Part shown: in pieces, positions 1 to 64,000 of the stretch | Numbering within the stretch: position 1 is the first letter of the stretch | Layout of the letters: each line of letters starts with the position of its first letter | Assembly: GCF_964204645.1 (NCBI RefSeq) | Contig: NC_134026.1 | Location: forward strand, 29,422,150-29,486,149 | Direction: 5' to 3' | DNA length: 64,000 nucleotides | Origin: Tubulanus polymorphus | Lineage: Eukaryota > Animalia > Nemertea | Made by a program: the position numbers and the translations under genes | The notes under the pieces: generated by a model | The model's input: the letters and a program-made list of their open reading frames with translations, nothing else | The model's database searches: none | What the model was told of the DNA's origin: nothing

Positions 1-1637
1 AGGCAATATTTCACACCTACTCCAAAAGTAGGCTATACAACAAATACTGTTTCCATTGCTCATGGCTTTCCCAATATCAGAAACGGCGTTTTTTATGCGA
101 ATATGCCAGGAAAGTCATTTCTCAATGAATGAATAAAGTGTAAATTGAATTGACCGCGACTCCACCTTATTGGGATGATCTCGGAACACGGCTTCAGCTT
201 GAACCGAATATATTAAGCTCCACTTTATCATCCACAATCTCTCGACTCAAATTCCAGACTAGTGTCTGTGTTACCGCAATTCCATTTTTTGCCAAAACTA
301 TCAGATCCGAGGCCAAGATACTGAAACCACTGATTCCTGAAATACTCGTTTGAATAATGGGGATGTGACTATGAGGACGATGATGAATAATGGGTACACG
401 GCGCAATGAGAGCAAAACTAGCTTTCATTATGTGGCGCCACCGTGCGGCTAATAGTGTTACTATGGCGGCTGTAATTTCATGTTGTTCGTTTTACGAGGT
501 ACTTAAACTTCCTTTCTGAGGCAATCAAGCGCATCAAATACATAAATATCGTTGTAAAGGTAATCAGTTTCTGAACTGAACTTTATTTACACTATATGAC
601 GGCGGCTGACACTGTGCTAAATGGGTTAAGCCGTCAAGGATTAAAACTCCATCCGGCGATCAGACCGTCGTCGATTCTTTCTTTAACAAAAGTTTGACTC
701 AAGATACTCAACCTTTTGCCCCTTTTCATTACCTCACACAGACCGACACATTCACCAGTCATCAGTTTTTCTAAGTAAATACTGGACTAAAATTATACCA
801 AAAACAAAACCTGCTAATTTAGGTCCGTTATAACTTGCCTATCTCTCCATCTTCTCCACTACTGAATCTAAGAAAAGAGAAAAGAAACTGACAAAATGAA
901 AAAAAATGAGAGGTTGGGAGAGGGTATTGTATAATTGCACTGGTCAGCCTGTAGGAAATATTCAAATAGTCTGAACTGAATGAAATATAATCAACTATCT
1001 CTTTAACAACTGCCAATTAAATATCAGTGTAAATTGATGAAATGAGTTTCCATCCCCCTGACCCTGGTTGTTCCCGGGTTAATACCGAATTCGATTCTCC
1101 TAATGACGATGGATTGGTATCCTTGAGACTTACATCTTGTGCGCCAAGTGCTTGTTGCAGTAATGGCTTAAAATTAGGGCCAGTCCTTGAAACCAGAATT
1201 AAGACCACGACTGCAAGAGAGCAACTGATTCCTGATTGGAATAGCTTATTGCTTATTTCTTATTTTTAGATGAGAAGAAATGATGATTTGCTTATCATAT
1301 TCAATAAAATCGCCTTAAAAATCCTGAATCAGAAAATTATGTTTAACTGGCACCTGTGGATATAGAGGACCTAATTGATTAACAAAACAAATCAAGCTCT
1401 GAATGATCCGTTCTAACAAATTATTAGCACAATCCATTTTAAACGCCATTGATAGTCAAATGAGCTGCATCCTGTCATAGCCCTTACCGTAATTGCTAAA
1501 ACGCACGCCAAAATTTCTGTGCAAATCTTTGATGAAATGAATTTTTTTTATACGAACAGGTTTAAACTGTCAGACTGGATCACCAGCCACAGTTTGTGCC
1601 AGGACCCTGGCCTCAAAATCAACCACCTCCACCTTAC

Positions 1638-4610
1638 ATGATGCCAGCGCCACGAATGCCAAGCCCTTTACCGAGGGATCCTGCCATGGCTATGCCGTAA
1701 GTATCATTCCAACTTTTTATTTGTACGTATGTAGTTTTGTCAGATTTGGTGTTACTTAACTTATGAATAGACACAGATGTGATTATAGTTGTGTGATGTG
1801 CAGTCATCATTTTTTGTTTAAATCGAAGTACATAATTGGAAATTTTGGTTCCGGTTAATTTTGAAGATTGTGATCGAAATTCAGTTTAACTTAACTGATT
1901 ATGCTCAAATATTTTGTATTAACCTTAGCTAACTTAAGCTTATCAACTGTTGTGTTCATCATTGTTGACTAGATATTAAATAAAATTATAACCAGGAGAA
2001 GATCCACGGTCCAATCTCGACTACCTCACCAATGAAAAAGGCACATTTGCTTGGGAACAATACCATCAACCCCCAACCCAAAATACTTTTCAGATTAAGT
2101 GTACTTGGAAATTTTGACTCGTCAAACATTTTTAAAAGTTTCAAAGTCGATTTGAATTTTTTTCTGCCTTCATGTAGAGCAATTCGGAGTGCTTCACACG
2201 AGGCATAATCCACTCCTGATGAAAGATATATCAATTCCTAGTTTACCAATTTGGAAGATTATACTAGTGTAAATTGTGTAGAATTTAAGCTGAACATTTC
2301 TACTTGCTTGTCTTCATTTGATTTAAATCTTTTCCCTCTTTTTCCTTCTCTGCGCTTTAATCTATTTTTCTCTAATCACCACCATGATGTACCTTTGTCC
2401 TCCAGATCTGACTACGACTACAATTTGAGAGTAGTTACTCTTTCTAGAGTTCCACTACTGCCAAAAATATCGAAATACTCTTGAAATCAGAATAATTTTT
2501 AGTTCATTTTCTATTAGCCTTAACTACTTTACTCAATTTTCATTTTTTTGAAACCATTCAAATGAAACCTCATTTATACAAACTCTGATAATACAGATTT
2601 ATTGCGTGAATCAAAATTGGAATTTTTTCCTAAAATAGGATGATTATTTATAATTTCATACTGAATAGAATGAACTATCGATTATAACAAAACAGATTTT
2701 CCTGTGCCCTGAAGTTCGTTGTACCGAGTTTCAACTGTAGAAACAAGAGATTTCAGGTATGGTAGTTGGGACTGCTCCTCGCCCCTCTCTCCTGTATCTG
2801 ATGCAGGCACTTGTCGTCGTTAAGTTTATTCGTAACCACTTGTAAAACTACATCAGCAATATTTACCAACTTATCACCTTTTATCGCGTTACCGCGGTTA
2901 CTATCAGACGCTATTCACGTTACTAGGCAACTAAACTTCGGATAAAGTGTCCAATGTTTGGACATAAAAGTTACATGAGCTCACAGTATTTCATATCTGT
3001 TACTGGTGGCTTTCATTCTGCTACGTCTCTGATATCATCTAACAGTTATTTGCCTACTTGGTATGTATTGTATTATAGTGTATTGCATGTATTCTGTTTT
3101 TCTTACGAATTGGATTTAAATATTTGAGTTTGTTATACTTTAATCTAAAGATATATTTGAAGTCGAGGTAATTTTCAGTAATTTTTTGTCGTCATTCCTG
3201 ACCACTTTGGGAGTAGTTTCTGCCCTTTTAAGAGCTCATCTATTCCCAAAAAATATTTGAACACTCTCGAAATCAGACTTATTTTTAGTTCATTTTCGAT
3301 TAAACAACTATTTTGATGTCAAATTATTCTAATTTGTGTTGAAACTACTACGATTAGAGATATCAGGTGATCTCATCTGTGTTGTATTAATCAAGAAAAT
3401 TTCTCTCATCAATTTATTCAAATTCGTGCAAAGTGATTTGAAGACTTTCATCAATTTTTTAAAGACAATTCATAATCAATGAAGAATTTTGTTCTGCTTT
3501 TAACATACAGCGAAGTGTACCGTCGACCGGTATATAAAGAATTTATGTATGAAAAACATTATAATTTAGTCTGAAAGCTGTGAATTATCATTCATTTGAC
3601 AGAAATATTATCTAATTATATGTAATTATCCATATACTACGTGGTGTAGGTCAACTGAGTATGGATTGATTTATTAATGTAGGTTTTTATCATGCCAGTA
3701 ATCCACAGCACTGTTGTGTCTGAGTCTTACAAAATGTTCAAATAATTTGAGGTTGTTCAAGGCCCCTACGAACTCTCCCTTAAACTCTCTTGAGCAGGTT
3801 TTTCTTTGTGGTAGATAGTGTGATAGTTTGCTGATAGATGGCACCATAGATTCAGTTCTCTCATTACAGCGAAACCGCTACTGAAATTTCATTAAATTTA
3901 CTGCTAAAAATATCGTGTTTAAGAATGTTTTCAACTATGCAGTATATATTCTATTCAATACAATAGTCAATGAAAATATGATTCACTATTTTAAGGAATT
4001 AAATTCATCTGTTTTTTTTCTGTCTCTGATAGTTTTGCAGTTATTTAATGCCCTGATAATATTTTCCTAAACAAATAATTAAATTCACTCTCATCCCTGA
4101 TTCAGGGATATGTTTTTTTGTCTGTGCAGATTAAAAAAACGATGCTTCAATTTCATAGCTGTGAGATAAGTTTTTCCATAATTTTTTGGTCGAAGCTGAA
4201 TTCATTTGTTACAATCGACAAAATGTGTTGCCGTGGCAACATTTACAATGCTTTTGTCTTAATTTACGAAACTTTTCTATAAGTTTCGTACCAGATCGAG
4301 TTTTGGGTTGATATTTTATTGTGCTTTGCTCCGATCTTCACTCTGTCGATTCTTGCCGATTTCAATGGTTACCATGGTAACATTAGCTGCCACTGTATAA
4401 AACTCGGAGCCGAGTAATGGGGATGTACCATGTGATAGGGAGATAGATCGGGTGAGTTTAAATCGGTCGGAGGGGTGGTAGCGATGTTTCACCTGTACGC
4501 AATGAAGGAATAGATATTGATTATTTTGGTCCAGTCAGCATCCCCTCATCGAGCATCATTCTCTATGACAATAAGCTAGTCCACATCCTTACAGTTAAAT
4601 ATATATATAT

Positions 4611-4643
<33 letters not shown>

Positions 4644-7600
4644 CATACTTACAGTAATATTCGTACATAAAGCTGTACGATTGGAGGCAAATTGTTTAGA
4701 TTTTATGTGCTTCATCTTTCTCTTATTCTCATTTTATTTGAATATTTCTTACTCAGAATCTCTTTATTCCCTTTATGTAATGTTTTCTTAAAGATGTTAT
4801 ACGAAATATATTCCAATACAATGTTTTGAATTATTAACGCTGAAGCTGCTGGATTTGCTAATAGTACGATATCGAACATCCATTTCAGTTAAAAGTTTAA
4901 TCGCGATTGAAAATTCTCTTAAGATTGGCGTATATTTTTGTAGGGTTATTTCTGAGTGATTATTAAGATAAAAGCCCATTTCATAATGGGAGTCAATATG
5001 ATGTATTAAACTTTGAAAGAAATATCTTAATTCGACTCTGAAAAAATGGGTTTTAACCCGTGAACCACCATCACTCGGCGCACATATCTAATACGCTTAA
5101 CCCTTATATAGCTATGCTGGGTGTACTTTTAACCCATTCATGGCCACCCGTAGATTATATTGTCACGTATTAGAAAGTGACACAGGTTGTATGTGTCGCA
5201 TGTATTGAACTGTACGCGGCTTGTATTGGCAATTCTCCAATGTATTCGCATTGATCTTAGAACAGAGCATATTGAGGTTTTCCCTACCCAATGACTCGAT
5301 TTTTATGCAAATGGCAGCGCGTGGAGCAGGTTCCATACTGCATGTATAATAGTTAACTGAAGCCAATCGGATTGTCAGAGATGCAGTGAGCGCGATGTAT
5401 ATATTATACACTGCTGGGAAATACGTATATCTGCTGTTTACACCGGTTTTATGATGGAATAAAATTTCTCGTCAAACTTTATCCGTATCGTAGAGGAGTG
5501 TTTAATCTAGTCAAATGATGATGAACATGTTAGACGGTGGTCAGATGCCCATGGGGCCTGGCCCGGGCCCTAAAGGACCCATGAATCCGGGAATGACACC
5601 GGATCCTTACTATAGTCCTCAATTTGCTCCTGCTCCTTGTTACAGGCGACATACTCCTTATATGGGGCAACCGGATTACAGGATTTATGAACTTAATAAA
5701 CGTTTACAGCAAAGAACCGAGGTAAGTTCTACTGCTTACTATTTCACGTCACTAATCGTCACATAAACTTCACATTTTATAAATTATGGAAAAACTGTGT
5801 TGACTACTGAAACTATATGCATTAATACAAATCAGACGAGTTGATTGTCTGATTATATTCAATGTGTAACATTAGATTGATATATAGTTGGGTACAGTTT
5901 GCATTTAGCGTTGTTGATGCATGTATTACACGCCGAGTCTATTGTATTGATAATGTATACAGACAGCAGTAGTACTACATTTTAATTCACGTATCTGAAA
6001 CCTGAAAAGTGCTGTATTTTCAATATGAAATCCTACAATATTGTGTCGTATATTTGCAGGAAAGTGACAATCTGTGGTGGGATGCATTCTGTACAGAATT
6101 TTTTGAAGATGATGCGACGCTTACGTTGTCATTTTGTTTAGAAGATGGACCAAAGAGATATAGTACGTGTTGATGGTTCGATTAGTCTTTGTTCAAAAAC
6201 TCACACCGAAGTCATCACTAGAAATGGTTTCCTGATATAACCCGAGCTAATTTGAGACTCAATATTAAACCATAGCCATATAACATTAGGTAGACATACT
6301 GAGCCTGGGGGTAAGATCTGAGGGTCTTACCAAATCTATTGGGCAAAATTATCAGAAAAGAATATTCTGGCAGTGATGCATCGTTTTGACAGGCAATATA
6401 CCTTTTTTGGACAAAATTGTGCCTTTGTTTCACAGAAAGTGCCCTTTAAAGAAACATAGTGCCCAAAGGCCGTTCTGTGATTTTCTGAAGGGGTTGGACC
6501 AGAATTTCTGGTCCAAAATAATTCTGTAATATTTTGAATGGGTGCTTTATTTCAAAAGGGTGGATTTGGCCACATGAGCACATGCAGGCTTGATGCATTG
6601 GAGGAGAAATTTATGAAAATTTGGGGCAAAAGAAGGCTTTTCTGGTTTTATTCCTCAAATTACTGAACTTTGGAGCATATTTGAATATATTCTTATTTTT
6701 CATTGCCAAAGAAAATGTTCCTAACTTTTTGGAGGGCACATTTGAACATACTTTGAAATGGGTGTTAATCCGCACTTGGTGCCAATTTTTACGTTACGTG
6801 CCTTAGAATGAATAGGGCTCTCGAGGTTTTGAGGGTCTTACAGAAATTCCGCGCCTGGATCCATCCACCTATGAAGTCTCCGATCTGAAACTTTATATTT
6901 ATGTTTGTTTTGTAGCTATAGGAAGAACTTTGATACCGAGATATTTCCGCAGTATTTTTGAAGGTGGCGTAACAGATTTATATTATATATTAAAACATCC
7001 CAAAGAATCATTCCATAATACGACATTAACGTTAGACTGCGATCAGGCTATGATGGTTACCCACCACGGTAAACCTATGTTTACCAAGGTTTGTATACCG
7101 GTACATTAAAATTTCTTAAAATCAAATTCGAAATTCTATTCGAGTCACTCGCGTTTCCCTCGAGACTGCATCGAAAACAAGTTATGATTTTGTCGTATAT
7201 AGGTAATAACGGAAGGCCGATTGATATTAGAATTTACATTTGATGATCTTATGAGAATTCGTTCTTGGCATTTTGCAACAAGGCAGCATCGTGAATTAAT
7301 ACCACGTAGTGTGATAGCCATGCAGGTACATGTACGTTGTTTTTCTTATATTTCCCTCATCATTTCCTATACGAATTGTTTTATAGATAAAACAAATAAT
7401 GCTCGTTGAATCCATACTCAGGGGTCAGATTGATGTGAATAATTGATGTCTGTTTCAAGAAATTGTGAAAAAATAAAATCATGAAAATGGTGAAAAATCT
7501 AAGAAAAGTGTATAGCAAAATGTTTTTATCTCCTTTCTTTGTCATTTTCTGAGGAGGTGAGAATTTATGCATAAGTTGGGTTAAGTTTTAAGAATTTTAT

Positions 7601-9595
7601 TTCAATCTGTCCCGATATTGTTCAGTAACTGCTTATGTCATTGTACCTTGACATAGAAAAATGTGCAAAAATCATGAAATATTATGTGAAAAATCCTGGT
7701 GTTGTGAAAAAACCAATAGTTAAGATATGAAAAATCTGAAAATTCACTGAGTTGATCAATCTGAGCCCTGATACTGTATAACTGGCTAAACTTATACTTA
7801 ATTGTTTTTTGTTTTGATGTTTACAGCAGGATCCAGCGATGGTTGAACAGCTCTCAAAAAACATCACGCGACAAGGATTAACAAATTATACTTTAAATTT
7901 TCTAAGAGTGAGTACAGATTTTCGATTGCTTTTCAGATGAGCTGAATAAAGAGCCATGGAAATTTCCGATTGTAGACGATAAGTTGAATTTTAAGTAGAA
8001 ACTTCTTAATTGTATTATTTTCTCTGTTCGATAGTTATGTGTTATATTAGAACCAATGCAAGAACTGATGTCAAGGCACAAGGCGTACGGTTTAAATCCT
8101 CGAGACTGTCTCAAAACGACGTTATTTCAAAAATGGCAGAGAATGGTAGCTCCGCCAGGTAAAGGTGTGCTATCTATCATCAACATTTTTATTATTTTTA
8201 CATTTTTTGACTTATGAAATATCGATTACTGTAATATGGATCGATTGAAAATAATTCACAAGATACAACATTTTGGTTAATATTCTTTCCAAAGTTTTCA
8301 ATTTTCCCTTTTAAACACATTAAGATAATTTCCCAACAAAATTATGTCTTGACAATTTTTATTTGCAAGTGTTTATCTTATGGAGTTTAAACACTAAAAC
8401 CATTTAGTTTGGTCAGAACTCGGTTTCCTGTTCAATTTGATACGAAATTCAATGCAAATTTTGATATCATTTGATTACAGAAAGTCAACGTCAACCGAAT
8501 AAACGTAGAAAACGTAAATCATCAGCGAGCACGAACGCATCAGTGAATAGTGTTGGTAATAGTGGCGGTAAACAAAAGCGATCTCCAGGACCACAATCGG
8601 CTTCATTTAATATCTCATCATCAGTACCTGGTGTAAGTATCAACCCAAACATGTACCAGCCTTTCCCCACCCCTTTGTATCATCTGTGGGTCAAAAATAT
8701 CTCTTAATGGGATGAATGGGTAGGTATCCCCTTCATCCTCCTGGGGCCAGTTTTATAGATTACCTGTAATTTTCCTATCTAGAATTAATTCAATTGACAA
8801 ATCATTTGGTGAAAAACCCTTGGGTTAAAGTTAAGAATAGATCTAATCTATAGAACTGGTTCGTTTTGTTAGTGTATCACGTTAACACACGACCTGTCTG
8901 TGTAAACTGGTGATGTATTTTCATCTAAAGCTATTATCTAAAAGATTATATAACTGTGTACGTTGATGGTGTTAGTTTGTCATCAGCTTCTTAATGAAAT
9001 CAGTAGAAGAAACTTAAGCATTTTAATCATTTCAAATGTCAACTGTTTGTCTGAACATTTGACACTTTGGTAGATTACTTAGTGTATATGGTGTTTAGAT
9101 TGTATAGAATGGCTGATGGCTGGCTTTCATGGGTTGCTGAATCCATACTTGTAAATATCCCAAAATAGTAGTACAGTATATTTATTTTTTCAGGATGTTA
9201 TGGTAGTTGGGGAACCAACACTTATGGGTGGGGACAGTACTGATGAGGATATACGCCTAATAACACGATTAGAAAATGATAATAACAAAGAGAACACCTA
9301 GTTTGCCATCTAGTGGTCATGTTGTGAACTAATATGTACATGTTGTACATGTTTTCAGGATGTAATGGTGGTTGGGGAACCGACGTTGATGGGAGGGGAG
9401 TTCGGCGATGAGGACGAACGATTAATAACACGTCTCGAGAATACGCAGTACGAACCGAACAATGGAGATGACGATCCTAATAATTACCACAGTTCAGCGG
9501 CGTTGAAGTCCGGACCGTGGGGACAACCGCCTCCAGATAGTAAAACTCCCCAACCTCCTAATCCTCCGAACTCTACCGAAGATAAGAAAGACTGA
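1638..9595 (+). CDS. LDB1: LIM domain-binding protein (LDB1/LDB2/Chip), spliced. Exons ~1574/1638-1696, 5511-5721, 6060-6162, 6916-7088, 7203-7325, 7827-7907, 8035-8158, 8481-8632, 9359-9595 (alternative last exon 9194-9301)
   Basis: Joined exons give RRHTPYMGQPDYRIYELNKRLQQRTEESDNLWWDAFCTEFFEDDATLTLSFCLEDGPKRY..., the NLS PNKRRKRK and the LID DVMVVGEPTLMGGEFGDEDERLITRLENTQY, near-identical to known LDB1/Chip. GT-AG junctions are in phase. The N-terminal exon and start codon are less certain; the in-frame join is CC|T CAA ATG at 5511. Confidence 0.97.
2570..2739. mobile_element. Degenerate Tc1/mariner-pogo(Tigger)-like MITE remnant in an LDB intron
   Basis: Ends ...cctgaagttcgttgtaccgagtttcaactgTA. 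A related sequence occurs at ~38806-39052. Confidence 0.4.
4599..4642. repeat. (AT)n microsatellite, interrupted
   Basis: Direct reading of the sequence. Confidence 0.95.
8741..8859. mobile_element. Short palindromic MITE (GG[GA][CT]CCAGTT... family) in an LDB intron
   Basis: Terminal inverted repeats ccagttttatagatta ... taatctatagaactgg, with termini similar to the copies at 30903, 38919, 41166 and 48377. Confidence 0.5.
9194..9301 (+). CDS. Alternative terminal exon of LDB/Chip encoding a variant LIM-interaction domain (DVMVVGEPTLMGGDSTDEDIRLITRLENDNNKENT*)
   Basis: Strong acceptor tttattttttcag at 9181-9193, phase 0 like the 9359 exon. Open for 35 codons to TAG at 9299-9301. 24/28 aa identical to the canonical LID exon. 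Confidence 0.8.
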   Translation, partial: DVMVVGEPTLMGGDSTDEDIRLITRLENDNNKENT

Positions 9596-11711
9596 GAAAT
9601 CAAAAATGGATAACATATTTTACCTTGCCAGTATACGATACAACGGATGGATTATCGCGCAGTGTCCATAGCAACACGCCCGCGGTGCACGTCGATGCAT
9701 TGTTGGCGTGCGATAACGTCAAGAACGCACATACTCTCGGAGAGGGAGACTAGTAGAGACACCTGGTGGATTACTACAACAGCCTGGTCGATATAGACGT
9801 GGTCGGTTTCCCATGTGCAATAGTGAAGTGCGAGTCAGAGAGAATTTGACAGCTGTTAGAATTAACTGTATAATAATATAGGTCAGTCGTTTGACCTACG
9901 TGAACTTTTATAAAAAATGTAAAATAAGTAAACTTAAGATCTGAGTTATTTCATGAGTAAATAATTAATTTGTTGTATGTACAGTTAGTTAGTTGATCCT
10001 GGTCCTATTTATATAAACAGAAAACTGACAGGTTCTATATATACAGTGGTGGATTAACTAAACCCACACTTTCTCTTCTTGAGTTGAAATTATGACGAAG
10101 GAAAAATAGAATCCTTACAGTAAATTAATGGGTAATCGTTTATATTCAGTGAAATTAATGTTTGTTGTGTTGAGTGAATTGACCACTGTGTAAGAGGCTT
10201 GAATTTCTAGAGAACATGTATGTAGTCGATTTAGTATTTATTGTTGAATATTTAACTGTTATACAGAGATTGTATACAGTAATACATGCTATATTAGTTT
10301 CTCAAACTCGGGGGCCCTTTCTGTAACAGTGATTACAACTGTGAATCTCTCTCTTTCTCTTTGTCTATTCCGAGTTCATGGGTTCGATTTTGATTTTTAT
10401 TAGTATCAAAATTGTATGAATTGTTCTTGGAAGTAGACAAAATGATCTGTTTCTGACATTATATCACCCCTGTAACTTGGGCTAGATAGTTATAGATTTC
10501 AACACAAGATGGCAGCATCTACCTACATGTGAGATGAAGCTAGATCGAATCTACTCAGAACCCATGAATTCTGAATATTTTGTATTTATTCCGTAATCAA
10601 ACTTCTGGAATGATTTTAGTTTGTAATCTCCTGTTTTCGAGCTATTTGGTATTGTTAGAATATATTTGAATCACTGCCTTTTTTAAAGGGGAGAATACAT
10701 TTTCTTATTCCAGACATTAAAACTTTATTTTGTAATGTGTCTGAACGTAATGTATGTCGCACGTTTCTGTGGCCAGAATTTCTACAGACTAATAAAAACT
10801 CCTTTCATTTGAAAGTTATAATTAAGATACATTTATCAGGTGTTTTGCTTTTATTTCTGATTAGGGATCGTTTGAGTTGAGCGGATCGGTGAAGTGATCA
10901 ACAATCTCTATCTGCAATTATTGAAAGTGACTCAAAGCCCTTTTGAAAAGCAGATTCTTCTTTTGATAAAGCTTCAGCGTTGATAGAATTATACGTTTCA
11001 AACAAAATAGTACCAGCAAAAATTCATGAAGACTAAAGTCTATGAATTTTTCATCGGACGCAGCCCACTGAACATTTATTACTCGCACATTTATTACTGC
11101 CACAGTAGCATAATCGGTCTTGAACTTGAACTTATTTTACAACTCAAACCACATTACAGTGATACATTGAGGATACAGGAATTATCATGTAAAAACAGTT
11201 ACAAAGAAATGTCGAAAAAGAACAAATTTAGCAATATTCTAACCGTCACGTGCTGCCCCTAGATATAACGTTTGCGGCGAATATGTGAACTAATTTAATC
11301 CCCGCATGCCACAGTTGGAATAATGGGCTATCGGGTTAGTTCATATATTTACCGTCAATGATATACATAGCGGCAGCACTTAACGGTCAAGTTCTGACAA
11401 CCCACTGGCGCGGAACATGACCGGCCGGACAATTTTGTGAAACGTTTTGTCAAGAAATTGTCCTACAAGAGAGCTTAGCAAGTTGATCCAATTCTGATCA
11501 ATATGTGGCACAAAGTTTAGTTGCATGCCTACCTAAGGCGATTAGATCAAATGAACAAAAGAAAACGGCGGTGATAAAAACATTTAGCCGACTGGTGCTG
11601 CCGTCAGGGACAAATTTATACCACAAGGGGGTGCACCGGTAGATTATCAGAAACTCACTGATTTTAATTTTTTAAATTAGGTACTCGTGTTGATTCACAT
11701 TTGGCTTCATA

Positions 11712-12555
11712 ATGCCTCAAGGAAAGATCAAAGTTAAAGCCCAACTACCAAGTGGTACGAAGCAAAAATCAGGGCCGCGCAAAATACCAAAATTAAAGAA
11801 AGGACGTAAGTGTTTTTGTCACTTTTGTTAATTTTTACTTCCTTTTTTTACTTCCTTATCCTATTTTAAGATAAACCAATAAAAATTAACAATAGGAGCC
11901 ATTGCAGTTTATCAATCAGGTGTTCTTAGTGGTTTTGTACCTAATCTAACCATACAATAAGACTATTCTTTATTAACGCTAACCCCACACACCACAGCAC
12001 TAGAGGGTCTAATATTAGGTAGTTAGTTATCTACTCGTTGGTGGTCAACTTTTATAATCGCACGAGCTTATACCTGTGGTATGTCCTATCGTGAGACCAC
12101 ATACAGGTTATTGATTAATGTTGTTAAAGTTCGTAAGAATTCTACGAAAGATATTGGAAAATGGATGGCATCAAGATATTATGTTGACCAGCTAAAACGA
12201 TTTATGAGTCGATGTATAAATCAAGAAAGTATCTCAAATCCATTCTTACAATTCTCATTTCATTTTTACAGCTCATATTCTGAAGCCGAAGAAACCAAGA
12301 CACATCGATGGTGCTAAGTTAAAAGAGGTTAGTACTATCAAATAGTGTCAAATGATATTACAAATCTGTGTAAGATATACGACTATTCCTTTAGTGAAAT
12401 CTGTATATAATTACTGTTTCTATTTTCAGGCAATTTCCAAAACGATTAGTCAAAATGTCGAATCGCAAGTGATTTCAAGAGCGGCCACAATTGAAAATAA
12501 GTCTCTGAACGTATTAAAAACAAACTCAACAACAAAGAAAAAGAAGAAATCCTAA
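11712..12555 (+). CDS. C19orf53: Leydig cell tumor 10 kDa protein homolog (C19orf53/UPF0390-like). Exons 11712-11805, 12272-12327, 12430-12555
   Basis: MPQGKIKVKAQLP...KKG-PHILKPKKPRHIDGAKLKE-AISKTISQNVESQVISRA...KKKKKS: a small basic protein with the family pattern. In-phase GT-AG junctions and an AATAAA at ~12609. Confidence 0.8.
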
Positions 12556-14570
12556 TTTACGTTGATAATGGACGTTGTTGTCTGTCATTGTTTTGTACAA
12601 ATGAGAAAAATAAATGTATTTAAAACCTGTTGGAGGCCTTCAGTGAAACAAACTCTTGATTTCATCTTTCGGGTTCATTGGATATACTGTATCAAATGGA
12701 GGAAATTTCATACTTAAAATGGAGCTTGGTAAATGTATCAGCATATAATTTGAATTCAGAGGTTGAAGAGACTGAGTGAGGGAGTAAGTAGGTAATTTCA
12801 CAATAAATGCCAGGAAGAGTGGACATATGTTTTGTCCGAATCGATTCTGTTAATCTTTGGCTGTCATCATCAGACATACTCTCATATAGAAAAGTTACAT
12901 GGTATACATTCCGTTTCAAAAAGTGAGTGATAATGATTAGAAAGTGGAAATTGATTAAAAGTAATCCTGGGATAGTTTTTCGGAACTAAATAGACCACAA
13001 AAATCATAAAGAACGAGAAGATAGGTTTGGCAGAATTTTTAACAATTGTTATTATTTATTGAATCAAAAGCAATTAATAACGAATTCATTCATTCGATAA
13101 CAATATGATATTCGAGTAACAACATTCAAAACATCCAAAAAGTATCGGATCCAATCAGGGGAGAAAAGTTCCTGAAAAATAACTAACGAAAAAGTCGAGA
13201 AGAAGATATATAATATCCGAGTAGAGAACGAAAAAAATCGAGGAGCTGATGAAATGGCCATCGACGTTCGTCTGCTTTACGTAGAACTCAAACCAGGAAG
13301 AGAATCTACTCAACACACATTGTATTTACACATTACATTCCGTATGCAATTGAATTTTGATAATAACTGATTCTGTCTACAACAGATTATAGAGAATTGG
13401 AATATGTAAACAAACAAAAACTAAATGGCACGACATTCATACACGATATTCGTTGCATGGAGCATTTCACAAATTTTTACTTCATAATTTCTTTAATACT
13501 AAATGTGGCACTACAGCTGCCTTTTAAACCTGAACGAACTATAGTCCTATATTTAGGTTCGATGCGTTGCTGACGGCGGAGAGTTTTGAAATTTATTCCT
13601 GACGAGATTGGACGTAGCCCCTGGAATGATATTCACAAGCGTGTTTCGTCCATTCTGCGTGGCATGATTTGGCGAATCTCGTAAAGGTATCTTGTTTTGG
13701 ATATGATTTGGAATTATTTGCTTTTGATGCGCAAAATTCTGCCGATTTGGTGTATTGTGAAAATTCCGATACCACGGGTAGATTTTAATTGGTTTGAACG
13801 CGTAGTTCTGCTTCTCCAGTTGCCTGATTTTATTTGGATCCAGACAGGGACTGAAATAGAATACAACGATGGAAGTATTAGTCATTTTTGTTACATTTTT
13901 TGTCAAACAAATTTTGTTTCGTTAAATATATATAGATGAAGATAATACATATACATCTACTGGTACTTCTGGTTCAAAAATCAAAACACAGCACATCTGA
14001 GACCAGCTCAGCCAATCATCGTTGCCATATGTGAAATAGTATATATTCACTAATACTGCATATATAAAGACATGCTAATAAATTATTGTCAACAGAGAGA
14101 AGATAACCTATAACTTATATACATATGAATTATACTGGGATTCTAAAATGGTTTTGAGCGAATTGAGAGGCGAAACTTTTATCGGAAAACTCTCAAAATT
14201 GATTAAAAACGAAAAATTCAACGCCGAGAAGAGGAATAGCAGTAGTTCTCATCATCAAACATTTAACTGCGGATGATAAGCTTTGATTTGTTGATATAGA
14301 CATCAAGGATCGATATTTTGTCATGTAAATCAAGTATCACTCATGACACTTCGGAATATTGACGATAAATGCTGCGAATTTTTACAAAATTCTCTTGTTA
14401 GTAATTGATCAAGATTTATATATTCAGCGGGCAAACGATTCTTCTCGTCGTAAGTTTACGTCATTATTCAATACATGAAATTACAAAATGAAATTCACTT
14501 ACAAATAAAAAGTAAAGAATATATTTTCTAAAACTAATACTCAGAGATTGGAATGACGACTAAAAGTAAG

Positions 14571-17500
14571 CTATGGCCGGAATACCTGAAAAATCCTCGT
14601 GGTTTTGCCGTTTGGGTGGCGGCTAGTTGAGGTTTCTGTAAGAATATACTATGCACGTACTATCTGTCCTATGCGGTTTGTTTCATATGCCAAGAATTTA
14701 AAAACAGCAAATTTTAGACTTTAAGCGGAGGATGTATAGAATTGGAACGAAAAAATGACCCAATGACGGATATCCTTTAAAATTGATTAAAACTAAAGCT
14801 GAGAAGATCTAAGAAGCAGCTCTGTCAAGTGTATTTCCCAATTCAACCACGAGAAATACTTAAAAGAAAATCATCATGATGTTTGTTTCTATAGAGATAT
14901 CAAAAACAGATTTTGAACATTTTACCTGTAAATGCTTAACAACTATAAACATACGATGTAAAAATAATTCAAGTAGCCCAACCTAGAATATAAACCATCC
15001 CAAAACAACTCATCAATTATTGCTACGTATTTCAACTTAAAACTTTCGTTACTTAATCTATTTCCTTAATTAATGTATTTCCTCTATTTTGATATTTCAT
15101 CGAAAGATACGCATATATCAATTTGAATTAGCTGCCAATTCGATAGTCTTACCTCATAATATCTACAGACATGTGGATCAGATTTATCGCCATCAATAGC
15201 TACAGCAGCCTTTTTGAGGAGTCTTTTACCATTATCTAAATAACGGTCATAAGTCGAGCCGTTAAATCGGCCATTTTGATGAAGCATTTCTAATCCATGT
15301 TTGGCGTGTGTCTACAGAATACAAACATCATTACTCGTAAATATGCCTTCATCGTAGTCGAAAACGAGGATCTTAAACGGTACGTACCTTGATAAAAAGC
15401 GTGGCTTCTCTGGTGTTGGCGTGGCTCATTTCTACTATGTTGCCCCACGATAACAATGCAAATGGCTTGAAAATAATGAAATTATTTCGATAAAATTTTG
15501 AAATCATGAGGATGATTGCTCAACATCACCACGTACCCGTTCATGTGTGAGATTTCTGTTTGGGGTTATGACATGTCTGTATAAACATTTCTCAACTATT
15601 TTCCTGAATTTGTCAACTTCAATTGGATCGGCGCATGGATGATACAAGAATACAATAGCTCCATGCTGAAATACATGGCCATGCCAGTTATTGGCGGAAT
15701 CGAGATTAAATTGAAACTTTTCCACGAGACTCGTCGAGTCTTTACAAACAATTAACGATCAACGTCGAAGGAAGATAAATGCACATCGCATCCTACCTCC
15801 AAAGAGTGTAACCAGCGTTGTCTTGGCATAAACACGTACTCGCCATAAACAGGCCAGTTTGGTCGGTGAGGCCCACTAAAATGAAAGATGAAAACCCTCA
15901 GACTTGTGCCGTGCATCATACTACATTTCCGTTGCTGATTTTGAATTTGTAAATTTTGATTTTGAACAACAATTTTACTTACGCTGTTGGAATAACGGGA
16001 TTGTAATTGATTGGACCAAATGGATAATTGCGAAAATGTTGCATACAAATGTGTTTCTGTAATAATTTGAAGGTAAATTGTTATTCAACCTAAACTTCAT
16101 ACTTTACCCGCCAATCAATAGAACCAGTTGAACGGAGGATGCAAATACACCCGATTGTTCGTGATAAGACAAATGTCGATGTTACATTTATGAAGGCGAG
16201 AAGGGAGTCACTTGAGACTATGCTGATTCGACCCTGAAGTTCAGTCGTTATTCGTAACGAGGTAAAACTGCAATTCCGCGGAACTTGAGCCAATTAATTT
16301 GACCAGTCATAGCGAACATTTACGCTCAGATACGATCGTAATAGATTCCCCAGTACTGCAGAGATTGGCAGGAAAACTAATTCATCAGCAACGCAACAGC
16401 GTGGCGACTATTGACAATTGATTTACTGCAAATTTCACTCAATAGTTGTTGAATGTAGGAAGTGAATTGATGAAAGAAAATTAAACACACAAAGTGGAAC
16501 TGGACTTTCGGGAATAGGATGGCTCCTCCATTCAATGGTTATGTTTATATACTGAGATTAAAATACTAAGATTAGCAAACATCATAACTTTTTCATATTT
16601 CAGTTCATAGACTTATTGACTATAATCGATCAAAGGGATTACATTTATTTTCATTAGATTTTATCATATACTGGTAAATTGTCAATTACTTGCCTGCTCA
16701 TTTAAAACATAACTGAATAAATTGAATTATGAAAATATTAGATTTTTTTCGAGAATACGATCTAAACCTAATTCAATCATTCAGATGAAAATGGGCTGTT
16801 CTGAACTGCCACGAAACTCTATTATATAAATTACGATGAAAATCTTTATCAATAATCCAATTAAATTTGCGTCAATTTGGTCGACAAAGACTCGAACATG
16901 ACATACAAAACACATGACGCTTCGATATTTTTATGAATACAAATTGAGTGATATGACTTAACGACTTAACCCTCTTAAACCAACAGCCTGATGCGCAATA
17001 TGAAGAGGAAAATATTTGCACGATCGTTTTTAAGTAAAACTTCAAACATGAAAACCTCTTATAATTTGCAATAAGATGATTATTGATGACTTGTCACCAT
17101 AGTATAATGGAGAAGCAAGGGTTAACAACTACTCTTGGACAGCTCTTTGGTTTGCGCAGGTGTAGTCACGTAGGACGCCACATTTTTTCAACTTCAATTC
17201 GTTCATACGAAATTCCCATAAATTGATTTCCAATAGAAGTCATGTATCAATCCAAGAGCTGGGAAAATCATTGTTAAATCATACATAGACCATGGTCTAG
17301 CAGTGTTATACCTACCGGAGGAGGCTTTCGCACATTTTCATATTTCGTATATTTTGGATCTAGTGCCTGAAAGAAAAATCATTCACTCGATATTTTAGTA
17401 CGTATGTAAACAGGCACAGAGGCACATTCCCAGTCAGTTCTCCAGGCGTTATCAAATCGGTCAACAATTTAGGTGTAGAAAAGTGTACCAAGAAAAGTAC

Positions 17501-18061
17501 TATGAGAAGTCATCGAGATATCGCTGGGCGTTGCCGCCTAGAAGGTGTACGCCAGACAAAGACTGAGAGCGAAAAACCCAGAAAACCGCGGGAATTTAGT
17601 CCCTTCAAGTGAAACTGCTTTTTTTAGTGAATCGAGTAGAACATTTTTCGTATATGAATTGGCTTTGTTTATTAATTATTCTTACCCCGTTTGGCTTGAA
17701 GGTGTGTTTTCTATCGCATTTATAGTCCTTTTTATCACCATTCCAGTCGATACCGTTAGGGTCCTATCAACAATGACAATTAACATCAATGTGACGACGT
17801 GTGTATTTATAGTGATACGATTAGACAACTTTCAAAAACAAATAAAAATACCTCTAAGTTGTCACATGTGCCTACTGTTCCCATCAACATTCTCCCATGT
17901 GAATCACTCATTCCACCATCATTATTGGCTCTTTTATTGACATCTTGTTGTAATTCGTTGATAGCATCAGCTAATTTATCTGACACAGTTATAGATGGAA
18001 TACATAGGACCGTGACTAGACACAGTAACATCCCAGACGATGTAATCGTCACAAATCTCAT
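14571..18061 (-). CDS. Secreted DUF3105 / TP53I13-like protein, spliced. Exons ~18061-17852, 17763-17686, 17366-17316, 16056-15983, 15875-15797, 15665-15537, 15466-15389, 15311-15153; last exon tentative 14585-14571
   Basis: N-terminal signal peptide, then [54 protein letters not shown], the hallmark motif of DUF3105/TP53I13. The C-terminal exon is uncertain. Confidence 0.8.
16966..17125. mobile_element. Possible piggyBac-type MITE remnant (TTAA-CCCT...AGGG-TTAA)
   Basis: TTAA flanks and CCCT/AGGG termini only; the inverted repeat is very short. Confidence 0.3.
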
Positions 18062-19244
18062 ACTACTATTTACAAGTATTTCCCCTTTCAGCGTGTTTCT
18101 CTAAAATGAAAATCAGCGAGATTGAAATCATATCAGGCTTACATGTTCGATACGGGTCAGTGTCTTATGGGCCGAGTTGTCAAAATGCACAATACACAAC
18201 AACTGAAGCGTACGAGGCTAGGCGATGTTAGAGATATAGTCCAAAGACTGTGGGTGCAGAAGGATCGTGAAGATATATCATTTCCTTACACTCAGTTTGA
18301 ATGTCAAGCAAGAGTTGATAAAAAAACTCCGAAAAATGACATACGCATTTTTCCAGCTGAGAATGAACAATCAAAATGATATTCATACCACTCGGCTCAC
18401 AGTGATGGTATTGTGGCTTAGAGGCCCTGGAATTTATTGAGCGGAAATATCAAGATGACTATCGTCAAACTGCAATAAAACTATTTGTCGAGTAGCAATA
18501 GATTGAACCGAGCAAGTGACAGAGATGAGAGGGAGTGATAGTTAGAGAGCCCTATCTATTAACGAACTCCCACAGGAGGTTAATCAAAATAACATCGGGG
18601 ATAGAGTAGGGATATCCCGACATACGTGTAAGAACAGATATAGTATTACCAGGCATTGATAAAACCTGCTACTGGGAGCTGTTTGGTGGAGATATTCCAG
18701 GGTAACTGAGAAACTATGATAAGTTATCGGTGTCCAGAAAAAATGACAACCTCCCAACAGAGTTTTGAGGGAATTCTAAGAAATCGAAATGGATACCGGT
18801 ATGCGCGATTATCCGTGGCTGCATCCAGTCACTCGAGCAACAAAATTCATCATCCGATTTGAATAGACTCTATCTTAGAAATTATCGTTCTTTTTGATTG
18901 CTACTGGTTACATGAAAACCTAGAAAACCTTCAACACGCAAAAACAGATTATTCCACATTTTTTCACATCAAATTCAATGTTCTATGTAAAATTTATACT
19001 AATAATCATCAATAAATGGATCAATTACAGCTGATCGTATGTGACATCTGAATAAATGCTCTTGATGTGACTAAGTCAATAATAGACGATAATGATGTCA
19101 ATGGCAATTCAGAGATCTATCTTCATGCGATTTAAAACATGCAAATCCCTAACATCTCGCAGACAAAATTACGCTTGACTGACACGGAGATGTGACGTCG
19201 GAAAAGTACGTTATTTTCTTTTTCAATTAATTTCGATCTACACC

Positions 19245-19415
<171 letters not shown>

Positions 19416-22400
19416 TTTGCTAGATCAAGTTCTATAGTTCTGTGTTAGAATTGAATCTACAGTTAAAACATTGAAAATAAGCTGATTTCAACTAGGAGTT
19501 CGCTCGACAGTAACTCATAACGGTAGAAACGTAGAATCCTATCGACAAGAAGAGCCGAATGTGTCTTATCGGTATATGGCCAGAATGGATAAATCTCCAC
19601 CGGTGTCATGACGTCACTTCGTCTGCTGTTGTGGTTGTATTCCCGACAGTTAATCCGTTGATAAGCACAACAACAAAAAAATCTAACCACCACGTGACAC
19701 CTGATATGAGACTGGTTTCTAAGGTAACGGCTGTAAAAGGTGCATTTTATACGGAATAACCGGAACTGATACACTCCCTGGTGTATTCAAACGATTCCAT
19801 ATTCAACAAAGAGAAATGTTGTTATATATACGAAAATTTGATCAAATCATAAGATTAATTGTATATTTTACACGTAAGAGTGCTTCATCCTTTCGTTTCG
19901 ATACCCTCATCAGAATACAATTTATCGCACAGCTTGTTATAACGTTCAAAATGTCGTGTCATTCATATTTGGAGCTATACCTGAGTTACATTTAAGAGAG
20001 TAACCAGCTGGCTTAAGTGCCGGACCTTTCATCGCGCAGAACTTTTTAAGTTATAATCAATCTTATGATCAATTCTTTTAGCACAAAATTATGTATTATT
20101 ATAGCGCGCACATTTTACTATTTAAACAGCTTTTGAATGTAATCGATATCACTATTAGAATGACTTTGTGACCACGTGCTTAATACGGTGCACAGATGTT
20201 TTAACTGCCCCCACGATATTATCATGAAAATAGCGTACATGTATACATACGCACAAGAATGGCTGATTAGTTTCATGTTAAAAATGTATCGCTTATCAGC
20301 ATCTTTTACTAGTAATTATTCATGATTTTATCACAAGATGAAACAGAATTCATTAATTCAGATCAGAACGAGCGAATAATGGAAATAGAACGGTCGAATT
20401 TGAAAAGCAGCCTCAGTACGTTCATATCATCGCGAGACATATCAGTGAAAGTTTCAAATAACAATATTCCATCAATTCCCCGTAGTATTGGATTAGGAAT
20501 CAACAAGTAGCAAGAAGCCCTTCGGGGCAGACGGATTCATGTAGATATCATTCAATAACGGTTACCATGTTAGCCGTATCATTAGCATAATTCAGTATAA
20601 ACCCCATCGTCCGAATAGTACATGAAATTAGACAATTATTCCACGTATATACTGTAGTCGAGAATAGCCGGTAATTAAAAGAGTTATTAGTGTTTATCAC
20701 TACTAACTTCCAATCTGAACTGTTCTTGGTCAAATCAACATTTTTCATGGGCGTCAGGTTATTTTTACGGTTGTTATTCACATTCGAAATTTCGAATTAT
20801 CATTAATCTGATATAGAAGCCCTTGTGAGATTCCGAGGTCTTGATTTCCATAGACAAGACGAGACTGCGGTTCCTATCAGCAAAATCGAGCGTTGATTAT
20901 TTCTACGAAACGTCGTATAAACAATCATTTTTTCATATACCGTGCAGAAGAAGTTCTGAAGTGTTGCATGTATTCATTTCAAAAGTATTTGTCTGTCGAA
21001 TGGACCGCAAAAAAACCACGGAAAATATAAACATTAATTCCAAAGTAATACATTAAAATACATATTGGTAAATTATTATCAGGATAACGTGTATACCGAC
21101 ACGCGCCGTGGTTCGGATCAAACACCTGTTGATATATCAATACTCATGAATACCGACCCCGCTGGTAAACCCAAAACAAACGATGTTACTGGTGTGATAA
21201 CATTTCGCCACATGATTACCGGTTATATGTCTTACGAAATCAGAGGACAACTAAAATCAAACTTCACTGTTAATCCTTTTCATCGGAATACTTCTTTTGA
21301 TTAATCAAAAGAAATTCCGTAAAATTCCGTTATTCTGAAATTCAAAGAAACCCATTGTGTAATCGCTCGCTATACGAACTTTCAGAAAGAATGTTTTGGA
21401 TCCCAGACCATCTGGTTTGAACTTCTTAACTGAATCTGGTCAATCATTTCAAGAAATTTGGTTATGAAAAAAAAGTGATTATTTCATTCGTGCCAGCTGT
21501 TGTGATAAGTCGAAGGAGAGTTTTGAGACTGATAAGAAGATTAACTTACCGTATGCAGCTTACTTACGTCCAGTGCTGAGTCATGAAAACATGTCCTGTA
21601 CTATTGTCTGCTTGTGAAGCAGCAGATGTACTACTGTCAACTGTCATCGAGCTCGGATACACAACACTCTACCGCAGTTACACTGATCGTCTGTAGAGGG
21701 CATTTCATAAAACATGAGTAGCCTCCTGTTCGTTCACCAGTCTCTCCTCGTCTTCAAATTTATTGGATTTTAATTTTCGTCTTTTACGACACGAATAGAG
21801 ACAAGCTCATCGAAAAAATAACTAACACTTAAGAAATATTAGATAAAGTAAAAACCCACAATAAAATGAGAATGAGAATTAAGATGAGATTACTCATTTC
21901 ATCCTATGTTGTTGTTAAAATCATTTACCGTCCGACAAAGCACGGTTCGAGCTTCACGCTCTTTGTGTAATGTAAAACTGAGTTATTCATCTTATTATGT
22001 ACAAATATTCGTTAAATAAACTACTTTATATACAAAAAAATAAAATGAGAAAAGAAAACTAGAAATAATCTGACGTTTCGGCTTAGATTCTATGAGCCAT
22101 TTCCAAAATTTAATTCATTGACCAGTTAAAACAATACAGATAACATAAAGAAATGTTGTTTAACTAGGTTTATCTTTTCAAGATTATTGTTTTTCGTATA
22201 CTTTTAACTAAGAGTACTGCCCCATGCTCGTCGGATTGCGCCGAGCCGCAGCGGCCGATTCTAAATCTGTAATTTCTCAACGCACAACCGAATGTCGTTT
22301 GAGTTTGAAGCACGATGTATCAACCTAACGATAAAAATCAATCTTATCAAAGGCATGATTTTTTCCTACCATAAAACAGTCAGAACACACGACAACCACT

Positions 22401-22724
22401 CGGAAAACTCCAAACAACGGGTACTTGCTAGTCAGCCCTAAAGTATCGCCACCTAGCGAGGATTCCCTCTATAGTGTAAGGATTCCCCGTGCAGCCATTG
22501 GCAACGGATAAACTATAATACTACGCAATTTTAAAGAAAATGTGCTTAAAATGGATTTTAAAACAACCTGGATCAATTTCTAATTAGTAAACGAAAATGA
22601 ATGAATTAACAGTGCTTTCATATCCATTGTCACTAATATCTGTTCATCTGTAGACCATGTTTTGACCTGGAATTTCTACACAAAAAAATCTATTTTCGTT
22701 CGACCTGCTGAAAAATTTGACAAA

Positions 22725-25700
22725 ATGGCAGCCAGCACTAAGCAGCCTTTCAACTATTACACAACTGGGAAATATGGCACCCTCCCTCAGAAAGACACTG
22801 AGGTGTCGCAAGATATGCACCTTAAGATGTCAAAGAAAATTGCCCAGCTCACAAAGGTAACCGGATTGTTGAAGCTGGAGTTTTTGTTTTGTTATGATTG
22901 ATGATAGCCTAAAATACCTAGGAATGTTTGATTCTTGTATTTATCTTTACGTCTGTGTCATTTTCAGGTTATTTATGCTTTAAACACAAAAAACGACGAA
23001 CACGAAGCAATAATTCAAAACATCAAAGAACAAAACGAGGAACAAATACAAAAAATATTAGCGGAAACGAAAACTAAACTGGAACAATATCGAAGCAAAA
23101 TCGGAAACGATGTCGAACAAAAACGTAAAATACAATCGCTACGGGATGCGGTCGAGGAATACGAGAGACAGAAGAATCTCGCGCTCGGCGACTTCGAACG
23201 TTTCAAAAAGAACGTCGAAACTCGCGAACACGATATCAAAACCGAACACACGCAGAAAATCATTTCACTATCGAAAGAAATCGCGACGATCAAACGAGAT
23301 TACGAGGAACAACTGACGCGATTCGAGAGTTTACGAATACAGTTCAACGCAGATAAACAATCGATTATCGAAGATATGAAAAACGCTCATAAATTAAAAA
23401 TCGACGAACTGCTTAAAACTCAACAGGGACAGCAGACGGATTTAGAATCTGAGCGTCTTAAAATAGAACGAGAATATAACGAACGGTTACAAAAATTACA
23501 GGACGATTTCGATAAATTAACGGCGGAAAAATCTCGGCTTATCGAGGATTACGACGGGAAATTAAACAAAGCGCAAGCATTTTACGAGAAAGAGTTACAA
23601 GCGTTGAGAGATTCGCAAAGTAAAGCCGGTGACGAGCAGATTAGAGTGTTACGCGGGGAAAACGATAAACTGCGAAAAGATTACGCGTTTTTAGAAAACG
23701 AAAATAAAAAACGCATCGACGATTTGTTACAGCAGATTGTTACGGCTGAAGATGAGGTCGAAAAGTATAAACGGGAATTAGAGAAAGTGAAGAAGGAATT
23801 CGAAGAAAAAGATTCGAATTCGAGAAATATCAGCAGACAGGTTGGTATTAGACCAGGCTCACTAGTAGTCTTAGTTCAAAATACAGTGAACTCCCGATAA
23901 TCCACTCTCCATTTATCCATCACTCCCAGCTACTGCCAAGTAAAAGCTTAGTCCTGGGTCAATCAATGCTTTCAGCTTCCAATATTCTGCCAAATTCCAT
24001 ATCCACCATCTGCCACATAAAGATTCTTAACAAATCTTGTAATAATAGTTCATTTTCGTTAGATAATCCGCCAATGAAAATGTCTAACAAATGTAGTATT
24101 GAAATACAAATTAAAAGTAGTAATGAAGTAAAAATACATCTTAAATAATAGAACAAACTTCTCACTACCTCTTATGTGAAAGGCAGAGTTCAATAGAACG
24201 GTTAATACCTTTATAGAAAACAGCTTAATGATAAAAGTGAATATGTTTTGAGTAATTTCGGGTGTCTTGAATAAAATGGAAATTTCTTAAATTCTCTTAA
24301 ATCCTTCACCCTCAATTATGCACCGAAATCACAGAATTCCTGATAGTGATGGATAACTGGGAGTTGACTGTATTTGGTCGATGTTTAATAATCTTGATCG
24401 ATGTTTGGGATTTTTTTATAGTTATACGAAGTGAAGAATGAATTAGTGGAAACTTTAGGTCGTCTTCAGTTGACGGAAACCGATCTATCATCATCGCGAT
24501 TAAGAGTTGAAGAACAGGCAGAAGAACTGCTCAAACGATCCAGTAAGCAGAACTTTATTCTAAAGCTTTCATCGATCTGTAACTTCTCGTATTATGAAAT
24601 ATCTCAAATAATTGCAGCAAATATCGGTGAACTGGAAGCAACTCGTCTTCAACACGAGGCAACGATTAAAGATTTACGAATGGAAGTTGATAGACTGCGC
24701 GGTAAATTATCACATCTCGAAAAAGAGAAGGGATCAATAGAATCACAGAGTCAGTCTCATCAACATGAAACTAACAATAAAATCCGCACTTTAGAAAGGG
24801 TAAAGTATCATACTTTTGAATTGATTTGTATAATTTTCCACCGAAGTTTGATTAGAATTCTGATTTTAATTTCCTGACATCGTTTATTAGTTATTGGAAG
24901 ATCTACAAGTTGAGAAAAAAACAATGCAAGAGAAATTTGAGAGAGAAATTGTGAATCTGGAACAGAAATCTAAACAGAAAGAGAGTCAATTAATAGAATC
25001 GCATGCCACGGCCTTCTCTAAATTGCGAACACAAAATCAATCTGAGTATGACGAGTTAAAGAAAAATAAAGATGAGGAGATTGCAAAAATTAAAAGAGTG
25101 AGTATAGAAATAGTAGAAAAGTCCACGCATATCAGGATTACATCTCAGTAAAGACCACAAACGATGATTATTTTCATAAATCTTGTAGGAATTGGAAGCG
25201 ATGTTGAATAATAATTCTGAAAAATTCCGCGAAGATTACGAATCGCAGCAAGCAGAATTAATTAGAATTAAAAATGAGTTCAATAATCAACTACAAAAAG
25301 CCAATGATGAGGTGAGCTTTAAACCAGTACACAAATATCCAAGTAGAAACTGAACAATATCATACAATATGGTTATTCTTTTAAAAGATTTCAAGATTGG
25401 AGAAATTGATATCTGAAAGGGAACAAGGCCTCGGTTCAGCTTCTAGTGAGATCGAAACTCTAAAGAATACATCGGAAAAATTAAAGAAAGAACTAGAATC
25501 AACAAAAAATGATCTGAAATCAATCACCGACGAGTCTGTTATAACTAAGGTTTGTATATGTTATCTATTCTCTCGTCTGTAATTATTGTGTATAATCGAG
25601 TTTGGAATGTGCAACATTTGTAATTTTTAGGACGAGTTGCAGAAATTAAGACGTTTACACGAAGAAAAACTGCGAGAAGCAGCAGAAATGCTAGAAAAAC

Positions 25701-27961
25701 GTGTCAAAGATATCTCTACGGGAAAAGATGAAGATTGGGCAAACAGAATAAGGTAATTATTGCTTCAATCAGAAATTCGAAAATATGAATTTTTGAGGGT
25801 AATTTTCATAATTGTTTATTATCTATAGAGAGGAATGTGGTCGAATCAAACAGCAGGTGACAACAGAGAAAGAAACAGAGCGCCGTCTAGCTTTAGAACA
25901 GTTAACTAAACAGAAAGATGAAGAGATGAATGCGGCTAGAGACGGCTGGCAAAGTAAAATCAATGAACTATTAGAACAGGTACAAATCATCTCAAATATC
26001 AGCAGAATTCATTGTTCATTTGTCGATTTATCTCGAAAATTGAGATTGACTATCAATCAATTTTCAGATATCTCGATTAAAATCGAATATAAGAACGAAA
26101 GAAGATCAATCGTCTTCAATGATGGATAAACTCAGAAAAGAAGCCGAGGATGAAAATCGTCGGTTACGCAACGAGATGCTGGAAGCTGCAGATGAATACG
26201 CTAAGAATATAACTCGGATGAAACAAATGCATGAAGAGGAAATAAAGAAAGTTACAGACCAAAAGATGCAAGATTTGATTGTAAGTTTTACCATGTGTTC
26301 GTATCATGATCTCCTGTGAATACGGTGTATTTGATCATTTGAAGTTTCCTTCTTTTTTAGGATTTGGAAGAAAATCTGAAGAGAAAACATATTGAAGACA
26401 TGCAGTGCCAGATGACTGCTCACAAATCTACAGTCGATAGTTTGAAAAAACAAGCTGAACAACAATTAAAACTAGAGCTTGAAGATTTAACCGAAAAAAC
26501 CAAAAAAGATATTGGTAAATATACTTTAAATACAAGGACCTCGCTTAAGAAAAATATGGTAGTGATTCGATGAAATGGTTTTTGATTTTCTAGAGCGATT
26601 ACAAATTGAACTGAGACATAAACATTCTATTGAAATTGAGCAATACAGCAGAGCGCATCAAAATCAAATGTCAGCAGCGAGATTAGAATTAGACAGAGCT
26701 TTAGAGATTGCTAAACAAAAGGTAAACTTAATGAACGAAACATATGACCTTTAGAAAAAGAACTCAAGCCGCGTTCACGCTATCGCTAGTTAGTCCATTC
26801 TGATTAAGCCAACACCTGGAAGGGACCAATTTAAAAAAGACCATATCAATGCTGTGATTGACAGGCAATTAAAGCCAAGTTTCTGTTCACTTTCAATGAA
26901 TATCGCGTTTATTTGGTGGTTATTTCAGGAAACGCAATACAGTTTACAAGTAGATGAACTTCAGGATGATATCAGACACCGAGAAAAACACATTTCGACA
27001 TTAGAAACAGAACTGAACAAACTACAATTAGACATTGATGAATTAGCAAAAGAGCTCGACCATAAAGGCAAAGAAATATTGAAAGTTAGAAGTGATGCAA
27101 ATCAGCAAATCAGGTAAGATTTCATTGAGGAAAGATCATAGGCCACTGATTTATTACAACGTGGCTTTATATCAAATGATGTGTTATTCAGAACACGCGA
27201 GGAACAGATGAAAAATCAGCATACACAGGAGGTAGAGAAACTGATAGATGAACATACATCGCAGAGTGAGGCCATGCTGGTCGAGTTTAACTCTGCACAA
27301 GAACTTCTGAAAGTAAAGATTGAAGAATATAAATTCCTGTAAGTCTGTCTGCAATTCGTGCTTCAATTTCACTGAATATCGGTAACAATTTCTCCTATTG
27401 ATTTGTCTTCTATTTCACTGGTTAAGGTTGGAAGAAGCTGAAGAAAGATTCAGAAATCGTGAATCGCGCCCGGAAGATTTAGAACTCATCGAACAATTGA
27501 GAGCTGCTTTACAAGATAAAGAAATGGCCATGAAGAAACTACTAGTAAGTGTTTAAGACCCCGGTTACTCTTAGGCACCTGCTGAACATGATCAATGTAC
27601 AGGTAGTATAGATGAAATGATCTGTTTTTCAGGATGATAAGAAATATTATCAGATGGAGTTAGTCAATAGAGAAACCAACTTCAACAAAGTGTTCAGTAC
27701 AGCACCTAATGTTGGAGTCATGAATCCACTTGTAAAGGTTTGTATGAGATAAATCACTAAATCAGTAGTAAAAGCCACTCTGCTTTAGATACAAAAACAT
27801 TAGTTCTACATATTTTCTTTTAGCCAAAGAAGTATAAGAAGAACCAGAGTGCCACCAGTCTTACTAACGGAAAGCTGGATCCATTACCGGGATCGCCATT
27901 CCACGAAGAAAAACTGAATCCTGCTAGACCTCTTCCCCCTCATAAAAAATTCCTAAAATAA
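22725..27961 (+). CDS. FAM184A: FAM184A/B-like coiled-coil protein, multi-exon
   Basis: N-terminal motif [29 protein letters not shown], a long heptad coiled coil, and C-terminal RESRPEDL...YQMELVNRETNFNKVF...PNVGVMNPL, all characteristic of FAM184. Stop TAA at 27959-27961. Confidence 0.92.
23884..24370. mobile_element. Tc1/mariner-pogo-like MITE with TA TSD in a FAM184 intron
   Basis: TA-cagtgaactcccgataatcca ... tggataactgggagttgactg-TA: imperfect TIRs with CAGT/ACTG termini. Confidence 0.6.
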
Positions 27962-28649
27962 AAGCAATTCAGTGTTCAAGAATCAAAGGAAATATCTTAA
28001 TACAGTACGAGCCGTCTGGAGGATACAGATAGAAATGTGGCCTTTTCACTTGTAAATTGTAGGGATAACTAATGTATGTTGATTGAACAAGTATTAATTG
28101 ATGTATTGAAATATCTAATACTTGAACACATATAAAATTGCGAGATGCTGTGAGATTTTCTTAAAATAAATATGTAAATAAACACATACGTATTTTAATC
28201 CACTCTCGGTATGTAAACTGATTAGAATTTAGAGAATCCTATAATTGTTTTATCAGTTTCCTGTAGAATACTCGTGTTAACTTTACTGTCAGTTTTTCCT
28301 CCCTATTAGATTGTCTATGGTGCTATAACCAAACCCTACTATGTACTTAGAAATCTCTCCGTCCATGTCAGAATGAACTGTATCGTACAATAACCATATA
28401 TTTTTACAAATGTTAGTGAATAAAGTAAATAAAACCTGTTTATATTCTACATCGTCTCATCTCGTTATCTTTGATGGTTGGTAGGATCAGAAACTATTAC
28501 GAATGAAAAGGATTTTTGAAGGAGAAAATTTGTTATTATTTTATTTATTACATTACGTAGTAATATATGCCATCATATATAGAAAACAATTATCGATTAT
28601 TAGCAATCATAAATACAGTAGTTCCTTTAGAAATAATTTCAACGATTCA

Positions 28650-31600
28650 TCAGTCGAACTGTAAATTAACGGGAGATATTCTATTGATAGGTGTTGTAGT
28701 TCTCTCAAAGCTCGACTGTTCACGTTCCGGAGGAAATGATCTCATATTCGCGATCTGACGTAATAACGCTTTACCTTCTTCCTTTGTCTAAAAAAAAACA
28801 ACACGAAATCAAAGATCGAAGCAGAGACCAGAGTCTGAACTATTAGATTGATTAGTAGAAGCAAAAACTCAGAATAATACAAGAACAACAGGTATATGGT
28901 TCTCGCGTTTTAGAGTATTTAACCCAGCATTAATTGAATAGGTAGACTAGAAGTATTCTCTGTTTCAATGCAGGTTGTTTTGTTTAATTCGATATAGATT
29001 AATAATTACCTGATAGAATTCAGTGCATTTAGTAGCAGCGACGTAAGCCTCATTTAATCTGTGATGTTTCAGGTGATAATTGGCGAGATATTGATAAGCC
29101 TGAGATAATTCCTCGATATTTGACTGCTACAATATCAAACATATCACACCTTGAAGACTACGTGTACTGTACATTTCTGAATTAACGAAGGACAAGTTTA
29201 CACCGAATACAAACCTGTGGTTGCTGGGATTCATTTATATATTCAGTATAAGCCACGGCTGCTTGTTCTTCTTCATTCAGTTTTGCGTATAATCTGCAGA
29301 AATAATTAGCGCGTCGCAGCATGTCCATGAAATAAAGGAATCGTCCATTGTTCATTATCATACTCACTTCGCTAACTTAATCAACGCCAATCCTTCCACG
29401 TCTCCGATATTGTGGGCTTTCCAGAAACACTTTTTAGCCTCTTGTAAACGATCTAATTTCTCGTAAGTTTCTCCTAAAGCGACAATCATTCTGGAATCGT
29501 TCGGCCTATAAAACAACAATTCCAGCACCGATATCAGTTATACGGAAGCGATAAGGGGCCTCGAGATGTCGCGTTCCAACTCGACAAGTCACCATATTTA
29601 TGTCGACATATCGCAATATATCGCGTCACGTCGACACGAATATGTCGATATATCGTGACGTAATCACGACAAATTTCGCTTTTTCGCCAATTTTCCACGG
29701 GACAAGCCGTCATTTGAAGACACGTCTAAATGTAAGACGAGGACGCCAGTAATATGACGACTGGGTTTCAAGTCGTCATGAATATGTCGACTTGTCGCGA
29801 AGAGAGTGGTCGAGAAAACGAAATATGTCGTCAAAACGTCACGATATGTCGACATATTCATGTCGACTTGACGCGATATATCGCGATATATCGACATAAA
29901 TATGACGACTTGTCGAGCTGGAACGCGACATCTCGAGGCCCCTTATCGCTTCTGTACAGTTATGCAAATAAAGACCAAAACGTAGGTATTTTAGATGAAA
30001 CTGTTCTTACCTTAATTGCTGAGCTTGTCTATAGTAATACATACAATAGAACGGCATTTTTAGAATTTCATAAGTTTGACCCAATCCATACCACGCCCTG
30101 TAGTCTCTCTTATTCACTTCTACAAAATAATCATTCAATTTCTCAACTAACTTTTAGAAAAATATGAATTTGTTAATATCGAGTCTTACCGATGGCTTGT
30201 CTATAAGCTTGTATAGCAGCTGAGGAATTCTTCATTTCCATGTATTCATGTCCCATCAATGTCCACGCTGACAAATAATGCGGGTTTAACTTCAAAGCTC
30301 TTTGGAAATACAAGACGGCTTTTTCATGCTGCGATCGCAAACTGTAATAATTGCCTTTAAAGAGATTTTAAAACCAGTAATAAATGACCTAGTACAGTAA
30401 GTAGATTACAGTAGAAATTGCCTTGAATTATTTGATGCTTCAGACAAAGTTTGAAATTGTCCTGCTCCAATTCATGTGATGATGACCAATCATCGCTCTG
30501 ACGGCCGCGGAATTCCCTCCTTGTCTCAGATTTTTGTACTCTATAGTCTGAAATCTAGTACGTAATTAGGTCTGGTTTACTGTATAAAAACTCACCTATA
30601 ACACAACAAGTTTCAACTCTATATTTGTCCACATCACAACAATGATGAGCTAATGTCGCTAATTCAGCCCTCATTTCCTTGAATCAAACAGAAATTAACA
30701 TTAAAATTTCATCTCCGGAGTTTATGAAATGTGATCGGTAATACATTTTACCTTGACGTAAAGTAAATTTGAGAAGATATCCATGTGTTCTAATCTGTAG
30801 GGATCAAGTTCTTGTATTTCAGTAAATGCTTCAACTGCCTGATCGACATCTATAAAGATAATTCACAGATTTCAATCAAACATCACTGATGATACAAAAA
30901 TCATGGGCCAATTGTACAGTCATGGGTTACATTTAAGACAAGTTTAAGACCATCTTACTTCTGTAGCCAATCTATAAGACAATTCTTAGGATTCAAGACC
31001 ACTAGTGGATGTCAAGACAGTAAAACTGAGTCCATGATCTGTTTATTCATTACCTCTGATATTATGGTAATGTACAGCTATCTGTGAACGTATATAGACA
31101 CTGTTTGAGAATCCGTGATCCAATAATTTCTGATAAAGCTGTAAAGCATCATCATTCAGTTGAAGTTCTAGATACATGTGACCGAGGAAAAATACTTTCA
31201 TCCAATGATCGGGAAGTTTCTGATTCATTAACTGAATAAAAATAATCCAAAATAATAATATTATTCTAAACTCGAAACATGAAAGCCTTTCAATAGATCA
31301 CGCATACAACTCACCATATCCTTATCTCTAATGAGTGTTGATAGCTCTAACCAAGCTCCCCAATGTAAGGGTTCACTATGAACTGCCTCTATCAACACAG
31401 AAAGTGCTTCTTTCTGTAAATCTAGTTTTTTCAATATCACTCCGTATCTACGAATAAATGATAACCTCAAATCATACACAATATTAACGAGAATCAGAAA
31501 ATTGATTTTGTTAGAAATTAGTTTCACGATCGGATATTGGTATAAGCCAATCCGATTATAGAAGCTTACTACTACTCACAAATATAATAAAAACCCATCC

Positions 31601-33536
31601 AATCCCTGATCTTTGTGATGTATTTGTAATTCAGTGCGCAACATACAAAGATGTTCATTATCGCCCTTATCAGCAGGTCCTAAATAAAATAAAACAAATC
31701 CATACATTAATTCATAAACAAAAGCAATCAATTGAGATTTTCTAATACAATACCTATTGTATCACTAGTTTCATCTAAACGTTTTTTCTCACCAGCCAAA
31801 TATCTAGAATACATTTGCAGGAAGAAAACCTTGTTATTTTTCGTGCAATTCTGCAGGAAAAATGCTGCTCTTTCATATTCCTTCAGATCAAAATAACTCT
31901 TAGCTAGAATATAATTATCATCGCATTCAACCAAATCCTACAGTGAGAGAAACAGAAAAACGTATTAGTTATTTCAGTACGTTAATTGCAGTATGTTAAT
32001 TAGGGATATAATTTAGTGGCTATGAGTGATTCAATCACCTGTGTTTGAAGTGACTTTAATTCTTCTGTGATGTCAACTTCATTTAGAGCGAATAATAATT
32101 CGGCCGACCTATAAAAAATAGAAAATGACTTTATGAAATAACTAGAAATATCATTTGGTGTAATAGGGGACAGATTTTAGTGTAATATAGCCGGTCCGAG
32201 CGAAAGTTTCGAATACGAATACGAATACGAATACGAATATTTATTACACTCCAACCATTTCCATGGTATATGGAGGAAAAGAAACAGTATTTACAATTAT
32301 TTACAAAAACAGTAGATAAAAGCACTTTGAAACATAACAAACGTTATTTACAACATACTATTTACACACACTACCGGAGGGATCTATATACATCCAGACC
32401 TAATTTGATAAATTTAGCAAGTTTAAAAGTTGGATTTTTTAAAACATCAAGATTCCGAAAGGTATTTGAATTTAGGTAGCTTTCACGGAATACGGTAAGT
32501 AATTTACAGTCAAAAATGAAATGTAGTTCGTCGCCTAAAACGTTACAGGTGGGGCATAATCTATCGGTTCTCGGTAGATGGAGATTTGACAATTTATTTA
32601 CAGGTAGGAGATAAGACCCAATCCTGAACTGGAATAAGCTGGTCACTAAGTCGTCATCAAGCCGATTTATATAGTTTTCAAATTTGATATCCTTCTTATA
32701 TTGTCTAAAATTAATGTATAACGGGTTATTATTTAGCCTAAATTCTGTCTCTTGCACATGCTGATCACGGAGTAAACGGTGTAATTGTTTTGGAGAAGTC
32801 CTAGAGTTTACCATAGATTGTTGTGTCCATATATACGAAAGGCCACAGTCATCAAAAGTCTTCTTAATAAATAACAGCCAGGGGCTCTTAAACCTATCAT
32901 TCAGATATAAATTATAAGATATCTTATAGAGAATTGAACTAAGTTTACTTTGTTTGCACTCTATCGTTTTGACCCAAAAATTAATCATTCTACGCTTTAC
33001 GCTTATATACATAGGACAACGTCCTAACTCCGCTAATACTTGAAGGTTATGGGAATATTTTGTAACTTTCATGATAATTTTACAAAATAAACAGTGGAGG
33101 TTTTCTAATAAGTCAAGGTTTTCATATCCCCAGATTTCGCAACCGTACAACGCGATAGGAGCGACGCACATGTCAAATAGTTTAAACATTACATCTACTG
33201 GAAGTTTCAAACGTCTGCCCTTTTGAATAATAGAATACATAGCTTTCATAGCTTTATCATAGAGAAATTTTTTTGCTTTAGCGAAACTACCGTTCCAATT
33301 GAATTTCAGTTTCAATACCAGCAAGTGCTGCCACCTCTAGTAGACCTGTAGTAAATCTACATTCCCTGGTAATTTCGGCTGTCTAATTTATATGATTGTA
33401 AAAATACAAACGAAATAGATATGGAAAATATGTACCATTTTGAACTATGGAGTAAACCTCGAGCAGAACATATCCTATTAGCGTCAAATAGTTCTTTTTT
33501 AATTGTTTTCAGATTCCAACTCGAAATAGCCGCCAT
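28650..33536 (-). CDS. CDC23: Anaphase-promoting complex subunit 8 (CDC23), multi-exon TPR protein
   Basis: [116 protein letters not shown] at 33536, TGA at 28652-28650. Confidence 0.97.
29541..29956. mobile_element. Non-autonomous DNA transposon (IS3EU-like MITE), copy 1, in a CDC23 intron
   Basis: Long TIRs starting TACGGAAGCGATAAGGGGCCTCGAGATGTCGCG and a 6-bp direct repeat CAGTTA on both sides (29535-29540, 29957-29962). Confidence 0.9.
30903..31037. mobile_element. Short palindromic MITE in a CDC23 intron
   Basis: Imperfect inverted termini catgggccaattgtacagtc ... gacagtaaaactgagtccatg. Confidence 0.45.
32210..33307 (-). mobile_element. 5'-truncated non-LTR retrotransposon (LINE ORF2 C-terminal part, ORF 32371-33324) in CDC23 intron 1
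   Basis: Post-RT thumb motif KAMKAMY...[18 protein letters not shown] and C-terminal CCHC knuckle [19 protein letters not shown]. The 3' end is AATAAA+(TATTCG)5. Candidate TSD AGTTTC at 32205-32210 and 33308-33313. Confidence 0.9.
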
Positions 33537-34097
33537 GTTTTTACTGTCGCATAATTTTTCAATAAAGGTAATTTTTGAATGTTCTGAATTTCACGAAATT
33601 TCATATAGAAACTTATGGAATACCTTAAAAACTAATGAATAATTGTTTTGTTATATTTAATTGGAAAATATTTGCTATATTTAGGATAAATAATAATTGA
33701 AGAAAGTGGAGGCACTGCAAATCGTCGCAACGTAGTCATACAGCAATCTGTAAAATTCACCAAAAAGTAAATATTTGGCATTAAATACGTGCTTTTTTGT
33801 TTTTAAAACTGTTTCAAATTGTGTGCATCAATTTATTGTTTATCACAATACCAGCAATTCTATATGCCAGTCTGTTATTGAAGCTGATAAATAGTCATTT
33901 TAGAAAAAAAATATGTTTCCTCACTTGCCAGGGCAACAATCTGGCTACACAATACAATAGAACTTTATTGAACTCTATAATTTTTACAATAAAAACATTC
34001 GAGTAAAAATCAATAAAGTACAGACAGGTGAAAGTTACATGAGATTCATAATTACACGATATCAATGTCTGTTACTTAAATGATAGATTGACTGCTG
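33537..34097. promoter_or_regulatory. Putative bidirectional promoter/5'UTR region for CDC23 and NDOR1
   Basis: Divergent start codons only 561 bp apart. Confidence 0.6.
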
Positions 34098-37005
<2,908 letters not shown>

Positions 37006-37010
37006 TGAGA

Positions 37011-37024
37011 AATAAACGTTTATT
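37011..37024. terminator. Back-to-back poly(A) signals (AATAAA on + at 37011-37016; AATAAA on - at 37024-37019)
   Basis: Perfect palindrome AATAAACGTTTATT between the convergent NDOR1 and NUP155 genes. Confidence 0.5.
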
Positions 37025-37257
37025 CTAGTCCAGTTCTATTGCTGTCTTCATTAGCTGATAAAAATCCTCTCCAAGAGTAATACACAAACTTACAAAACGA
37101 TACGTAATTTCGACAGAAAAGAATTTATTTTCATACAAAATGATTATTTTAAGTAAGTATAAACATGATACATGTATAAACATTAGAATAAAGTATCTCA
37201 AAAACCACGCTTTGAAATTACGCAAAATTTTCCCTATTGAACAAAAGATTTTTAGTG

Positions 37258-40200
37258 TTAAATGAGTCTATCAAGTTTGGCTTGTAATCCTTTGAAATCA
37301 CGGATAAGCTGATTGACAGGGATATCTATGCTGCTAGTTGATTGAAGTTCGACCAAATATCCGGCAAGTGCATCCAAACAAACAGTAGTAAACTGACGTC
37401 TGTAAAAACAACAAAATCAATTTAACATCAAAAAGTTACACAAGTTCATTAGTCTGTACTGGGTAGGTATCAATATGCCATTGAAAGGAGTGTGCTGATA
37501 AAATGTCTAATATCTGGTGTTTGTACGAGTATTTGTTTCAATTAAAAACTTAAGAACCGAATATCTGAAAAGGTAGGGTCCAGCTTGCATTAAATAAGGT
37601 TATGTTTACCTCTCATAAACTGGTACTAGAGCTGGAGTATCTGTGAATGCTAGAATCAGTTGATGAACAGCAGATAATAAATGTAATGGTTTTTTACTGG
37701 TTACCCAGAATGGATCCTGTAAGAAATGAAACACATTTTTACCGGGATGATTCAATAATTAAATACTGAAAACAAAACCTTATCACGCAGAGAGTGAATA
37801 ATCTTACCTTTGATTTGATCAGTCTATCATAAATTTCCAATAGAGTAGTTATTTTCACTCCGCAATCGATTAGAATAGTGAAAACCCATTTAGAGTCGAA
37901 ACCTAACTGACAACTTCTCTTTTCTAAATACTGTATTAGAAATGCTGAAACGATCGATTAAAGTTTTTAATACACTGTTTAACTTGATACAGGCTTACGA
38001 TTTGTGGAATGTTTATACAGTAACACGTACCAACAGGGAAATATCTCTCAGTAGCCGAGTAACTTCTGCCCAATGATACAATCTTATTACTCAATATTGT
38101 CATCGCTGTTTGAGATGGAATGTTAGCAGTCGTATTCAATTCTGTAAAATCCATAAATCATGACTTCAATCTCATATTTACACAACCAAAGATTGAGGCG
38201 AAGACAAATATGTGGTGTTATGGTCAGTTGCCCGAGACAAGTTGTTGTTTACTTTCTCACCATAAGAGGAACAGAAGTTATTACCTTTTTCAATGATATC
38301 CTGCCAAAGCGATTCAACCAAACTAGGGTCATAATGACTAGCGCAGTGGATGATAGCTAGTTTACTTTCTGCGATATCGAACCTTTCAGCGAAATCGCCG
38401 TATAACTGAAATTCAACCAGATGAATGAATGAATTCATTTTTACTGTGAATATTATGAGTTGATTCCACGTTATACTCACAGTAGTTATATCTAGCAGTT
38501 CAGAGTTCAATCGACTGATAGCCTCCTCGAGTTGTGGTACGGTTGCTGGTAGTCTTTGTAAAGTTTCGAGCATCTGTATTTGGAGTCTTGCGACGTCCAT
38601 TTTCTCCTCGAGTTCGTGGAGGAATTCGCCGTCTGCTCCAGAAACTCCTCGTATTGTGGAACTTTTAGCGCACATGATCGCTCGTGATAAATATTCAATA
38701 CGCTGCTGTAATGTCACATCAGTTCTACAATATGATTAATACATTACTAACTTACAAAAATCATACAAGAGACACTTGAGAATTAAAGCTTTCTATTATA
38801 TATGTACGAAACCTCGTTTCATCACAAACCGAGAATTTCATCCCAAATTTGACAATTTTAATAAGTTGATACTGGATATAACGAACTAGCCGCTATAATG
38901 AACATATTTTCTAGTCACCTGACCCAGTTCCACAGTTGTAAGTTAAAAGTTGACTCAGATTTAACTTGTTGAAAATGAACTAATTTCAACTCGGTTAACC
39001 CTAGCTCAGAACTGTGGAAGTGGATCCTGAAGTTCGTTGAAGTTCGAGTCTATAAAAGTTACAATAGACTCCGCTTGTCTCATAATTCACATGACTAATG
39101 AATTTTTTCCCCAAGACAGCAAGCGAATTCTGGAGTAGGTGGACCAACCATAATTCATCATCGCATGAAGGGAAAAAAAACCTTTAAGATTTTGTGATAA
39201 TCCTAAGGCAATTGACTCGCAAGGCAAACGCAAGTGAATTAACAAGAGACAATGAATATAAAGTTCACATACTGTTGTCTGTCTGCTAGTTTAGCTTGAA
39301 TCTTTGCCGCGGCTTGATAATTCTTGGTTTTCTCATAGTATTTCCACAACAGGTCCAACATTTCAGTCTCCTGCGCATTATGCTCAGTGGGTGCTTTCTT
39401 CAAAAATGCTTCAAGGAACGGCGATTGTATCTAGAAAACGAAAGTGCATAGGTAATGTAAATTGACACTATTAAACTCCATCAGTTTCATTCAGCGTATT
39501 TCAAACTACAATTGCACCTCTAAAAGTTTTTCATATAATTTCTGTTCGAGCAACCATTCATAGAGCGCTACATGGAAGAGTTGATCATCAGACCTTAAAG
39601 CCAGTTGAAACATTGACTCGCTCTGTAACAGAAAAGGTAAAATAGCCATTTAATCGATTGGGTAAAATACTAAAGAGAAAAAAGAGGAACGATACTCACA
39701 TACTGTTCAGCTTCATTGCTAGTTAATCTATCAGTATCCACAGCAGGAGGGGGTCCAGGTGTTCTAGGAACACTAGGTGATTGCGGATGTAGCATACTAG
39801 TCGATAACAAGCCTCCCAGCGTATCAGTTATACATTTATAAGCTTGATTTCTGCAATATTAATCATATCAAAATTTCTAAAAGAACCACAGGTGATCAGT
39901 ATGATCCGCATGCCTATTGAACTATCACAGCCACTTACCTTTTAAAGAATGCTTCCATTCCTGGATAATCGACTGTTAATGCACCACCGCACGAATAGTA
40001 ATGCAACGCTAACTGTTGAGGGTCACATTTATTGGCGACGCATAAACTCAAATCAACGATTCCCTCGTAGAAATGAACGAACGCAAAGTAATTACAAACA
40101 GACGGCAAATTAACACTGATAGCTATATTCTTATATAACTGAAAAGAAAACAATTCGAAAAACATGTGAAAACAATGAAAACGAATGAATTTAGAATAGT

Positions 40201-43200
40201 CAGCAGTTGAACAGTTTTAGCACAATTTGTTTAATCCTGATGTTTTAAACCAAAGTGTCAAATTTCAACCAAGAATTGCAAAATTGGATCTTGGATATTT
40301 AACTCACCGCTAAAGCCTCTCTAAGAATTGCTTCTCTTTCATTTGGATTTTGAATTGTTTTTACAGTCTGAAGCATTTCGTTTGCCTTGAAATATAAACA
40401 TAATTCGTTAGACAGTTGAAAGTTGTGTATGCTGTGCTTAAAGACGATCATTATTTATGTCATCATACCTTAGAACAAATAGCGTCCTCAGTGCTGTACA
40501 GAGTTGGACAAACTTCACGTAGTCTGCCACTGATAGCATCAACTGAAGCATTATCATTCAGATAATTGCGGATAATACTCGATACTAGTTCCTGACACAG
40601 CTAGTAATCAAAACAAAAAACAAAATCGTCAAACTTTTCGCCTCATGAAAAAAGAAGAGATTCAAATCATAACGTCAACTTACCTCTTTTCCAACAAGAC
40701 AAAACTGTCTGAATGTCATGGATTTTATGGTGTTTGTATTACGCTAGAAAACAACAAACAATCAATAAAATTGTTTTAACACGCATTATTGTAAAATATT
40801 CAGATACGCATGTGTACCAACCTCATCAAGCATAGCTATAACTGTATGGAACTGATGATCGCAGATTATCTTCCATAATCCAAGAGCCTCATAAGTCCTA
40901 TTAATCAACACTAGTATCTGTTGAAGGGAGGTTTTCTCATGAGTTTGAGCTTCAGCTGAAATAAAATAACAAACTGATATTACTTCTCAATAGTTTTTAA
41001 AATGTGAAGAATGAAGATGAACTACCGGTATATATACATTACCTTGTTGTTTCCTATACTGATCATCCATTTGACCCACAAGTCGACTTTGTTGAAAACT
41101 GGTCGTTCTACAATAATTGGAAGCATTAGATTCTCCTGATGCTTCTAAATATGCTATATAAAGTCCAGGATCCAGTTCCACAGTCGTGAGTTAGAGTTAA
41201 CTCTGAGTTAAAGTTAGTTCATTTTCAATGAGTAAACTCAGAGTCAAATCTTAACTCACAACTGTGGAACTGGACCCAAATTGCTTACTTACCCATCAGC
41301 GAGGCCTTGAGCGGAGAAATGAGTATTTGATTCGATAAAATCTTTCAAACCTTCCAAATGTTTAAGGAACCAACTAAGTTCTTCACTACTAAAGCGACTG
41401 CTTAGCTGTAAACAGCAACGAACAATTCATCTTACACAAAATAGATTAAATTTCAAAAATTCTAAATGAAGAATCATTCTTACAAATTCCTTTCCTCCGC
41501 AATTCAATGGCTTGTCGGACACAATTCTCATTTCCCAAATTGGCCTTAAAGTTAACACAAATCGAGTTTAAGTCATAAACATTCTCACAATAACATAATA
41601 CTCACATAACAAATAGTCAATTTACCTTAGAATACGAGATAGGTATAAACATATGCCATTATGTTTGCCCGAGAATTTGATATCCAGAGTGAAGTTTGGA
41701 CCAGTCGACGAACCAAACTGTGATTTCTGAGCGAACACTGTGTTAGGAGTGGACATCTGGATCGGTTGCGAGCCTAAAAATATCATTTCGATAATATATT
41801 TCAATGAACAAAGATTTTGAGCGATGGAACACCACGGTGGGTGATAGAAGAGTAAAGTCTTACCATGAGCAGGTGTTGCAAACGGAATTGTTTGAGACAT
41901 CGGTGAACTAGGCTGAAATCCTGAAGTACGCGATGCTGAAATTAACAACTTTAAGGTTAGTTTCAGGTTTGTTTTTTAAGCATCCGAACTGAAATCAAGA
42001 ATACCAACAAAATCGTACCAACAGCCGGAGATTGCGGGAAACCCGGTCCGATATTTCCAGTTTGTGACGGAGCGGATGAGAGGTAATTATACGTGGATTC
42101 TCCGCCGTACAAGAAGAAAGCTCTCGTCGCCCATTCAACTATGTGTTGATTCGACGGAGATCGGGAACAACAAAGAATCAAACACGTAGCACACGCTTGC
42201 TCTTCTTTATGCAGCTGAAAGAACGCTTTCACTTCCTCATTATCCGCGCCTTGATTTCTAATGAGAAGTTGTTGTAATTGATTCACCGGTAAATATTTAT
42301 CCATTAAATGCGATCCCTAAAATCAACAGACAGTTTATATCAATAATAGAATAACCACACTGAACTGTGAAGAATAGAAAATATACATTTAAAACCCACT
42401 ATATATGAATTTACAAGATTCTGAAAATAGTACCTGGGTCCAAAATATTGTCTTTTAACTTTTGATAAATGAATCATGTTATCAATCTTTTAAGTTTATG
42501 CGTATAAACCGGGGTTGTGGGTTATATATCATCACATCCATCGGATAATAGACTGATGATGATATAATGGCGTACCTTAGAACTAAGAAGAACAAATCTT
42601 CTGATTGGTTGGATATGTTGACTAACCACGATTGGTGGGTCACATTTTCCCGGCGTTTTAAAAGAGTCATCAGCTTCGAATCTCGGTAAACGAACTGGTA
42701 TTTCTGATAGAACCCACGTCCGTCCATCAACTGGAGTCATCGTCTAAAATAAACACATCAATCATTAGTGATTCAATATTTCCCATAAAAAACCGTCAGT
42801 AAGTTTGACTGTATCATTGAGAGACACCCACAATATCAATTTAAACATTCTGTTATTGTTTATTTTTGTTATTTTTCATATAAACTCCAGAGATGGGTGA
42901 AATAATTCCATCCTACGTAAGAACAAAAGCAATATAGGTAATAGTTATTTGAATTGATATTGTGGGTTTCTCAATGATATTCACGAAGATTGGAAATAGT
43001 CTTAATCATTTACATTGATTTAGAGACTTTACCTGTGTTTCCATGAGTTGCTGTTGAAAAGGGAAAGTATCGGCGCCGAGAGTCCACAATACATCACTAT
43101 CTACTTCTTTCCGAGAGGATGATAGAACTAAAGTACCTGCAAGATATAAACCTCATTAGTCAGATAAATTTATCCTGAATTTCATCTAAGATACAATCAT

Positions 43201-45336
43201 TGATTTTTCATAATACCTTTACTATAGTAAGCTTTATGTACGTTACACGGTTTCTGAGGAGATCCACTCGCTGAGAACCCTGGCGGAAGTCTAACGTGAA
43301 CCAATGATAACATCGACGGGCGACGATTCTGACCAAAATAATCAGTAGTAAAATACAAGCGAACACCTTTATAGGTGATCGCTACTAAATGAACATTCAC
43401 AGACTCTGATTTAGGTATCGCTGAAATGTGGATTATTTCTTTGAAATTTGTACGATCGATAGTCCTGAAAAATAACAAACAGATTTCATAAAGCAACCAG
43501 CGATCCTAAAAAGCCAATCAATTAACACAGTCAAATACCAGTACTTAAGACAATGACAGAAACTGTGACGCGCGATCTTATAATCTCAACAAATTTCCCT
43601 GACTTATTTAAATGGTTTATGTCTCGTATTGTTAAGGTTTATAAGTTACCTGGCTATAAGAGAGGCATTCTGCTGCGTCGTTTGTTGCGATACTGCCGCT
43701 ATTCGACTCATACTGCAACCATTTTCACCTAAATCATAAACCTACAAATAACACAAATACAACACATGAATAACTGCATTGATTAAATGAATAAAATCTC
43801 CTGAAGTGATTGTAGAATTTACCTGTATTGTTGCTTTTTGTGATCTCGTGTATAAAATGTGTCTAGATTCATCGATACTGATCTGCTGTAGGGGATCTAT
43901 AAATACATACAAACTATTCACATACCCTTCCATCATTCACAGCACAGGTTCTCCTAATCTAATTAATGACTTACCGTCTTCAGCTAGTGAGAAATTGAGG
44001 AACGACGGCATCAGAAACGACAATGTACTCGTCGAATGATTCACTTTACGACATTTCCTACTGAACCAACCATCTTCCGCTTGATAAATCAGTTCGTAAA
44101 GACAGCCGTCTTTACCAGCCATAAATATACGACCGTTCTCCGAGCCATTCACCGATATCATATGAGTGCCATCGGTAGGGATAGAGAACAGCGGGTCGGG
44201 CAGTAAATGCATCTCACCAAAACAACGATTATCTTCATGCAATGTACCTGAATGAAATGAACGAATTCACTTTACTTATCAAGCTAGTACTGTTAGTAAA
44301 ACGGGGTGGCCACTTTACTTTTAACCCGGTAAGGAATATCAGACATAATGATATAACGAGACAAAAGCTGGAAAATAAGTCAAACTATCATTAGAATTCG
44401 ATGAACTCACCATCAAATGGTTGAACAAAACTGACTCCGAGTAACACGATATCGACAGGTGTAGCTAAACACAATAAGTACTGAATATGTGGCTGAAATA
44501 TTCCTTAAAAAAAGAAAACTATCATCGATTAAAACAGCTTCACGTGTGGTAGAAGTACGATCGAATACTCTGCAGTTATCAAAGATGCTTACCCGGTTTA
44601 GGTATGATTAAACCAGCGCAGAGTATAGTATCGCTTAAACCATCAAAATACGCTAAATCAGACCTGAAATTGAAGATACACAGTCAATTTTATAGCATTA
44701 AATATAACAAATTCTATTTGATGGAATAAATAACGCATTAACTACGCACCCGTCTTCATAATTCCAAACAAATATATCGCTATCGATAGACAACCAAGCA
44801 CGACTGATTTCTGGAAACAATCCCATCATACAATGATACTGCATATCTATTCAAAATGTTAAAGATATTCTCAAATCAAAAAGGGCTTGTCTCGTATATA
44901 GCTGGGGGTTTAAAATCAAACATTTACAACCGTGTTAGAAACGCATTTATTCTAAAGGATACGAGCAAATTGTTCAACAAGCTCCGGGGGCAACGGAACA
45001 CGTTTTACAGAGCTAATCTCCGATAAAGAATCCAATCCAACTTTCGGATCGGAGAGAATTGGATAATCGACTTCATGCAGACCGCTTAAAGTTGGTTGTT
45101 CTGAAAAGCGTAAAAATCATCGAAATCAATATTGATCGGATATAAAACTTTAGAATAATTAAATAGTTAGAGACTGTAGATAGGGACTTACTGTGTGAGG
45201 CTAAACCTAGTAAATCAGATAGGTCTCCATATGCTTTATCAGCTTGTAAATTCTGTTCCACTAATCGACACGCGTTCTCAAGATCATCTTGTATTACACT
45301 GGCATTTGATGGCGGCACTGCAACAAATGATGCCAT
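37258..45336 (-). CDS. NUP155: Nucleoporin Nup155, multi-exon (~30 exons)
   Basis: [113 protein letters not shown], ending KLDRLI*. Confidence 0.97.
38919..39029. mobile_element. Palindromic MITE (ACCCAGTTCCACAG family) nested in an older MITE in a NUP155 intron
   Basis: TIR cccagttccacagtt ... aactgtggaagtgga, flanked by (c)ctg direct repeats. Confidence 0.7.
41166..41277. mobile_element. Palindromic MITE, same family as 38919 and 48437
   Basis: ccagttccacagtcgtgagttagag...cttaactcacaactgtggaactgg. Its first ~60 bp are near-identical to 48437-48496. Confidence 0.8.
44847..44962 (-). other. U12-type (minor spliceosome) GT-AG intron in NUP155
   Basis: 5' site GTATCCTTT and branch site TCTTTAAC ending ~10 nt from the 3' end of the intron. 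Confidence 0.9.
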
Positions 45337-46311
45337 TTCTTCTAAAAATGGAAACATCATCAATAAGTCAATATAGTCTGAATACCAGTCGTTGTTACGG
45401 TTCTGTTTCAGAAACTTCAAAGACACTGTTCCATTCCATCTCGCCTGGTATCTCATAAAGCTCCTGAATCAACATCTAGCAACATCTAGGGCTCAAAGTC
45501 AAGATGTAATCTTCATAAATAAATTACATTCTTCTGATAAAGTAAGGTAATCAATAAATGATAAGACCCGCCAGCCCAACCACGTCGAACGTAGATTTGA
45601 CAGACTATTTTAGCCGCGAAATGAAACATCAATCATTGTTTTCGAGGCACCATAGATCAATTCAGAGATGTAACACATAAACTACAATATCAAAATAATG
45701 ACTGTGCGTAGATACATTTCATAAAGACAGTAAATCAAACAAATATTGTAAAGAAAATTTAAAAAATACACGAGAAAATCGTTAACCAAAATAAGATTAC
45801 AAACCGGGTGTTCTTTGTCGACGACCTTGAGCTTTGTGGAGCAACGATTGAATTGAATTGATGTGGTTACCAAATTCAAATTCAATTTCAAATCGGCAGC
45901 TATCAACCAAGGTATCGTATTATGAATTTAAAATGGTTATAAAAAAACCTTTTTTTTTATTTTCTATCTTCTGATTAGGCCTGTGCTACATTTGTCCAAA
46001 GCTTGTTCCGAATATTTTTCTCAGATATAATTCTATGCTCTTCTTGAACACATCTCGAAAAGTCTTGCATTTGCCTTGGCCATTTGCAGTGAAACTATAC
46101 GTCTGAATTAACATTGTTTTTGGATTGCTAAACAGCTAGAAGTCAATAAAACATTTAGTAGAAGTCAATATAACATTGTCAAATTCATTCATAAATGTAT
46201 CAATAATCACACGAGTGAATGATATCTTTTTTGTGCTTTGGGAATGGATGGAGTGGTAAAGGAGATAGAAATGAATTTATGCATTATATTTGTCATTGCT
46301 ACAGGTGGTTG

Positions 46312-49300
46312 ATGTTAATGATGGAATTTATTCATGATGATGATGATGATGTTCAAATATTGGAAGTATCATTGCCTCCTGCCACCATCCTCCATCCACC
46401 TGATGATTTATCGCGCAATGTCAAATATTGGTATGAACTTTTGAAGTTGGAAGAACATCAGCAGCAGATCACAAATACAAGGAAAATAAAACAAGATCTT
46501 AGCAAAGACCTTATCAATTTATCGCAAGTTTTCAATTCGTTAGTGGTAAGTCAATGTGTGGGAATGACCCTTGGGTTCAGTTTCAAATATTTTCAGTTGG
46601 TGGTAAAAGAATACCTCCAATGATTACGTAGCTAACTAATTGAAAATGTGAAGTAAACAAAAAATTGGAGTTTAAAAGCTTACCACCAATGATTAGGTAA
46701 CTACCGGTAACTTGAATGTGAAGTAAACCAAAATTTTTAATTCAACCCTCAAGGGGGTGCCCTTGGAAGGTTGGGTGCTTATTTCTATGAATCATTAGGC
46801 CTACTTGAAACTGGACCATGTGAATTATAGCAATGTCTTCGTCTTAAACAATGATAATGATTTCAGGATAATCCACTGCGTGTATTTGAGATGTATCCTC
46901 AGTTAGGGAATCTATTTAATCTATTAGCCTACAGTTCAACAGTGACACAGAATCAACAAACGTACCAAGCATTTCTACAGTGTTTATACCCTTTATCAGC
47001 TCTTAAATCTGATGATGTCCGATTAAAGAAAATCAGCATCTGGGCACTGGTGATTATCATCCTTATTTATTGTCATAAAGAATTTGTTTTTTCGAAATCG
47101 TCCATAAATATTTTCTTTTTTTTCCTCTAGAGACTCATCAGAAAAACTGTTTGTTCAACTTCAAAATCAATGTATGGTTTAGTTCGGTCTGTCGGTTATA
47201 GTCATCCTGATTGCTTACAGTTACATATTGAAAAAGTAAGAATTTTATTGGAGTCTAATTTGCTGCTGTTCAATTAGTTATCGTAGATCGAAACCCATAA
47301 TGACAAAATTTTCGGCTTTCAAGGAAAATCCATTGTCAAGAATGATTAGGTTTTTGTTGAAAACCAAAGCTCTGAGAATCTTAATTTTTTTTCTGTTTTT
47401 GTTTGCAGTTTTTTACTCATTGCGAATTTTCAACCACTTGATAAGTCGTTATTCTCTTTTCAGATGATAGCCAGAATGCGCACTACTTTTAACCAGTGTT
47501 ACGATTTATCCCATATTCCATTGATACTCGAGGTACTGGATTTCGTTGTAGAATATCCAGCAATTATTACCCCGATTTATTCAGATCTCATGAATTGGTT
47601 GATCAGAATTCCTCCAAGTGAAGCAGCTACTGTTTGGCAGAAAATTAGTGAAATCGTTTATATCAAAAAGGTTCCATGCGGTATGTTTAGAACATACAAA
47701 GTGTGTAACGTACTATAGGGCGTATTATGAAATTAAACTTATCTTTCAAAGATGTTTAAAAATGTCATTTGATAAATTCTACTATGGAATAGACAGGAAT
47801 TCTCACACTAGAATCATATGCAATAAGATTTCGAAGAGCTATTAAAGAGAAAAGTCAATATTTCTGTGGGTTAATGACACCCAAAACATTGTGGTTTCAT
47901 TTTGATATATTTTCAAAATCTTATTCCATGAAATGGGGCATTTTATTCACCTACAGTTGACACAGTGTTTTATTTGTCTACTACAGAGTATTCGTGTCTG
48001 AAGTCGTTATGGATGAATCACAGGCAAAGTATGGAGATGGAATTACTGAAAAATATCAAAGCGAATATAGAACAATCGCGTTATATATCGGTTTTTGAAA
48101 TGAAATCAGCTTTGATTCATGAAAATATTGTATGTATTTTGCATAAAAGCTGTGAAGGTGTTGAATTTTTCAACCTGTTGTGAGATGCTTTTAATTGTGT
48201 TTTTAAGGTTCAGGCTGCAGCCTCCAGTGCACACATACTCTCAATGCTTATACTGATGTTACATGATTTATATCAACGGACTGGTCGTGATTTGAGACTC
48301 ATTCATTTCTCAACTGCTCTTTTCAGATGTATTCAACAATCCACTCGGGTAAAGAGAGCTACTTGTATTCTTCTCCAGGACCCAGTTTTATAGACTCAGT
48401 GGTTAACTCTGTTCATTTTCAATTGAGCTAGCCCCCAGGACCCAGTTCCACAGTCGTGAGTTAGAGTTAACTCTGAGTTAAAGTTAGTTCATTTTCTACT
48501 GTGGAACTGGGTCCTGGTTATTAAAGATAATACCAGTCTTTAAAACCGGGACCAGGGTTCCTATAGATCAGGGATATCAGGTGTAATTCAGAACGGTAAA
48601 ATTTGGTCTAGGTTCAGGGAAATATCAGGAAATCCCTGATCCGTAAGAACCCTTTCATTCTCTCCTCAAATTCGTGTAGCCTATCTCTTCATTAATCATT
48701 TCAGACCAGTCATGAATTGTCTTCATATCCTGTGAATCTGATACCTTTACTGAACACCCTCAGTACGGCTTCTATTACTGGTAAATCTGCATTTTACATA
48801 GTTTTTTGTTCCATTTCAAATAACCTGCCCACTAATTAAATGGATATTTCTATATTTATAGGTTACTCTATTCCTAGTTCTCTGCTCAGTATTCAGGTGT
48901 GTAGCTTGTGGAATATTTTGATGAATACTCGATCTAAGGAGAATTGTTCGCAGATCTGGTGGTTGACTTGTTCTTATCCTGAATATCAATTAATAGCTGC
49001 TCGATGCTTATTGGAAAATCTCTCCGAGCCACAAACGACTAGCTTTACACAATCAATAGATATCCTTCTATGGTTCAGATATCAGTCTATAAACCACGGT
49101 GCAGTTAACGTAAGAATGTTCTAATATCTTTTATCTTTTGATGAGTTTTTAACGAAATTGAACGTATATTCCTATATTTCGGTTTTCAGGAAGAAATTGT
49201 CAAGTTTTTACGCGAATTCAAACCATCGACTATGAATAAAATGAATGAAGTTGATATTAAGAATACGTTCCATAAAACATCATCAATCTCTGAAGGAGCA

Positions 49301-49680
49301 AGACCCGTTCTGTGTTTAATAGTCGTTTTATTTGTTATTTATTTCGAAAATCTTCAACATTTCAACACAATTCTCCAGTTGGTTAGTAAGATTAGAAATA
49401 TCTAATCAAATATTTATCACTGAGTTCCGGTATAAAGATTTATTTCTGTTGTTTGTAGGTTTCTGGTAGCTGTGATTTTTATTCGCATATTCAGATTATT
49501 TTTGACATAATGGATTTATTGATGATGATCGAATCTGGAATTTATGAACTGAAGATGAAACCTCGAATCGTCAGCATTTTATCGTCAATACTGCAGCAGA
49601 TCTGTAGTGAAATAGACAATAGTAGAGATGAATACAGGAGTTCTCTGGTGCGCGCTGCTAAACGAATCATATCCAGTTGA
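46312..49680 (+). CDS. FANCC: Fanconi anemia group C-like protein, multi-exon
   Basis: Colinear motif matches to my recollection of human FANCC: VKYWYELL~YQFWMQKL, VFEMYPQLGNL~VIERFPTIGQL, FLQCL~LIWCL, ISIW~LNSW, SVGYSHPD~GLGYAPID, SLWMNHRQSME~CLWLRHLPSLE, IWWLTCSYPEYQLIAARCLL~[20 protein letters not shown]. Similar overall length. Not verified by a search. Confidence 0.7.
48377..48516. mobile_element. Two adjacent/nested partial copies of the palindromic CAGGACCCAGTT MITE in a FANCC-like intron
   Basis: caggacccagtt at 48377 and 48436, closing with aactgggtcctg at ~48516. Confidence 0.7.
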
Positions 49681-49731
49681 CAAAAAAACTAAAATAGTAG
49701 TCATTTCACAAACCTTTTCTAGTTCGAAGTT

Positions 49732-49869
49732 TCAAACAATTGCGTTATCAAAACCTGACTTGTTACTGGCGTGATGATTCCTGAAATATATCAGAAATAT
49801 AGCAATGTTATTTTGATATCTGTTTTTCGTTCGTTTAATTTTTTCTAGGAGAATTGATCGTCTTAGACA

Positions 49870-49936
<67 letters not shown>

Positions 49937-52900
49937 TAGGGAGTTTACCTGATGCCTTCGTCTTCATCCCTGAAAAAAATTGAATGAAATTGATTGATCA
50001 ATTAATCTATGAGATAAAGAGCCGGTGAAATCTGATCGTTTCGTGGAGCATTGAAACCTCTGACGACGATGATAAGACCACAATATTAGTGAATTTATAC
50101 TAACGGTTCGCTTTTTTTCTTCTTCAAATACCACGTAACTACGATTATGGTTATTATGGCTAAAACTGCAAATGCCGCGACGAGGACGCCTACAATCACG
50201 TTCTTAAGCGTTGTATCTAGAAAATATCCGGATAATGGATTACAATCTAGATGTCCACAACCAAACACCCACGAGGAACAATTATTAGAATAGTACCTTC
50301 GCAAAGAGAGATCTGTTGGAATTGCCACATGGGATAGCTTTCCGGGCTGCATATGTAAACACGATCACCTTTCAGATACCAACCGTTAGAACATCGCTCC
50401 ATCAAAACTGCAGAACCTTCGATTGTGCTCGTGCTATTCTTAACAACATGTGGTAAATCCAAAAATCCACAACTCCGAGCTAAACAAATATCATATGAAC
50501 AATTCTTGTAAAATTGAAATATGGAAGCTCCCTTCGTTTTGTTTGAAGGAGCACACATTGATATTTGATACCATGATCAGTTTTAAGACACCGAAAGTAA
50601 ATAAATATGCCTGTATGAAATTCACGTGTAATTACTCAGTTTTGCGTTACTCTGTAGAACTTTGAATTCGCCGTCTGCAATTTTAGTTTGATTGGCGATG
50701 GCCGCATCTCCTCCAGTAACCTCTAAATCAAACATACAAGCCGTATTTCCTTCACAGATTGTATGGTTTGTGCTGTTCAAATTAAATTGTGGTCTATAGC
50801 CATCATCCTGATTCATAGATTCATAAGTCTGTGGAGCCAAGTAAGTGAATAAACTATCTGACTTGGCCACTCTCCCTGAAAGTGAGATGATAATATTCAG
50901 TGCACGCGAAGTCGCTGAAACATACGTACGTATTAGAAATTTTCATCAAAGGAATTCGACATACACTTCTCTTTAAGTAAATTATATTCGGATTCATTGG
51001 AATTTGTTGTTGCTTTTTTGTTTCGTGTCGTCTTCTCCCACATTCCTAATAAACCATCCGTCTTATTCTACGTAAGTGAAATATACAGAGAGATGCGCAT
51101 GATAGGCATTTTCAAAACGAGAATGAAAGAGATCTATCGCATTATCTTGAATCTTTCCGCAAGTCAACAGTTAAAAATCACATACCATTATTACATATCC
51201 TAAAATGTCCTAAAGCTTTTGGCATAGGTTTTTTACGGAAGCGATAAAGGGCCTCGAGATGTCGCGTTCCAACTCGACAAGTCGTCATATTTATGTCGAC
51301 ATACCGCGATATATCGCGTCAAGTCGACATGAATATGTCGATATATCATGACATTTTGACGACATATTTCGTTCTCTCGACCACTTCCTCGCGACGAGTC
51401 GACATATTCATGACGACTTACAACTCAGTCGTCATATTACTGGTGTCTCATCTTACATTTAGACATGTCTTCAAATGACGGCTTGTCCCGTGGAAAATGG
51501 GCAAAAAAGCGAAATTTGTCGCGAAAACGTCACGATATGTCGACATATTCATGTCGACTTGACGCGATATATCGCGATATGTCGACATAAATATGGCGAC
51601 TTGTCGAGTTTGAACGCGACAACTCGAGGCCCTTTATCGCTTCCGTAGTTTTTTCAGGACAATAATCAGAAGATTCATACGTGGATGATTATATCATTTT
51701 ACCTGGTAAATATCTGGGAATGTAAATGTAGCTTGTAACAGACGACCAAACAACTGTAACCGTACTCCTATACCAGTCTTATATCTCAACATCACATCAA
51801 ATTTACGATTTATTTTTACAGTCAATGTGAAACCTGAAATACGTTAAAGAGAATAAAGCTTTAAATCTCTACTCTCAGATTTTTTTCAGGCAAATATGAT
51901 CTCACCGATTTACAAACGCGTACCTTTGTATTTTTGCCAGGAATCTATCGGAGAATCCAGCGATATCGTTTTACCATTGATATTCAATATCCGACCAGAT
52001 GGATGGGAAATATCAGCTACAACCTGGTCTGATGATGGAGATCTTATGACAACTGCTGATAATGCCGTAGCATTCTTCAGTAAACCTTATTGATAAAATA
52101 GAACGTACTAAAATATTCACTAAGCTTTTTTACATTTGAACAATGAACGAAGAAACCAACCAGTCTCTGCGGGAGTTCTTCTGAATCGAGCTTGAATCAT
52201 AGGGACAGATTCATCGGTCGTGTGTTTATATTTCACAAGCCAAAAATCCCCAAGACCACTAAACCTCAGAGTTCGACCGTCGAATCTTCCCAAATGCGGA
52301 TCTCCAAATACCATCGCTGAAGAAGATTCATATTTCAGAGCTGTAACGGTTTACCATTTGTGATATCATTTCAATCGGATACAATCTATATATTCTGTCA
52401 TACCTGGTTTTGCAGGTGTATAATTCTCGCAAGATTTCGTAGGTCTGAGGTCTTTAAACCGATGACAGGATTGTGTTGACCAGTGACAGCAGTAGAGTAA
52501 TGGCATCAGGTCGTGAAGCCAATAGGAAAATAACGGGTTAGATTTAGCAGTTTGATTTATTTGAGGAATAGAAGCGTATGGATGATATCTCAATAGATTA
52601 CTACCAGCTAAACCCTCTTGAGTATAAATCAGATTTTGCTGCTTGTCGTAACAGCAATGATTTCCAGCTCCATCTTCACTGAAATAATCACCGGTATTTA
52701 GACGAACGAAACAACCTTTTCCAAACTATTAGATTCGTTAGACTTACGTTGGATGAGCTGAAAACACACAAAGACGTGCGCCTTTATTGAAAATACAAGA
52801 ACTATTTTCTGAATTGCAATTTTCGTCTAGGATCCATCTTCCCATGTCAGCTAAAGCCTGTCCCTGTTTACAAGGACAGCCGAGGACTTTATCTCGCCAT

Positions 52901-55900
52901 GATTGATCTAGTATCGAATCTTTATCCGCCCAATCCAGACACTTCTGTTCAGTCCAATGATTTCCTCGTGATAAACTGGCCTGCGATCTGACTGGGTCAT
53001 GGAACCAACCGAGAGGTACCAATTTCGACGACAAGCTATAATTGAAAAAACGACAACAAAAAAACCCATCAATTCTTCGTTTGAATATATGCAATATATG
53101 GAGAAAAACGGAATAATAACTTACATTTGTGAATCACCATCTCGTTTTACAATTACAGCTCCGATTTCCATAAATTTATCCATGCATTCATCGTTACGAG
53201 ACTTGCATGCTAATGATTCCTTGAGAATCGTGTATTCCGTCGACCAACGAGATAATTCATAAATCGGTTTTGCCATCTCAAGCCGTCTCCAGTTGCCCTG
53301 TAACATTCCCAAATAAGAAGACATTTGATATACGGTCGATACGCCTTGTACGTAATTACGTAGTTTAAACGCTCTCATCAAAAGATACCATCACCATCTG
53401 ATTATCACTCAACTCTCGGGATGGTATAGATAATATGTCTCAATTCGTGGTAACCGCTTACGGTCTAACAATCATTCTAGAGTTGAAATATTCAAATTGA
53501 ATTTAAATCCACGTTGAGTCGGATTTCTTACCGTTCCATTTATATCCTCACTATAACCATAGAATTCTATGATGTTATACTGTCTATTGTAATACCGGTC
53601 TCTTCCATCTCCGAAATCTAATTCGTTGTTGTTCCAGAGTATTTCGATTTTCGGTGGATCTAATTCAAACCACGCATTTGAGAGTATATTCACAGGTGGT
53701 TTCAAATTAGGTACTGAATGAAAAATATAACGTATCAATGATCTGACGGAACAGAGATGAAATTCGAAATGCAGTTCGTATGATATGACGCGCACCGATG
53801 TTGAAAATAGCAGTCGATGTCAGGTTTTCAAACTGCACCGAAAATGCACCGATTTGAAATAAGAATGGCGAAATACAGCGATAGTAAGTGTGAGTATATC
53901 TACGGCTACACGACGGGGAGATCTTGCTGGATCTATCAGGAGACGATAAAGAAATAGTCGGTATCTGACCAGTATAACAAAATCCTGATACATCAAATAC
54001 ATGTTTTCCAAGCATGCTTCCTCCTCGAGGATAGATTTCCAATTCAAAACCTTAATGATAAGAAACTATGATGCATGAACATTTATATTACGGTGTATAT
54101 TGATATGAAAAGGCTTGGATACGGTTTTTCATTTTTTTTCCAGTTCAACAACTTACCTATATTTGTATTTTTCTCGTTTATACAACCTCCTCGAATTAAG
54201 CGTTCATGTGCAACTTCGTAATAATATTCTCCCTGTATCATAGAACCACTGAATCTAGCCAGATTAGTCACTAGATCCGTCTGGGAACCTGGTAGTGGAT
54301 TCCAACCAACTCTATTACCACCATTAAAGCCAGCCTTCAAATACGGTAATTACAAAACATGTCCAATCATTAAAATGAATTAAAATGAATTTCTTGCAAT
54401 CATTTTCCAAGATCGCATTATCAAAACTTACGTAGACATTAGAATTCCCCCAATTTAGCGAAAAATACTTCAGACCAATAAAATTTCTTCCGGACTTTCT
54501 GTCGTACACCATCATCAAACGGAAACTATTTTGCTAAAGTATTAAGAAAATATATTCACAGGTTTCATTTAGAGTAAGAGATAACGCTCTTCTATCATAC
54601 CTGTTTACCGCTGTTTGGAGGTAACAAACCGCACCAAATAACTTCTATCATATAAAACTGAGTCCAATCCACGTGTAATAAATAGGTCCACATGAAATTA
54701 TTGTGAATAGTCTTTGCCACAGCCTGAAATGTTTCCACGAATTAGTAATTTGAACAATTCTCAAATAAATCATAATCATCATTTCATACTTCAGTTCCTT
54801 CATAACGAGTTTTCCAGTGTATTTTACTATTTTCTCTGATTGGTGCTGTCTGAATATGATACGCAGCAATCACTGGTAGATCAATCTGTTTGTTAAACGG
54901 ATAATCGAGTTCATCAGTAGAATATTCAGTTTTATTGTTACAAAAGATTACGTGTCCATTTTTACTTATCTGAAACAACACAAACATGCTTTTAAATGAC
55001 ATCATATTTATGTAAAATTGACGTGACTTTAAGTTCACATATATCCACCGGTTCTTCTTAACGACTTACGTATAAAAATGTATAAAACTTTCCCAAGTAT
55101 GAAACAGAGTGTTGGAAATGAAGAAATTCCCCGGTTGAATTCACTGGAAATGAATTCCATCCTATTTTATCATTAGGCTCTGGACAATAATCTGAAATAT
55201 TGGATATATTGGAATACGGACTGAACTGTGAGTAATTATGTTCCCTTCCTAATTCAAGGAAGTTGAAAGCAAAATGGTATTTCTTGGGAATAAGCTCGCG
55301 CAAATGTGATGAAAAATGGCAAGCCGTGACCAGAACACGTGAAGATCGGACGTAAAAGAGCTCACGGCCCTACTCCGTCAGTTGACGCAATATTTATTTT
55401 TAACAAACTGGAGACAGCTATTATGAGCTGATGTCGTCGCTCTAATTAATCATATATTGACGGAACGTTCGTTCGGTAAATGGTAAAACCTGTTGTTATT
55501 ACAAAGAGCAGCTGCGAGCTTTTTCCCCCAGAAATAAACAGCTGGTGTCTCTTACCTCCGTAATGTAGCTTTTGAATATACGTATATATCTGCTTTTAAC
55601 ATATTCAGACGACTTAAAGATGTTAAAGATATTCGCAGAACTAACATGAATTTACTTCCAAAATACTTTGGTTAATGATATTTATAGATCTGTAGTAAAT
55701 TTTCTTTTTTCATTGTCACAATTTCAAGCAAAATTTTAAAAAGAATGTCGCCGTACTATTTTGAAACAATCTACGACGCATACAGTTTGTAATGTTTATA
55801 TATAATTTTGTTGTAAAATTCATATAACATCAGCCATTGTTCACGAAGGGCCGGTGTCTGAGATCAATAATTTGACCGTTCGAATTTGAAAAAGCCCATT

Positions 55901-56014
55901 ACTCTTACCTGCCAGTGAAGCATGCACAGATCTTATCAACCCTGCTACCCAAAACAAGAAAATTACACCACGATAACAGATATTTCCTCGGAAAAACTTG
56001 CAATACGATTCCAT
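49732..56014 (-). CDS. Mesh / SUSD2-like type I membrane protein (signal peptide, NIDO, IPT, AMOP, VWD, sushi, TM)
   Basis: Signal exon MESYC...VHASLA, NIDO-like KAGFNGGN, IPT start EIYPRGGSMLG, AMOP (CPCKQGQALADMGRW, HCCYD, WLHDLMPLLYCCHW, RPTKSCENY), VWD start FGDPHLGRFDG, sushi CGFLDLP..CSNGWYLKG, and TM VIVGVLVAAFAVLAIITIIVVTWY followed by KKKK. Confidence 0.9.
49871..49936 (+). repeat. (GCAGGA)11 perfect hexamer repeat in the last intron of the Mesh-like gene
   Basis: Direct reading of the sequence. Confidence 0.95.
51234..51647. mobile_element. IS3EU-like MITE copy 2 (inverted relative to copy 1) in a Mesh-like intron
   Basis: TACGGAAGCGATAAAGGGCCTCGAG ... CTCGAGGCCCTTTATCGCTTCCGTA with a 6-bp TSD GTTTTT. 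The internal part is the reverse complement of copy 1. Confidence 0.9.
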
Positions 56015-57269
56015 GATTCCTATAATCCCTTCTTATAATCCATCACAATTTTAAGTTTATAATTCGATCTTTTTCAATATCGACCGCATATATTCACATT
56101 TTCCTAATAACACGAATTCATGACCTGTAGCCAGAAAAAGAAGCGCAATCACTCAGACGCCTTCCCTATGCATCCAACTGTCGTTTTATTGCGTTAGTTT
56201 TTCAGTTTTTCGTCGATAACAGGTAACATCCGTTACACCGATCGTATGAAAGCCGCATATAGCGACCACACGTAAATTGTATTTGCAAAATTAATTTTTC
56301 TATATTCAGCAAATTCTATTGAATATTCGTATCATATTGTTTACAGGTTTTATCGATGATTGAATGAGCTGTATTTGATATACGTAAAATCAATCCAGCC
56401 ATCAGTTATAGCAGTATTACCTGAATCATTCACTCCAACAATCAATTCACCAACTTTTGATAAAAACACCAGAACACGCATCAATTATGTCTGTTCCCTG
56501 ACGTGAGCCGTGTGATGATTCGGTCGCCAAAAACTACATCAATCAACATGAAGCCTGGCCAATGTTAAACTCTTTAAAATTTAAGATCAACTCATCAGGA
56601 ATATTCGCGTACGGGATTCATTTTTAATTTGACTGAAACAGGGGGCCAACCTAAGAAGAATTTAATACTCAGAAATAACCTCTTGATGTCGCTGCGGTGT
56701 AAATAAATGAACATATCCAATACAGGTATATACATAGTAGTAATCGTTTCAATACATTTCAGCCGAATAACTTTTAGTAAAAAAATTAGCAAAACTACTT
56801 GTTTCGAACTACGCTACCCCCACGCTTTAACGAGCCTGCTTATCTGTATCTAACACATTGGAGAACTGCCTCGTCTTTCATTCGTTCTTTTAATGGTTTT
56901 CAAGTCGAATATTCTCCAGTTGAATAAAGATTAGAATACCACAATCGGAAGCCCGAAAAATTGTCCTCTATCCATTGAATAAATGCAATTCAGGAAATAA
57001 AGATAAACGATGTCATTCTTGAAATATAGACTTGGTCAGTATCATTTTATTGATTGGAAAACAACAAATCAATTAATAAAATAGAAATACAAAGATAAAT
57101 ACATAATAAATATATAATCTTATAGGCGATTAAAAATGTAATAGGGCATTGATATAACCGGAGTAACACTCGAGATTTTAGAATATCAAAATTAGATAGA
57201 AAAACGGATTACTTTTCAAAATAGACAGATTTAAATATTTTAAAAGATTGTCACATTATGCATAGTTTA

Positions 57270-59229
57270 TTAATGTTCTTTAAGAGTTAATTTTTGTGAA
57301 ACGAGATATTCTTGTCCAGCTGCTAGAGCTATAGGTTGATTAACTCGTCCTGCTTCTACGCATAGCATTATACGATATTCATCATCACCGAAATCAGACA
57401 TCTGTTTCGCTTTCTCATTCCACGGGTTCCACAACACTGAAAAATATAAAATAGGATCGCTTTATTGACATATACCGAGACCTACTGCTACAAACATACG
57501 TGAAACAAAAATACGAACCAGTATCGGGAAGGTTTGACTTCGATAGGTTGACTATTGTCTGTTTACCATTTTCAGCATATCTAATTTCATGTTCTCCTCG
57601 ACTGTCTATATAAATCCTGAATAAGATAAATGATCACCGACATCAAACATGAATATCATTCAAGCATTCGCGTCTGTTATCTCTAAATATAAATTGACAT
57701 CAAAAGTAATACTTTTAAATTCGTAAATGAATTGGAAATATTTTTGATTTGATATTTTTGGGAATAATTGAGCTGTTTTTAGAGACGGGGAGTAGAAACG
57801 AATCTGAAATAATGGTCATAGTCAGGTCTGGTGAAGACATTTAAAAATCGAAACTGATTCAATATTTTGAAGTCGAATGAAAGATGAGCAATAATTTACC
57901 TATCTGTGTGTTCATTCACTACAACCTCAGTTCTATCTTCTTCACATTCTTCGCTGTATTTCACCTGAAACATATTCACCCTTATTATGAACGATCCTTC
58001 AAATAAGATAATCTTAATTGAAATTTGCGAAACTCCTCTCTTACTTTATCGATGTATTTTAAGCCTTTAAGTCCGGAGACAACGGTATCTGTCACTTCCG
58101 GTACTAACAGATATGTGTGCAATAAACATGTAAAATCAAAGAATGATGCACCTACAAATAAATTATAACAATTAGTAAGGACCTGTTAAACTAGTTTTTG
58201 AAGTAACAGAAATGATGAGGTAACATGAACAATAATCAGGGGGAAAAATTACTGACTTCTGTTGATGATTTTCAAACTTGTGAGAAGGGATTTCTCTTGT
58301 AAAACAACAGTATATTCTAACTTAAATCTGTAATAGATTAAGAATTATATCAATGAATAATTAGTTTATCAAATGAATTTGAACTGCAAAATAATCCACA
58401 AACCTGTAGTTCCACATTTTCCTTGTTTCTTCGTCATCTTCTAAACTAAAAACTGCTTTCAAATCACCATTGCTTTCCTGCAATTCGATAAATCATATCA
58501 AGAAAAATCCATGCATTCTCACTTGAATAAAACGTCAGTGAGCGCTTACTTTGACAGGATCTGTTTCTAAATTCCACATCTTAATCCTAGCAAAACCATG
58601 CTGAGGACCGAGTTTCCATGGGCCAAAATTAGCTGAAATATCAAAGGCAATTTTTGTAATTTTTTTTTCTTCAACTTATTTCGTTAAACGACTTTTTCAG
58701 AAATCTGAAACTCACGAAATACTAATGGAATTCCTCCCCTTATTGCTTTATTGTTTTTCAAATGAGCCTCTTCACTAGAATTGAAAAATATTTCTATGAA
58801 CAGACAAAAACAGATAAACGTCAAAAAGTGTATTTAAGTCCTATCACCCAAGACGAAGAGAAAGTTAAGCTGCATCAGACATAAGGTTTCATCATCTTAC
58901 CTAAGAAATAGCCTCTGCTTACCAGCAGACACCCATGATATTACTGTGGCACCTATAAATAGCCATGAAACGTATTTGTAGCCCAATAAATTATATTTGT
59001 TTTGAATTGGATATTTTCCAACCCGGAAGTAAATCATTGTAAACATCTAATTTACGGCAAATTTTGGACAGAATCATAGGACAAAACCAATCAAAAACAC
59101 AGAATCATGCAACAGTTTAAGGATATCGTTCATATTCGACCTCATACCATAGCGTCGAATTGTTGCGTTACAGTTTTTATTTCGATGAAGAACGATTTCG
59201 TCGTCGTCGACACTTATGGGCGCAGCCAT
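57270..59229 (-). CDS. Glucose-6-phosphate 1-epimerase (aldose 1-epimerase family, YMR099C/YeaD-like), ~10 short exons mostly missed by the ORF track
   Basis: Joined exons: ATIRRYGATVISWVSAGKQRLFLSEEAHLKNNKAIRGGIPLVFP-NFGPWKLGPQHGFAR..FDFTCLLHTY..GLKGLKYIDK..EHTDRIY..VLWNPWNEKAKQMSDFGDDEYRIMLCVEAG. Confidence 0.93.
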
Positions 59230-59647
59230 GTTGGAATTGACTAGTTGCCGTATTCTACACCTACATGAAGCTATCACTTTATTCGGATCTACCAGATTCA
59301 GGTTCCGGTTCTCCCGTACGTGTCTCACTGCCGGCAATACTTAAAATGCAAACTCGTGTCATTACCCTGCTGAAATGGCGAATACTATGATTGTTTCCTG
59401 TTGTTGATCTTGATTATCGATCGCTATCAGTATCAACCCGATTGACTGCGTAAAACGACATTTTATCAAAATAGCTTAACACAAAAAGAACTTATGAATT
59501 ATGAATGATCCGGAGGGCCGTTTTTTATCATTAACTTGACTACGGATCTAGGTAAAACCAAAGAATTTTATTTTTATCTGTTCCCCATCGCTCCTTTTTT
59601 ATTCAGCATATATATGGAAATAAGAACAAATATTTGTAATTTTTTTA

Positions 59648-60063
59648 CTTTGAACATCTTAATTGCGGTCGCGTGTCTCTGACCCATCTTTGATAATAGA
59701 TTTAGCAAAATCGAATCTGGAAGATGGGCTTTTTTAACATGTTTCTAGTTTTTGGCGGCATTTGAAGGTTCATGAAGATATCAAAAAATATAAAAAATTC
59801 AGAAAACTCTCAGTTCCCGTTTTTTTATACATAGACTTTGAACACTTTAATTGCGGTCGCGTGTCTCTGATCCGTCCTTGATAATAGATTCAGCAAAGTA
59901 GAATCTGGAATATGGGCTTTTTTTAACATGTTTCTAGTTTTTGGCGGTATTAGCGAATTAGATCATTTGAAAGATCATACAGATTTCTCTAACATATCAA
60001 AAATGCAGAAAACTCTCAGTTCCCGTTTTTTAATTAATCGAACATCTTTGAATATCTTAATTG
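59648..60063. repeat. Tandem ~190-210 bp duplication (2 copies plus the start of a third)
   Basis: ctttgaaca..ttaattgcggtcgcgtgtctctga...gaaaactctcagttcccgttttt recurs at ~59648 and ~59836, partially at ~60046. Confidence 0.85.
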
Positions 60064-61146
60064 ACAACAGGCGCGCGCCTATTCAATTTCATTATATGGA
60101 TATGTTACTGACTAATGCTATTTGGCCTATAATCAAACCGACATAGAAACTACATTAATTAACGCGTATTGTGTTACGCCTTTTGATCGAGATAATGAGA
60201 CAAATTTCGATTGAATTTCAAAGGACACTTTTGCCTTTTGTGCCATTTTGAATAGGTTACATATCATTGGTAATTTGCTTTAATCTTACATCGCGTATCT
60301 CTAGGTGGTCAGTTTCCGAAATGCAATCGATTTATCAATACTTTGAATATTATTATTGTCCCTACATTTTTAATAATCATATATCATCCTTATCCACTGA
60401 TGATTCGGCGTTCCCCAGGATATAAACTCTAATGGCTATGTTCTCTATTTTTTCAGACACAGCACACAAGAGCTACCCCAGTTACACATACAAACGATTC
60501 ACTTACGAAAATGTTTCATTATAATTAAATTTGTTCAGTAAATTTTTCAGTAAAAATCCCCCATCTCTTGACTTAGGGTGCAAGTAGATCTATGAAAGTG
60601 ATGTATGCATATAAAGGTATCCAATTTATATATATTCAACTCTATTGTATAGTAAAAGAATATCATAAGCACTAATTATTGTACAATTGAAAAATACTAC
60701 AAATAAACAGTTCATTATCAAAATTTATCGCACAGCTCAAACCTATCGCAAGTTAAAAAGAGTTATCATACAGTTAAAATTTACACCAGCATGAATTCAT
60801 TCTGAAATATTTCAAATGAAAAGTTAATTAATTCTATCAATTCTAAGAATTTATTTAAAGATTTATCACGACGAAAAGGGTTAATTGTACAGTTCAAATA
60901 TGTTGCAGTATCGCGAATGAAAAATATTGGAGAAATATCTTGCTTTGAAATGTTCTTGCACAATCGTAGAGTGGATATATTTTTACTTGCCGGTACTTTG
61001 AAGATTTAGGGATTATTAGCTAGGGGACATTTACAAAGGGATTTTTTCCTACAACCACAACACCGTAATCAATCAATATAATGTAATCATAGTATATCTC
61101 CCCCTCCTGACTCCACAAGCCAGCGCGGCTGGAGGCCCGATTCCTT

Positions 61147-64000
61147 TTACCCGGAACCGGCACCGAACCTACGGTCGTCAATCCGCTGTTCATAAGAATC
61201 ACGAGGAAAACAACTAATAGAAACATCTGGGGAAAAAACAACAAAACTCTCGTCACATTTGAAACTGACTTGAAACTGTATTTCATAATCGGAAAAATGG
61301 CTTTCCATGCACCACACCCTCCTTCCTTTCTCAATCAGGGCCCCTGTTGTTGTAAAGTTTCTGATCCCACATACATAAACATCTATTTCAGGTGTTTTTT
61401 GAAGAATGAGCGTATAAGTGATGGATGTGGAGTCATTTGACACCCTCACCTCGCGGACTCTGAGAGGATGGATTCAGTATTATCGCCCGATGCCAACACC
61501 CCTCCTTGACTGAGCTTGATTGGAGCTACAAACTTTTGCTCAAATTCCTCACCCGTCGGGCAAGAATTTCTCTTTCAATAACCTCTCACCTTTGAACTGG
61601 GATACGTGTCCAGTGGTCGCTTGACGTCTGAATGAGCAAACACAGAAATTAGTTCTTTCACTGCCGTACCAGTTGAACATTAATTTGTATCAATAATGAG
61701 AAACAAATACTAGACCTCGCAATTTATATTTATTGTTCTTGACTTCATTCGTGTCAAAAACATCAATAGTTGATTGGCAGATAATCAAAGGAAATATTAA
61801 TTGAAAACTCGAGTTTTGGGTCAAATATTGGATTTCGCTGTTATTGCACGTATAGCCTCTTTAATGACAGACGAAAAAAAAAACGATATGAAAATCTCGT
61901 CGATTCAGAAATAGGGATTTTCCTTAATATCATTCTAACGCCGCCCCGTCAGATTGTAATTTCTGGTCTGCGGTACAGTCCACAATGCACGAAGCCAGCT
62001 TTGACAGTCGAGGCTACTGCGGGGAACATGCGTCGTGTGAGGAACCATCCTCGCTTGCCAGGGGTCCGGTATCGCTCCCGAACTCGCTTCCACCAGCGGC
62101 AACAACTATATACTGGACTGTAGCGCTTGAATAGATTTATCTTTTCTGAAAGTTAGGGACATGCCGAAAATCTGATCGTAATAAACGGTTTTCGTCCTAA
62201 ACACAATCGTATTAATGGGGTTCAACTGTCGTCTCGTTTCATTTAATTCACTTCCAGAGAAAAAAGAATCCATGTACAATAGACTTGACTAACTCGAATC
62301 AATAAAGACAAGGTGATAATTGTCACCTGCAGATAAAAGAATTTCAATGCAATAGTTCAATGTCTTTATGTCCGAGTTGATGTAAGCTTGGAAAATCATT
62401 ACTCCAAGATAAAAGTGACTGGACTTGAAATGATTCTAGTTAAGAGAGTCCACCGTACATTATATAAAGAAATAATAACACATATAATTTGTAGAGAACA
62501 ACTGACCATTAATGATACTGATGTTAAAACAACTAGTGGTTAGTAGTTCAAATGGTATTCATAAACAATAGTTCAACAGATAATCAAACACCATAAAATC
62601 AATGTATTCATCAATATAATAATCAAACAAGTCAAGAGCAAACTGAGTATCTTGAGTTAAGAGTTTAACATCGTCACAATGAGATGCAACACAAAAACAA
62701 TCATTTAAAAAAAATAAATGTATTTACAAAAACAAACGCAGTCACAAGTACATAATCTCCGCATATACAGTGCATTCATTCATCACTGTAACAAAACTCT
62801 AAACCAAAGTTTGACATCCTCAATTATCATTTACAAAATAATTTAACCAGCACAACAAAAACAAGAGAAGCCCTTTGAAATGTATGCATATAAAACGCTA
62901 AGTCGCAGCACATCAGTAATTAATAACCCACAATCAGATTCAACAACAAACCAGCCAATCAAACCATCAGTTCATATTTATTTTCCAATAGATGTACAAT
63001 GTGTATTTACATTCAACCTATCCCTGAAGCCATCAGCCTCAGAGAAATTGGTCGGTACCTCTTGAACTACGATAACTCGCGGTAACAAATACTGAAAGTC
63101 CCGTATTGACGGAGAAATTTGTCGGCATCTCAGGAACTACAATAACTCGAGGTAACAATCACTGAAAGCCCCGATTTGACGGAGAAATTGGTCGGCATCT
63201 CTGGAACTGCGCTAACTCGTGGTAACAATCACTGAAAGTCCCGTATTGACGGAGAAATTGGTCGGCATCTCTGGAACTACGATAACTCGCGGTAACAAAC
63301 ACTGAAAGTCCCGATTTGACGGAGAAATTGGTCGGCATCTCTGATCTGATCTTTTCCTGTCGTCTGATATTCTACAGCCAACCACAAGCTCAATACATGT
63401 ACTACAATGTGAAAACACAAAATATGAATAATGATATCATTTTTGAGACTTCTTTGAAATAAATTTCAATTATACCTGCTTTTTAGTAGATTCAGACACA
63501 TGTCTCTTAGGTTTTTCATGAGGAAATTGATCTGCATCATCGGTATCGTTTCCATCTTGATATCTGGTATTGTGTGACGATTAACTCAATACTAACTACA
63601 ACAACAATGTACTAAATATAAACTATGATTTTCATTCATAAGACTCTTCATAAAAACAAAATTCATCTAATTTCAATTTTACCTGATTTATAGTCAATTC
63701 AGATTCATGACTCGGACCTTGAGGAATTTGCTCAATTCTTCCAGAACTCTGATATTTTCCTTTCCTCTGGTTTTGCACATCTCTTACTACACAACAACAG
63801 TCCACTGGCTACAACAAAAATACATAAAAGTAACCAGTTTCATTGAGTCGACTGTTCCTGCAAAGAAATTCATAAGTTCAATTTTACCTGATTCATAGTC
63901 AATCTAGTCACATGACATAGAAGAGAAATTGCTCAGAACTTCAGTAACTTTTCGTATCTTCTTGAACTTTCTGTTTGATGTGGAGATGCCCCAGAGTACT
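61147..64000 (-). pseudogene. Probable decayed multi-exon gene of unknown family, continuing beyond the window
   Basis: The putative last exon (acceptor ~61628) reads DVKRPLDTYPSSKVRGY*KRNSCP...TESIL, then frameshifts into RVREVRVSNDS...GSG*. Upstream exon-like modules have gtaaa/gtata donors and some carry stops. Confidence 0.45.
63041..63343. repeat. 70-bp minisatellite, ~4.3 copies
   Basis: Units GGAGAAATTGGTCGGCATCTCTGGAACT...CCCG[TA][TA]TTGAC start at 63041, 63111, 63181, 63251 and 63321. Confidence 0.95.

Follow-up and report, generated by a model that had tools for sequence, protein, structure and literature searches.

Can LDB/Chip, the common scaffold of LIM-homeodomain and LMO complexes, whose LIM-interaction domain (LID) is nearly unchanged across animals, be made with two different LIDs from one gene? 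The question is raised by an intron-rich LDB/Chip gene on the + strand of a 64,000-nt window (the whole stretch of DNA that was analysed), in which two LID exons, A and B, stand in tandem. Its membership of the family is supported by the N-terminal LIM_bind (dimerisation) domain PF01803, which scores 30.3 bits against a cut-off of 24.2 on the frame at 6915-7088, and by the C-terminal LID PF17916, which is recognised in both exons (36.7 bits for A and 47.9 for B; Pfam cut-off 25). Isoform B shares 74-80% identity with mollusc LDBs and falls into one group with them in a 27-row tree (82/98), which makes the animal a probable lophotrochozoan. A six-frame HMM scan of the whole 64 kb window places LIDs in exons A and B only, and LDB1 chains in the PDB align with exon A (11 distinct sequences, E ≤ 1). 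None of the runs is recorded as RNA; X2 and X5 are treated here as RNA on the ground that GT..AG introns are skipped in their contigs. The gene is laid out as follows.

1638..1696, + strand: alternative first coding exon, ATG at 1638; joint 1696>5646 (GT..AG) in run X2, depth 31.8; frame open through the gene
5515..5721, + strand: second alternative N-terminus, from 5515 into the common part 5646-5721; X2 contig 5351-5675 unspliced, depth 8.1
6060-6162, 6916-7088, 7203-7331, 7827-7907, 8035-8164, + strand: common LDB exons, dimerisation region; joints in X2, several also in X5
8481..8632, + strand: penultimate exon with a basic KRRKRK stretch, ending in the phase-0 donor GTAAGT common to A and B
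8633..9193, + strand: last intron; X2 contig 8604-9223, depth 17.1; the retained form leads to a stop at 8705-8707
9177..9193, + strand: exon A acceptor, T-rich tract plus CAG, from the pyrimidine count and joint 8632>9194
9194..9301, + strand: coding part of exon A, a variant LID followed by a tail of 7 residues and a stop; counted from the 1638 start, isoform A has 336 aa
9233..9253, + strand: altered spacer in exon A, EFG>DST at 9233-9241 (Ldb1 313-315) and E>I at 9251-9253 (Ldb1 319)
9302..9358, + strand: 57 nt between A and B, with a branch-point-like CTAAT at 9329-9333, the B acceptor and a predicted hairpin; within the isoform A 3' UTR
9359..9595, + strand: coding part of exon B, the canonical LID followed by a tail of 50 residues; counted from the 1638 start, isoform B has 379 aa
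9596..10658, + strand: 3' UTR common to the A and B isoforms, its end given by the reach of X2 contig 9359-10658

The start in the 5515 exon together with exon B gives an open frame of 403 aa. The KRRKRK stretch of the penultimate exon is presumably an NLS. At the 7331>7827 joint, the second of two close GT donors (7326-7332) is joined to the first of two tandem CAG acceptors (7827-7829); small length variants are possible at this joint, and none was seen.

Exons A and B each start after CAG in phase 0, with 165 nt between the two starts. Of the 28 LID codons, 12 are the same in both exons, 12 differ synonymously and 4 non-synonymously (E>D, F>S, G>T and E>I), corresponding to 61/84 identical nucleotides and 24/28 identical residues, with pS 0.72, pN 0.139 and pN/pS 0.19 (Fisher p 1.6e-6; Nei-Gojobori). 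All four residue changes fit within 7 codons (p 0.022). When neutral decay was simulated, at least 24 of the 28 residues survived without a stop in 0 of 20,000 trials at 0.35 or more substitutions per site, and in 0.8% at 0.2. No similarity is observed between the 58 nt 5' of the two acceptors (469 of 500 shuffles score as well) or between the sequences 3' of the two LIDs (190 of 500), and the unrelated intron flanks imply that the copy is old. DNA run X1 provides one contig (4658-11168) that crosses both exons and belongs to a different haplotype from the window; it differs at 17 letters, and among the 16 listed none lies in exon A or B. Polymorphism is uninformative here, with no listed difference in exon A of this haplotype against 4 in the 561-nt intron.

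Both exons are thus present in genomic DNA in undisrupted form, and their silent sites have diverged almost to saturation. The original prediction had described exon A as an old duplicate under purifying selection, which the pN/pS ratio, the decay simulations and the unrelated flanks support. The coordinates, translations and phase 0 that it gave for the two exons are correct on recheck, its tally of 12 synonymous and 4 amino-acid changes over 28 codons was reproduced, and the LID of A is, as claimed, without indel or premature stop; it also scores above the Pfam cut-off. The changes are also where it had put them, in or next to the linker, three of the four falling on Ldb1 E313-G315 and the fourth at E319. 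The silent-site excess proves past, not present, selection on exon A, since degenerate copies in other loci (see below), one of them with a stop, also have low pN/pS.

Exon A is used at the RNA level, at least in one run. From the donor at 8632, X2 contains a joint to 9194 with a depth of 34.3 and a joint to 9359 with a depth of 48.5, together 82.8 against 83.7 for the upstream spliced contig; contig depth is a poor expression measure, and these values show only that the A and B junctions are of the same order. In X5 (depth about 4.5) the joint 8632>9359 is present and the joint to 9194 absent, the exon A joint thus being found in one of the two spliced runs (one run of one sample). The short side of the joints is 25 letters for both in X2 (tool guide 31) and 119 for the B joint in X5; 25 letters are, we infer, expected from contig words of 31 letters when A and B share their first 5 bases. 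Runs X3 and X4 yield short unspliced contigs at the locus and no joints, which is uninformative either way, and X6 has no coverage of the LDB locus.

The X2 contig 9194-9388 passes unspliced from A into B, and neither AATAAA nor ATTAAA (the two signals searched for) occurs from 9191 to 10715. A and B are therefore competing acceptors with one 3' end, and the exon B region serves as 3' UTR of the isoform A transcript. The exon A acceptor tract, with 11/14 pyrimidines, has the highest count among the 34 AGs scanned in the last intron, while the exon B acceptor has a consensus CTAAT at -30. A hairpin predicted across the B acceptor tract has a z of -2.36 (3 of 200 shuffles) in a region chosen after inspection, and no notable fold is predicted over 9100-9400 (z -0.38). 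A T-rich A acceptor set against a B branch point and predicted hairpin could explain the use of both. Much of what had been proposed for splicing is consistent with these observations: A has a strong acceptor of its own, two acceptors compete from donor 8632 to give two isoforms (in one RNA run), and the suggested comparison of 8632->9194 with 8632->9359 returned both junctions in X2 and only 9359 in X5. The description as two alternative terminal exons stands as regards splicing of both from 8632, but they do not form independent last exons, each with a poly(A) site of its own. That neither isoform should be subject to NMD, as had been expected, is a reasonable inference, the last splice junction observed being upstream of both stops.

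Retention of the last intron, as in X2 contig 8604-9223, leads to a predicted product of 325 aa without a LID; this contig may be unspliced pre-mRNA. A read-through protein with two LIDs is ruled out by two in-frame stops between A and B and by the absence of a joint leaving exon A.

By the criteria tested, LDB A/B is a C-terminal tandem duplicated exon substitution, and one that has no counterpart for the LID domain in the open-access literature searched. In such substitutions, as the available text of PMC9741552 and PMC8373072 describes them, consecutive homologous exons occur in distinct transcripts; 77/236 of the human cases affect the C-terminus, key residues are usually preserved, and orthologues often show convergent events (PMC9741552, available text). 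The homologous peptides in consecutive exons, for which at least 7 residues are required, here have 24/28 identical residues at a distance of 165 nt, and each copy is found in a distinct coding transcript in X2 (the A joint in 1/2 spliced runs). LDB A/B resembles the C-terminal class of TPM1 and CAPZB in that one C-terminal segment is swapped for a homologous one; it differs in that the acceptors are 165 nt apart with one 3' end and no choice of poly(A) site. The supplement of PMC8373072 lists TPM1 and CAPZB but neither LDB1 nor LDB2, and both LDB genes are likewise missing from one supplement file of PMC9741552. Alternative last exons of the CAPZB type have their own 3' ends (PMC3228551, available text), a property that A does not share, given contig 9194-9388 and no AATAAA or ATTAAA (these signals only).

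Known splicing of vertebrate LDB/CLIM/NLI removes the LID (Tran et al. 2006, as cited in the available text of PMC8033514). Similar to that system, splicing at the LID-coding end changes the LDB C-terminus here, and the retained-intron form is also LID-less; however, isoform A swaps in a second homologous LID, above the Pfam cut-off, with no deletion, so that only the retained-intron form, which may be pre-mRNA, would belong with the LID-less isoforms. The LIDs of Isl1/Isl2 and LIM-7 are, like A and B, natural variants that combine two LIM-binding motifs with a spacer that varies (PMC3405102 and PMC5496915, available text), but these are separate proteins with divergent motifs, whereas here one gene encodes identical motifs with different spacers. 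A duplicated LID exon was not found in the open-access literature searched, including the available text of PMC11361279 and PMC2989770.

In the numbering used here, LID D1 corresponds to Ldb1 D300, and M11, D19 and R21 to M310, D318 and R320, which fits the published numbering. The LID of exon A differs by E313D, F314S, G315T and E319I and by no other change; codons 1-13 and 21-28 encode the same residues as in B, and both the N-terminal LIM2-binding motif and the LIM1-binding motif (R320-LITR), which E319I adjoins, are kept. Position 314 is Ser in exon A instead of hydrophobic. The exon A spacer reads DSTDED and gains two S/T-x-x-D/E motifs (STDE and TDED), which we take to be CK2-type, and the C-terminal tail goes from 50 residues with four lysines in B to 7 residues with one lysine in A. 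In Ldb1, the spacer comprises M310-D318, with E313-G315 a short disordered part, and may set the inter-LIM angle (PMC3405102, available text), while the available text of PMC5496915 has LID spacers adding little or nothing to binding and the main hot spot of C. elegans LIM-7 located in the spacer. R320-LITR is the key LMO2-binding motif of Ldb1, and the tail lysine K365 affects turnover (10.1101/706259, available text); the LIM1-binding motif includes I322 (10.1101/706259 and PMC4195752, available text).

A survey of 391 retrieved proteins, a redundant and vertebrate-rich set, provided 378 parsed LIDs (16 proteins gave no pattern match and three gave two LIDs). Ldb1 position 314 is F, L or Y in 376 of these 378, and the only two exceptions are the insect-type records P0001 and P0210. 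P0001, a gene model named Ephemera danica that carries the NCBI flag UNVERIFIED_CONTAM and groups with arthropod LDBs in the 27-row tree, has a variant LID with the spacer GGGTADSSDEDE upstream of a canonical LID; P0210, read from an ORF of a JGI contig 1394 nt long, shares this variant LID and diverges directly after it. Like exon A, these variants have lost F314-G315, read DSSDED (DSTDED in A) and keep both LIM-binding motifs; unlike exon A, they have three extra residues in the spacer and retain E319, and they are known as protein database records only. Either shared descent or convergence could account for the likeness of the insect-type variant and exon A; dating the insect variant by its PT or PS residue was rejected as this residue toggles among lineages. 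The parallel suggests that the spacer change is more than a chance event in a single species.

The window's own variant LID is absent among the 120 listed of 434 matches at 71-2000 aa, a weak result in that clustering can hide isoforms, and likewise among the best 120 of 353 matches to the P0001 region, the 47 protein matches at 19-70 aa and the listed 150 of 308 matches in 50% representatives. Three frames of the window have no exact match in the protein collection, and no relative was found in prokaryote and viral contigs. It is conceivable, if rather unlikely, that distant protostome LDBs carry a hidden second LID exon with the acidic serine/threonine motif DS[S/T]DED for EFG, inherited or evolved repeatedly; splicing would then pick a constitutive or a phosphorylation-switchable LID, and a single gene would provide the LIM code with an input that depends on signals. 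The doubled LIDs of P0002 (eel name) and P0257 (amphioxus name) were rejected as real tandem LIDs, the copies being identical and the flanks duplicated; they are probably assembly or gene-model duplications. P0260, the one LIM sequence among the proteins retrieved, is a one-domain LMO2-LID fusion protein.

The reading that we favour, with a probability of about 0.55, is that LDB/Chip splices donor 8632 to either of the tandem LID acceptors and that A likely binds the same LIM partners as a tuned version. Isoform A mRNA would be translated, and the product would co-dimerise with B through the common N-terminus. Without the near-invariant F314-G315 and with the new S/T-x-x-D/E motifs, affinity, the inter-LIM angle or phospho-control may be altered, and loss of the 50-residue tail may alter turnover. 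How much of each isoform is made would depend on a contest between the T-rich proximal acceptor and the distal acceptor with its consensus branch point. Judged from sequence, the changed spacer and short tail are likely to affect how strong, how arranged or how long-lived the complexes are more than partner choice; the spacer may nevertheless matter more than 'tuning' implies, since F, L or Y at 314 is so nearly universal among the parsed LIDs.

The original prediction put forward a potential switch of partner specificity, in which LID-A favours other LIM-homeodomain or LMO partners and splicing rewires the LIM code. We regard this as unlikely, and it has lost its place as the leading reading, because A and B share identical LIM-binding motifs and three of the four changes fall on E313-G315, which is disordered (PMC3405102, available text), in a spacer of the kind said to add little to binding (PMC5496915, available text). 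Some weight is left to it by the near-invariance of the altered position 314 elsewhere (376/378), by E319I bordering R320-LITR, and by the suggested role of the spacer in setting the inter-LIM angle (PMC3405102) together with the hot spot in LIM-7 (PMC5496915; available text of both).

Alternatively, LID-A may bind LIM partners weakly, so that A dilutes B in LDB dimers in the manner of the vertebrate LID-less forms. This would be consistent with the existence of those splice isoforms (Tran 2006, as cited in the available text of PMC8033514), with the dominant-negative behaviour of human LDB1 with a damaged LID (PMC13504347, available text), with the LID-less retained-intron contig also present in X2 and with the lower Pfam LID score of A (36.7 vs 47.9). 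However, a pure attenuator would have no need to keep 24/28 residues and both motifs across near-saturated silent sites, and we consider the proposal improbable.

Exon A could also be a relaxing duplicate, once useful or never needed, that is spliced only through an inherited strong acceptor. This bears on copies observed elsewhere: a scan of other loci gave at least 66 metagenome loci with a canonical LID, and among the 66 listed, an intact second LID occurs in 0 and two or three degenerate copies lie upstream in 7 (two sequence types). The last intron is wholly in view in 16 listed loci (13 distinct), with degenerate copies in 3 (1 distinct) and intact ones in 0. The degenerate tandem copies before the canonical exon are located at:

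L016/L017/L021, 2407-2661
L042, 1-210
L044, 865-1242
L045, 96-473
L046, 1264-1639

They consist of the acceptor and the first half of the LID exon, the canonical LID there reading GDKDERLIARLEN, and have pN/pS of 0.08-0.37 in six comparisons, with a stop in one copy. In the L044 copy at 874 the intron flank is kept (0/500 shuffles), the differences are mostly silent and the LIM2-binding half is preserved while the LIM1 motif is broken, and this copy could encode a half-LID. These loci show that in-place duplication of the LID exon has occurred in several lineages. In 7/66 listed loci the copies carry stops or frameshifts and still show a silent-site excess, as a relaxing duplicate would; this is the chief result that speaks against the favoured reading of exon A, and the A junction is backed by one RNA run only. 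Exon A nevertheless is free of stops and indels, its motifs are unaltered and its substitutions are concentrated in the spacer; the A and B junctions have depths of one order, and the insect-type variant LID is identical across its LID in two records; the chance that A is such a relic is accordingly slim. In L066 (1408-1602) an intron splits the LID after EPS, and in L061-L064 the LID stops abruptly after ITR or ITRL, patterns that suggest lineage-specific introns inside the LID.

An origin of exon A as an assembly artefact, collapsed paralog or haplotype duplication, of which the doubled-LID proteins P0002 and P0257 with identical LIDs and duplicated flanks are a reminder, is refuted by the independent X1 DNA contig across both exons, and the RNA contig running from A into B and the 61/84 nucleotide identity of copies with unrelated flanks make it next to inconceivable.

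Under the favoured reading of a tuned second LID, a natural LID in which both motifs are kept and the spacer is rewritten is a ready-made separation-of-function allele, and with exon A the reason for the strong conservation of a spacer that has been called disordered can be put to the test. Only one LDB gene is seen in the window, and if the choice between A and B were regulated by tissue or stage, a splicing layer would be added to the LIM code.

Neighbouring genes were read by Pfam over window positions 22605-55369 and are:

22932-23897: FAM184
31264-31575: Cdc23/ANAPC8
35482-35781: FAD-binding domain, below cut-off
38181-44266: Nup133/155-type nucleoporin
52369-53133: AMOP-domain protein

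An open frame of 321 aa on the minus strand (32371-33336) has no Pfam match; it may correspond to the C-terminal region of a protein from a LINE-type retroelement. The long first intron of LDB contains dispersed repeats at about 1810-1856 and 2470-3340, with many loose ends and non-canonical joints in X1. Downstream of LDB, a short lysine-rich gene of three exons (11713-12540) has very high contig depth in X2 (about 3000).
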